Origin: Mobula hypostoma
Taxonomy: Eukaryota
Direction: 5' to 3'
Length of the DNA stretch: 64,000 nucleotides
NCBI RefSeq assembly: GCF_963921235.1
Contig: NC_086108.1
Coordinates: 68,822,001 to 68,886,000 of the forward strand
The position numbers and the translations under genes are program-made. How positions within the stretch are numbered: the stretch's first letter is position 1; each line of letters opens with the position of its first letter. Under the pieces are notes generated by a model. It was not told where the DNA came from. It saw only the letters and a program-made list of their open reading frames with translations, and searched no databases. This document shows, piece after piece, positions 1-64,000 of this stretch.

Positions 1-74
1 AGAAAAAAATATTTTGGGGATATATATTCTTGGAACGCCTGCAATGATTAACTGGATAACATTCTTGCCTTTGC

Positions 75-295
75 TTAAAGGTTGTTAGGTCGAGTGCCAC
101 TCCAGAGACTTAAATAAAAAAGTCTAGACAGATGATCCAGTGCAGTTCCACTATACTGTTCTATATACTACCTTTGATTACACATCTGCTTTCTTAGACA
201 AATATAAAAGATCTCATGGCACAACTTTGGAAAACGATGAGTGGAGTCTCCCCAGCGTCCTGCCCAATATTTATCCTTCAGATAATAGGACTAAG
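75..295 (+). mobile_element. Decayed Deu-domain SINE (SacSINE1/AmnSINE-like)
   Basis: ccactccagagactt head, plus aaaagatctcatggcac...ggagtctccccagcgtcctgcccaatatttatcc resembling the recalled Deu core. Confidence 0.6.
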
Positions 296-937
296 GGAAA
301 ACCTCAACGCTGTTTCTGGGTGTTTTTGACGTGTCAACTGCATTGTAGGAAACACTGCAGCCAATGGCTGCATTCAGAAGCATCTGAATAAGCAAGGTAG
401 AAAAAAAAACAAGATGATCATTTCCAGTGTGTATTTCAGAAAACCTCTTGTAAAGTATATTTACGTCAGTAGTTAGTCAAGACAGGATTGGATTATACCC
501 AACAATGTTGGGACTTCTGGTTGAATTAACATGTCAGAAGCCTCATATGAACAATATCATTTGGGAAAAACACTTAAACTTTTGATAATTGAAGAACTAC
601 ATTGTACCCTGAAAATAGAGATCATTTTTGAAAAGGTCATCAATTACAGTGGATAAAATAGCATAGTACATATATTAACTGTATTTAATATGGTTCTGTA
701 ACTGGATATGACAGCATTTTTCTCCATTGCAAACATTGCAAAATGTTAAAATACTGTACAACAGCATTAGTTATATTTTCCCTACATCTATATACAAATT
801 TTATAAATCTCTTTTTTATCATGTTGTCCATGGTGTGCCTCATAGATCATGTGGTTTAAGAGTGATACAATTCAATGATCCAAAAGCATCTTTTTATGCT
901 GAGCAGTTAAGAGGATAAGACCTTATTTTTTCTTCTT

Positions 938-1190
938 ATCATCATCATCATCATCATCAGGTGCCATGCCCAGTTTGAGCTTTGACTGCCATGGCCCACA
1001 CACTCCTGTTTCGGGTCAAGTGGATCAATTCATTGGTACCCCTTTCATTTCTAGTTCTCTGGCTGCTGTCTCCATCATCATTTGTCTTTGCCTTCCTCTT
1101 GCTTTCTTCCATTCAATCTTTCCCATAATTACCGTACATTCTAACTCCTCTTTCGTAATCACATGTCCAATGAAGTCACGTTGCTTTTTT
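938..1190 (-). mobile_element. RTE (BovB-like) LINE 3' end with (GAT)n tail
   Basis: Minus strand encodes FIGHVITKEELECTVIMGKI..KKARGRQR, followed by a (cat)n microsatellite tail on +. Confidence 0.75.
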
Positions 1191-1574
1191 TTTCGTATAC
1201 ACTGAAGTTTAATGCCTCATCGGAAATGTTCATTTGTTAAAAACCAAACTGATGAAGATCACAAGCCAAAACCCTTCTTTGTCTACTTGTCTACCACTGA
1301 CACTACTTTAGGCAACTGTGTACTTACCCTCCTTTGTACCTCTGTTCTTCAACACTCCCCAACACCCTACCATTCACTGTGAAAGTTCTACCCTGGTTTG
1401 ACTTCACAAAGTGCAACAGTTGATGCAGCCCCAATTTATCCACCTTAATAAGCCTTTAACACCACCAGTATCACTTTGTAAATAACCTCTCCTTATGGAC
1501 ATACAATCAGTGTATAAAAACTATCTTATGCATCGATATTTATTATGTTTAAATTTTTACTGTTTTTTTTATCT

Positions 1575-1945
1575 TACAGGAGTCAAACTGGACACACTGG
1601 AGGCCATGGTAGAATAAAAGACCCTATGGAAAATCCTGGCAATTCTGGACATTTCTCACCCCCTGCATGCCACCTTGGCTGAACAGAGGAGCACTTTTAG
1701 TAACAGACTAAGATAACTGCTCTGCTCCAAAGAGTGCTATATGAGGTCATTCTTACCCTTGGCCATTAGGCTCTATAATGAGTCAACCTATAGCTGGGGA
1801 AGTGATAACACCCTCCTTTTAGACTGTTTGAGGTAACTTAGTTTTTATTCTTTCTGACCTCTTCTAATATTTGGATATCTGTGCACTTGTAATGCTACTG
1901 TGATACTGTAATTTCCTTTGGGATCAATAAAGTACCTATCTATCT
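1575..1945 (+). mobile_element. Rex1/Babar-like LINE 3' end
   Basis: Decayed C-terminal SFLP-A-RLYN-type motif and gggatcaataaagtacctatctatct tail. Confidence 0.6.
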
Positions 1946-2439
1946 CATTGTGTTTTTTGTGCTGCATCGAAGTGGAGCAACAATTATTTTCTTCTTTACA
2001 CTTGTGTTTTGGAAATGATATTAAACAATCCTGAATCTTAAATCTTGTAGTGTTCCACTTCAGGGCCTCCAACACGGATGACCCAATACAGCAGCTCTCA
2101 TTGAAAATGATGGAAATCATCAAATATTCTCGTTTTAGCCTGCTACAGCTGAGAACCATAACTACGTCTATGACATGTACAGTCAGTGATGAAGTTTTAA
2201 TCCGATTGACCATTCTATCACTGCTTAAAACTGATGGAAATAAACCAGACTGTGGCTGGCATACTGCCCTTTAAGAAGCCATCAGCAAAAGAGGGGCTGA
2301 CTTGTTGGTCTGATGGTGTGTTTAAATCAATGAGGTTTTCGACTCCTAATACCAACAATCTTGCTGGCAAACATACAGGCTCTGGTAAAAAAAAAATTTG
2401 ACGATCCCAGAGCTAGGATGCTGTACCAGAGAGATATTA

Positions 2440-2924
2440 GCACCGCATGCGCCTTTTAATTTACGGACTCTTGGTTAATCTCTTCCGTTCCGGACACAGT
2501 GATTCAAACAGACGAGTTCACAAACATTGTCAAGATAGGTTGGTCGAATCTCAAAAGCAGAGGTGGAGGTATATGCCTCATGATCAACTCCTTGTGATGT
2601 ACTAGGTTTTGGGTGACATCCCAATTTTGTTCACCAGACTGGCCATTTTACCTGCTGCGGGAGATTTCAGCAATCATTTTGGTAACAGTGTACATTCCGC
2701 ATCAGGCCAATGTCAAACAGACTCTAGACAAATTGAGCAATGTAATGAACAGGCATGAAACAGCACATTCTGATGCCTTCCCCATCATTTTGGAGGTTAT
2801 TAACCAGGCCAGCTTGATAAAGTTACTACCTAATTATTATCAACAAATCACCTGTAGTACAAGAGCGAATAACAAAACGGACCACAGTTACTCTAAGATC
2901 AAGAGTGCCTATCATGCTATCCAC
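2440..2924 (+). mobile_element. Rex1/Babar-like LINE endonuclease fragment, interrupted by the ERV; its 3' tail resumes near 4789
   Basis: ORF 2613-2939 PFYLLREISAIILVTVYIPHQAN is APE-like; ttccccctctgccatc tail at 4789-4900. Confidence 0.7.
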
Positions 2925-4788
2925 TGTGGAAGAATTTAAGACTCTTTGGATATGTAGGGGTTACGCTTGAGCTGAGGCAAGATAGTGGGGAGTACGCTTG
3001 TGCGGAAGCAAGACAGCGGCTCTTACGCGATTCTAGGAAAAGAACCCTAGGTGGAAAAGGAGAAGCAAGACAGAAAGGTGCCTTCCAAGATGGAAAGGAA
3101 AATCAGTCTCCTAGCTGAAAGGGGGACGGCAGGGGGTGCTCGTGGGAGTACCAAGGTAACTACCGATCAATTCCGTGACTGAACTCAGAGACCTGTGGAA
3201 AGACAGAGGAAACACACCAGTGAGTGCTCATTGTGTGCGTAGTATGTATAAAGAAACTTGGTGCTGTCTTAACTGAAATTAAAATCCTAAACAGGAAAAA
3301 TGGGAAGTGCCAGCAGTTGATCGGCTAGCGCTCATCCTGCTAATAAACCGAAGGGTTCCAGAGGTAAAACGAAGGCTTTGAACACTGAACTGGAGGTAGG
3401 AAAAGACCGCCAAAAATAAAGATTAATAAGATAAAACGGCACCACCAGCAAATAGGAGACCCCTTAGTCCCACCTGGATCCCCGGCAGATATGGTAATCA
3501 GAGAGACCGGAGATGATCGTTATGCGGTAACATTCAGTACTGAGTGGTCACATTGGGATTGGCCGTATATGGGAAGTTTTAATTTGAGACTAATCTAGCA
3601 CTGGGAGGACACCACCCGAAATGGGGACAGCAACCCAAATTGGGATGCTGATTACATGTTAAGATGTTTTAAACGATGGAAGGATGTGGCTAAAAGACAC
3701 CAACCTCCAAAGAAAAAGGAGATTAAGCACCCTGAAACAGAGAAGGCTGGGCTGAAACAAAACCTGCCACGGGACTTTATCCCCAACTCCCCGTACCGGC
3801 CAGTACCCCATTGGCACCCAATAGTGAAATAGACGATTTAATAATGACGACGATTGCCTTGGGATGACCCGCTCCCACTCCTTACAATTCCCATACCAGA
3901 AGTTCAGGCACCTGACACCCCTGGGGAGAAGACATCACTGTAACGAGAGAAGGGTCTCAGGAAAGAGAAATTGAAGCCGAGGGAGCTGAAGGAAGTGTTA
4001 GCAGTACTAGCGATGACTAAAAAAAAAGAGGCAGGAAAAGAGAAAAAGAGAATGGAGGATAAGCTTTTAACAGACACCTTCATTATAACTAAAACAGCCC
4101 CGCTTCCCCTGCTGGGTCCGCAGACCCTTTGTAAATTAGGGGCAACACTGCACAGTACAGCTGAAGGTATATATATGGAGCTTTCTCAAATTACAGTCTC
4201 TCAAATGCTAAAATTAATGAATGGGTGAGAAAAGGACAGTTCAGAACCCATACTATACTGTTGGCAGCTAGATAGCAATCTCTATGCTTGGCAAGTTCAG
4301 AGGCTGTATGACACATTGATAAGACAAGCCAACCTCTACACGCAAAATCTGCAATACGATTAATAGCAGCCGAGAAAAGAAGCAGCTCCATTGCACGGTC
4401 TATTACACTTTACTAACTTACCTGCACTAAGATCAGGCTGTACACCCTTATTTAAACGGTAAAGCTGAAGGCAACACCGTATGTGTATTTTGGTCCCGAG
4501 GAATTAGAGCTCCTGGTAGACTTAGCGGAAGATCAGAAAAAAAGATTCTGACTGGGGTACTCCTCAATGCCTCATTTGACAGTGACCATAAAACCACCAA
4601 CGAAGCCTAAAAATATCAGGACGATGGTAAAACGATTGGCGAAAGAAACCAAGGCTGTTTATACTATAACTCTGCCGGTACTGGGACAGGAAGCCCGAAT
4701 AGAACGAAAAGGAGGGGAGAATTATGTTAAAGTCCGAGAGCTGGGAAACAACCTTTGAAAAGCAACAGCCACCACCAGAAGACCCCCT
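2925..4788 (+). mobile_element. Internally deleted class I (gamma/epsilon-like) ERV remnant: LTR-like 5' region, gag MA, protease C-terminus, 2H phosphoesterase domain
   Basis: Starts with TG at 2925 followed by ~30-bp tandem repeats. ATG at 3300 gives MGSASS (myristoylation motif). VPPGSPADMV...AVTFSTEWSHWDWPYMGSFNLRLI resembles MLV MA. APTPY is late-domain-like. FIITKTAPLPLLGPQTLCKLGATLH resembles the retropepsin LLGRDLL motif. HCT at 4389 and PHLT at 4570. Stops and frameshifts throughout. Confidence 0.75.
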
Positions 4789-4904
4789 GCTTCCCCCTCT
4801 GCCATCTGATTTCTAAATGGAAAATTAACGCAGGAACACTACCTCACTACTTCATTTCTTTTATTTTGCACTACTTATTTTAACTTAACTATTCAATAGA
4901 CATA

Positions 4905-6487
4905 CAGTTTCAAGAACAAGCTTGTGAACCATTACAATTACCTGGTTTTCTGCATTATTTACTCATAAAGTGTGGTCTGATCTTCATCTAAGTCACAATA
5001 ATAGACAAACACAATCTGCCTAAACTAATAACACATGAACAATTGTACCTCTTCTCGTCAATACTGCGTACACCATTTAAATAATCACAGTCTAGGTTCA
5101 AAAACTTATGTGAACCTCTGGGGTAATGCCCTCTACAAAAACTACTTGGAGTCAGGTGTTCCAATCAATGAGATGAGATTAGAGGTGTGGGTTGTAGAGG
5201 TGTCCTGCCCTATAAAAAAGACACCTGCAGTCAGGTTACTGACATAGCCTGCTCTTCTCAAGAAAAATCTGTTTATGTGCATCATACCTTGATCAAAACA
5301 ACTTTCAGAGGACCTTACAAGAACTGTAGAAATCCATAAAGCTGGAAAAGGGTACAAAAGTATTTCTAAAGACCCGAGTACTCGTCAGTCCACAGTAATA
5401 GAAATTGTCTACGAATGAAGGAAATTCAGTACTGTTGTACTCTTCCCAAGAGCTCAATGTGCAATGCTGAAGGAGGTGAAAAAGAACTCAAGGGTAACAG
5501 CAAAAGGCATGTAGAAAACTCCAGAACTTGCTAAAGTCTCTGTTCATCTGTCCACAGAAAAACACTGAACAAGGATGGTGTTCATGGAAGGACACCATGG
5601 AGGAAACCAATGCTCTCCAAACAAAACATTGCTGCACGTCCCAAGTTTACAAAAGACCACCTGGATGTTCCACAATGCTTCTGGGACAATGTTCTGTGGA
5701 CAAATGAGCCAGAAGTTGAACTTTCTGGCAGAAATGCATACCGCTATGTTTGGAGGAAAAATGGGCACTGCACACCAACATCAAAACCTCATCCCAACTG
5801 TGAAGCATGGTGGAAGGAGCATCATGGTTTGGGGCTGTTTTCCTGCCTCAGGGCTGGAACAGCTTGCAATCACTGAGGGAACAATGAATTCAAAATTGTA
5901 TCAAGACATTTTACAGGAGAACATCAAGGTAGCGGTCCGTCACCTGAAGCTTAACAGAAGTTGGATGATGCAACAAGACAATGATCCGAAACACAAGAGT
6001 AAATCAACAACAGAATGGTCTAAAAAGAAGGAAATCTGTGTTTTTGGAATGGCCAAGTCAGAGTCCAGACCTTCACCAAATTGAGATGCTGTGGCATGAC
6101 CTGAAGAGGGCTGTTTGATGTAAGATATCCCAGAAATATTGATGAACTGAAACAGTTTTGTATGGACGAATGGTTTAAACTTCCTCCTCACTGTAGTGCA
6201 AGTCTGATCAGCAGCTCCAGGAAATATTTGGTGGAGGTTATTGCTGCTAACGGAGGTTCTACCAGTTATTAAACACAAGGATTCATACACTTTTTCCAGC
6301 CTGGACTGTGAATAATTAAACAATGTATTCAATAAAGACATGAAACGTACAACTGTTTGAGTGTTATTAGTTTAGACAGGTTGAGTTAGTCTATGACTGT
6401 GACTTCCATGAAGATCAGAGCACATTTTATGAGTAATTAATGCAAAAAACAGGTAATTGCAAAGAGTTCACAAACTTCTTGCAACTG
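4905..6487 (+). mobile_element. Full-length degenerate Tc1 transposon
   Basis: TA flanks; ~150-bp inverted terminal repeats (cagtt...gtgaac / gttcac...aactg); transposase motifs VLWTNE, TVKHGGRSIMVWGCF, QQDNDPKHKSK, frameshifted. Confidence 0.92.
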
Positions 6488-6565
6488 TATATATATTTAA
6501 TGTAACTCATTTTTTCTCTGTATTAATTTATCATGTATTTCATTGTATTGCTGCCGTAAAGATAT

Positions 6566-7010
6566 TTAGATTAGATTAGATTCAACTTTATTGTCATTGT
6601 GCCGAGTACAGATACAAAGCTAATGAAATGCATTTAACATCTGACCAGAAATGCAAAGAATAGTGTTAGTTACAAAATAACTGCAAATAAAAAAAGTGCT
6701 ACAGCACACAAATATAAAAGAACTGAGACAGTACAATATGGATGCAATACTGCTTAGCGCTGTGATAAGAGGTTCAGCAGTGTCACAGCCTCAGGGAAGA
6801 AGCTCTTCCTGTGCCTGCTGGTGCGGGAGCGGAGGCTCCTGTAGTGCCTACCGGATGGGAGGAGAGTAAAAAGTCCATGGTTAGAGTGAGATGCATCCCT
6901 GATAATGCTTTTCGCTCTGCCCAGGCAGCGTTTATGGTAGATGTTCTCAATGGTGGGCAATTGAGTGCCGATAATCCGCTGGGCAGTTTTCACCACACGC
7001 TGGAATGCCG
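6566..7010 (-). mobile_element. Rex1/Babar LINE 3' fragment
   Basis: ORF 6754-7062 LQRVVKTAQRIIG-like...LLPSGRHYRS...SFFPEAV; (ttaga)n tail. Confidence 0.85.
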
Positions 7011-7259
7011 GTGATATTAAGCCTGATTCTGTATGTGATGTGTACATTTTTGAATACTTCATTCATTTTCTTAATTCCTTAGCACCATGACCTTCTCCAC
7101 AATAAATAAAGATGAGAGACAGTTTAAGACCTCATCGAACTCATCAGGTTCCACGTCTAGATGATTACATTAATCCTTAAGGGAAGCTGTTTGCTCTCTA
7201 GGTATCCTTTTACTCTTAATATACTTGTAGAATTGCTTAGGATCTGAATCTGCTCCAAT

Positions 7260-8580
7260 TTTCCCACCGTGACATGTAGATGCAATTTCATTGTTGCTTC
7301 ACTCAGCTGTGGAACACCTGGACAATAATGATGCACGTCAAGATGCTCTTCATTGACTACAGCTCAGCATTCAACACTGTAGCCCCATCAAAACTCATCA
7401 CTGAGCTCCAAGACCTAAGCCTCAGAGCCTTCCTGTGCAACTGGGTTCTTCATTTCTTTAATGACAGACCCTAATTAGTACGGACTGGTAACAATATCTC
7501 CTCCACACTCACCATCGGCACAGGCACAGCACAGTGTTGTGCTCTAGCCCCCTGCTGCACTCGCTTTATACTTATGATTGTTTGGCTAAGTGGAGATGCA
7601 ATCTCTATTTAAGTTTGCTGACACCACCATTGCTGTTGGCCAAATATGACAAATCACCATATAGGACGGAGATTGAAAATCTGGCTGAGTGGTGCCATAA
7701 GAACAACCTCTCACTCAAAGTCAGCATAACCAAAGAGCTGATTATCAACTACATGAGAAAGAAGCTGGTGGTCCATGAACCAATCCTCAGTCGGGAAATG
7801 GAGGTGGAGAGGGTCAGTAGTTTCAAAGTCCGTGGCATTAACCTATCAAAGGAATTGGCCTGGAAGGAGCAAATATTGTCATAACTGTGAACTAAGTCAC
7901 CAAAGAGACACTGAAGCTAGTGGCTATAGAAGTGTTTATTCAGCAAAACGAGCAGCAGGCATCATTTTCGAGATACTCTTGGAAGAAGAGGCCTGCCTGA
8001 CCCAATATTACATGACATTTTTATATGCTAAAGATCAAAGGTAACAGCAGGACAATCCTACAGTTACAATGTATCTACAATGCTTCCTTTGAATTACATA
8101 CAATTTTCAAACACTTCCATTTTCACACCCACACTCCAGACCCCCAAAATGGATATTAATTCCCACCAACCCTGGGCCACATTCATGCATATACATGCAT
8201 CAAAGATCAAATGGAGTGTTTCTTTGTTTGCAATCAACCTCAAAATGTAGCTCCAAGAAGACCATTGTTCAGAGCTGTATTTTGAATTCAATCTACTTGT
8301 ACAATCTACAGTCAGGTCTCAAGACCAGCTGCTGTTGAAATTAGTATTTGCCATATACCATAACTCCAGAATACACCCTAACAAGTATCATCAAAAAGAC
8401 ACAACAGTGTCTCTACATAGAAGTTTATGTAGATTCAGTATGTCATCAAAAACTTCAACAAACTTACATAGACACACAGTGAAGAGTATCCTAATTGGCT
8501 GCAGCACAGCCCAGTATGGCATGATATCGTCAGTGACCAACGCAACAAATGGCAACATCCTGCAGAGAGTTAACACAACA
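7260..8580 (+). mobile_element. Decayed Rex1/Babar RT region, split by a solo LTR
   Basis: MLFIDYSSAFNTV, WCHKNNLSLKVSITKELII, SILIGCSTAQYG. Confidence 0.8.
7877..8383 (-). mobile_element. Putative solo LTR (~507 bp)
   Basis: TGT...ACA termini; near-identical 5-bp flanks aatat/agtat; AATAAA on the minus strand near 7935; cleanly interrupts the Rex1 sequence. Confidence 0.65.
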
Positions 8581-9399
8581 ACTACTTCTTCTTTTTCTTG
8601 TAAACATACTCCTACTACTAATCTGTGTGCAATTAGAGACTGGAATTTACATCTCTGTAATGTGTTTCTGGGCCGACTAAGCGATCTGGTGCTTTTGCTG
8701 TCTCTGAGGGAATTCGGCGTGGTTGAGAGCAAGGTTGAGGATGGAGTGTGCCTAATGGTGGAGCACCAACCCATGATTGTTCCAATTCTCAACCAACTCG
8801 CTGATTAAAGCATTGAGCAAAATTGAAATCAATGTGGACGAAAGCAGAAGGTGAGTGGATGTTCAGCGCTGTCTGCCTGCGTTTGACAGGTCTCTCTTTC
8901 CCTCTTGCCCACTGCTGCCAAAGGAACATGCAGGAATCTTGGGTCTTGGGAAAGGTGTGATCAGCAGTTTGTAGATTGGACTCATTTTTAAGAGGACTTG
9001 GCAACTCATGTTATATTTGTTTCTGAATTCCGGATATTTAATTTTTATTGCTATTTTGTACAATTTTGATTGGGATGGACTGGCTCTCTGATCTGCAGAC
9101 AATGACTGACACAGAGCTAAATTGAACTGAACTAAAAACAAACAGTCCTAGACTGTTTCAAGGACTCTGCGGTTTGATGCTTAATACTCTGTATGTTATT
9201 TGCTTGTTTTTTTGCTGCTTATGCGATTTGTTTTTTTTTGCACTTTGGGTGCTTAATGTTTTCTTTGAATGGATTCCATGGTTTCTTGTTTTCATGGCTC
9301 CGTGGGAAGACAAATCTCAGGGTTGTACACTGCATACATACTTTGATAATAAATGTACTTTGAATTTTTCTGTGGAAACATCAATGCCAGGACCAGAAA

Positions 9400-9900
9400 A
9401 GACTAGAGAAATTAATGAATACAATATGGTCCATCACAGGCAAAGCCCACCCCAACGTACACTTATATGGCATAGTGCCACAAGAAAGCAGCATCTATCG
9501 AAGTCCTCCACCATCCAGGCCATGTACTTCTCACACTACCACTGGGCAGGAGGTACAGGAGCCTTAGGTCTCACACCACCAGGTTCAGGAACAGTTATTA
9601 CCCTACAATCATCAACCTCCTGAAGCGGTCGATAACTTTACTCACCACAACTCTGAACCGATTCTATGATCTACAGACTCACTTTCAAGGAGTATTTACA
9701 ACTCACATTCTGAGTATTATTTTCATTTCCAGTTTGTATTCATTTACATATTGGTTGCTCTTCATTCTTTATTTATGTATAATTCTTTTATGAGTTCTGT
9801 TGTATATGACTTTTCCTGTAAACGTCTGCAAGAAAATGAATCTTAAGGTAGTGTTTCATAACATATACATAACTTTGATAACAAATTTACTTTAAACTTT
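9400..9900 (+). mobile_element. Rex1/Babar-like 3' end and UTR
   Basis: aaagcagcatct...ccatccaggccat...gcaagaaaatgaatct...tttgataa tail, shared with other copies in the window. Confidence 0.7.
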
Positions 9901-10316
9901 ACCGTACTTGCCCAAGCAATCTCCTCTTTCTGAATCCTGGTCTCTGTTGTGTATTTACTATTTCAGTAATATCTGAGTAATATTGTAAATACATTGTTTG
10001 ATTAACCATTCTTTGTTGTTTACAAAATTCATTACGGGTTAGATGTAAATATAGGTGAATGCATACTTCCTTATGCCACTACGTCATAAATGTGCACCTC
10101 ACTAAAATAAAGAAACAACACACAGTACTGAGCAAAAGTCTTGTTGATACCCTAGATTTTTTTAATATAATTTTTGTTTTAGATGTTTATCTTTTGTCTT
10201 CTGCATTAGTGTTTCAGTAGAAAAGAGCAAACTTTAGATTTCCAAACATCTGTTTTCCAGAAAACTAAATGTTAGAGAAATTTTTGTATTTCATTAAAGA
10301 AAGTAACATATTAATA

Positions 10317-11140
10317 GCGCAAACACGAGGAAATCTGCACATGCTGGAATTTCAAGCAACACAAGTAAAGTTGCTGGTGAACACAGCAGGCCAGGCTGCA
10401 TCTCTAGGAAGAGGTACAGTCGACATTTCCGGCCAACACCCTTCATCAGGACTAACTGAAAGAAGAGATAGTAAGAGATTTGAAAGTGGGAGGGGGAGGG
10501 GAGATCCGAAATGATAAGAGAAGACAGGAGTGGGAGGGATGGAGCCAAGAGCTGGACAGTTGATTGGCAAAAGGGATGAGATCATGGGACAGGAGGTCCG
10601 GGGAGAAAGAAAAGGGGGGGGAAGCCCAAAGGATGGGCAAGGGGTATAGTGAGAGGGACAGAGGGAGAAAAAGGAGAGAGAGAAAAAGAGTGTGTGTATA
10701 TAAATAAATAATGGATGGGGTATGAGGGAGAGGTAGGGCATCAGCGGAAGTTTGAGAAGTCAATGTTCATGCCATCAGGTTGGAGGCTACCCAGACGGAA
10801 TATAAGGTGTTGTTCCTCCAACCTGAGAGTGGCTTCATCTTTACAGTAGAGGAGGCCGTGGATAGACATATCAGAATGGAAATGGGATGTGGAATTAAAA
10901 TGTGTGGTTACTGGGAGATCCTGCCCCAGACAGTCCTTCCAGGTGAGGCAACACTTCACCTGTGAGTCGGCTGGGGTGATATACTGCGTCTGGTGCTCCC
11001 GATTTGGCCTTCTATATATTGGCGAGACCCGATGCAGATTGGGAGATCGTTTTGCTGAACACCTATGCTCTGTCTGCCAGAGAAAGCAGGATCTCCCAGT
11101 GGCCACACATTTTAATTCCACGTCCCATTCCCATTCTGAT
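10317..11140. mobile_element. Penelope-like element with inverted segments (GIY-YIG endonuclease fragment)
   Basis: VIYCVWCSRFGLLYIGETRCRLGDRFAEHL on +; LEEQHLIFRLGSLQPDGMNIDF on -; ~57-bp inverted repeat 10868-10924 / 11086-11140. Confidence 0.88.
10417..10454 (-). ncRNA. Penelope-associated minimal type I hammerhead ribozyme motif (degenerate)
   Basis: Minus strand: UAGUC CUGAUGA A GGGUGUUGGCCG GAAA U GUC GACUG. Confidence 0.6.
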
Positions 11141-11577
11141 ACATGCTGGTCATCTAGACATGGTTAAAATGAAAGCGTTAGCTCCAAGTTTGTCTAGTGG
11201 CCTGAGAAAGATTGGCAGATTGAGCAGCTTGCCATGCATTGCTAAGCATGTCAACATATCCTGAAGAAGGCAAGAGCAGCGCCTCTTCTTCCCTGGGAAT
11301 GGCTTGCATTGCCCTGGTAGAATCAATTACTAGAGAAGAATGGTGCCCAGAGCTGTCAGACCCTGAAATTGTTTCGCAGCCACAGGTCTCATCTGCCACG
11401 CACAGTGACCCCCTTGGCAGGAAAGATGTTATCCCACAAGAGTAAGAAATCTTCCACAGTATTATGCCCTTAAAAGTTAGTATGCCGTGGATGCCTATAT
11501 AGTAGCTGCATTATATAAATATTAGGTGACTAGAGAGAAATACGTTACATATTCGAGTTGAGATGCATTCTGTATGG

Positions 11578-12755
11578 CAGGGGTCCCCAACCTTTTTTGC
11601 ACTGTGAACCGGTTTATTAATGACAATATTCTTGTGGACCGGCCGACCCGGGGGGAGGCGGTGCGGGTAGGGTTGCCAACGGACAAGAGTAGCAGCCAAA
11701 TATGTTGTGCTTACCCTGAGAAAGACTACCATGACCATGAAGCCTTGCGCGGGCACCTGTGTGCGCATGCGTGATTTGCCCATGCGTGTACGTGCCGATT
11801 TTTTTCTACAAATTGGTTTTGGCAATTCTGTTCGGGGGGGGGTGTTAATCACGACCAGAATATAGGTGATAAGTGGCTAACACATTCAATTTCATTTCTA
11901 AAAGGGTTTATCTAACGAATTTAATATTAAACACGCAGCGCATATTTTCCTCGCATGAATATAGTGTTAAGTCAATTATCAGGTGAGGACAGAGGAGCTT
12001 GAAGTAAGTGTTGAACGAACTTCCAGTACAAGTGGTAGAGGCAGGTTTGATATTATCATTTAAAGAAAAATTGGATAGCTATATGGACAGGAAAGGAATG
12101 GAAGGTTACGGGCTGAGTGCAGGTCGGTGGGACTAGGTGAGAGCAGCGTTCAGAACGGACTAGAAGGGCAGAGATGGCCTGTTTCCATGCTGTAATTGTT
12201 ATATGGTTATATGGTTATATAAGTCACTTATAAGTCAATAGCATCATAACATTTTAAGTAACGTTTGGATATTAAACACACAACACATATTTTCCCCGTA
12301 TGAACATATAAAATCATTGCAACACACCAATATCGCTGAATCGGTGGAAGCCCTGGGCTTGTTTTCCTGCAACAAGACGGTCCTATCGAGGGGTGATGGG
12401 AGACAGCGATACTCAAAGGGGGTTCCTTATGTCCAGTCTATTCCGCAATTTAGTTTTCGTTGCATTCATTGCAGAGATATGTTGGAAGTGGAAGCAACGT
12501 TTTCATTGCTTTCGCGGCTATCTCAGGATATTTAGCCTTGACTTTAATCCAGAATGCCGGCAGAGATGTTATGTCAAACATACTTTTCAGCATACATTTG
12601 CAAGCTCAAGGAGTTGGTCTCCTTCCCACGCTGACATGGATGACACACGGGTAATGACCTCACGTGTGTTCAAGCTCAACAGTGCGTGACAGGGAATGAG
12701 GAAAGGTGCAGCTGACTCATATTGCCAAATCATATCATTTCTTCGTGGCCCGGTA
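11578..12755 (+). mobile_element. Non-autonomous hAT (Charlie-like) element, 3'-truncated, carrying a CR1 tail fragment
   Basis: caggggtccccaacctttt TIR at 11578; CR1 3' sequence at about 11990-12210; ends at gtggcccggta. Confidence 0.7.
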
Positions 12756-12789
12756 ATAATAATGAGGCAGCCTACAGAGCGTAAATCAA

Positions 12790-13270
12790 TTGATCCCGGG
12801 GGAAATTGGTTTTCATTACAGTTGCACCATAAATAATAAATAGTAATAGAACCATAAATAGTTAAATAGTAATACGTAAATTATGCCAGTAAATTATGAA
12901 ATAAGTCCAGAATCAGCCTATTGGCTCAGGGTGTCTGACCCTCTAAGGAAGGAGTTGTAAAGTTTGATGGCCACAGGCAGGAATGACTTCCTATGACGCT
13001 CTGTGTTGCATCTCGGTGGAATGAGTCTCTGGCTGAATGTACTCCTGTGCCCAACCAGTACATTATGTAGTGGATGGGAGACATGTCCAAGATGGCATGC
13101 AACTTGGACAGCATCCTCTTTTCAGACACCACCGTCAGAGAGTGCAGTTCCATCCCCACAACATCACTGGTCTTACAAATGAGTTTGTTAATTCTGTTGG
13201 TGTCTGCTACCCTTAGCCTGCTGCCCCAGCACACATCAGCAAACATGATAGTACTGGCCACCACAGACTC
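12790..13270 (-). mobile_element. Rex1/Babar LINE 3' end
   Basis: ORF 12926-13348 CWGSRLRVADTNRINKLI; same tail as 13425-13655 and 23650-23785. Confidence 0.8.
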
Positions 13271-13304
13271 TGGTCTGGAATGGGAGAGATTCATAGGGAT
13301 TACA

Positions 13305-14104
13305 CAGGTGTCCCCCACTTTCCGAACGTTCTCTTTACGACATTTCACTTTTACCCGTTTTCGTTAACCGAAAGAGGATTTTCGCTTTTACGAAAAAAGA
13401 CGCTCGCTTTAAACTTGTGTTTAAAGTGTCATAGGAAGTCATTCCTGCCTGTGGCCATCAAACTTTACAACTCCTCCCTTGGAGGGTCAGACACCCTGAG
13501 CCGATAGGCTGGTCCTAGATTTATTTCGTAATTTACTGGCATAATTTACATATTACTATTTAACTATTTATGGTTCTATTACTATTTATTACTTATGGTG
13601 CAACTGTAACGAAAACCAATTTCTCCCGGGATCAATAAAGTATGACTATGACTACTTATGACTTACCCCAGGAAAGAATACCGTGACCATGAAGCCTTGC
13701 GTGGACAGGTGTGTGCACATGCATGATGTGCAAATGTGTGTACGTGTGCATGTGTGACGTGCGAATCCGTGATGTGCACATGCATGTAAGTGCCGATTTT
13801 TTTTCCACAAATCGATTTTGATTCAAACTTCCCGATTCTGGTAAGTGAATACTACACTGTACATACATTATTTCTACTTTATATAGACTGTGTATTTATC
13901 ATATCATTCTTGCCTTCACCATATGTTAGTGTTATTTTAGGTTTTATGTGCTATTTGGTATGATTTAGAAGGTTATTTTTTGGGTCTGCAAACGCTCAAA
14001 ATATTTTCCCATATAAATTAATGGTAATTGCTTCGCTTTACGCCATTTTGGCTTACGAACGGTTTCATAGGAGCGCTCTACATTCGGATAGCGGGGGAAA
14101 CCTG
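13305..14104. mobile_element. Tigger/pogo-like MITE interrupted by a Rex1 3' tail (13425-13655, +)
   Basis: Imperfect TIRs caggtgtcccccactttccgaa / ttcggatagcgggggaaacctg, with TA on the right side. Confidence 0.65.
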
Positions 14105-14499
14105 TACCATAAACTTGAATGCTTGTGATATGTTTAGAGATCAAATGATCCCCTTGGCTTAATGCAATATTAAAGGCATGCCCAACCTGAAGCACAATAA
14201 TTTGTTTCAACGAAACTGCATTGTAAGAAAAGATAGCAAAATCAAATCACATACCTGTAATATGTTTCCTAAGATGGGCATTAGTCAGTACTGGAGTCTA
14301 GAAGATTCTATTTCATAAGGAGCTTCAAAAACATATTGTGATTGATAGGGGCTCACTTCATATTTTGGAGTCATTCCATAACCCTATTGACTTGATTTTA
14401 TAACTACGTATGAATGCACCAAACTGTAACCTCTCTAGCATAAACATTTCACAGTTACACATTATTTACAAATTGTACTTTTCCCACACAATTAGGAAG

Positions 14500-15510
14500 G
14501 CAAATCAGGATTATTCACAGAGAATACAAATACAGCTACTTCTGCAACACTATTGATATCAGGCGCATGTGGCAGGGCATAACAGATGACAAGTCCACGC
14601 TGTGCTTCAACGACAGTGACGTTTCTCTTCCCACCCCTCCCCCTGAGCTCCTGAGGAGTAGACACTCTGTCTGGCCACAGCTGATGTCCTCATATGGTCT
14701 CAACGCCTCTCCCTGTAACTGGATCCTGGACTGGCAGAAAGGTTATAGTCAGTTCACGTTGGCAGAAACATCTCGAGCTCCATCATACTGAGCACTGGCG
14801 CTCCCAGGGCTGCATGCTCAGCCCACTGCTGTTCATACTGCTGACACATGACTGCACTGCTAGATCCAGATCAAATCAAATCAAGTTTTTTGATGATGCA
14901 ACAGTGGTTGGCCTCATCAACAAAGATGACAAGATGGCGTACAGAGATGAGGTAAAGTAGCTGATAGAATAGTGAAATCACAACAGCCTGAGTCTCAACA
15001 TGGCCAAGACAAAAAGATGATTGCAGACTTTAAGGTACAAGCTGACCACCTCTCATTGCACATAAAGGCTCCTTGGTGGAGAGAATTAGGAGCACTAAGT
15101 TTCTGGGAGAGCACGTAATGGATGATCTCACCTGGTCCCTCAACACCAACTCTTCAGCAAGAAAATATAGCAGCATCTCTACTTCCTGAGGAGATTGAGG
15201 CGAATGAGGCTCCTCCCCAACCCCCCCTACAATTTTAACAAAAGCATCATTGAGGGTGTCCTGACCAATTGCATCATTATTACAGTAATTGCAAGGCGCC
15301 TCACTGCAAGTTCCTGCAAAGGATTGCGAGGACTGGTAAGAGGATCATCGGGGTTTCTCTTCCATTAGATATTTGCTCTCTCTTTGAACTACTTATTGGT
15401 TTCATATATTCTTTGTTATAGCTTATAGCAATTTTTATGAATTGCATGGTACTACGGCAGCAAAACAAATTTCACAACATATGTCAGTGATAGTAAACCT
15501 GATTCTGACT
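14500..15510 (+). mobile_element. Decayed Rex1/Babar RT
   Basis: QGCMLSPLLFILLTHDC...KFFDDATVVGLI. Confidence 0.8.
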
Positions 15511-15711
15511 CACTAAGTGAAAGATGCAATTAAGATGAAAATAGTGCAGAAAAAGATACACAAATACCAAGGGTCAAGGGAATGAATTATAGAGTAGTTT
15601 AGCAGGACTTAACTAGACTAAGTAGAGGACGAATCAATAAGTAGAGGGTATAGTTTTAAGGGGAGGGGGGAAGTGATTAAATAGGAACCTGAATAACAAC
15701 CATTCACCCAG

Positions 15712-16330
15712 AGCAACACATCAAAGTTGCTGGTGAACGCAGCAGGCCAGGCAGCATCTGTAGGAAGAGGTGCAGTCGACGTTTCAGGCCGAGACTCTTC
15801 GTCAGGACTAACTGAAGGAAGAGTGAGTAAGGGATTTGAAAGTTGGAGGGGGAGGGGGAGATCCAAAATGATAGGAGAAGACAGGAGGGGGAGAGATAGA
15901 GCCAAGAGCTGGACAGGTGATAGGCAAAAGCGGATACGAGAGGATCATGGGACAGGAGGTCCGGGAAGAAAGACAAGGGGGGGGGACACCCAGAGGATGG
16001 GCAAGAGGTATATTCAGAGGGACAGAGGGTGAAAAAGGAGAGTGAGAGAAAGAATGCGTGCATAAAAATAAGTAACAGATGGGGTACGAGGGGGAGGTGG
16101 GGCATTAGCGGAAGTTAGAGAAGTCGATGTTCATGCCATCAGGCTGGAGGCTACCCAGACGGAATATAAGGTGTTGTTCCTCCAACCTGAGTGTGGCTTC
16201 ATCTTTACAGTAGAGGAGGCCGTGGATAGTAGCCTCCTTTGTCAGGGTCTCGGCCTGAAACGTCGACTGCACCTCTTCCTAGAGATGCTGCCTGGCCTGC
16301 TGCGTTCACCAGCAACTTTTATGTGTGTTG
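15712..16330. mobile_element. Penelope-like fragment bounded by ~85-bp inverted pseudo-LTR pieces
   Basis: 15713-15800 is the reverse complement of 16245-16330; the interior is homologous to 10360-10865. Confidence 0.85.
15773..15810 (-). ncRNA. Penelope-associated minimal type I hammerhead ribozyme motif
   Basis: Minus strand: UAGUC CUGACGA A GAGU CUCG GCCU GAA ACGU C GACUG. Intact core, palindromic stem III, GUC site, one stem II mismatch. Confidence 0.7.
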
Positions 16331-16529
16331 ACTAAAAATGTCATCTCGTTGGCACTCTAGATATTCCCTCTCCTGGAATCCAACACCAACCTGATTTTCC
16401 CGATCTTCCTACATATTTAAATCTCCCATGACTATTGTAACATTACCCTTTCGACATGCATTTTCGGTTGTAATTTGTAAGCCACATCCTTACTGCTAAT
16501 TGCGAGTTTGTATACAATTCCCATCAGAG

Positions 16530-17700
16530 TAATAGCTACTGCTCTGCATACCATTCTTACACATCTGGAGAAAAAGGATACTTCTATGAGAATGCTGTTC
16601 TTGGACTACAGTTCAGCATTCAACACCACAATTCCATCCAGGCTCGACAAGAAGCTCAGAGACCTCGGTCTTCACCCTGCCTTGTGCAGCTGGATCTTGG
16701 ACTTCCTAGCAGATCGCCGGCAGATGGTAAGAGCGAGCTCCCTCACCTTCACCCCTCTGACTCTCAATACAGGAGCCCCCAGGGCTGTGTACTAAGTCCC
16801 CTCCTTTACACCCTGTAAACCCCTGACTGTGTTGCCACCCACTGCTCTAATCTGCTAATTAAATTTGCCGATGACATTACATTGATTGGTCTAATTTCAA
16901 ACAGTAACAAGGTGGCCTACAGGGAAGAAGTCACTTCTCTGATACAGTGGCGTCAAGAAAACAACCTCTCCCTCAATGTCACAAAAACAAAGGAGCTGGT
17001 TGTGGATTACAGGAGGAATGGAGACGGGCTAACGCCTATTGACATCAATGGCTCTGGATTTGAGAGGGGGAAAAGCTTTAAGTTCCTCGGCATTCACATC
17101 ACCGATGATCTCATGTGGTCTGTACACACCAGCTGTGTGGTGAAAAAAGCACAACAGTGCCTCTTTCACCTTAGACGGTTGAAGAAGTTTGGTATGGGCC
17201 CCCAAATCCTAATAACTTTTTACAGGGGCACAATTGAGAGCATCCTGACTGGCTGCATCACTGCTTGGTATAGGAACTGTACCTCCCTTAATTGCAGGAT
17301 TCTGCAGAGAGTGGTGTGCACACCCTAGTGCATCTGTAGTTGTGAACTTCCCATGATTCAGGAAATTTGCAAAGAGAGGCGTGTGTAAAAAGGACCTGTA
17401 GGATCACTGGGGACCTGAGTCACCCCAACCTCAATCTATTCCAGCTGCTACCATCTGGGAAATGGTACCGTAGCATAAAAGCCAGGACCAAAAGACTCCA
17501 GGACAGCTTCTTCCACCAGGCCATCAGAATGATTAACTCAGGCTGATTTGAGTGTACTTCTATGTTATATTGACTGCTCTATTTATCATAAATCATTATA
17601 AATTACTATGATTGCACATTGCACATTTAGACTGAGACATAACGTAAAGATTTTTATTCATGTATATGAAGGATGTAAGAAAGAAAGTCAATTCAATTTT
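16530..17700 (+). mobile_element. 5'-truncated Rex1/Babar LINE inserted in an older CR1
   Basis: MLFLDYSSAFNT, KFADD, ESILTGCITAWY; (caatt)n-like tail. Confidence 0.9.
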
Positions 17701-18992
17701 ACTGTTGCAGTTCCTTAGCTCTATCCACAATGATTCAACACCTTCCGACCCTATGTTACCTCTTTCTAATGATTTAGTTTCATTTTTTTTTAACCGACAG
17801 AGCAACTCTGTCCCCTCTGCCTTCCAGCTTATCCTTTCGATACAATGTGCATGCTTGGACATTAAGCTCTCAGCTATAATCTTTCAGCCATGATTCAGTG
17901 ATACCTACATCACACATGCCAATCTGCAACTGTGCTAGAAGTTCATCTTCTTTATTCAGTTTAATGTGCGCATTCAAATATAACACCTTCAGTCCTGTAA
18001 CTTTCGATTTTGTCTGTCTTTTAAATTGCAACTCATCCTTTGACTGTAATTTTGCCCTATCAACAGCCTCTGTAAACCAGCTACTTGATCTTCAGCACTA
18101 TCATCACTCTTTCCTGTGACACTTCTTGCAGTGAAATATATGCAGCTCAGGACACTAGTCACACGATGCTCAACCTTTTGATTCCTAACCATGTCTGAAG
18201 TCTACCAACATCTGCTTCCACAACCTCCCTTATCTGTTCTAGCATTCTGGTTCCCATTCCTCTGCAACTCTAATTTAAACCCCACTATGCAGGATTAACA
18301 AACCTTCCCGCTAGGATATTTGTCACCATCCAGTTCAGGTACAAGCTGTCCCTTCTGTACAGGTTCCACCTTTCCTGGAAGAGAGTCCAACGATCCAAAA
18401 GTCTTATGCCCTCCCTCCTACACCAACTCCTTAGTCATGTATTAAACTGTATAATCTTCCTAGTTCAGGCCTCACTAGCACATGGTACAGGTAGCAATCC
18501 TGAGATCACAACCCTGCAGGTTCTGCCCTTTAACCTAGCACCCAACTCCCTGAACTCCCTATGCAAAACTTCATCACTTATCCTACCCATGTCTTTGGTA
18601 CCTACATAGACCACGACTTCTGGCTGTTCACTCTTCCACTTAAGAATGCTGAGGACTCAACCTGAGATATCCCAGACCCTGGCAACATACCATCTGGGAA
18701 TCTCGTTCTCACCCACAGAACTTCCTGTCCATTCCTCTAACAAATCCCCTATTTCACAGCCTGCCTCTTCTCCCCGCTTCCTCTCTGAGTTGCAAAGCCA
18801 AACAGTGCTAGAGACCCAAGCATTGACTCTCTTCTGTTACATCAACCCCCACCATCCCCACCTCAAACAGTATCTGAAGTGATATACCTGTTTTTGAGGA
18901 GGATGGCCACAGGGGTACTCTGCACTGGCTCATTAACCCCTTTCCCCTTCCTGACTGTTACCCAGTCTCCTGTGTCCTACACCTTGGGTGTA

Positions 18993-20616
18993 CAGTGGCA
19001 TGCAAAACTTTGGGTACCCCGGTCAAAATTTCTGTTACTGTGAATAGCTAAGCAAGTAAAAGATGACCTGATTTCCAAAAGGCATAAAGTTAAAGAAGAC
19101 ACATTTCTTTAATATTTTAAGCAAGATTATTTTTTTAATTCCATCTTTTACAGTTTCAAAATTAACAAAAAAGGAAAAGGGCCCGAAGCAAAAGTTTGGG
19201 CACCCTGCATGGTCAGTACTTAGTAACATCCCCTTTGGCAAGTATCACAGCTTGTAAACTAAGAGTTGCCAGCTAAGAGTTTTTCAATTCTTGTTTGGGG
19301 GATTTTCACCCATTCTTCCTTGTAAAAGGCTTCTAGTTCTGTGAGATTCTTGGGCCACCTTGCATACACTGCTCTTTTCTCTTTTGAGGTCTATCCACAG
19401 ATTTTCGATGACGTTTAGGTCGGGGGACTGTGAGGGCCATGGCAAAACCTTCAGCTTGCGCCTCCTGAAGTAGTCCATTGTGGATTTTGAGGTGTGTTTA
19501 GGATCATTATCCTGTTGTAGAAGCCATCCTCTCTTCATCTTCAGCATTTTTACAGACGGTGTGATGTTTGCTTCCAGGATTTGCTGGTATTTAATTGAAT
19601 TCATTCTTCCTTCTACCAGTGAAATGTTCCCCGTGCCACTGGCTGCAACACAAGCCCAAAGCATGAACTATCTACCCCTGTGCTTAACAGTTGAAGAGGT
19701 GTTCTTTTCATGAAATTCTGCATCCTTTTTTCTCCAAACATACCTTTGCTCATTGCAGCCAAAAAGTTTGATTTTAACTTCATCAGTCCACAGGACTTGT
19801 TTCCAAAATGCATCAGGCTTGTTTAGATGTTCCTTTGCAAACTTCTGACGTTGAATTTTGTGGTGAGAATGCAGGCAAGGTTTTCTTCTGATGACTCTTC
19901 CATGAAGGTCATATTTGTGCAGGTGTCGCTGCACAGTAGAACAGTGTACCACCACTCCAGAGTCTGCTAAGTCTTCCTGAAGGTCTTTTGCAGTAACTGG
20001 GGTTTTGATTTGCCTTTCTAGCAATCCTACGAGCAATTCTCTCAGAAAGTTTTCTTGGTCTTCCAAACCTCAACTTGACCTCCACCGTTACTGTTAACTG
20101 CCATTTCTTAACTACATTATGAACTGAGGAAATGGCTACCTGAAAATGCTTTGCTATCTTATCGCCTTTTCCTGCTTTGTGGGAATCGTTTATTTTAATT
20201 TTCAGAGTGCTAGGCAGCTGCTTAGAAGAGCCCATGGCTACTGATTTTTGGGACAAGGTTTGAGGAGTCAGGGTATTTATAAAGCTTTGAAATTTGCAAT
20301 GCCTGGCCTTTCCTGACAATGACTGTGAACAAGCCATAGCCCTAACAAGCTAATTAAGGTCTGAGACCTTGGTAAAAGTTATCTGAGAGCTCAAATCTCT
20401 TGGGGTGCCCAAACTTTTGCATGGTGCTGCTTTCCTTTTTTTCCACTCTAAAATTGTACAAAACAAAAATAATACACTAATCTTGCTTAAAATGTTGAAA
20501 AGAATGTTTTATCTTTAACTTTATGACTTTTGGAGATCAGTTAATCTTCTACTCATTTAACGATTCACAGTGACAGAAATTTTGACCAGGGGTGCCCAAA
20601 CTTTTGCATACCACTG
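18993..20616 (-). mobile_element. Full-length degenerate Tc1 transposon (second family)
   Basis: TIRs cagtggcatgcaaaactttggg / cccaaacttttgcataccactg with ~200-bp inverted arms; MGSSKQL start at 20235; VLWTDE, QQDNDPKH, WPSQSPDLNVIENLW; frameshifted. Confidence 0.93.
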
Positions 20617-21249
20617 TGTCTACCTCTCTCCATGTCCCTTCTATCACCCTTTCAGCCTCCCGAATGATTTGGAGTTCACCCAGTTTCAGCTCCAACTCCT
20701 TAACACAGATTGTTAGAAGATGTAGGTGTAGTTGTCAGGGACACTAGAGGTCTCCCTGCCTTCCCACATCCTGCAAGAGGAGCTTTCTACTATCCTGCCT
20801 GGCACTTCTACTGCCCTAGCTGAGCAGATTTAAAGAAGGGAAGGAAAAAAAAACTTAACCTTGAGCTTATTTTTTTGGCTTTCTCTCACTGAAGCCTCTC
20901 GCTGCCAAAACCTCGAAGAGCTACAGCCTCAAGATCACCACTGTGAGTCTGTCCACTTAGACGAAGGTCGCTGCGCTTGCCTCTGCCTTCCCTTAACTTG
21001 CTCTTGTTAATCAATCATAAACACGGATTGGTGGCTAGTCAAAACTCTTTTTCACTGTAGCGACCCACTGCTGGCTTTTCTACTCTGGCAGTGGGTCTGA
21101 GTGAAATTCCCTCCTCTCAAGACTTCTGATGTCTCAATGTTAAATGAAGAACCTTAGCCTTATGATATATTTGATTCTTCACTTTGAGGAACCAACTACT
21201 CCAAATCCATCCTGTCAATCTTCTTATGATCTTGTTTCAATGTTATCAT

Positions 21250-21600
21250 AGTGCATTTTCCTACACTAGAAGACAATTATCATGCCAGTGCCAAAAAAAA
21301 TATGGTAACATGCCTTAATGACCATCGCTCAGTGGCTCTGACATCCATCATCTTGAAATACTTTGTGAGGCTGGTCACAGAATACTTCAATGCCAGCCTT
21401 CCAAACAACTCTGACCCACTACAATTCATCGATAATCAAAGCAGGGCACATCATCTCCTTGGTCCCGCACTCATCTCTAGAGCACCTGAATAATACAGAC
21501 ACCTACGTCAAATTTTTATTTATTGACTACAGCTTCACTTTCATACCATAATTCCAAACTTGGTCACTGCACTCCATTTCTTGACTTCCTTACCAACAGA
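21250..21600 (+). mobile_element. Decayed Rex1/Babar RT fragment
   Basis: VTCLNDHRSVALTSIILKYF; attgactacagc motif. Confidence 0.7.
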
Positions 21601-21612
21601 CAGCAATGAGTC

Positions 21613-22205
21613 AAGCAGGTATCCCACCTCTCCCGGAAGTTCCGGGAGTCTCCTGCATATTGATAGCGGCTCCCTGACACCTGGAAATTATATGCAATAT
21701 CCTGGAAATCGATTTTTTGAGAGGGAGAGCAAGAGCGAGCATCCTGATTGGTCTCTCTTCATGCTAAGTAGACCTATCAGTTTTCTCTGTGGGCGGGCTT
21801 TACAGTCGACCTCAAAAGTAATGACAGTGTTGCTCGCTGCACTGTTTGCAACAGTGACTTTTCTATTGCCCGTGGTGGGTTAAAATGTAAAAGACAAGTT
21901 GAGGTGAGTTTAACAGGTGTCATTCATTCATTAGCACAGCTAACGCTATTTAAACTAGCTGGCTAGCTGCTAAGGAGCTACTCTACTGATGTCCAATGTG
22001 ATGAGCCAAACTCCCTGTAGACTTGCTTAAAGTTGTAATAGAGTAAAAAAAAACTCCATGATAATATAATAATATAAGTACATATTTTAATGTCACATTT
22101 TCTGCATATACCCAACTTGGTTTACAGACTAGACAAAATCACCAAAGTATGACATACACCCTTGGAGGTCAGACGGGGGGGGGGGGGGCGGGAATATGGG
22201 GATGC
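21613..22205. mobile_element. Probable non-autonomous DNA transposon (hAT-like)
   Basis: CpG-richer insert with tcccggaagttccgggagtctcc subterminal motif; termini not resolved. Confidence 0.4.
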
Positions 22206-22407
22206 AGGAGGCCTATCCCCCTTATTTCCTCATATTCCCAATTGGTATTACCGAATTTTATAGATGCCCAATAGAAAGAATCCTATCCCTATGCATTTGC
22301 ATCTTAACTTGTTAAGGTAACCGTCCTGCCCAAAACTCCAAGAAATTGCAGAGAGTTGTAAATGCAGCCCACTCTGTCATGCAAACCAAGTTCCTTTCCA
22401 GTGAGCA

Positions 22408-22610
22408 CAGATGCTGAAATCTGCAGCAACGAACAATCTACTTGTGGAACTCAGTGGGTCCAACAGCATCTCCAGGGAAAAAGGAATTGTCAACATTTTA
22501 GGTTGAAACCTTGGAGTCCTGATGGAGGGTTCTGATCCAAAATGTAGTCAATGCTTTTCATCCTAGAGATGCTGCTTAATCCACTGAGTTCCTCTAGCAG
22601 ATTGTTCACT
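22408..22610. repeat. Old palindromic Penelope-derived element
   Basis: gaacaatcta..ggaactcagtgg arm inverted to ccactgagttcc..agattgttc; degenerate ctgatgga core. Confidence 0.6.
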
Positions 22611-24529
22611 GTTGTCCTCTATTCACTCCAGATCCTGCACACTTTCCATCATATTGAGAAAGCAGCCAACTAATCAAGGACATCCCCTACTCACAGGCAT
22701 AAAGACAGTTTCTGTTCTGCTCTTGAACACACCTCTCACAGACTAAAAGATAAACACTTCATCTCCCACCTACCTTGTTGTTGACCCAAGATGTCGACTG
22801 TCCGATTCCTTCCACAGATGCTGGCTGACCTGCTGAGTTACTCTAACATTTTGTGTTGCTTCTGATTCCAGCATCTGTAGTCTCTTGTGTTTAAACTTTC
22901 TCTACCTATAATGCACTTTCTGCGTTCTGTTTTCTACTACATCGATGTAATGAACTGTTTGGATGGCACTCAAAAGCTTTCACTATATCTCAGTACATGT
23001 TAATAATAAAACAACACCAATTATAAATTTCAATCAATTTTACTAAATCTCATTAAAAATGCAATGCCCTTAACTCATCAGCTACGTTCACAAGCAAATG
23101 TACTACCATGGTTTGAAGACCAAAACTGTGCCCAGTATTCAAGTTTTACACTTACTAAAAGCCTGGCAGAATCTCAGCAAAACTTCAAGACATCCATGCA
23201 GTGCAAGGAGGTGGCAGTAAAAGTCAACTGACCACTTGCCTTCCTAATTGCTGCTTCACTTGTATGTTTACTTGCATTTTTTATGAATTAGCAAAACAGG
23301 GGCACTCTCAGTACCAGGATCTGTTCATTTCTCACCATGTAATAAAAGTTAATTTCTATTTGTTCAAAGAGCATGGCTGTAATTCTCTTCGCAATAATCT
23401 CAAAATTAACCATTTGCATTCCTAAATGAGATAAACTCACTTTTATTCACAGAATAACTTGTGAACAGATGGAGCCCAGTATCGATTCCCACTTAAGTAG
23501 CCTGTCACTCTCACAGGCTTGTATATTCTCACACCATTTTCCAATCATTAACCAATTCTTTAGCCATTCTAATACTATCTCACAATTGATATCAGGCTGA
23601 CTAACCAATAGTTCCTAATTCTTACCTTTGTCAAATTGCAGAGATACATTTCATAGTCATACTTTATTGATCCCGAGGGAAACTGGTTTTCGTTACAGTT
23701 GCACCATAAATTATTAAATAGTAATAAAACCATAAATAATTAAATAGTAATATGTAAATTATGCCAGGAAATAAGTCCAGGACTTATGTTACGTTCAAAA
23801 TCTATTGGCATTGTTCCAAAACCCACAAAATTTTAGAAAAGCTTTGAGTCTACTAGCAGAGACAGAAAATTCCATCTTGCACCATCTATTCTCAAATTAT
23901 TCTTCAAACAAAAGCAAATTTTTACTTTTCTGGATTTGAAAATGATCCAGTGAGATTACTGTGCAGAGAATTTCAGCTACACTCTTTGGAAGAATAAACT
24001 TCTGCTTTGTTAAGTGCTCTATCATTCATAGTTCTTAAGGCCCAGATAGAGCTTGCGTTGCTTCTTCTTTATGGAAATTTACACATATTGTACATGAACA
24101 ATTCATTTGAGAAACAACAGCCTTCAAAATAAAATGTCAATCTACTGAAGGGAAATCCAACAATTCAGTAGTCTACAGATGAACAAAACTTTATACAACT
24201 GGAACAATGATTACCAACACCCCCCCCCCCCCACCAAGCATAAGGCTCTTGAACAAGAAGGAATAGCTTCACTCACCCTAACACTGAAATTATTCTGCAA
24301 CCTATGGACTCACTTTTAAGGACTCTAAAACTCATGTTCTCAATATTTATTGCTTATTTACTATTATTTTTCTTTTTTGCGATTGTAGTTTGTTGTCTTT
24401 TGTAGATTGTCTGTCTGTGTTCAAGTTTATCATTGATTCTATCTAGTCTTTTTGTACTTACTGTGAATGCCTGCAAGAAAATGAATCTCAGGGTAGTATA
24501 TTGTGGCATACATATACTTTGATAATAAA

Positions 24530-24735
24530 TTTCTGTAAGGAGTTTATATGTTCTCCCTGTGGCCACATGGGTTCCCTTTGGGTGCTCCAATTTCCTCCCA
24601 TAGTCCAAAAACATACCGGTTGGTTGGTTTAATTGTAAATTGTCACGTGTTTAGACAAGGCTTAAATCATGGGTTGCAGGGTGGCGCAGCTCAAAAGGCT
24701 GGAAGAACCTGTTCCACAATGCTGCTCAATAAGGA
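24530..24735 (+). mobile_element. V-SINE/HE1-like SINE fragment
   Basis: ctgtaaggagttt..gttctccc..gggtgctcc..tttctcccatagtccaaa central domain. Confidence 0.7.
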
Positions 24736-27700
24736 ATAGATAACAGTAGATTTTGAGCTTTGAACAATGGCAGCTGGGAAATCTTCAGATCGATTATCCA
24801 CTCACATATTCTCTTCTTTAGTTCAAACTTAGTCCTATTCCTTCTTTACCGGTATATATTTAGCAAAATTAAAACATTACACTAAAATCAAAGACTTCCA
24901 AAATTCTATTTGTATACATTTAAGTCTTCTCTAAAGACCAAATACTTGTTGGATTCTGCCAGCAATTCCTTGCACATTTTCAGAATTGCCGTGCAGCTGC
25001 AGAAGTCTGATCTTGTTTGCCAAACTTCACCAGTAATGTCATGGCTGTGCTTTAAGAAACAGAAGCAGGAATAGGCCATGCAATAGGCTGTACATCAACC
25101 CGGTTGTGCCCTGAAAAAGTATGTACATTTCAATGGCTTTCAATCCACATGGACTTCAGCAATGAAATGACATACCCCCAGAATTCCCCACCATTTATGC
25201 TAGGACATCTGCTCTTGAACCTTGCAGCAGCTTAAAACTGGTACAAATCTGCAAGCATATTTATTTGAATGACAAGTTGTAGGGATATGGGAAGATGGCA
25301 AAACAAGCTAAATAGCCTTTGGTCATTTATAACTTCTTTATTGCTTTTAAATAATGTTCTTCGGTGATTTTAATTTTTCATAAAAATTAAAACTTTTATT
25401 GTTACTAATATTGGATCTTTGAGCAGAATAACAAGAACTATTAAAAAAAACTTGAGTTTTGACCATTGGAAAGCTAAGAACATTGTGACTGTAAACATTG
25501 AGAAAAGTTTCACAGGTTGAGCTTTGTCTAGCCCACCAATTACATCATGCAGCAAAAAAAAGTTGATCAGAGCCAGCATGAATAGTTATAACAATTCAGA
25601 TCTGATAAATTCAAGGCCTTCGTGAGTGTGGCAGCAGGCACTATTCATCAAATTCTGGGCTGTTACATTTCAGAAGCACACAGAAGGACATGTATGAAGT
25701 CTGAAAGCACACTACACTCAAAGTTCACAAGAGCTGATGTGCAAAATGAAATTCAGTCCCAGGCAAATTCATTTGGGTACAATACCCCACCAGAGAAGCA
25801 GATGAACTATCTATGAGAGCTGATGCAAGCAGTGTTTTATTCAAAAATTAAAGGATCCACAGAACTAACCTAAATAAAAACTTTTCTTTTCTCAATTGTA
25901 TTTTTATTCATAACCACAGAAAAATGTGACACGAATAGTTTGGAGTGACAGAAAAAAAGCAAGATAGCAAACACCTTTAAGCCTTCCAAGTGACAAGAAT
26001 CACATTTTCCAATAGGAAAAAACACATTTCAGACCTCAGTGTCAGGCTGTCAGAGACAATGTACAAGTTCAGATGCCACATATTTAGTTCTGGTACTACA
26101 GATTCAGTTCACATTCTCTGGAGAACAGCTGGTTAAGCCTTTGTGGTGCTTTAGTGTAAAAGAATAACTTGCACTCACACTTATTTTCTTTTAGTATGCA
26201 AGCAATATTGTTCAGTACAAACACTATCTCGGTAAGAGTTTGAAATATGATTTTATGATTCATTGTGTTAAAGAAGCACAAATACAATCCGCCAGGGACT
26301 TAATCCTATTTTTCTTACTTGGTTCCCAAATCCACACAGCTAGATTTAATCAGATGTATACATAAGCATAAATACTAACAATGTCAGACAAGCATCTGGA
26401 GCGAAATTAGCAGCACTGGCTACTTGTTATTTCAGAGAACAAATACTATTAAAGTCTAATGTTTTGTTACACTTGAGATGCACTCACTGAAAAATAAGTG
26501 CAATACCCCAAATTGTCTTAAAGTGAAAAAGAGAGCTAAGAATACACCAGAAAAATAAGAAAATGATTTTATAATGTCTGAGTAATTTTGCGATCTTCAG
26601 AACAGATTAGCAATTTTGTTTGATGGTATGCAACAACCTTGCTGTGACAGATGGTGAAAATGTTTGTAGGCTTTGGCTAGCATGTCATTTTCTTTATTCC
26701 AAAAATATTAAACCAAAATGAAATACATGCAAGGAATCAGCAAATAAGAGCATTATTCATAAAAATTATATGATTTTATTCTATGAACTCCTGAAAACAA
26801 AGAATAAAACTTTAGCTTGCGACAATAGTGCAAGTTTTATTTTCTTGACATCTTCAGGTTTCTCTGCCATATGACATAATCTCATCATCCACAAGGACCT
26901 AACAGCCTCACTGGCATGAAGTAGCAAATCAAATACAAATCCCATCTGGGAATGGTCGAGAGCCCTTGGATCTTAGGAATGAAAGCTGTTATCATTTTGT
27001 GAATTACAAGAACTATAAAAGGACACTCTACTCAAGCTATCATTGAATGTCACCTGAAAGCAATCACAAAAGGGCTCTACCTAGGCTTATCTCTGAGCTC
27101 TGTCACTAAGGCAACCAGAAGGGAATAGGTTTCAGTGGGTCTATGAATTTAGGAAACCATAAATCCAGGGCAAAAAGATATGAGCAGCCTCTCAAACACT
27201 GATTGCATTAATACATTAGCAAATACGGTGAAACACTGGATAAATGTCAGCAATTATGGAAAGACTCCTCAGAACAATCCATGATGTCTGTCAGCCTCCT
27301 GCAGTGTGCTATCTAAGTGTCATTTAGTGCTACCTAAGCTCTGGTTTTCAAAGACCCAAACCCAAACCACAACCACAACATGCAAATTAATCTCAAAGTA
27401 GAAATAATTTACAATAAATTCTTTCAAGGCTGCTACATGTTATATGTCACAGATTTTACAGAGACCAAAGGATACCCACTTCTTTGAAGTCTGTCATCAC
27501 AGAATTTTGTAGAACTTTGTACAGCCTTATGAGCAATTGTTTGCAGTACATAAAATCAAATACCCAAAACCTGCATTTGGTTCTACTCATTTAAATTTAC
27601 TTGCTGGATGTGAGAAAGACTCACGGTGCCATGGGAACCATTTTCTCTACATTTCTTGTTAACCTCAAGCTCAATAAACAAGGAAACTGGATAGGCTTGC

Positions 27701-28321
27701 TGTAATTGGATTCCTGTATAATCTTGATTCTTTTCTGAACCTGATGGACCTGGCTCATCTGGCAACATCAGTTAACTTAATCTAAGTCAACACTCATTTA
27801 ATATATTATTTTTTGAATCCCTTTAGGTAGCAAAAATACACTGATGGCTGCAGCTCACTTTAATGAGGGATGGGATACTGTACTAGTTGTCAATAATTCT
27901 GTTCTGGCATATCCTCACTAGGGAATCATTTATAGACTTCCATGGTTAGTAAATGTTTTCATTCTGTAAAAGTTCAACTGTGACAAAGAAATAACATACA
28001 ATCATGTGGAATCTCATTTTACATATAAAAGAGCAGGTTTTCAGAATTTTAAGAGCAAAAATACTGCAGCACTGCAAATGTTGGCTGGAGTTCTACTAAC
28101 AAGTAGAATTTACCCTTAAATTCAAAAAATAATAATTTGGAAAAAACAAGGATTATAAATTAAAAATAAATCCAATACCATTTTATATCATGATCATCTG
28201 TATGATGTGGGAAATACGACACATTTTGAAATTTAAATAATATTCATAAAACAAATAATATTATAATATTTTGGGATATTAATGGCTCACCTCTGAATAT
28301 GATACAAAAGTCAATTATTAC

Positions 28322-28562
28322 TAGAGAAAATCTGCAGATGCTGGAAATCCAAGCAATACACACAAAATGTTGGGGGAACTCAGCAGGCCAAGCAGAATCT
28401 ATGGAAAAGAGTACAGTCAATGTTTCAGGCAGAGAGCCTTCATCAGGACTGGAGAAAAAATGTTTCAGTCCTGATGAAGGGTCTCGGCTCAAAACGTCAA
28501 ATATACTCTTTTCCATAGATGCTGCCTGGCTTGCTAGTTCCTCCAGCATTTTGTGTGTGTTG
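28322..28562. repeat. Palindromic Penelope-derived element with a hammerhead-like motif on each strand (28414-28451 minus; 28466-28503 plus)
   Basis: ~90-bp inverted arms around a short spacer; cagtcctgatgaagg in both orientations. Confidence 0.85.
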
Positions 28563-29304
28563 ATTACAAAATTGTTGCATTGTTTGGGACCAAATACTGA
28601 ATGACTGTAAAGAATGATTATTTAAATTCTCTTTGTAACTTCACTACATGATGTCATATATCTTATAATAAAATCAACAGACATAAAGAGTTGAAGAGAA
28701 AAAAAATGGTACAGCAATGATCTGCACATGCAACTACAACATACATCTTTTCAGAAATACATAGTTCACATTCCAGCCCTGTCTGATGTATTCCACGATG
28801 GCAGTCTACCCAGATATCTTGGCTGAAGTATCAATGTTGCAATGTCAATTCACTCTGTAAATAATGTAGCTGCACTCTCAGTGAAAAAACTGTTTGAAGC
28901 TGTTTAGAGAGCGAAAACTCAAAAAGGTTCTGTGAATATTTTTTAAGCCTTCTAACAATTCAATGTTCTGAGGAGAGAGAGTTAGGATGAATACAGTCCA
29001 TAGAACAAAACTCCCTGAGTAACCCTGAAACATAACTGCAAATGTTGAAAATCAGAACATGTTGGGAATATTCAGTACAGACAGCAGTGTTCAGGGAATG
29101 AAAAAGACTTCACACCACAGGTCAATAACTATACATCATGTCATCAAGCTGAAATATTAACTTTCTGTCTCCATAGATGCTGGGTGACCTGCTGAGCATT
29201 TTAACATCTGACATTTGAATAGCCTTGTGTAAAGAACTGCTTCATCATCTTCGTAGGCAGCCCCTCAGTAATTAAGAGTGTCTTGCTTTTAGAGTTGTAC
29301 TGTG

Positions 29305-30420
29305 ATCAGTGGTTCAGTTCAACCAGCTATTTGGGACAAATCTTAAACAACATAAAATAATAGAGAAAATAGCCAGGATTCCCTTGGTTTATTTGGGACA
29401 CCAAGCCGCTTAAGTGGGACAGAAGACTTCTGCTGAACAATTTTTACTTACTGTCAGTCGCGTTAACTTGTGTAGCCATTAGACATAACACTATGCTTAC
29501 AGTGAACTGTCTTTAAATAGCGTCAGTTACATGTGTTTGTGCTCAAAAAGCAGTAATTTCTGTCACTGACAGTTGTCAAGAAATGGACGATTTGTAATTG
29601 TTTTGCTCACTGAGGAACTTGAAGGTATTGACAATCATCATGATCGTTACAATGAAAATGAGTTGGAGGATGCACTCATCAAAAGCATTTTACGATAGCA
29701 GTCCATTATCTGTATTAGGTGTCTGTGCTAATTTTGTTCATTTGCAGACAGTGTGTTAGTTGCCTGTGGTATCCAGTGATGACAGTGAACCCTTTGTGGG
29801 AGAGTTTTTAATGTGGAAAAGCCATTGCACTGTGACAGTTCCACTGTCTCAACCTCGGAAGCCTGACTCCTGTGGTATGAGTAGTCGTCACAAACTGAAG
29901 TCTTCCTTGGTTACAGTGGATAACCATGACTTCTATGCCTTGTCATGCCCTTCACTCTCCACGAAGCATTGAAGAACCACCTTCCAGGTCATTGGATATC
30001 ACTGCTGATCTCATCCGTTCAGTTTGTTGGAGCTGACTTTACGTGCTAGGACAGTCCTGTCCCTACTTCACTGTATGAGGCCTGCCAGCTACCATCACCT
30101 GGTTTAATCTGCCTGTCAAAATGGTTTACCAGGGTGTGGCTGCTGTCACATGCAAACAGCTACTTGGAGCCACAGGCGAGAACTTATTTTCTTTTGGGGA
30201 CCAAAAGAAAGCGAGATGCCCTAGAATGGACACCATACATAGTAGGAATTAATCCATAGTTTTATAGTACTGTAATAGCATTGGTAGTGTTTGTTACTCA
30301 GTTAAATGGCAGTACCTTTTAAAACTTTCCATGAAACTTTGGTGAATTGAGGCAGCCGATTTACTTGGCCACAATGTACTGGTCCCAATGCGTACCAGTT
30401 AACCAGACTCCACAATATAC
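29305..30420. mobile_element. Tigger-like MITE with a nested RTE-related insert (about 29770-30235)
   Basis: Repeated ttgggaca motifs; homologous in reverse orientation to 37045-37705 and 40805-41220. Confidence 0.55.
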
Positions 30421-30444
30421 TGTAACTTACAATAAGAAATATTT

Positions 30445-30745
30445 ATTTTATTTATTTTTTGTTTCTTTATTGAGATACAGTGTGTAATAGGCCCTTCTGG
30501 CCCTTCAGGCCGCACCTCCCAGCAGTCCCCCGATTTAATCCGAGCCTAATCACAGGGCAATTTACAATGACCAATTAACCAACCAACTGAAATGTCTTCA
30601 GACTATGGGAGGAAACCAGGGCCCCCAGGGAAACCCATGCGGTCACAGAGAGAATGTACAACTCCTTACAGGCAGCAGTGGGAATTGAATCCAGGTCATC
30701 TGTACTGTAGAGCACTGAGCTAACCACTACTCTACCATGCTGCCA
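30445..30745 (-). mobile_element. V-SINE/HE1-like tRNA-derived SINE
   Basis: gggaattgaatcc (reverse B box), gggaggaaacc V-domain, (ttta)n tail. Confidence 0.75.
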
Positions 30746-30799
30746 ATACAAATATAAAAATAAATAAATATTTATAGACAAATATATATTTTAAAAGAT

Positions 30800-31310
30800 C
30801 AGTAATGCAAAAATAGTATTCATGGACCATTCAGAAACATCATGGCAGAGGGAAAGAACCTGTTCCTAAATGGTCCATGAATACTATTTTGCAATGTTCT
30901 TAAAACATTGAGTGTGGGTCTTCAGGTTCCTGTCCCTCCTTCCAACTGGTCCTTAATGATGCCGCTTTTTTGAAGCATTGCCTTTTGAAGATAGCCTCGA
31001 TAGTGGGTGCGCTAGTGCCCATGATAGAGCTGGCTGAGCTTACAACCCTCTAAAGATTTTTCCAGTCCTGTGCAGTAGCCTCACCATACTAGATGATGAT
31101 GCAACTAGCTAGAATGCTCTCCATTGCACATGGGTTGAAATTTGCTAGTCTATGGTGAAATATCTAATCTTCTCAAACTCATAATGAAATGTAGCTGCAG
31201 GAGTGCCTTCTTCGCAATTGCCTCAATATGTTGGGCCCAGGATAGATCTTCAAAGATCTTGGCACCCATGAACTTGAATCTGCATAACCTTTCCACTGCT
31301 GACCTCTCAA
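30800..31310 (-). mobile_element. Decayed Rex1/Babar 3' fragment
   Basis: ccttaatgat..gccgcttttttga and caccatac..gatgatgcaac...aatgctctcc, reverse of other copies. Confidence 0.65.
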
Positions 31311-32424
31311 CGATAATGTAAAAACATTCTGTCTGGATGCAATTTGATGCACTAGAAATTCAGCTTCTCAATCTACAGATGAGATGCTACTACGTACCTC
31401 ATTATGAACCACTGGTTTATTTTAGATGTATCGGAAAATTGAAATGCACACACAATATTGGAGGAACTCAGCAGGTCAGGAGGCAACTATGGAAAGGAAT
31501 AAACACTTGACATTTTGAGCTGAGAATTTATGTAGGATACCACATGTATCAAAAGTGAGACTAGCACTGAGCAAGCAAGTGTTTCCTTGTCCAACTATTA
31601 CGCTGTTAATTTGGTACGTGATGCTGCTGAACCCCTCCCTGGCATGCTGTCTGCAAGTTCAGGGCTTTATCCACCTGCAAGTGGAAGAATCAAAGCTGCC
31701 CCTTCTTCTACAGCTGGAAATCGTTTCCAAGTTAATGTAGGATTTGGAGCAACTATAACATTCATAGGGTAAATTCAGTGTTAATAAATGAATATGCATT
31801 GTTTCAAGGTAACAGATTTTTTGTGAACTCCTGTCCCAACGAGGAGATGCCATTAGGAAGGAAGAATATAAATTGGTTTAAAAAATTAATCTAAATCTGT
31901 TTTAAAATGTAGACCCTCTTTCTCCACCCCACTTCCCTCCTTCTCTGTAGTTCAGTCATTCAGAGAGCTGGACATTATGTTCCCGAATTCATTGAGCTAT
32001 AGTTGTTCCATACTGTAGGTACTATCTTAGCTTCTTATTATGGAAAAGTATATTTTTGTGAATCATTTGCTGCATTCATGGGATAACAAGCTGTAGCAAT
32101 TTCAGTGGATTTGTGAATGGTACCTGTCCGAGAATGAGCCTCAGATTTTCGCAACGTAAAAAGGTCATTTCATCAATCTACTTCATTGTACGATACCCTC
32201 TGGCAATAAAGGTCTGTGATGATACCTTGGAAAATATATGATGCTTCCTGTGTCTCAGAAGCCACTGCTCAATGCAAGCAAAATTACTGATAAAATTCAC
32301 TATTGCTTTCAGTGCACTAGTGCAGACCCAGAATTCACTGTATATTATGCATTGCACTGTACAGCTGCCACAAAACAACAAATTTCACAACAAATTTAGT
32401 TAGCATCCACTTGAGATCGTCCTG

Positions 32425-32615
32425 CTTGGTGGCGCAATAGTATCAGTGCCGGACTTCAGAGCGAAGGTTCCCAAGTTCGAATCCAAGTCAGGTTGAGCGT
32501 TGAGCTAGCAACGTGGCCTTATAAAAAGAAGAATAGCTTGCTAAGGAAACACCGTCAAAAAGATGGTGCCCCGATAACTCCACTGCCGAGTTAAGGACTA
32601 TTCTCCTTCTTCTTC
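32425..32615 (+). mobile_element. tRNA-derived SINE
   Basis: A box tggcgcaatag, B box gttcgaatcc, (ctt)n tail. Confidence 0.65.
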
Positions 32616-34996
32616 TTTCCATTTGAGATCAAGGATAGGCATGGCAGCAGATGCAATTTGCCATTTAGATTTTTTTTAGAGAGCGTAGGGTAAGTTGAAG
32701 AACTGTCCTGAAGTTACAATCTTCTCAAACTTGTTGAGTTCTGGGTTTGTCTCAGTTCAATCAGTGCTGGTTGGATTTAGCACCCAGCATGTTGATTAGA
32801 TAGAATTAGATAATGTGGCTTTGGCAATATCACAGAGATTAAACAACAAGACCAAGCTGTCACAGATCCAGTCATACTGGATCAGATGTTTTGTCAACTG
32901 CTATTTGCAGGACTGCATGGAGTTTAATCTAATAAAGAACAGACACAAAATGTTATTGCTATCTGCAAACAAGTCCTAAATGCATTTTGTACACTGAGGG
33001 AACTCAATTCTCTAAAAGCATCATTAAGATGATTAAAAAATACAACTTTTTGCCTTCCAAACATCATACGCAAGACTCAAGGATAGAAATCTGCAAATTA
33101 TAGTTAACAATAATTCTTCAGGTTAGAGGACTACAGACAATGGTGTTCTCCAAGTGTCAAGAATAGGAAAACAGAATTGTTCTCCTTGAGGCAACTAAGA
33201 TTCAGAGATGCACCAGGCCCCTCAGACTGGGCAGACAAAGAAAGTCTGTTTGTATTAGATGATCATACACAAACTAGAGGATTCAAACTAGAGATACAAG
33301 GAGATTGCGAGGAGAGTTTTGTTATTTTTTTTAAAGCTGCAAGTGGTAATATTCTGGAAGTTGCACCCTTAATGGGAATCTATAAATTCAAAAGGAAATT
33401 GGATAGGTTGAGAGGAAAATGAACTGGCAAGGATAAAGGGACTGAGTGGAGAGTCCAACTAAGCTGCCCTTCTCAGAGCAGCCACGAAATTCTTGAGCTG
33501 AACGGATTGTATGCGCCAGCATGATTCAGCAAGGATAGAAAATGTTACAGAGGATAGGGAGTAAGGCAAGGGTCGAAAGGTTGAGGCAAAGGGGAATGGG
33601 TGGGAAGGCAGGCAAGGGATTTACTATGTCAATAATAGGTGGTTTAATTTAAATGTTTTCAATGTCTGTTCACATACAATAGTAATGGTACAATTGAATA
33701 CCTTGCTTAACTATTTCCGAGGGCATTTACGAGTGAACTACATAGTAGCACACCTGGCAGATCTGTTTCCTTACAGCTCCAGTCACCTGGGTACAGTCCT
33801 GATCTCTGGAACTACCTTTGTGCAGTTCCACGTTTTCCCTGATTGCATATGCTCTCGTTTCCACCCACTTCCCAAAGACATGGAGCTCAGTAGGTTATTA
33901 GCCACTATTAATTTTCCCTAGTGGGTATGTGAGTGGTAGAATCGAGGTAGATTGGAATGTGGGAAAAATCTATTACAGCGAGAATACTGTTGCTCTTTGA
34001 GCCAGCAAAGACATGATCAGTCTAAATGGCCTCTTTCTATGTCAGAAGAAAATTTAATAATACACTACCAGAGTGGGTATAGACAGCAGATTTCATGCTC
34101 TTTTGGAATTTGGTTGATTTTGCAATCATCGTTACTAATAAGACTAGCTTGTTTTAATATAAATTCCAGATTAAGTTCTTCCTGAGGGGTTTGGAACCAT
34201 GCATTTGCATCTGGATTATTAGCCTGGTAATTTAACTGCTCCATCACAATAACCATGTGGAGAATAAAAATTGTTCGAAGATTAGAGAAAGAGAAAACTG
34301 TTAATTTCAATCACTAAAGCAGATGGAACTTCACTGATCCTAACTGAATGATTATTAATTTCAGAAAATTTAAAACATCAATATCACATAGTTTTTTTAG
34401 TCCAACCAAATAATCAATCTATTAACAATGACGTGGTCAATCAAAAATATTGATCTTTTTAAGACATATCTTGGCTTCACTGCAGCAGATTTTCCCCCCA
34501 AATTAAAGCTTAGAAGTTTTATAATTTCTCCACATCTTAAATATTTCTACAACAAATTCATAACAGAAACTAAATCTTTAACAGATTAAAGTAAATTAAA
34601 ATCCAGGCTTCAGTAAACAGGCTTTCATTCCAAATTACATTAAAACTTGAAAAAGAAATAAAGAATGGGTGGCTAAATTATTTCAGTTGAAAGCCTTTAT
34701 GCGCTGAGATACTAAAACACCTTGAAATGTTTATACAGCTGACTATTCTCAACCAGGGCAAATCTGAAAAGTAAGCTCTTGTGCCCTATGCTTCTCTTCA
34801 ATTATGTAAGATGTTTGGCTAATAGTTACAATGGTCATATAAAAAGAGTAATACAGAAATGAAAATATCAAAACCACATACTAACAAATGCCGAATGGTA
34901 CATAAAAGAACATCTGCTGAAAGTAAGTCTCTGCCTATTCATTACACAATAACGAGTGAAGCATAGTAAAATTCGTTGAAAATACATTGCACTCAC

Positions 34997-35083
34997 AGAA
35001 TCATCCTCGGCAGCAGCAGGCCAACCTTCCCATACCTGATGGCGGACGTGAATGTTTGTGAGGTCAAATATGTTACGCTTTAC
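34997..35083 (-). CDS. FAF1: Internal coding exon (87 bp, phase 0/0) of Fas-associated factor 1, ubiquitin-like region
   Basis: The minus strand reads tttttttttattag|GTAAAGCGT...GATGATTCT|gtgagt, with a canonical polypyrimidine acceptor and donor. Translation VKRNIFDLTNIHVRHQVWEGWPAAAEDDS matches recalled human FAF1 VKRNVYDLTSIPVRHQLWEGWPTSATDDS. No neighbouring FAF1 exons were found in the window. Confidence 0.93.
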
Positions 35084-36319
35084 CTAATAAAAAAAAAGTT
35101 TAAAAAGGATATAATACACTTCATTTTGCTTTATTAGAAAGTCATTTCCAGCATACAGCACATTTTCAGCATAAGTCTTGATATAACAAATGAAAAGAAT
35201 ATATATTAATGTCAACTTCATATTTGAGCCTTTTTATTCTGTGATTTTCAAAACATTTTCAAAATAAAAAGGCATGGTTGTCAAAGATAGCGTCATTCAA
35301 CACAGTATGATGATCACTGGATAGTTATTGAGAAAAATAAACAAAACACTCCCTTTAGAGTGTTATCTCTCAGGTCCCAAAAATTATATGTATCAGTATG
35401 ATTTGGGTTATTCAATTAAAAGAGAACTGGACAATGGGCATTTAAAAAACAAATGTTACCATTCACCTTATTTATTTATTTATTGATTGATTGCTAACCT
35501 TTCCTTTCTTTAAACATATATCAATATAACATTCTAAATAATGCTGAGGATATACAGTAACCTCAGATTTACAAGTATGACCTAGCTTCTGCTGAACAGT
35601 ACAGGTAAAACAAAGCTGCTGGAAATTCCACAGCTTCAATGCTGTGGAAAGTTTAGCATGTCTTAACTGTTAAACACTACTTTTGCATACTTGGCAAAAT
35701 TGGGAAATGACCTTCTCAAATACTTTGAAATCATTCCATTTAATGATTTTGTATCAAAACCATTCACAATTAATCAAAATATTAAAAAAATTTAAAAATC
35801 CATCAACTAAAAGGTGAGTTAGAAATTGGTTGTGCACAATAACAGGAACTTAGTCCAAAACTTCAATTGTAAACATAATCCTTAAAGGCTATTAGCATTC
35901 CACATTACAACAATACAGTTCAAGAGATGATTATTAAACTTTGTTCATTATAGGAATTATCGCAAAACAAAATTGCAGGCATATCCTTGAAATTCAGCTT
36001 TCAAAACAAAAATCCAAGATCACTGTATGCAATTCAAATTTTTTTTTACAAATCAAATTGGGTTTCTCTGAAGAGCATGTTATCAAGGAATTACCAACTT
36101 CAAACATGCTCAAAACATTTATCAGAAATTAGGTTTATCAATTCATCCAAAAATAAAACAACTAATTTTAAGAGATTGGATATTTGCAAGAAGCAAGGTG
36201 AATTACTGCAAAAGTCACAGTCAAAATTGAGACTTAAGTACATTGAGAATTCGACATTTGAATAACGGTGTTCCCTATTATTCCTTTCAACATAGATCAT
36301 CTACTGTAAGACAAATGGC

Positions 36320-36830
36320 CTAATTTGGAGTCTTGTGTGCAGTTCTGGTCACCTACCATCAGGAAAGATATCAATAAGCTTGAAAAAGTACAAAGAAAAT
36401 TGACAAGAATGTCACGTCTTGAGGAAATGAGTTATACAGAAAAGTTGAATAGGTTAGTACTTTATTCATCGGAGCACAGGAAAATGAGAGAAGATTTGAT
36501 AGAGAGATACAAAATGATGAGAGGTATAGATAGATTAAATGCATGCAGGCATTTTCCACTGAGATTGGGTGAGATAAGAACTACAGGTCATAGGTTAAGG
36601 GTGAAAAGTGAAATACTTAAGGGATACATGAAAGGGTATTCTTCACTCAGAGGGTGATGAGAGTGTGGGACAAGCTGCCAGCAGAAATGGTGGATGCAGG
36701 TTCAATTTCAAAACTTAAGAGAAACTTGGATAAGTATATGAATGGGAGGGTTATGGAGAGCTATAGTCCAGCTACAGGTTAATGGGACTACAGGTTAATA
36801 GTTCAGCACAGACGAGATGGGTCAAAGCAT
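36320..36830 (+). mobile_element. CR1 LINE 3' fragment
   Basis: ESCVQFWSP..RKDINKLEKVQRK...REDLIERYK. Confidence 0.85.
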
Positions 36831-37122
36831 AGCTCTCAGAGTTTTTGAGGCATGCAAGCATCCAAACAATGACATGGTTGCCGTCCTCTTGGAGGTCTGT
36901 TATTCTAAGAACTTTAAATAATGAAGAAATATTAATTTAATACAATGCAATCCTTCATGCCTAATTACATAAAACATTCAGGAGAAAAACTTAATATTCC
37001 TATTTGTGTAAAAAGTCCAGTTCTCAATGATAATGGGATTTCAGTACAATAGTAAATTACAGTTAATTGAAACACATCAGGACCAATACATTTTTGCCCA
37101 ATTAAGCAGCTACCCCAATTAG

Positions 37123-37418
37123 CACCACGATAGTTTAGCAGTTAGTGTGACACTATTGCAGCTCAGGGCAATCTGGAGTTTGGAGTTCAATTCCTGTGCC
37201 ATTCTGTAAGGTGTCTCTATATGTCCTCCCCATGAAATGTGTACATTTTCTCGAGGTCCTCTGGTTTCCTCTCATAGTCCAAAGACGTACCAGGCAGGTA
37301 ACATGGTCATTGTAAATTATCCTGTGGTTCGGTTAGGGCTAATAAAGTTTGTCAGGGGTTGCTAGGGTGGCAAGGCTTGAAAGGCCAGAAGGGCCTACTC
37401 GTTGTATCACTAAATAAA
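37123..37418 (+). mobile_element. V-SINE/HE1-like SINE
   Basis: A box and B box (ggagttcaattcc), V domain, taaataaa tail. Confidence 0.75.
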
Positions 37419-37705
37419 TTAGACAAAGTTTCATTGAAATAGTTTAAAACATATAAAAAAGACAAACTGGGTAACAAATCATGTATTTAAATGAAATACA
37501 GAACAAATTAGAACACCAGCAATAATAGACTACTATAAAACTGTGTATTAGTTTATAATACTTATCAATGGAGGAATTCATCCAGTGTATGCTGCCGTGT
37601 TCTTTTGACTGCAAGTGAATAGAATCAGTACAGGCACCTAATACAGATAATGGACTGATGGACTGCCTTCATACAATGCTTTCGACAATTACATCCTCCA
37701 AATCT

Positions 37706-40700
37706 GTAAAGTGAAGTCAGAGCCAAAGTAAAAGCAAAAGAGAAAACATACAAGGAAGCCAGAGTTAGTGGGAAGATAGAGGATTGGGGAGATTTCAAAA
37801 ACTTGCAGAAGCAATCTAAGAAGGTCATTCGGAAGGAAAAGATGAATCATGAGAGCAAGCTGACAACTAATATCAAAGAAGATACTAAAAGCTGTTTCAA
37901 GTATATAAAGGGTAAAAAAGAGTCGAGGGTAGATATAGGACAAATACAAAATGACGCTGGAGATATTGTAATGGGAGATGCAGAGAGGGCAGAGGAACTG
38001 AATGCGTATTTTACATCAGACTTCACAGCAGAAGACGTCTACAGTATACCAGGTATTCAAGAGAGTTAGGGAAGTGAAGTTTCTGCAGTGAAAATTACGA
38101 CTGAAAAGGTCCTCAGGGAGCTTAATCGTCTGAGGGTGGATAAATCTCCTGGACCTGATGGAATGCACCCTAGGGTTCTGAAGGACAGAGCGCTGAGGCA
38201 TTAACAATGATTTTTGAAGAATCAATAGATTCTGGCATTGTACCAGATGACTGGAAAATTGCAAATGTTATTCTGCTATTTAAGAAGGGTGGGAGGCAGC
38301 AGAAAGGAAACTATAGACCTGTTAGCCTGGCATCAGTGATTGGGAAGTTGTTGGAATCGATTGTTAGGGATCAGATTAGGGTACCTGGAGGCACACGATA
38401 AGATCGGCCTAAGCCAGCATGGTTTCCTGAAAGGAAAATCCTGCCTGACAAACCTACTGCAATTCTTTGAGGAAATTACAAGCAGGGTAGACCAAGGAGA
38501 TGCAACAGACGTGGAGTACTTGGATTTTCAGAAGGCCTTTGACAAGGTGCCGCACATGACACTGCTTAGCAAGATAAGAGCCCATGGAATTACAGGGAAG
38601 TTACTAGCGTGAGTGGAGCATTGGTTGGTCAGCAGAAAACAGAGAGTGGGAATAAAGGGATGGCTGCAGGTTACCAGTGGAGTTCCACAGGGATCAGTGT
38701 TGGGACCACTGCTTTTTACAACGTACGTCAATGATTTGGACTACGGTATTAATGGATTTGTGGCTAAATTTGCCGATGATACAAAGATAGGTGGAGGAGC
38801 GGGTAGTGTTGAGGAAATAGAGAGCCTACAGAGAGACTTAGATAGTTTAGGGGAATGGGCAAAGAAGTGGCAAATGAAATACAATGTTGGAAAGTGAATG
38901 GTCATTCACTTTGGTGGAAGAAATAAATGGGCAGACTATTATTTAGATAGCAAGAGAATTCAAATAGCAGAGATGCAAAGGGACTTGGGAGTCCTTGTAC
39001 AAGATACACTAAAGGTTAACCTCCAGGTTGAGTCGGTGGTGAAGACGACAAATGCAATGTTGGCATTCATTTCTAGAGGTATAGAATATAAGAGCAGGTA
39101 TGTAATGTTGAGGCTCTATAAGGCACTTGTGAGACCACACTTGGAGTATTGTGTGCAGTTTTGGGCTCCTTATTTTAGAAAGGATATATTGACATTGGAG
39201 AGGGTTCAGAGAAGATTCATGAGAACGATTCCAGGAATGAAAGGGTTACTGTATGAGGAATGTCTGGCAGCTCCTGGGCTGTATTCAGGAGAATGAGGGG
39301 GGGATCTCAAAGAAACATTCCAAACGTTAAAAGGCCTGAACAGATTAGATATGGCAAAGTTATTTCCCATGGTAGGGGATTCAAGGACAAGGGGGCACAA
39401 CTTCAGGATTGAAGGACATCCTTTTAGAACTGAGATGCGGAGAAATTACTTTAGTCAGAGGGTGGTAAATCTGTGGAATTTGTTGCCACAAGTGGCTGTG
39501 GAGGCCAAGTCATTAGGTGTATTTAAGGTAGAGATAGATAGGTTCAAAGATTCAAGATTCAAAAAACTTTATTGTCATTCTAACCGTACATCAGCTCCGC
39601 AGGGCAGAATGAGACAGCGTTTCTCAGGAGCAGTGCAATCATAACATAACAAACGCAACACTAAATAATAAACATAACAATAAATAGTAAAACACAACAG
39701 CCACATGTCAGTTAAAATGAGTTATAAGTGTCCAGTGCAAGTTAAAAGTGTCCAAAGCAGAGTCAGGTAGAGCAGCTATTTAGCAGTCTGACTGCCTGTG
39801 GGAGGAAGCTGTTTAGTAGCCTTGTGATTTTAGATCTGATGCTGCTGTAACGTTTGCCTGATGGCAGAAGAACAAACAGTTCATGGAGAGGGTATGAGGG
39901 GTCTTTAGTGATGTACCGTGTCTTCTGGAGGCATCGACTCTGAAAGAGGTCTTGGACAGAAGGTAGGGAGACTCCAATAACCTTCTCTGCTCCCCTAACC
40001 ACCCTCTGCAAGGCTTTTTTGTCGACAGCACTGCAGCTGGAGTACCAGGTTGTGATGCAAAAGGTCAGCACACTCTCAACCATGCCTCTGTAGAATGTAG
40101 TTAAGATGTTAGTGGGGAGTGATGCTTCTTTAAGCATCCTCAGAAAGTGCAATCTCTGCTGGGCCCGTATCACAATCCCAGTGGTGTTCCTGGACCAGGT
40201 GATATTGTCCGAGATCTGCACCCTAAGAAACTTGATGTTTTCCACTCTCTCCACTGTGGAGCCACTGATGCTGAGGGGTGTGTGCTCAGGCTGAGACCGT
40301 CTGAAATCGACGATCATCTCCTTGGTTCTGGTGACATTAAGCATCAAGTTGTTATTCCTGCACCAGCTCTCTAGGTGTTTGACCTCCTCCCTGTACATTG
40401 TTTCATCATTTTTGCTGATGAGCCCCACCACTGTGGTATCATCTGCAAATTTAATGATCAGGTTCTCCTTGAATCTGGCTGCACAGTCATGTGTTAGCAG
40501 TGTAAACAGCAATGGGCTAAGCACACAGCCTTGTGGGGATCCAGTGCTCAGTGTGATGGAGTCAGAGATGTTCCTGCCAACACGGACTGACTGTGGTCTA
40601 TCTGTCAAGAAATCCAGAATCCAGCAACACATGGCAGTGCTGAGGCCAAGCAGCGACAGATTAGCCAGGGCATCAAAGGGTATGAGGTGAAAGCAGGGGA

Positions 40701-40803
40701 GTGGGAATGACTGGAAGAAGAGGATCAGCCCATGATTGAATGCTGGAGCAGACTCGATGGGTTGAATGGCCTACTTCTGCCCCTATATCTTATGGTCTTA
40801 TGA
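37706..40803 (+). mobile_element. 5'-truncated CR1 LINE (RT pseudogene)
   Basis: GNYRPVSLAS, QHGFLKGKSCLTNL, YLDFQKAFDKVPH, SGVPQGSVLGP, KFADDTK; 3' tail tcttatggtcttatg. Confidence 0.93.
39545..40660 (-). mobile_element. Relatively young 5'-truncated Rex1/Babar LINE inserted in the CR1 3' end
   Basis: Uninterrupted 289-aa ORF 39763-40632 ([34 protein letters not shown]); (ttgaatc)n tail. Confidence 0.93.
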
Positions 40804-42529
40804 TCACAGATACCTTCAAATTCTTCGCAGTTCCGAACTTGAAGTAGCGAAAATGTTTCATTTTTATTTCCAGCCATTTCTCAAAACAGCAATGAGGTAA
40901 ACTGTTCTGAATTGTCTTACTGCTTATTTCTCACCAACTTTAAGTTGAAAAAAATCACTGCTTTTTGAACAAACACACACAAATTATGGTACTTATATAA
41001 CTTGGCTCCAAGTATGGAGTAGTGTCTAACGGCCACACAAGTGCATGCAACTGATGCTAGGTAGAAACTGTTTGGCAACAGTCTCCTGTCCCAATTATGC
41101 AGCATAGTGTCCTAAATAAATCCCGGCTATTTACTTGATTAGTTTTTGTTCTTCAAGAATTATCCCAAATAAGCTGCTGCCCTGATTAACTGATGGCCCA
41201 ATTAACCGCAATCCACTATATATAATTTTTTAATACACTGATTTCCATTTGGAGGTGTATTTTCACTTTAAAATACATGTATTTGCAAAAATGTCTGTCC
41301 TATTCAGGATCCTTTGCAGATTATATTTAAGCAAAGCAAACAGAAGGTACAATTATTAATAATAATTCCATGGCTGAAATACTTCATTTTGAGAAAGTGC
41401 TGCCTTCTATTTCAACTTTATATTTCCGAAGAGTTTTTTATGGTTCAAGTTCCAAGAAATTCTATTTGGTTTCCTTGATTAATTTCCAAGTTTTGAATTT
41501 TCTCTGAAAAGATTCATCTCAAGTTCAGACTTAAGGTTGCTGTTGCACAGCATCTTCAAACTAACTTTTCTTTCGGTATAATCCAATAATTTTGCTTAAT
41601 GGTTTGTCTTTCAGAAACTAACCTTTTTTTTGCACTTTTTATAAAGTGAGTCAGAATGGGATTTCTCGTCACCCTCTGGTTAAAACTGTCTTTGAATCTT
41701 TAACATTAAGAAGAATTGTGGGTCAACAAATAAGGTGGGTCATGACTTTAATTTTGTTAGTAATGTAAAAGGAGATTTTGCTATACATTGAAAAATTTGA
41801 ATTGGTTTAGTATTGTCACACGTACCAAGAAACAATGAAAAGTTTTTCTTGCATACTGTTCATACAGGTCAGATCATTACATAGTGCACTGAGGTAAAAC
41901 AATACAAAATGCAGAATAAAGTGTAGCAGGTACAAAGAAAGTGCGGGCAAACAAAATACAATTTCTTAACAAGGTAGATAGTGAGGCCAAGAGTTCAATT
42001 TATCAAACTAATGAACTATTTAATGATATTAAAGCAGCAGGGTAGAAGCTGCTCTTGAGACCGATGATACATGTTTTCAGGCTTTTCTATCTTCTACCTA
42101 ATGGGAGAGGGGAGAAGAGAGAATGTCCGTTGATGTAGTCAGGAGCATGTGTACCGTCCCCTTCCTGAAGCCACTGACCAGCTCATTTGTTTTGCTGACA
42201 CTGATGGAAAGGTTGCTGTCTTGATACCATACTACTGAGCTCTCCTGCCATGTGCAGTACAAACCTTTTTTGTGTCTGAGAGAAAGCCCAGTAAGAGGCA
42301 TGGGCAAGTGTTTAGACTTTGGTGTCTTACATTTGAGACCCTAATCGCTCAATGTCCTGATGGTGTCATTTGAACTCTGCTTAAATATTATTAACATAAT
42401 TAAAATACTGTAAGTTAAATAATTTATGAATTCTCTTTACCTCCTACCTTCCTTTTAATATATCACCTGCACTTTTAACTTTGTAAATTAAGCTTAGAAA
42501 ATGAAATGGTACTTGTACCTATAAAAGTC

Positions 42530-43615
42530 ATAATCATAGGGTAAATACAGTAGAGAAACGAGCTCCATGGCCCAACCAGTCCATGTCAACTAAGATGCAT
42601 ATCGTCAAGTCCTATTTGGCTCATATCTCTCCAAATCTTTCCTATCCATATACTCATCAATGTGTCTTTTAAATGTTGTTAATATGTAGTACCTGCCTCA
42701 ACCACTTCCTTTCCAGCTCATTCAACATGGGACAAACTTCTGAAAAAAAAATGTTGCTCCTCAGGTTCTTACTAAATCTCTCTCCTCTCACCCTAAACCC
42801 GTACCCTCTAGTTTTTGATTTCGCAAGCCTGGTAAAAAGATTGTGTATTCGCCCAATCTTTGTCCCTCATAATTTGATGCACCTCTTTAACATTGCTCCT
42901 CACCCTCCCAAACTTCAGTGAATAATGTTCCAGCCCGCCAAACCTATCTCCATAACTCAGCCCTGATGTTCTTGCAATTTTCCTGTAAATGTCCACTTCA
43001 CCCTTAAAAGCTTAATATCACCTTTCCTAGAACAGGGTGATGAAAACTGAACACGATATTTTAAATGTGCTATGCATTTCAGTGTCATGTACAACTGCAC
43101 ATAACATCCAAACTTCTGTACTCAATGCCCAACAGATGAAGGCCAGCATGCCAAAATCATCTTCACCATCCTATCTACCTGTGATGCCATTTTCAGGGAA
43201 CCATGTACTTGAAATCCAAAGTCCTTCTGTTTTACAACATTCCCCAGGACACTGTGAAAGGTCTACCTTAATTTATCTTTGCAAAATACAGAACATCACA
43301 CTTTTCTGAATTAAACTCCATTTGCCATTCCTCAGCCCACTTACCTGCCTGATGAAGATCTCACTGTAATTTTGATCATCAGCTACCAATCAAGCCAATT
43401 GTGTATTCAATTAGCCAACTCTCCCATGCAATCCAACTTCCCATAGCAGTCTACCACGTGGAACCTTATCAAAGGCCTTACAAAAATCTATACAAGCTCT
43501 ATCTACCCCTTTGCCCTCATTAATCTTCTTAAGTTACTTTTTCAAAAACTCATTCTGATTTGTGAGACACGATCTCCCATGTGCAAAGCTGAGCTATCAC
43601 TAATAAACCAGTCTT
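42530..43615 (-). mobile_element. Old CR1 3' region
   Basis: ccacgtggaaccttatcaaaggcctt (reverse of KAFDKVP); GLSYGDR..GLEHYSL. Confidence 0.75.
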
Positions 43616-43619
43616 TCTG

Positions 43620-45082
43620 ACTAGTTCCTGAGGATTGGAGGGTGGCTAATGTAACTCCACTTTTTAAAAAAGGAGGGAGAGAGAAACCAGGGAATTATTA
43701 GCCTAACGTCGGTGGTGGGGAAACTGCTGGAGTCAGTTATCAAGGATGTGATAACAGCACATTTGGAAAGCGGTGAAATATCGGACAAAGTCAGCATGGA
43801 TTTGTGAAAGGAAAATCATGTCTGACGAATCTCATAGAATTTTTTGAGGATGTAACTAGTAGAGTGGATAGGGGAGAACCAGTGGATGTGGTATATTTGG
43901 ATTTTCAAAAGGCTTTTGACAAGGTCCCACACAGGAGATTAGTGTGCAAACTTAAAGCACACGGTATTGGGGGTAAGGTATTGGTGTGGGTGGAGAATTG
44001 GTTAGCAGACAGGAAGCAAAGAGTGGGAATAAACGGGACCTTTTCAGAATGGCAGGTGGTGACTAGTGGGGTACCGCAAGGCTCAGTGCTGAGACCCCAG
44101 TTGTTTACAATATATATTAATGACTTGGATGAGGGAATTAAATGCAGCATCTCCAAGTTTGCGGATGACACGAAGCTGGGTGGCAGTGTTAGCTGTGAGG
44201 AGGATGCTAAGAGGATGCAGGGTGACTTGGATAGGTTGGGTGAGTGGGCAAATTCATGGCAGATGCAATTTAATGTGGATAAATGTGAAGTTATCCACTT
44301 TGGTGGCAAAAATAGGAAAACAGATTATTATCTGAATGGTGGCCGATTAGGAAAAGGGGAGGTGCAACGAGACCTGGATGTCATTATACACCAGTCATTG
44401 AAAGTGGGCATGCAGGTACAGCAGGCGGTGAAAAAGGCGAATGGTATGCTGGCATTTATAGCGAGAGGATTCGAGTACAGGAGCAAGGAGGTACTACTGC
44501 AGTTGTACAAGGCCTTGGTGAGACCACACCTGGAGTATTGTGTGCAGTTTTGGTCCCCTAATCTGAGGAAAGACATCCTTGCCATACAGGGAGTACAAAG
44601 AAGGTTCACCAGATTGATTCCTGGGATGGCAGGACTTTCATACGAAGAAAGACTGGATGAACTGGGCTTGTACTCGTTGGAATTTAGAAGATTGAGGGGG
44701 GATCTGATTGAAACGTATAAAATCCTAAAGGGATTGGACAGGCTAGATGCAGGAAGATTGTTCCCGATGTTGGGGAAGGCCAGAACGAGGGGCCACAGTT
44801 TGAGGATAGAGGGGAAGCCTTTTAGGACCGAGATTAGGAAAAACTTCTTCACACAGAGAGTGGTGAATCTGTGGAATTCTCTGCCACAGGAAACAGTTGA
44901 GGCCAGTTCATTGGCTATATTTAAAAGGGAGTTAGATATGGCCCTTGTGGCTACGGGGGTCAGGGGGTATGGAGAGAAGGCTGGGGCGGGGTTCTGAGTT
45001 GGATGATCAGCCATGATCATAATAAATGGCGGTGCAGGCTCGAAGGGCCGAATGGCCTACTCCTGCACCTATTTTCTATGTA
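43620..45082 (+). mobile_element. Young 5'-truncated CR1 LINE with an open RT/C-terminal frame
   Basis: 397-aa ORF 43804-44997 with CR1 RT motifs; 3' UTR ggccgaatggcctactcctgcacctattttctatg. Confidence 0.95.
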
Positions 45083-45339
45083 TCCTTCAGAATCCCCTCC
45101 AATAGTCTACCTATCACAGATGTTAAGCTTAATGATCTATAGTTCAGTTTTTTTTCATCCTGCTTAAATAAAGGCACTTCCCAACCTTCAGTATGTTGAT
45201 ATGGAGCACTCTAAGTCTCGGACTTGCTGTAAGTTTTAGCACATGAGCTTCCCTTGCAGAGTTACTTTATATTTTTTTATATTAACGTAGTCTTCTTCAT
45301 ACCTTGTACCTACTCTCATTATGTCTCAATGGTAACCTC

Positions 45340-47190
45340 ATGTTCAAAAAGTTCAAGTTCAAAATACACTTATCATCAAAGTACATGTATTTCACCATTT
45401 ACAACCCTGAGAATTATTTACTTGCGGGTGTTCACAGTGAATAAAAGAAACAGAATAAAATCAATGAGAGACCGCACCCAACAGGACAGACAAACAACCA
45501 ATGTACAAACACAAAAAGAAAAAAATAATCATCAATAATCAATAAATAAGCAAAAATATTGAGAACCTGAAATGAAGAGTCTTTGAAAATGAGTCCACAG
45601 ATTGTGGGAACATTTTAGCGTTGGGGCAAATGTAGTTATCCCCTTGGGTTGAAGAGCCTTATGTTTGAGGGGCAATAACCGTTCCTGAACCTGGTGGTGC
45701 AGGTCCTGAGTCTCCTGTACCTTCTGCTCTTGAACAATAGTGGTATCTATGTTAGGCTACCGGATCCTTGACTTACTGACTGGGAGACCACAGTCTGTGC
45801 GAATCAGAAATAACATCTCCCTTTTGCTGATGATCAACACTAGTGCACCTCAAGGATGTGCGCTTAGCCTACTGCTCTATTCCTTCTACATCCATAATTG
45901 TATGGCTAGGGACAGCTCAAGTGCATCTATAAATTTGCTGACATCACAATTTTGTCGTCAGAATTTCAGACGCTGATGAGGAGGCATACAAGAATGAGAT
46001 AGATCAGCTGGATGAGTGGTGTCACAGCAACAACCTTGGACTCAATATCAGTAAGACCAAGACACTGACAGTGAACTTCAGGAAGAGGAAGTCAAGGGAA
46101 CACACATCAGTCCTCATTGAGGGATCAGAAGTGGAAGGGGTGAGCATTTTTAAGTTCCTGGGGTCAACATCTCTGAAGGTCTATCCTGGGTCCAACGTAT
46201 TGATGCAATTACAAAGAAGGCATGACAATAGCTATATTTCATTTAGAGTTCGAGGAGAACTGGTATGTCACCAAAGTCACCTACAAATTTCTACAGATAT
46301 ATAGTGGAGAGCATCACAATCTGGAATGGAAGGGCCACCTCACAGGAATGGAAAAAGCTGCAGAAAGTTTTAAACTCAGCCAGCTCCATCATGGGCATTA
46401 GCCTTCCCAGTGTCAAGGACACCTTCAAGAAGTGATACTCAAAAAGGCAGCATCCATCATTAAGGACCCCCCATCACTCAGGACATGCGATCTTCTTATT
46501 GCTACCATCAAGTAGGACTTATAGGAGCCTAAACAGCCACACTCATTGTTTCAGGAGCAGCTTCTGCCCCTCCGCCATCAGATTTTTGAATGGCAATAAG
46601 CCCATGAACACTACTTCAATATTTTTCCCCTCTCTTTTTGTACTACTTAATTTTCTTTTTTATATATAATTTTTACTGTAATTTATAGTTTTTATTATTA
46701 TGCAATGCAATGCATTGCAGTGCATTGCTGCCACAAAGCAACAAAGTTCACAGTGTATGCCAATGATATTAAACCAGATTCTTACTCTGATTCTTCCTGT
46801 TGGCAGCTTTGAGAAGAGAACATGGCCTGGATGGGGGTACTTGATGATGGATGCTGCTTTCCTGCAACAGCATTCTGTGTAGATGTGCTCAGTGGTGGGG
46901 AGGGCTTTATGCATGATGGACTGGGCCATATCCACTTCTTTTTGTAGGCTTTTTCATTGAAGGGCATTGATGTTCCCATACTAGGCTGTGATGCAACATG
47001 TTAAATACACTCTACACCACACCATCTATGTCAGTTTGTCAAACTTTTTGATGACATGCAAAATCCTCGCAAATTGCTAAGAAAAAAGAGGTGCTGGGTC
47101 CAGGACAGATCATCTGAAATAATAATACCAAAGAATTTAAAGTTGCCGACCCTCTCCACCTCTGATCTCCCAATGAAAACTGGCTCATGT
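45340..47190. mobile_element. Cluster of decayed Rex1/Babar fragments (minus 45340-45725, plus 45760-46790, minus 46795-47190)
   Basis: ILDLLTGRPQSVRI, PQGCALS, CCRKAASIIK motifs. Confidence 0.8.
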
Positions 47191-48205
47191 ACCTTCAAGT
47201 GAGAAAATGGAGGATCCATTTACACAAGGAGTTGACTATATTGGACTCATTCTTTAAGCCTGTATCATTCACATGTCTGCCCTACTCAGCTTACAGTTTA
47301 AGACTTATTTTTCTTTGTTCTGTCCCTTTTCTATCCTCCATTCTGCCCCCCGTGTACGATGTTTGCAGCTTTCTTTTGAAAGAATGAAAGGCAACAGTAT
47401 TTCCCTACTAAACCATTTTAGTAAAAAAAAATTTCAGATGCAGCACTACACTTAGAAGTAACTAAAATGTTTCAGTAAAATTATTTTTTTAAGACTCAAC
47501 TTCACCCTGCCTTGAAACTCCATTGAGATAGGAATTGACTTGCCATAGAATCAGACGACAAATTCTCCAGAAGATCTTACCAGATTTGGCCCTATCATTG
47601 ATGGTGTATGTGACAGATGCACTGCCATCTTTCATTTGGTAATCCTTGAGTTTCTATGTTTGGCAGCTCACGTGGAAGTTTTGGAATGGACGTTTCTTGC
47701 TGCCTCTAGCCCACTTTGATATATCCCATTAAAAATCAATTAAACAGCTAAATTATTATTTGCAATTTAAGAAAAAAATCACTTAAGCAATTTTGACCTC
47801 TTAAATAATTAAAGTCATTAAAGCAAGCAGTTAATTAAAATGTGTAAATTACCATTCCCTACAGCTATTCCTGTTTTTGCAAATGAATGGACTTGCTGCC
47901 CCTGCAACAATCAAGTTCATGCTTAAGCAATGAGCACCACACAGAGTCCAACATCTATGCAAAGCCAGCCAGGAAGCTGCAAGCAGAACCTAGGTAGGGA
48001 ATTCAGGACTTTAATGTTCAAGTTGAAGTATCGAACTTCATGAAATGACTAAGTACTGGCAGTCCTGTGGAACATTACACTGGAAAATGAGGTCTACAAC
48101 ATGTTTTATGAACTAGAAAGTGAGAATTTGTCTAGTTTATGTCCCTTTCATGGAATTGGAAACTTCAGATAGCGTAATTTTCCAAAGTAATGGTTTCTTT
48201 AAAAT

Positions 48206-48518
48206 TGTTCCCTGAAAATTGAATATAACAAATTGGATCTTTCTTTAATTAGATGATATTCCCCTGGATATTAATGCACACAAAATGCTGGAGGAACTCA
48301 ACAAGTCAGGCCGCGTCTATGGAAGGTAATCAACAGTTGATGTTTTGGGCTGAGATTCTTCATCGAGACTATTCATCAGAATGTTGACTGGTTATTCCCC
48401 TGCATTGATGTGTCTGATTTGCTGAGTTCCTCCAGCATTTTGTGTGCATTAATATCCAGGGGAATATCATCCTAATTAAAGAAAGATCCAATTGGTTATA
48501 TTCAATTTTCAGGGAACA
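48206..48518. repeat. Long inverted repeat centred on a Penelope-derived palindrome
   Basis: 48206-48300 and the reverse complement of 48423-48518 differ by 1 substitution and 1 indel. Confidence 0.92.
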
Positions 48519-48532
48519 CTTTTTAGAATAAC

Positions 48533-48855
48533 AGACCTCCAAGAGGACCACAACCGTGTCACGGTTTGGATGTTTGCATGCATTAAAGACTCAGAGAGCT
48601 ATGCTGTCTGGAGTCAGAGCCTTGTGCTTTGGCTCTTGGTAGGGTCACCCACGCCAAATAGATCGAAGGTTACAGGTTAGACTAAGAGTGGTCCACTGGT
48701 CCTCTAAGTTCGGGGGTTCAGCTCAGGAGTAACAACCCTGACTGGCCAAGCAAAACTACTGGCACAATGAAGGAAGCCCTGAACACCAAACAGAGATGGA
48801 GGACCTCCATTGCTGCCCTAAATGCCAGAAGGCACAACAGGCAGCAAGAACGCAA
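48533..48855 (+). mobile_element. RTE/Rex3-like 5' UTR-derived short element
   Basis: ggtagggtcaccca...agactaagag and ggggttcagc..taacaaccc motifs recalled from RTE 5' ends. Confidence 0.45.
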
Positions 48856-49989
48856 GTCAGGAGAAAAGAAATGAAAATGAACCACACTTAGGGTTCCAGC
48901 AGAATGCAAGTAAAGAAGTTTAATGAAATAGGAACAGCAAAGCAAACACTCGTGCACTCTAGTCAGGTAGCATCCATGCTCCTCAACTTGCCCAGTATTT
49001 CCAGCATTTTCTATTAATATTTCAAGCGTCCTGCATCCGCTGTTTCTAGTGACTTTCAAAATTTAAATTAACATGTATTGATGTAATCTATGAGATTGAT
49101 ATCTGGAATTTCAATCAACATGACACTGATTTTTCAAAGCATCATTGTAAACAATGCTGGACAAAATTATGCAACTTATATTATCCCAAAGTTTATCCAG
49201 AGACTTTTTGCTGTGAGTCATCATGGCAACCATATCAAGATTTTACAATTAGGGCAGCAGACAGTAACTTCGTTAGCCTTGCAAAAGCCCTGCAGGGGTA
49301 TTTGGATCATAATATCCTTGAACACCTGTCATAAAGCTTCCGTGGTTTGGCTCCTGCAATATCAAACAGCAAGGTTTGCAATGAACTAAAATAGTTAATT
49401 CATAGGTTTCCTCCACTTAACATTTACTGCTCATGTACAATTTTTTTTCTAATACTGCACTCCTATTCATCCTTTCAGAAATATGGTGTGCTCCCCCTCT
49501 CCAGCACCGTCATAAATACAAATATGACCACTCCCCCACCCATCATGCTATGCCATCAGAACACCCCCCATCACAAGTGCCACATTAATCTGACATCCCT
49601 GCTCCTCACCACATGCCACGCTTCCCCAAACTCTTGTCTTTTCTACCACAGTCTGATCCAGGGTCACTATAACCTATCCCACCATCAGTCCAATTTGGGT
49701 CTGAAGTCAACCTCACCAGATCACTGCAAGGTGGCACATTTAAGTACAAAAAGAGTCTCTGATGGAGACTTAAGTGGCAATGAATCTTGATGTGCCTACT
49801 GGCCCTACACTTTACCACTAGATCCCCTCCCCTATCTGGTTCTATCTGCCCTTCATCACTTCAATAAAAGTTCCCATTATCATCACCCTTATTTATAAGA
49901 TTACAGCACTGGAGACTTTGTGTCCTTATTGTCACTCTTCCACCTCTGGATCCAACTCCATCCTTCCCTCATCTTTCTACCATATCAGG

Positions 49990-50712
49990 AAAAACTTTTG
50001 GTATTCTCTTTTATACTATTGGCTAGTTTACCTTCACACTTCCTATTTTCTCTAACCACATTTTAGTTGCATTTTGTTGATTTTTAAAAGCTTCCCAATC
50101 CTCTAGCTTCCCACAAATTTTTTCCTAATTATATGTCTTCTCTTTTGCTTTCATGTTGTCTTTGCCTCACCCTTCTTTTAGAATACTGCTTCTTCTTTGG
50201 GATGAACCTATTCTCATCTTCCAAATTACTCCTAGAAACTCCAATTATTCACAAACTTGGACACAAAGCCATCAATTTTGTTATCCAGATCATTAAAATA
50301 TAACATGAAAAGTAGCAGACCTTACACTGACCCCTGTGGAACATCACCAGCAGCCAACAAGAAAACACCACCTTTATTCCCACTCATCGTCTTCTGCTAG
50401 TCAGCCAATCTTCTGTCAATGCTAGTATCTTTTTTATTAATGCCCTGGACTCTTATTATTATGCATAGCATGTACTGCTGCTGCAAAGACAACAAATTTT
50501 AGGGCATATGCTAGTGATATTATACCTGATTGTGATCCTGCATCATCCAAGTTACTCCCAGAAACACAAGTCATTGCTCTTCTGTCGTCATCCCTACTAG
50601 CATCCCTGGAACAATCAACTTTGGCCAACATCTCTCTCGTGCCTCTCCAGTTCCCTTTACTCCACTGTAATTTGGTACAAACCTGACACATATGATTTTA
50701 GCTATATATATA

Positions 50713-50753
<41 letters not shown>

Positions 50754-51500
50754 CTTTGCTATATTATAATCACTGCCTCCTAAGGATTCCTTTACTTTAA
50801 GCTCCTTAATCATATATGGTTCTTTACACAACAACCAATACAGAGTTGCCTTTTCCCTACGAGACTTCATCACAATTAAAAGGCCATCTCATAGATATTC
50901 TACAAATGCCTCCTCTTGGATTCCAGTACCAACCTTATTTTCCATATAGAAATCTCCCACAATATTTGTAACATTGCCCTATTATATGTCTTTTCTATTT
51001 CTCATTTTACTTTGTACCCAACATCCCAGCTACTATTCAGAGGCCTATATATGACTCCCATCATGGTCTTTTTACTCTTGCAGTTTCTTAAACTCTACCC
51101 ACAAGAATCTTACATCTTCTGATCTAATGTCACTTCTTTCTAAGAAATCAGTTTCATTATTTACCAACAAAGCACTCCAGTCACTCTGGTATTTTGTCTC
51201 TCCCTTTGAAACAACGTATTTTCTTAGATGTTAAGTTCCCTGCTGTGATCTACTTTTGTCCACTGCTCAGTGATGCCCTGCCAATTTCCAACTGTGGTAA
51301 AAGATCATATACCTTATTATTACTGTATGAATTCAAATATAATCCCCTCAGTTATGTAGTCACCATCCATTTCAACTTTGTTTCCAAGTTGCCTGAAGTT
51401 AAATTCTTTTACCTTTCTAAACTTTGTCTTTTTTTTATTCTGGAAACTTCCGTAATTGCTCCTGCACTCTCTTTCCCTTTTATTTTATCCTGAGACCCGA
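49990..51500 (-). mobile_element. Heavily decayed CR1, containing a (TA)n(TC)n microsatellite at 50703-50748
   Basis: REKATLYWLLC..IKELKVKESLGGSDYN endonuclease remnant. Confidence 0.7.
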
Positions 51501-51644
51501 GGTTGGATCTCCTATCTTAGGCAATTTCCTCTTAAATCAATTAATTGGTATAGATTTTGACTTATTAATAGATTTTCACATGAAAACAAAGATGCAGAAG
51601 ACAATGTAACAAAATAGTGAATTATTTGCTGTACGAGTGTAATT

Positions 51645-54310
51645 CTCATGTGCCTTGTGCGTTACTTGCTAGGGCGATCATGGCTTTCCACATCGAATGA
51701 TCCCATGCAGCGTCAATGATATCTTGCACACTTAGTTCTGTTAGTTCTTTCACAGTGTCCATATATTTTCTTCTTTGCCTTCCTCTTCTGCGTTTCCCAG
51801 GCATACGGCCTTGTAATGTAAGGCATTCTATTTCTCCCTTTCTGACGACATGGCCGAAGAATTTAAGTTTCCTCTCGTTTAATGTTCTCATGAAAGATCT
51901 TTTTGTGTGGGCACGTTGGAGTACTGTCTCATTAGTTACCCTATCTCTATATGATATTTTCAATATTCTTCTAAGAAACCACATTTCTGTTGCTTCTAAG
52001 TTTCTTTGGAGTTCTGGTGTTATAGTCCATGTTTCGGAAGCATACAGCAAGATTGACCAGATGCAACATTTTAGTACTGTAAGCCTTGTTGTCATAGAAA
52101 TGTGTCTGTTGGTAAAAATGGGTTTCATTTTTTGGAAGTTGGCTTTGGCAATGGCAATTCTTCTTTTTATATCTACTTTACTTCTAGCATCTTGTGATAT
52201 AAAGCTACCAAGGTAATTAAAGCGGGTCTTTTATTCAATCTCTTGGTTACCAACGTACAATTGTCAGTTGGGAGTATCCTGCTGTTTTGATATTACCATA
52301 CATTTGGCTTTTTACAGTTGATGGTTAGACCAAAATCAGCACGTGTTTGTACTACTTTGTCTAGGAGGATTTGTAGGTCTTCTGCAGCACTTGCTATTAG
52401 GGTGGTATCACCTGCATATCTTATATTGTTGATGTTAACACCTCCAATTTTTATTCCACCTAGGTCTTCTATTTCTCTGAGAATCATTTCACTATAGATA
52501 TTAAAAAATTCCAGTGATGCATCGCAACCCTGTCTAACTCCTCTTGGAATTTCGGTCAATTTTTACCGCCGCCATTTGGTTCCAATATAAATTTTGAAGC
52601 AGTTGTTGGTCCCTTCCGTCAATGTTTAGTTTAGCGAGAATTTGAAATAATTTTTCATGTTGCATTTTGTCGAATGCTTTAGTGAAATCAATAAAACATA
52701 AAAAGGCATCATTTTAATATTCAATTGCCCTTTTTGAAAGCATTCGTGGTATGACAACTGCGTTCCTAGTTCCTCTATAAACCCATATTGCAGTTTAGAC
52801 ATTTCTGGCCTTAACTTGTTTTTAATGCGACTCAGAACAATTCTCAACAAAATCTTTATTATGTAACTCATAAAACTGATTGTTCTATAATTTTTGCAGT
52901 CAATAGTTGCAGGAATTTTTGAAAGTTATAAATACTGATTTCAAGAGATCGTCAGGCAATACACCAGGACTCATTCATGCCATTGAACAGTTCAAAAAAG
53001 AATATCTATGCCCAGATCTTCTTGGGCTTGAATCATTTATACTGAAATTTCATCAGGTCCAGTGGCTTTACCATGTTTCATGCTTTTCACTGCTTTAGTT
53101 ATTTCTTCTTTGGTAATAGGTGGGCCAGAATTAGGGTGTTTAATATCTGGGGGGTTCCCCTCTATTATCTTCAAAAAGCTGCTCTATATACTGAATCCAC
53201 CTCTCACATACTTCATCTGGATTTGTTAGTATGGATCCATCTGCTGATCTTATGCATCCTGTAGAGGAGGTTTTCTCAATTCCAGTAATTTCCTTAATTT
53301 TCTTGTGTATTTCTTGGCTGTTGTTAATATGGCCTTCTACTTCATTGCATTTTTGATTCAGCCATTCTTCCTTTGCAATATTGCACAATTTTCTGGTCTG
53401 TCTGTCTAGCTCTCTGTATTGCACTTCATTATTCTTCACTAACCTTCTTTGTTCCATCAGATCTAGAATTTCTTGGGTTATCCACCCCTTGTTGGTGTGT
53501 TGTATTTCTTGTACTGGGATTATCTCCTCTGCTGATTGCCGTAAAGAATATTTAAATCTGTCCAAATAGGCGTTGTTAAGTTTTCGTTGAGGGGTTCTTC
53601 TACAGCTGTTTTGAATTGTTGCTTAAGTATGCTAACCTTTTAAGTTCTCCCAACATATACTTCTTTCTCTTTTTTTAGGCCTGTCAGAAATTAGATGGAC
53701 CGACAGTGGCAAATTCAATAAGAATAGTTCTCTGATAATGTATTCTGGAGGTCAACAGCATGTGTATGGAGTTGGAATTATTTTAAACAAACAAGTATCA
53801 AAATGTCTTATGGGATATTGGGCGATATCTGACCGGCTGCTTTTAGTTAAATTAAGGGGTAACTCTTTTAATATTAGCATAATCCAAGCCTATGCGCCAA
53901 CAAATGATGCCGATGAAGAGGATATCAACAAGTTTTATGAAGATCTCGACGGTGCTTATGAGCAATGTAAATCTCAGGATATAAAACTAGTCATGGGAGA
54001 TTTTAACTCCAAAGTTGGACAGGAAAGGGCTGATAACATCATAGGACCTTTTGGATTAGGGGAGAAAAATGAAAATGTAGAAAGGTTTACTGATTGGTGT
54101 GTCAGAAACAACCAAGTGATCACCAATACTTGGTATAAAAATCCTCCACGTAGATTGTGTACTTGGATTAGCCCTGGAGATAGAACAAGGAATCAAATAG
54201 ATTTCATTTGCATCAATGAACGCTTTAGAAATAATATCACAAATTCTAAAGTCTATTCAGGAGCAGACTGTGGTTCAGATCACCATACAGTAAAAGCTAC
54301 CATTAAAACC
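51645..54310 (-). mobile_element. RTE (BovB-like) LINE with 5' inversion: RT part on minus (51645-53680), endonuclease on plus (53678-54310)
   Basis: GVRQG, INNIRYAGDTTLIA, LYASETWT, LKFFGHV on minus; GLSEIRW, IIQAYAPT, MGDFNSKVG, NQIDFI, SDH on plus; 9-bp TSD agtgtaatt at 51636-51644 and 54311-54319. Confidence 0.92.
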
Positions 54311-57300
54311 AGTGTAATTAAGCACATTAAAACAGAGTTCATGAAACCTATGCTAACAACACGTATTTAATTCAATGACAAAAGCTAAAGTTCAACAACA
54401 AAGGCGATATTTTAAACAAAAACTTTTAAGCCCCACTTGATTGTAAATGATGCTTTCATTATGGCTGTATGGAAAATATTGAAAAGGAAAAGCCTCAATT
54501 CCATAACCTTTGGCACATAGTGTCGATTTTTTAAAAATCTGAAACAATAAAACGATCTGAAGAAAGGACCTTTTTTGTATATTTCCTGCATAACCAAATA
54601 TAGTGCAATCTTAGGAAATATATTAAATTCACCTTTATAAAATTCCAGTATCTGCAGTTTTTATGGATTTTCATTTTTTAATTTCCCTTTATATTTTGTT
54701 TTTAAATAATTATAATGTTATAAAACAAAGCAAAATGCTTTGCAAGATTTACTAATTGGGAAGTGAGTATTATTCAAAAGAGGAAAGTGTGTTTTGAACA
54801 GATGCAGCTATAGAATTAAGCTCTCCTAACACATAAGTGAGCTTCAGAAGCATCTGGGCTTAGGTCTGCTTCAGCAGTGACAGATGTCCTGATAAACTCT
54901 AAAACTTTATTCTGGATTACCAATCTGAGAAAAAGAGTCAGGTAAAATTGATTTCTAAACTGTACTGATCATAAAAACTTAGATGTCTCTGCTATATGTT
55001 ACACTTATAAAATGATGCTCAGTTTCAAGTGGTATGGAAGAAAAATACTGTTGAAATCTAATTAAGTGTAGTTGATGAACAGCCATACACCTGAAATTTT
55101 AACTCTGTTTCTCTCTCCATAATACATATTAACTCTTTCAAGCTTTTCCTATATTTTGTCAAATAAAATTCACTTTGATGGTAGAGCTTCAAATCCAGAG
55201 ATTCACTGTAATTGTACTATGTCTTGTCCTTAAGCATCAATATTCCTACTGATGCTTCATAATTACCACAGCGCTCAATTTGCAAAGTAATCCAGGTTGA
55301 TGGATGGGAAATCTTTCACAATTGTCCCCAATATGACTGACAAAAGCTTTAATAAAGTAATTCACCAAACAAAACTGTTCCTCCACAACATAATTAATAA
55401 AGCTGTTTAGGAGCACAGGAGCTTTGCAAAGAACTTAAAGCTTCAAGATGACAGCAAGCAGCACTGCTTTCTCTATTTCAACACCCTCCCAAGCACAAAT
55501 CATTTTGTCATTCATTTACTTGCTATTTGTGACAAACAGCCGTTTCCTAATTGACAGTTTCTATCCGTTTAACAAAACTATTGCACTTCAAAATTAAGAT
55601 TATAGTGCTCTGGACGTCATTATCAAAAGAAGCATCCACATGTAATTATCATACAGATCAAACTCTTGACAGTAAGACACTGATTAATAAATAGATTCTA
55701 ACTAGACAATACATATCTTTTTTAAACATCTGGTTGCATTTTGTTATTTATGTGCTTGTAGCCAGCAGATGACCCCACTTTTCCACTCATTTTTACAAAT
55801 TCAAATTAGGAAGAAAATTAACAGACATGCTTCAGCCAATTGTACCAGATTCACTGGAATACTGTTTTGTGCATCTCTTATTTTAAAAAAAGGACACAGT
55901 TCTTGTGAATATAACAGCTCTCAAGCTACCCATTTAGTTCTCGCAATTCCTTACTTGCCAGGATCACTGCCTTAGAGCTTTGAAAATTGGCAATCTTCAA
56001 TTACTGACAGAGGAGGAGGAGGAGGATCATGAAAATATTCATCTGCCTTATGGTGCAACATCCTAAAAGATTATGTATCATTTAAATTCACTTCATTAAC
56101 GGTAAAATACACAACACAATTAATGCATTTTATGCAAGCTGTAGATAAGTTACATTTAAAATCTAAATTTCAAATATCTGGGTTATTTTTATAATATATT
56201 TATGAAAAACATATCTCTGGAGATTTTGGGACGGTTCAAGTTAAATAAAAACATTTTTTTAAGGTTCATCAATCAGGAGTTACATAAGTTTTCCCAGGAG
56301 AGACCCATTTCAGGAATGTGTGGTTTTGTCAATGCATAACGCTGATCTTTGCTCTTTGGCACAGTTCAGATATAGCGACTGGCAAAAAACTATAGGTAAA
56401 TAATAAAAGTCAGCAACATTAATACACATATTATGCACTCCCAAAATTGACCTCTCATGGGGAAATGCGAATGTATTGTAATAGTTGAAGCTACATTGAC
56501 TTTACATCTAACTTACGTAAAAAAAGAAATTAAAAATCCATTTCTTTATAGGGTTCAGAAAGATTTTTGGTCCTCATTCTAATGACTTTTCAACAGTGTA
56601 TTCTCTATTTCACAGTTATAATAATAACAAAATTATTATTATAATAATGTAATTCTGAAGTGTTTTCTAAATGGGCAAATATATTTTCCTTCAATTCTTC
56701 AAATGATCAACTGCAGTATCTGATCTGAGTCAGAAGCAATGAAATTCTTGAGAGCTGATATCCACTGTCAAATTTTGTAACTCCCACTTTTAAAAAAAGT
56801 GAATACAGTGTTTTGATTCATTCATCAGAATATTTCCAAGATTTAGTCAATAATCTATGAATTCTTGTGCTCCTTCCAAAACTTCTTGCAATTAAAACTG
56901 ACTGGGAACATTGTTTTCACGTGGTTTTAAAAATGAGAGTTGCTCATACTAGTATAGTCAAATCTGTAATGATGGGACATTATAGGCTTATTCAACAATA
57001 ATCTCCACGTAAAAATACTTTCCCTTAACATTTTGATATTTTGTATTATTACAATGTGTTATAATACCACCACTTATTTGACTACCCAGTGCTGTCAACA
57101 ACTGCGGCATTCAGTAGCTTCCACTTCTCTCACCTCAATCTGTGGAGGATTAAAAGAGACTGTACAGCTCTAAGCAAGAAGCACTGCACTTTCCCTTTTG
57201 TCTCTTCAAACAAAAGTTCATTCCTTCTTAGAAGTCTGCTGAGTTGCATGCTTAAAGGTACAGTATATTTTCTAAAGTCAACAAGTTTTTACTACATCCC

Positions 57301-57627
57301 CTTGAATTTAACCGTACTGTATTTCTTCCATTGTTCTTCAGGTATGTTCAGCAATTCAATCTGTTAATATTTCCTGAGTCACAATATTTTGGCATTAACA
57401 CAAAGCCCACAAAGCTAAAATTTCAAAATAAAAAGACAGAATAAGGTACAAGAAAGGTCATAAAATCACAGTAGCATTGAATTGACTATAGAACACAAAA
57501 GCAGAGACGATATTGATCTCATCCACAACCATTAAAAAATGTACAACTTGCTGAAATTGTACATCATGTGGTTTTTTAACATTCTTATTTTCATCTACCA
57601 GTTTGGGGATTACTACAGTAAAACAGA

Positions 57628-58920
57628 ACATAGAACAGTACAGCACAGGAACAGGACCTTCGGCCCATGATACTGTGCTGAACTATTTAAGCTAGTGATA
57701 CCTAATCCCTTCTGCCAGCACATGGAACATATTGCAATATTCTCTGCATACTCATGAGCCAATTTAAGAACCTCTAAAGTTTCTTTATAATTTCTGCTTC
57801 CACCGCCACCCTTGGCAGTACATTCCAGGCACCCAACACACTTTATAAAACAAAACTTTCCCGGTGCATCTCTTTAAATGTTCTCCCCCTTAACTTAAGT
57901 ATTAAACATTTCATCCCTGGGGAAAAGATACAGCTGTCTATTCTTCTAAGCCTCCCTGCTTCCCATAAATTTATAAACTTCTTCCTGCTCTCTCTTCTCA
58001 GCTTCCAATACTCCACAGAAAACAATCCGAGTTTGTCCAAACTCTCTTTATAGTATATACCCCTGTATCCAGTCAGCATCCAGATAAACCTTTTTTGCAC
58101 CCTCTCCATAGTCTCCACATCATTCATGTAATGACCAAACTCCAGATATGGTCTAACCAGTTTTATAAAGTGCAAACGTAACTTCCTGACTTTTGAACTT
58201 AATGCTTTGACTAATACAAGTACACCTTAACCACCCTACCAACCTGTGTAGCTTCTTTCAAAGAGCAATAAACTTGGGTATCAAGATACCTCTCTACATC
58301 AATGCTGTTTAGGGCCCAACCATTAACTGTGCACTTTCCCTTTGCATTTAATTTCTCAGCTAACATTTGCCTGGATTGAACTCCATCTGCCATTTCTCCA
58401 CCCACACCTGCAACTGATCTACATCTCAGACTACCAACACTATCTATTTTACACTATCCATAGAGAGACTAGTCTTTGTGTCATCTGCAAACTAAATAAC
58501 CCACTCATTCGGGTTTTCATTCAAGTCATTTATAAATCACAAACAGCACAGGTCCCAGTGCAGATCCTGTGAAACACCAGAAGTAATGGAGCTCCAACCA
58601 GGATAAGATCCATTGACCATTACCCTTTCTCTTCTATGGGCAAGCTATTTCTAATTACAATCTTCTTCCTGTGTCCTGCTCAGGGGCCTCAGCCTGAAAC
58701 GTCAACTGTACTCTTTTCCATAGATGCTGCCTGGCCTGTTGAGTTCTTCCAACATTTTGTGTGTGTTGCTTGGATTTCCAGCATCTGCAGATTTTCTTGT
58801 TTGAGTACAAAATGCCAAGTAACCATGGATTTCATGAATCTTTATCTTCTGGATGAGCCTACCATGAGGGACCTCATTAAACAAGTTACTAAAATTTATG
58901 TGGACAACATCCACTTCAAC
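57628..58920 (-). mobile_element. Old CR1 3' half with a nested Penelope-derived fragment (58670-58800)
   Basis: LVRPYLE, ERVQKRF, DVVHINFSNLFNEVPHGRLIQK; (atagaac)n tail. Confidence 0.8.
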
Positions 58921-60599
58921 ATAGAAGAGGATAGAACAGTTCTTTGGGAAACAAAAGTATGATACTACTCCCCATTTCAGTGTAAATCAAAACTTTTTGA
59001 ATACAGACATGCCTCAATTTATGAAAGGAGTACATCCACGACAACATTTCATCAGTGAAAATTAGTAAATCAAAAAGCCTGGGCAAAATGCATAGTGAGA
59101 GTCTTGGTGCCATGCACTCCTATGTACACATGCAATTTATGAAATCAGAAATACAGCTATGTAATTGAAAGATTCACACCAGAAGTCAATGGTGCTGTTC
59201 CAATAATCTGTGCACTGTTTGTATTCTATGCTTGCATCCTTCTTTCTGGCAATATTTATTGAAATCCAAATTCTAAGACTTGGGAAACAAGACTTTCCCA
59301 TTCTTCTCCTTAGCACTCAGTCAGCTAAATTTGTGAATATTCCTCTTCCACAAAAATTTAATCTGTTAAAGTCAATGAGATGTGCTATAAATCATATAAA
59401 GAAAACACTGAATCCAATGCAAATAATTAAATTCATTTTAATAATCCAGGTGGGATATTTCAATGGTCATCACCAGTGAAAAAAAAACTGTCAGATTGTT
59501 GCAGTGTCCACAGACACAATAGCAATTGGTCAAAGGCAGAATGAGAGTAAGTTTTACTAGAACTGTCCTTTACCAAACCAAGTTTTGCAGAAACTTGTAC
59601 TTCAGAAAATATTAATAGGACTGACCACTACACAAATCTCAAAGGCTATCTTCATAATGAAGTTCTCCTCCATCAACATGTGAGGTGTCACTGATGTGTT
59701 AAATGTGACAAAATTGCTAGCCTAAAACAGGGCATTTTAGGCCACTGGCATTAACGGAATTATATCCCACCACAATCTGATGGCACAGCAGTTTACTACA
59801 AACATTAAATCATAGCACACCACTGTTGTGTGAAAATTCTACTTCAGTGAGAATCGTGGTAGTGTACACCAGGATTATAAAGCACCAACCTGCAGTACTA
59901 GAATGTTAATCAGCAAACGAAGGTATTACATACACAAAATGCTTGAAGAACTGAGCAGGTAAGACAGCAGCTATGGAAAATAATACAAAGTTGACCCTTC
60001 AGGCTGATAACCCTCAATTCATCCTGATGAAGGATTCTGGATTCTTGACTGAAACTCCTCACCATCACCAGGGATATTATCAGCTCCCAAGGCATTGTTA
60101 TTCCATTAGTTGTAATGGCTTCTTGGAATGGTTGGAAAGGCCAGACTAAATAGGCAAAACAATGTTTATGTCAAAGGTAGAACTATCATTCAGATCATTA
60201 AAGTATTCCTTTCAGCAGGAGTTGTCTGCCTATTTTTACTAAGTTCACTCAGTTCTTGGCTCTCAAATGGGGTGAGACCTCAGGTCGTAGAAGACTTCAC
60301 CAGTACTGAAGAAACTGGAGGTATTAATGTGGGTCAGTGGGAACACAACATAATGGCTAAACTTTAGACTCTACACAAAAGACAAAGAACTAAAAGGTTC
60401 AGGATATTGCTGGTGAGGTCAAATTATATTTTTCATCGTTCAAAGTACATGCTTGCTTGATCTTTTAGGAAAATAGTCTAGAGTCTCTACATTATTGTGT
60501 TCGGAATCACAAATAATCTAGATTAGTTAAGGGTGGCAAATTTTCTTCCCTGAAAGACATGAGCAAACTTGATGGGTATTTACAACAAAGTTAAATTCC

Positions 60600-61275
60600 T
60601 CTAAAATTATTATTTCAGAGGACCTGTCCTGGGCCCAGCACGCAAGTGCAATTACAAGAAAGCAGAACAGTATCGCCTCTACTTCCTTAGGAGATTCGAA
60701 CGATTCGGCATGACATCTAAAGCTTTGACAAACTTCTATAGATGTGTGGTGGAGAGTATATTGACTGGTTGCATCACAGCCTGGTATGGAAACACCAATG
60801 CCCTTGAACCGAAAATTTGACAAGTAGTAGTGGATATGGCGCAGTCCATCCCCACCATTGAGCACATCAGCACGAAACACTGTCGCAGGAAAGCAGCATC
60901 CATCATCAGGGACATGCTCTCTTCTCCCTGCTGCCATCAGGAAGGTGGACCAACGTGGGTAACTTCACTCAACTTCACATGTCCCATCACCGAAAAGTTC
61001 CCTCAACCTATGGACTTACTTTCAAGGACTCTTCATCTCATGTTCTCGATATTCATTGTTTATTTATGTATTTATTTATTTATTATTATTTCAACAAAGA
61101 CAGTTTGTTGTCTTTTACACACTGATTGCTCATGAAAGTTCGTGCGGTCTTTCATTGATTCTATTATGGTTGTTATTCTACTATGGATGCATTGAACATG
61201 CCCTGAAGAAAATGAATCTCAGGGCTGTATATGGTGACACATGTACTTTGATAATAAATTTACTTTGAACTTTGA
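60600..61275 (+). mobile_element. Rex1/Babar 3' fragment
   Basis: gagagtatattgactggttgcatcacagcctggtatgg; HCRRKAASII; tactttgaactttgaa tail. Confidence 0.85.
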
Positions 61276-61489
61276 AGTTAGTTTCATGGTTACTATCACT
61301 GTGCAAATGTGGCATAGCTATAACATTCCAGAATTAACAGGTCAGGTTGAAGCTCACAGTCCAATCTAATTGTGAATGATGGCAATCAATGAAACAACTG
61401 ATGGGAGGAGCTGGCTCTAAGAACATCCACAACTTGCACAATTTGAAAATTCAAAAGTTTAAAACAAGGCACAACCATCCATTACAACT

Positions 61490-64000
61490 GAACCCAAAGG
61501 GGAATAATATCCTTGTGGGAAGGTTTGCTGGATCTGTTAGGGAAGATTTTAAACTAATTTAGGAAGGGGATGGAAACTGGAGTGATAGAGGCTAAGGAAA
61601 GGGCTGTTAGCTTACAAGCAGAAGCAGTGTGTAGTGAGACTTTCAGGAAGGACAGGTAGACGAAAGGGCAAAATTGCAGTCAGTGGGATGAGTTGCAATG
61701 TAGAATGGAACAAAATCGAAAGGCTGTTGGATACAGGATTGAAGGTTTTATATTTGAATGCACACAGTATACGGAATACTGATGATTTTGTAGCACAGTT
61801 ACTGATTGACAGGTATGACATTGTGGGCATCACAGAGTCGAGGCTGAAAGAACATTATAGTTGGAAGCTTAACATCCAAGGATACACACTGTATCGAAAG
61901 AACAGGCAGGTAAGCAGAGGGTGTGGTGTGATTCTGTTGATAATAGATTAAATCAAATCCTTAAAAAGAGGTAACATAGGATTGAAAGATGCAGAATCCT
62001 TGAGGGTGGGAGTTAAGAAACTACAGAGGTAAAAAGACCCTGAATGGAGTTATATACAGGCCTCCGAATGGTAGTCAGGATGTGGGCCAGAAAATAACAA
62101 CAGGAGATAGAAAAAGATTGTCAAAAGGACAATGCTACAACAGTCGTGGGGGACTTTAATATGGGAAAATCAGGTTGGTGCTGGATCCCAAGAGAAGGAA
62201 TTTGTAGAATGCCTACAAGATTGCTTTTTAAGAGGAGCCTGTGGTTGAGTCCACTAGGGAATCAGTTATTCTGGATTGGGTGTTTTGCAATGAACCAGAT
62301 TTGATTAGGGAGCTTAAGGTAACCCTTAGGAAATAGATCATAACATGATGGAATTCACCCTGTAATTTGAGAGGTTGAAGCTAAAATCAGATGTATCAGC
62401 ATGAGAGTAGAGAAAAGGGAATTACTGACGCATAAAAGAGGAGCTGGCCAAAGCTGAGTGGAAGGGGCCACTAGCAGGGATGACAGCAGATCAACAATAG
62501 CTGGAATTTCTGGGAGCAATTCAGAAGGCACAAGGTAAGTAGCATTCCAAAGGTAGGATGATGCAACCACGACTGACAAGGGAAGTCAAAGCCAACAGTC
62601 AAGCAAAAGAGGGGGCACATAATAGAGCAAAAATTAGTGGGAAGTTAGAGGATTGGGAAACTTTCAAAAACCAACTGCAGGCAAGTAAAAAAAAGCCATC
62701 AGAAGAGATGAAATATGAAGGTAAGCTAGCCAACAATATCGAAGAGGATGCCAAAAGTTTTTTCAGATGTATAAAAAGTAAAATATGGGTGAGAGGACAT
62801 ATTAGACCTCTGGAAAATTAAGCTGGATAGGTAGTAATGGGGCACAAAGAAATGGCAGCAAATGATTTTGCATCAATCTTCACTGTGGAAAACACTAGCA
62901 GTATGCTGGAAGTTTGAGGGTGTCAGGAGGCAGAAGTGAGTGCAGTTGCTATTACTAGGGAGAAGGTGCTTGGGAAACGGAAAGGGCTGAAGGTAGATAG
63001 GTCACCTAAAGCAGATAGACTATACCCCAGGTTTCTGAAAGAGGTAGCTAAAGAGATTGTGGAGGCATTAGTAATGATCCTTCAAGAATTACTTGATTCT
63101 GGAATGGTTCCGGAGGTCTGGAAAATTGCAAATGTCACTCTACTCTTCAAGAAGGGAGGAAAGGAAATTATCAGCCAGTTAGCCTGACCGCAATGGTTGG
63201 GAAGATGTCGGATTCGATTGTTAAGGATGTGCTTCCTAGGTACTAGGAGGTATATGGTAAAATAGGCCAAAGTCAGCATGGTTTCCTTATGGGAAAATCT
63301 TGCCTGACAAATCTATTAGAATTCTTTGAGGAAATAACAAGTAGGATAGACAAAAGAGAATTAGTGGATGTTGAGTATTTGGATTTTCTGAAGGCCTTTG
63401 ACAAGGAGTTGCACAAGAGGCTGATTAACAAGACAAGAGCCCGTGGTATTACGGGAAAGATATAAGCATGGATAGAGCATTGTCTGATTGGCAGGAGGCA
63501 AAGAGTGGGAATAAAGGGAGCCTTTGCTGATTGGCTACCTGTGACTTGCGGTGTTCCGCAGGGGTTGGTGTTGGGACCACTTCTTTTTAAGTTATATGTC
63601 AATGATTTGAATAACGGAATTAATAGCTTTGTGGCCAAGTTCGCGAACGATACAAAGACAGATGGAGGTGCAGGTAGTGTTGACGAAGCAGGGAGGCTGC
63701 AGAAAGCCTCAGACAGATTAGGAGAATGGGCAAAGAAGTGGCAAATGGAATACAGTGTCAGGAATGTTTGCTCACGTGCTTTGTTAGAAGGTATAAAAGC
63801 AAAGATCATTTGCTAAACGGGCAGAAAATTCAAAAATTTGAGATGCAAAGGGTCTTGGGGTTCTTTGTGCAGGATTCCCTAAAAGTTAATTTGCAGGTCG
63901 AGTCGGTGGTGAGGAAGGCAAATGCAAATGTTAGCATTCATTCTGAGGGCTAGAATATAAAAGCAAGGAGGTAATGCTGAAGCTCTATAAGGCATTGGTG
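61490..64000 (+). mobile_element. Decayed CR1 (ORF1 end, endonuclease and RT), continuing past the window end
   Basis: LKVLYLNAHSIRN, DIVGITES, WKIANVTLLFKKG, GVPQGLVLGPLLF, KFANDTK. Confidence 0.92.

Follow-up and report, generated by a model that had tools for sequence, protein, structure and literature searches.

A broken, predicted CNPase-like 2H phosphoesterase domain behind the protease of an endogenous retrovirus remnant in Mobula hypostoma

Endogenous retroviruses (ERVs) carrying a 2H phosphoesterase domain are already on record in fish. In ray-finned fish, some epsilon-like ERVs are described as encoding a CNPase (PMC4977317, citing Basta 2009), and CNPase frames in fish ERVs as well as a 2H domain in WDSV are in print (cited in the accessible parts of PMC4977317 and PMC9503650). 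Thus, the original prediction for the locus studied here was right in invoking fish retroviruses with such domains in pol, and two of the relatives presented below show the order of the domains. In the literature covered, consisting of main texts and few subscription papers, we found neither a functional study of a retroviral CNPase domain nor a report of one from cartilaginous fish. The available portions of Han 2015 and Xu 2018 do not mention a retroviral CNPase domain. As for CNPase itself, its own biological substrate is called unknown in the accessible text of two studies (PMC3290555, PMC5283653).

The locus analyzed here belongs to a cartilaginous fish. The window, i.e., the whole 64,000-nucleotide stretch of Mobula hypostoma DNA that was analyzed (NCBI RefSeq assembly GCF_963921235.1, contig NC_086108.1, positions 68,822,001 to 68,886,000 of the forward strand), contains ERV-like sequence from about 2950 to 4795. 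All features given below are on the + strand unless stated otherwise. This stretch is best explained as what is left of a dead ERV of class I (epsilon-like), the ancestral pol of which would best be read in the order protease, CNPase-like 2H domain, RT, RNase H, and integrase.

The original prediction had recognized an ERV remnant with a 2H phosphoesterase encoded immediately behind its protease. Direct translation finds each of the elements that it quoted: a protease-like LLGPQTLCKLGATLH in frame 2 upstream of the motifs, HCT at 4389-4397 in frame 3 within KQLHCTVYY and, after a shift of frame, HLT at 4573-4581 in frame 1 within SSMPHLTV. The quoted stretch YVYFGPEELELL...F*LGYSSMPHLTV...RTMVKRL is also present, its stop being located at 4549-4551. 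In the window copy, HCT and HLT are spaced by 184 nt (61.3 codons), and the stop-free frame 4552-4755 carries the second motif alone, not the first. Taken by itself, the HCT/HLT pair proves little because such pairs are common by chance. The six frames of the window hold 103 H-hydrophobic-[TS]-hydrophobic motifs, and 10 same-strand motif pairs 165-240 nt apart occur in the window, the HCT/HLT pair among them.

Unlike the motif pair alone, the homology exceeds chance, as judged from sequence comparison. A query covering 4456-4755, with the stop written as X, was compared by phmmer with 1.84 billion representative proteins and gave two hits. The first one is an uncharacterised protein of the sawshark Pristiophorus japonicus (P0003), with an RT domain (RVT_1) at 375-541. 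The second one (P0004) is a repeat protein matching residues 65-94 of the query only, and it was rejected as spurious. In a tblastn comparison with the window, P0003 aligns in four collinear pieces (4073-4357, 4332-4406, 4465-4647, and 4715-4795), in frames 2, 3, 1, and 2, respectively, with 40-46% identity and a combined E of 2e-31. This alignment sets both HxT motifs motif on motif, and the stretch from protease through 2H domain to RT is unbroken in P0003. On its own, the domain reaches 59.3 bits (E 1e-15) vs. 26.2 bits for the best of 200 shuffles, these values carrying some circularity since P0003 was itself retrieved using a window piece. The original observation of the motifs, and of 2H homology behind a protease, is confirmed as real.

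Profile searches point the same way. With a profile made from the three intact domains (P0003, L001, and L002; see below), ranks 1-4 out of 3382 window segments go to the four pieces of the domain (E 1e-6, 3e-5, 0.11, and 0.62). With a profile from L001 and L002 alone, piece 4552-4755 ranks first of the 3382 window segments (E 0.0027), the other three pieces all being worse than E 5. Outside this small set, window pieces had no relevant match in Pfam, in PDB sequences, in phage genomes, or in word-based searches of a 5.8-billion library. A word-based search of the same library with P0003 95-290 returned only P0003 itself, scans of viral contigs gave no match for the domain, and the L002 domain had phage hits only, all with E of at least 6.

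L001 and L002 are the two confirmed cases among 117 candidate metagenome-contig stretches from a P0003-based search. Both are retroviral gag-pol loci with a DSG-protease, a 2H domain having both motifs, an RT, and an RNase H. In both, DSG-protease, 2H domain, and RT share one frame. Hence, the accessory enzyme of the original prediction is part of the Pol polyprotein and not the product of a gene of its own, the relatives encoding it in one frame with protease and RT. In L002, positions 1430-5548 form an open pol frame of 1373 codons with protease, 2H, RT, RNase H, and integrase, where Pfam marks nothing over the 2H part; the integrase, in the same pol frame, matches MLVIN_C with E 8e-15. The L002 metagenome contig is probably animal DNA in the sample. 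In L001, gag-pol extends over 3626-9034 with two frameshifts, the first in gag and the second ahead of RNase H. A single in-frame stop parts gag from pol in L001, which is not so in L002 as assembled; in the window copy, this gag/pol boundary lies in the deleted part.

Among RT structures, those of the XMRV/MLV type are nearest to the RTs of the relatives, with E 1e-95 to 1e-97, and foamy Pol is behind (1e-39 to 1e-41). By these similarities, the MLV-like RT, the RNase H, and the integrase C-terminus found in L002 mark the lineage as a class I retrovirus. Between the three intact relatives, the 2H domain is 28-50% identical vs. 65-79% for the RT, with both HxT motifs kept; including the window copy, both HxT motifs are invariant in 4/4 sequences. 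The nearest relative of the window copy is the sawshark protein P0003 (41-46%), vs. 30-36% for L001 and L002. A chondrichthyan ERV lineage, as first proposed, is therefore plausible in that the nearest named relative is a sawshark, but the domain is not the speciality of one shark lineage, the distant L001 and L002 having it too. Taken with the published cases, the sequences suggest that a CNPase within Pol is shared by retroviruses of bony and of cartilaginous fish, the named sawshark protein being a case of the latter. Because of this distribution, the capture of the CNPase may be old or may have crossed hosts.

The fold assignment draws on one Atlas model, that of the relative P0003 (whole-protein pTM 0.45, pLDDT 0.66), and on one weak profile hit. 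In the Atlas structure search with P0003 100-285, row 1 is vertebrate CNPase, with a TM of 0.72 over 168 residues that passes the naming bar, the match lying in P0003 106-275. Rows for tRNA-ligase CPD come next (TM 0.48-0.58), and LigT/AKAP7 clusters reach TM 0.43-0.44 over 114-116 residues. The named structure rows for P0003 are 2H families throughout. The Atlas feature search favors phage/fungal tRNA-ligase CPD and 2H-SAK clusters (0.92-0.94), not CNPase. A PDB profile search gave six hits at E<=10, 4/6 being CNPase/RICH; the best one, goldfish RICH, is weak (E 0.028), and its alignment covers LHCT...F and the strands after it. Two AlphaFold models of the domain, with mean pLDDT of 36.9 and 36.5, gave no usable fold. 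The 2H fold expected by the original prediction is thus recovered in the Atlas model of the relative P0003, while Foldseek on the second, low-confidence AlphaFold model returned nothing at E<=0.001.

Pfam and NCBIfam gave no 2H or CNPase match for the window pieces or for the domains of the relatives, and the gathering score of PF05881 was reached neither by the window pieces nor by the P0003, L001, and L002 domains. Being invisible to Pfam, the domain is left blank in ERV annotations. Altogether, we regard a 2H domain of the CNPase type within Pol as very likely. By prediction, and in the one comparison available, it belongs with CNPase/RICH, outside the AKAP7-derived NS2/VP3 class.

In the window, the putative 2H domain extends over 4229-4757, broken into frames 2, 3, and 1, and is collinear with P0003 104-241; the profile and the P0003 fold agree with this placement. 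Its first strand contains LYCW (4253-4264), found in 4/4 sequences and, in the register that we infer, the probable counterpart of CNPase Leu167-Tyr168. The role of Tyr168 is described in PMC4643303. The first catalytic motif, HCTV (4389-4400), has an aromatic residue at +5, as in CNPase His230-Thr232 and Phe235. The second one, HLTV (4573-4584), has a proline at +11, as in CNPase His309-Thr311 and Pro320 (residue numbering from the accessible parts of PMC4643303 and PMC3290555). Across the window copy and the three relatives, the aromatic residue at His1+5, the proline at His2+11, and the LY strand are present in 4/4 and the glycine at His2+15 in 2/4. Counterparts of CNPase Arg307 and Val321 occur in 0/4, and the motif spacing is 59-62 in the retroviral domains vs. 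79 in CNPase. A helix after the second motif, at the position of alpha7, is present in one of the two low-confidence AlphaFold models. Because Arg307 and Val321 are unmatched and the spacing is shorter, substrate specificity may differ from that of CNPase.

The window copy is certainly unable to make a 2H enzyme: it has several stops and three frameshifts, about 1.7 kb of gag-pro is gone, and RT is absent. In and just before the 2H domain, breaks beyond those first described are a stop at 4226-4228, stops with a second frameshift at about 4428-4455, and a third frameshift near 4715-4757. The original prediction had rightly called the copy inactive, but it had missed these further breaks and a large deletion near 4050. 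The stop at 4226-4228, between protease and 2H domain, is private to the window copy. P0003, L001, and L002 are open there and most related contigs read another letter, which rules out a programmed read-through site.

The remainder of the ERV is also decayed. The probable 5' leader has imperfect tandem repeats of 31 nt at 2961-3053 (TRF 2.2 copies, 72%; a third unit is weaker). The leader of ZFERV, from zebrafish, has repeat arrays, too. Related contigs step back by 62 nt at 3025->2964, so the copy number of the leader repeat varies. A broken, matrix-like gag start follows at 3300-3829, with stops and frameshifts, where segment 3527-3697 is 32% identical to the Gag N-terminus of L001 over 60 aa (E 3e-4); it begins with Met-Gly, presumably a myristoylation signal. 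At 3868-4017, direct translation gives a post-matrix Gag spacer, proline-rich then acidic, for which no homologue was matched; its PTPY motif is, we assume, late-domain-like. An internal deletion, with its junction at 4050-4057, has taken away capsid, nucleocapsid, and the N-terminal, catalytic half of the protease. The distance from the gag start to the C-half of the protease is 773 nt in the window vs. 2453 nt in L001, i.e., about 1.7 kb missing, and capsid/nucleocapsid queries had no match in the window. The C-terminal half of the aspartic protease, without D[ST]G, occupies 4052-4225 (36% to L002 Pol 87-154, E 5e-9; 41% to P0003), Pfam RVP covering 25-120 of L002 Pol. Finally, a proline-rich linker toward RT at 4715-4795 (46% to P0003 268-295) ends the ERV.

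The ERV is cut off by a very high-copy repeat with a T-rich end at 4794-4904 (no strand assigned), and loose contig ends lie at 4794. Over 4794-4904, the summed depth is 15,000-49,000 vs. 140-920 over the ERV in three DNA-type runs; the repeat is presumably a LINE 3' end. Queries with L001 and L002 Pol gave no retroviral RT, RNase H, or integrase hit below E 0.3 in the window. RT frames downstream in the window were considered as the RT of the ERV and ruled out, since they have LINE-type domains and no retroviral Pol match. Fragments of LINE-type RT/endonuclease lie at 16819-17325, 39766-40770, 43777-44994, and 53636-54367, and "ALKBH8_N" Pfam hits at the C-terminal end of the RT presumably reflect a LINE-derived model. 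No LTR pair or long direct repeat was found in 1-12000, no convincing primer binding site was seen, and ARAGORN found no tRNA. Outside the ERV, 4915-6480 is a decayed DNA transposon with 134-nt inverted repeats (79%) and a transposase-like translation that we assign to the Tc1 family. A second fragment, of Sleeping Beauty-type HTH, is at 19912-20349 on the minus strand. Positions 10800-11141 have inverted arms of 56 nt (93%) and read, in our opinion, as a Penelope-type GIY-YIG endonuclease.

Sequencing runs show that the family is not confined to this copy. Part of the stretch is contained in 20/24 listed runs (12 studies, 10 coded organisms), none of which reaches half its words and none of which is listed as RNA. 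Four runs were aligned to the window, X1, X3, and X9 being DNA-type and X10 guessed to be RNA. Contigs fill 30/30 bins in X1, X3, and X9, most of them at less than 95% identity, and related contigs at 80-99% identity occur in 4/4 aligned runs. The ERV family is multicopy in related genomes. At 4226-4228, another reading than the stop accounts for 381/390 of the depth in X1, 236/254 in X3, and 170/327 in X9; because most of the depth reads otherwise, this stop is damage to the window copy. None of the 40 paralogue differences listed falls inside the HxT motifs, 344 further differences standing outside that list. Over about 4340-4461, a part that includes motif 1, several X1, X3, and X9 contigs jump ahead or stay unaligned, through either deletion or divergence, and others span both motifs. 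One X10 contig is identical to 4472-4692; the data type of X10 being guessed, this has no bearing on expression.

The deletion junction was followed in the same contigs. Among 32 listed of more than 23,000 pieces, four contigs leave the window at the junction with 346-623 other letters, and three, of which X1, X3, and X9 contribute one each, clearly span it with about 80-87% identity. Both longer forms and a common deleted form seem to exist, bearing in mind that repeat contigs can be mosaics. A deleted, non-autonomous gag-pro subfamily may have spread in three organisms. That such an element fused matrix to 2H and was selected for a functional, membrane-bound CNPase-like product strikes us as hardly credible.

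What the domain would do in an intact virus can be proposed from its position and fold. An ancestor of these fish retroviruses would have captured the catalytic domain of a host CNPase/RICH. Made within Gag-Pol, the domain would be packaged at RT-like amounts (compare the single in-frame gag/pol stop in L001) and would act in the virion or in the reverse-transcription complex. Its two His/Thr motifs would be used as in CNPase, 2',3'-cyclic phosphates being opened to 2'-phosphate/3'-OH. The likeliest use would be to heal RNA ends left by metal-independent RNases, on the primer tRNA or on a nicked genome; alternatively, the domain could clear cyclic nucleotides and cyclic-ended RNA. On balance, our analysis leans toward cyclic-phosphate opening as the job of the domain in the virus. 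The narrower proposal of a virion-packaged RNA-end-healing partner of RT is tentative, and we would sooner expect it to fail than to hold. To our knowledge, no retroviral enzyme heals RNA ends. Rat CNPase is reported to be able to stand in for yeast Trl1 in RNA healing (PMC3290555). If the proposal is true, RNA-end healing beside RT would point to an RNA substrate occurring in nature for the CNPases, an enigmatic family.

The same chemistry could serve another purpose. An enzyme without a role in reverse transcription might remove 2',3'-cyclic nucleotides or cyclic-ended RNA that alert innate sensors, RNAs with such ends being reported to stimulate RIG-I/MDA5, NLRP3, and TLR8 (PMC8406329). CNPase chemistry suffices for this task, consistent with the fold, and the purpose alone differs from that of the best explanation. 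However, a location beside RT in Pol would rather suggest action inside the particle, and we consider removal of immune signals unlikely.

RNA-end processing and immune evasion through 2-5A were both offered by the original prediction; the former is the stronger option and the latter the weaker one, as the fold is of the CNPase/RICH type and not AKAP7-derived. A 2',5'-phosphodiesterase destroying 2-5A, and thereby blocking RNase L as coronavirus NS2 and rotavirus VP3 do, appears improbable to us. Pol domains are made in small amounts, which suits a cytosolic scavenger poorly. It is true that the superfamily and the catalytic motifs are the same as in NS2/VP3 (PMC8406329), that an OAS protein exists in elephant shark (PMC6307210), and that specificity may have shifted, since the residues near the active site are unlike those of CNPase. 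However, the known viral 2-5A enzymes are traced to AKAP7-like ancestors (bioRxiv 2023.05.12.540623) and the present domain fits CNPase far better. In CNPase, helix alpha7 is reported to obstruct the 2',5' substrate side (PMC5283653), and, of the Pro/Gly register into this helix, the proline is kept here in 4/4 sequences and the glycine in 2/4. The domain is also found in teleost ERVs (PMC4977317), while some teleosts are described as being without OAS genes (PMC2852836).

Equally improbable in our estimation is a domain that counters host CNP, or steers Gag-Pol through CNP-like binding of matrix or RNA, catalysis being secondary. Host CNP is reported to bind HIV-1 matrix and to inhibit particle formation at the plasma membrane (PMC7471995), and the captured domain does sit in a polyprotein that assembles with Gag. 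However, catalytic motifs that stay invariant in 4/4 sequences at 28-50% domain identity point to catalysis, and nothing here indicates retroviral restriction by fish CNP. Weakest of all, and very improbable, is a passenger or spacer without selected function, or a window motif pair due to chance: most retroviruses are without a 2H domain, chance motif pairs are common, and the domain diverges faster than RT, but the homology is collinear with E 2e-31 and the motifs are kept in three ERVs whose RTs differ by 21-35%. It is unlikely that the domain of the lineage has no function, and it is certain that the window copy has none at present.

Taken alone, this locus has little weight, being a dead fragment, and the lineage matters modestly. 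RNase L antagonism would be more striking if true, but it is less likely than the opening of cyclic phosphates. The natural intact copies beside RT, those of P0003 and L002, offer a simple in vitro handle on the question of the CNPase substrate.

Compared with known systems, the predicted lineage comes closest to the epsilon-like fish retroviruses with a CNPase/2H domain, with which it shares class I membership, a fish host, and a CNPase-like 2H domain, the protease-2H-RT order being read in L001 and L002. The window copy differs from them by its cartilaginous-fish host and by its state, as it is broken, carries a deletion, and ends short of RT. With vertebrate CNPase and fish RICH (PF05881; PDB 1woj, 2yq9, and 2i3e), the likeness consists of the predicted fold of P0003, LHCT with an aromatic residue at +5, and the proline at +11. 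In contrast, the retroviral domain is without the N-terminal kinase-like domain, without Arg307/Val321, and below Pfam detection. The CPD of fungal/phage tRNA ligases (PF08302, PF22547), which heals 2',3'-cyclic ends of RNA, is best by features and next-best by structure. However, its structural overlap is shorter than that of CNPase, and the retroviral domain is without an adjoining ligase or kinase. Finally, MHV NS2, MERS NS4b, rotavirus VP3-CTD, and AKAP7 belong to the same 2H superfamily with two His-hydrophobic-Thr/Ser motifs, and the viral ones are likewise virus-borne, but these viral enzymes are AKAP7-derived, are produced either on their own or within a capping enzyme, and are a much poorer structural match (TM 0.43-0.44).
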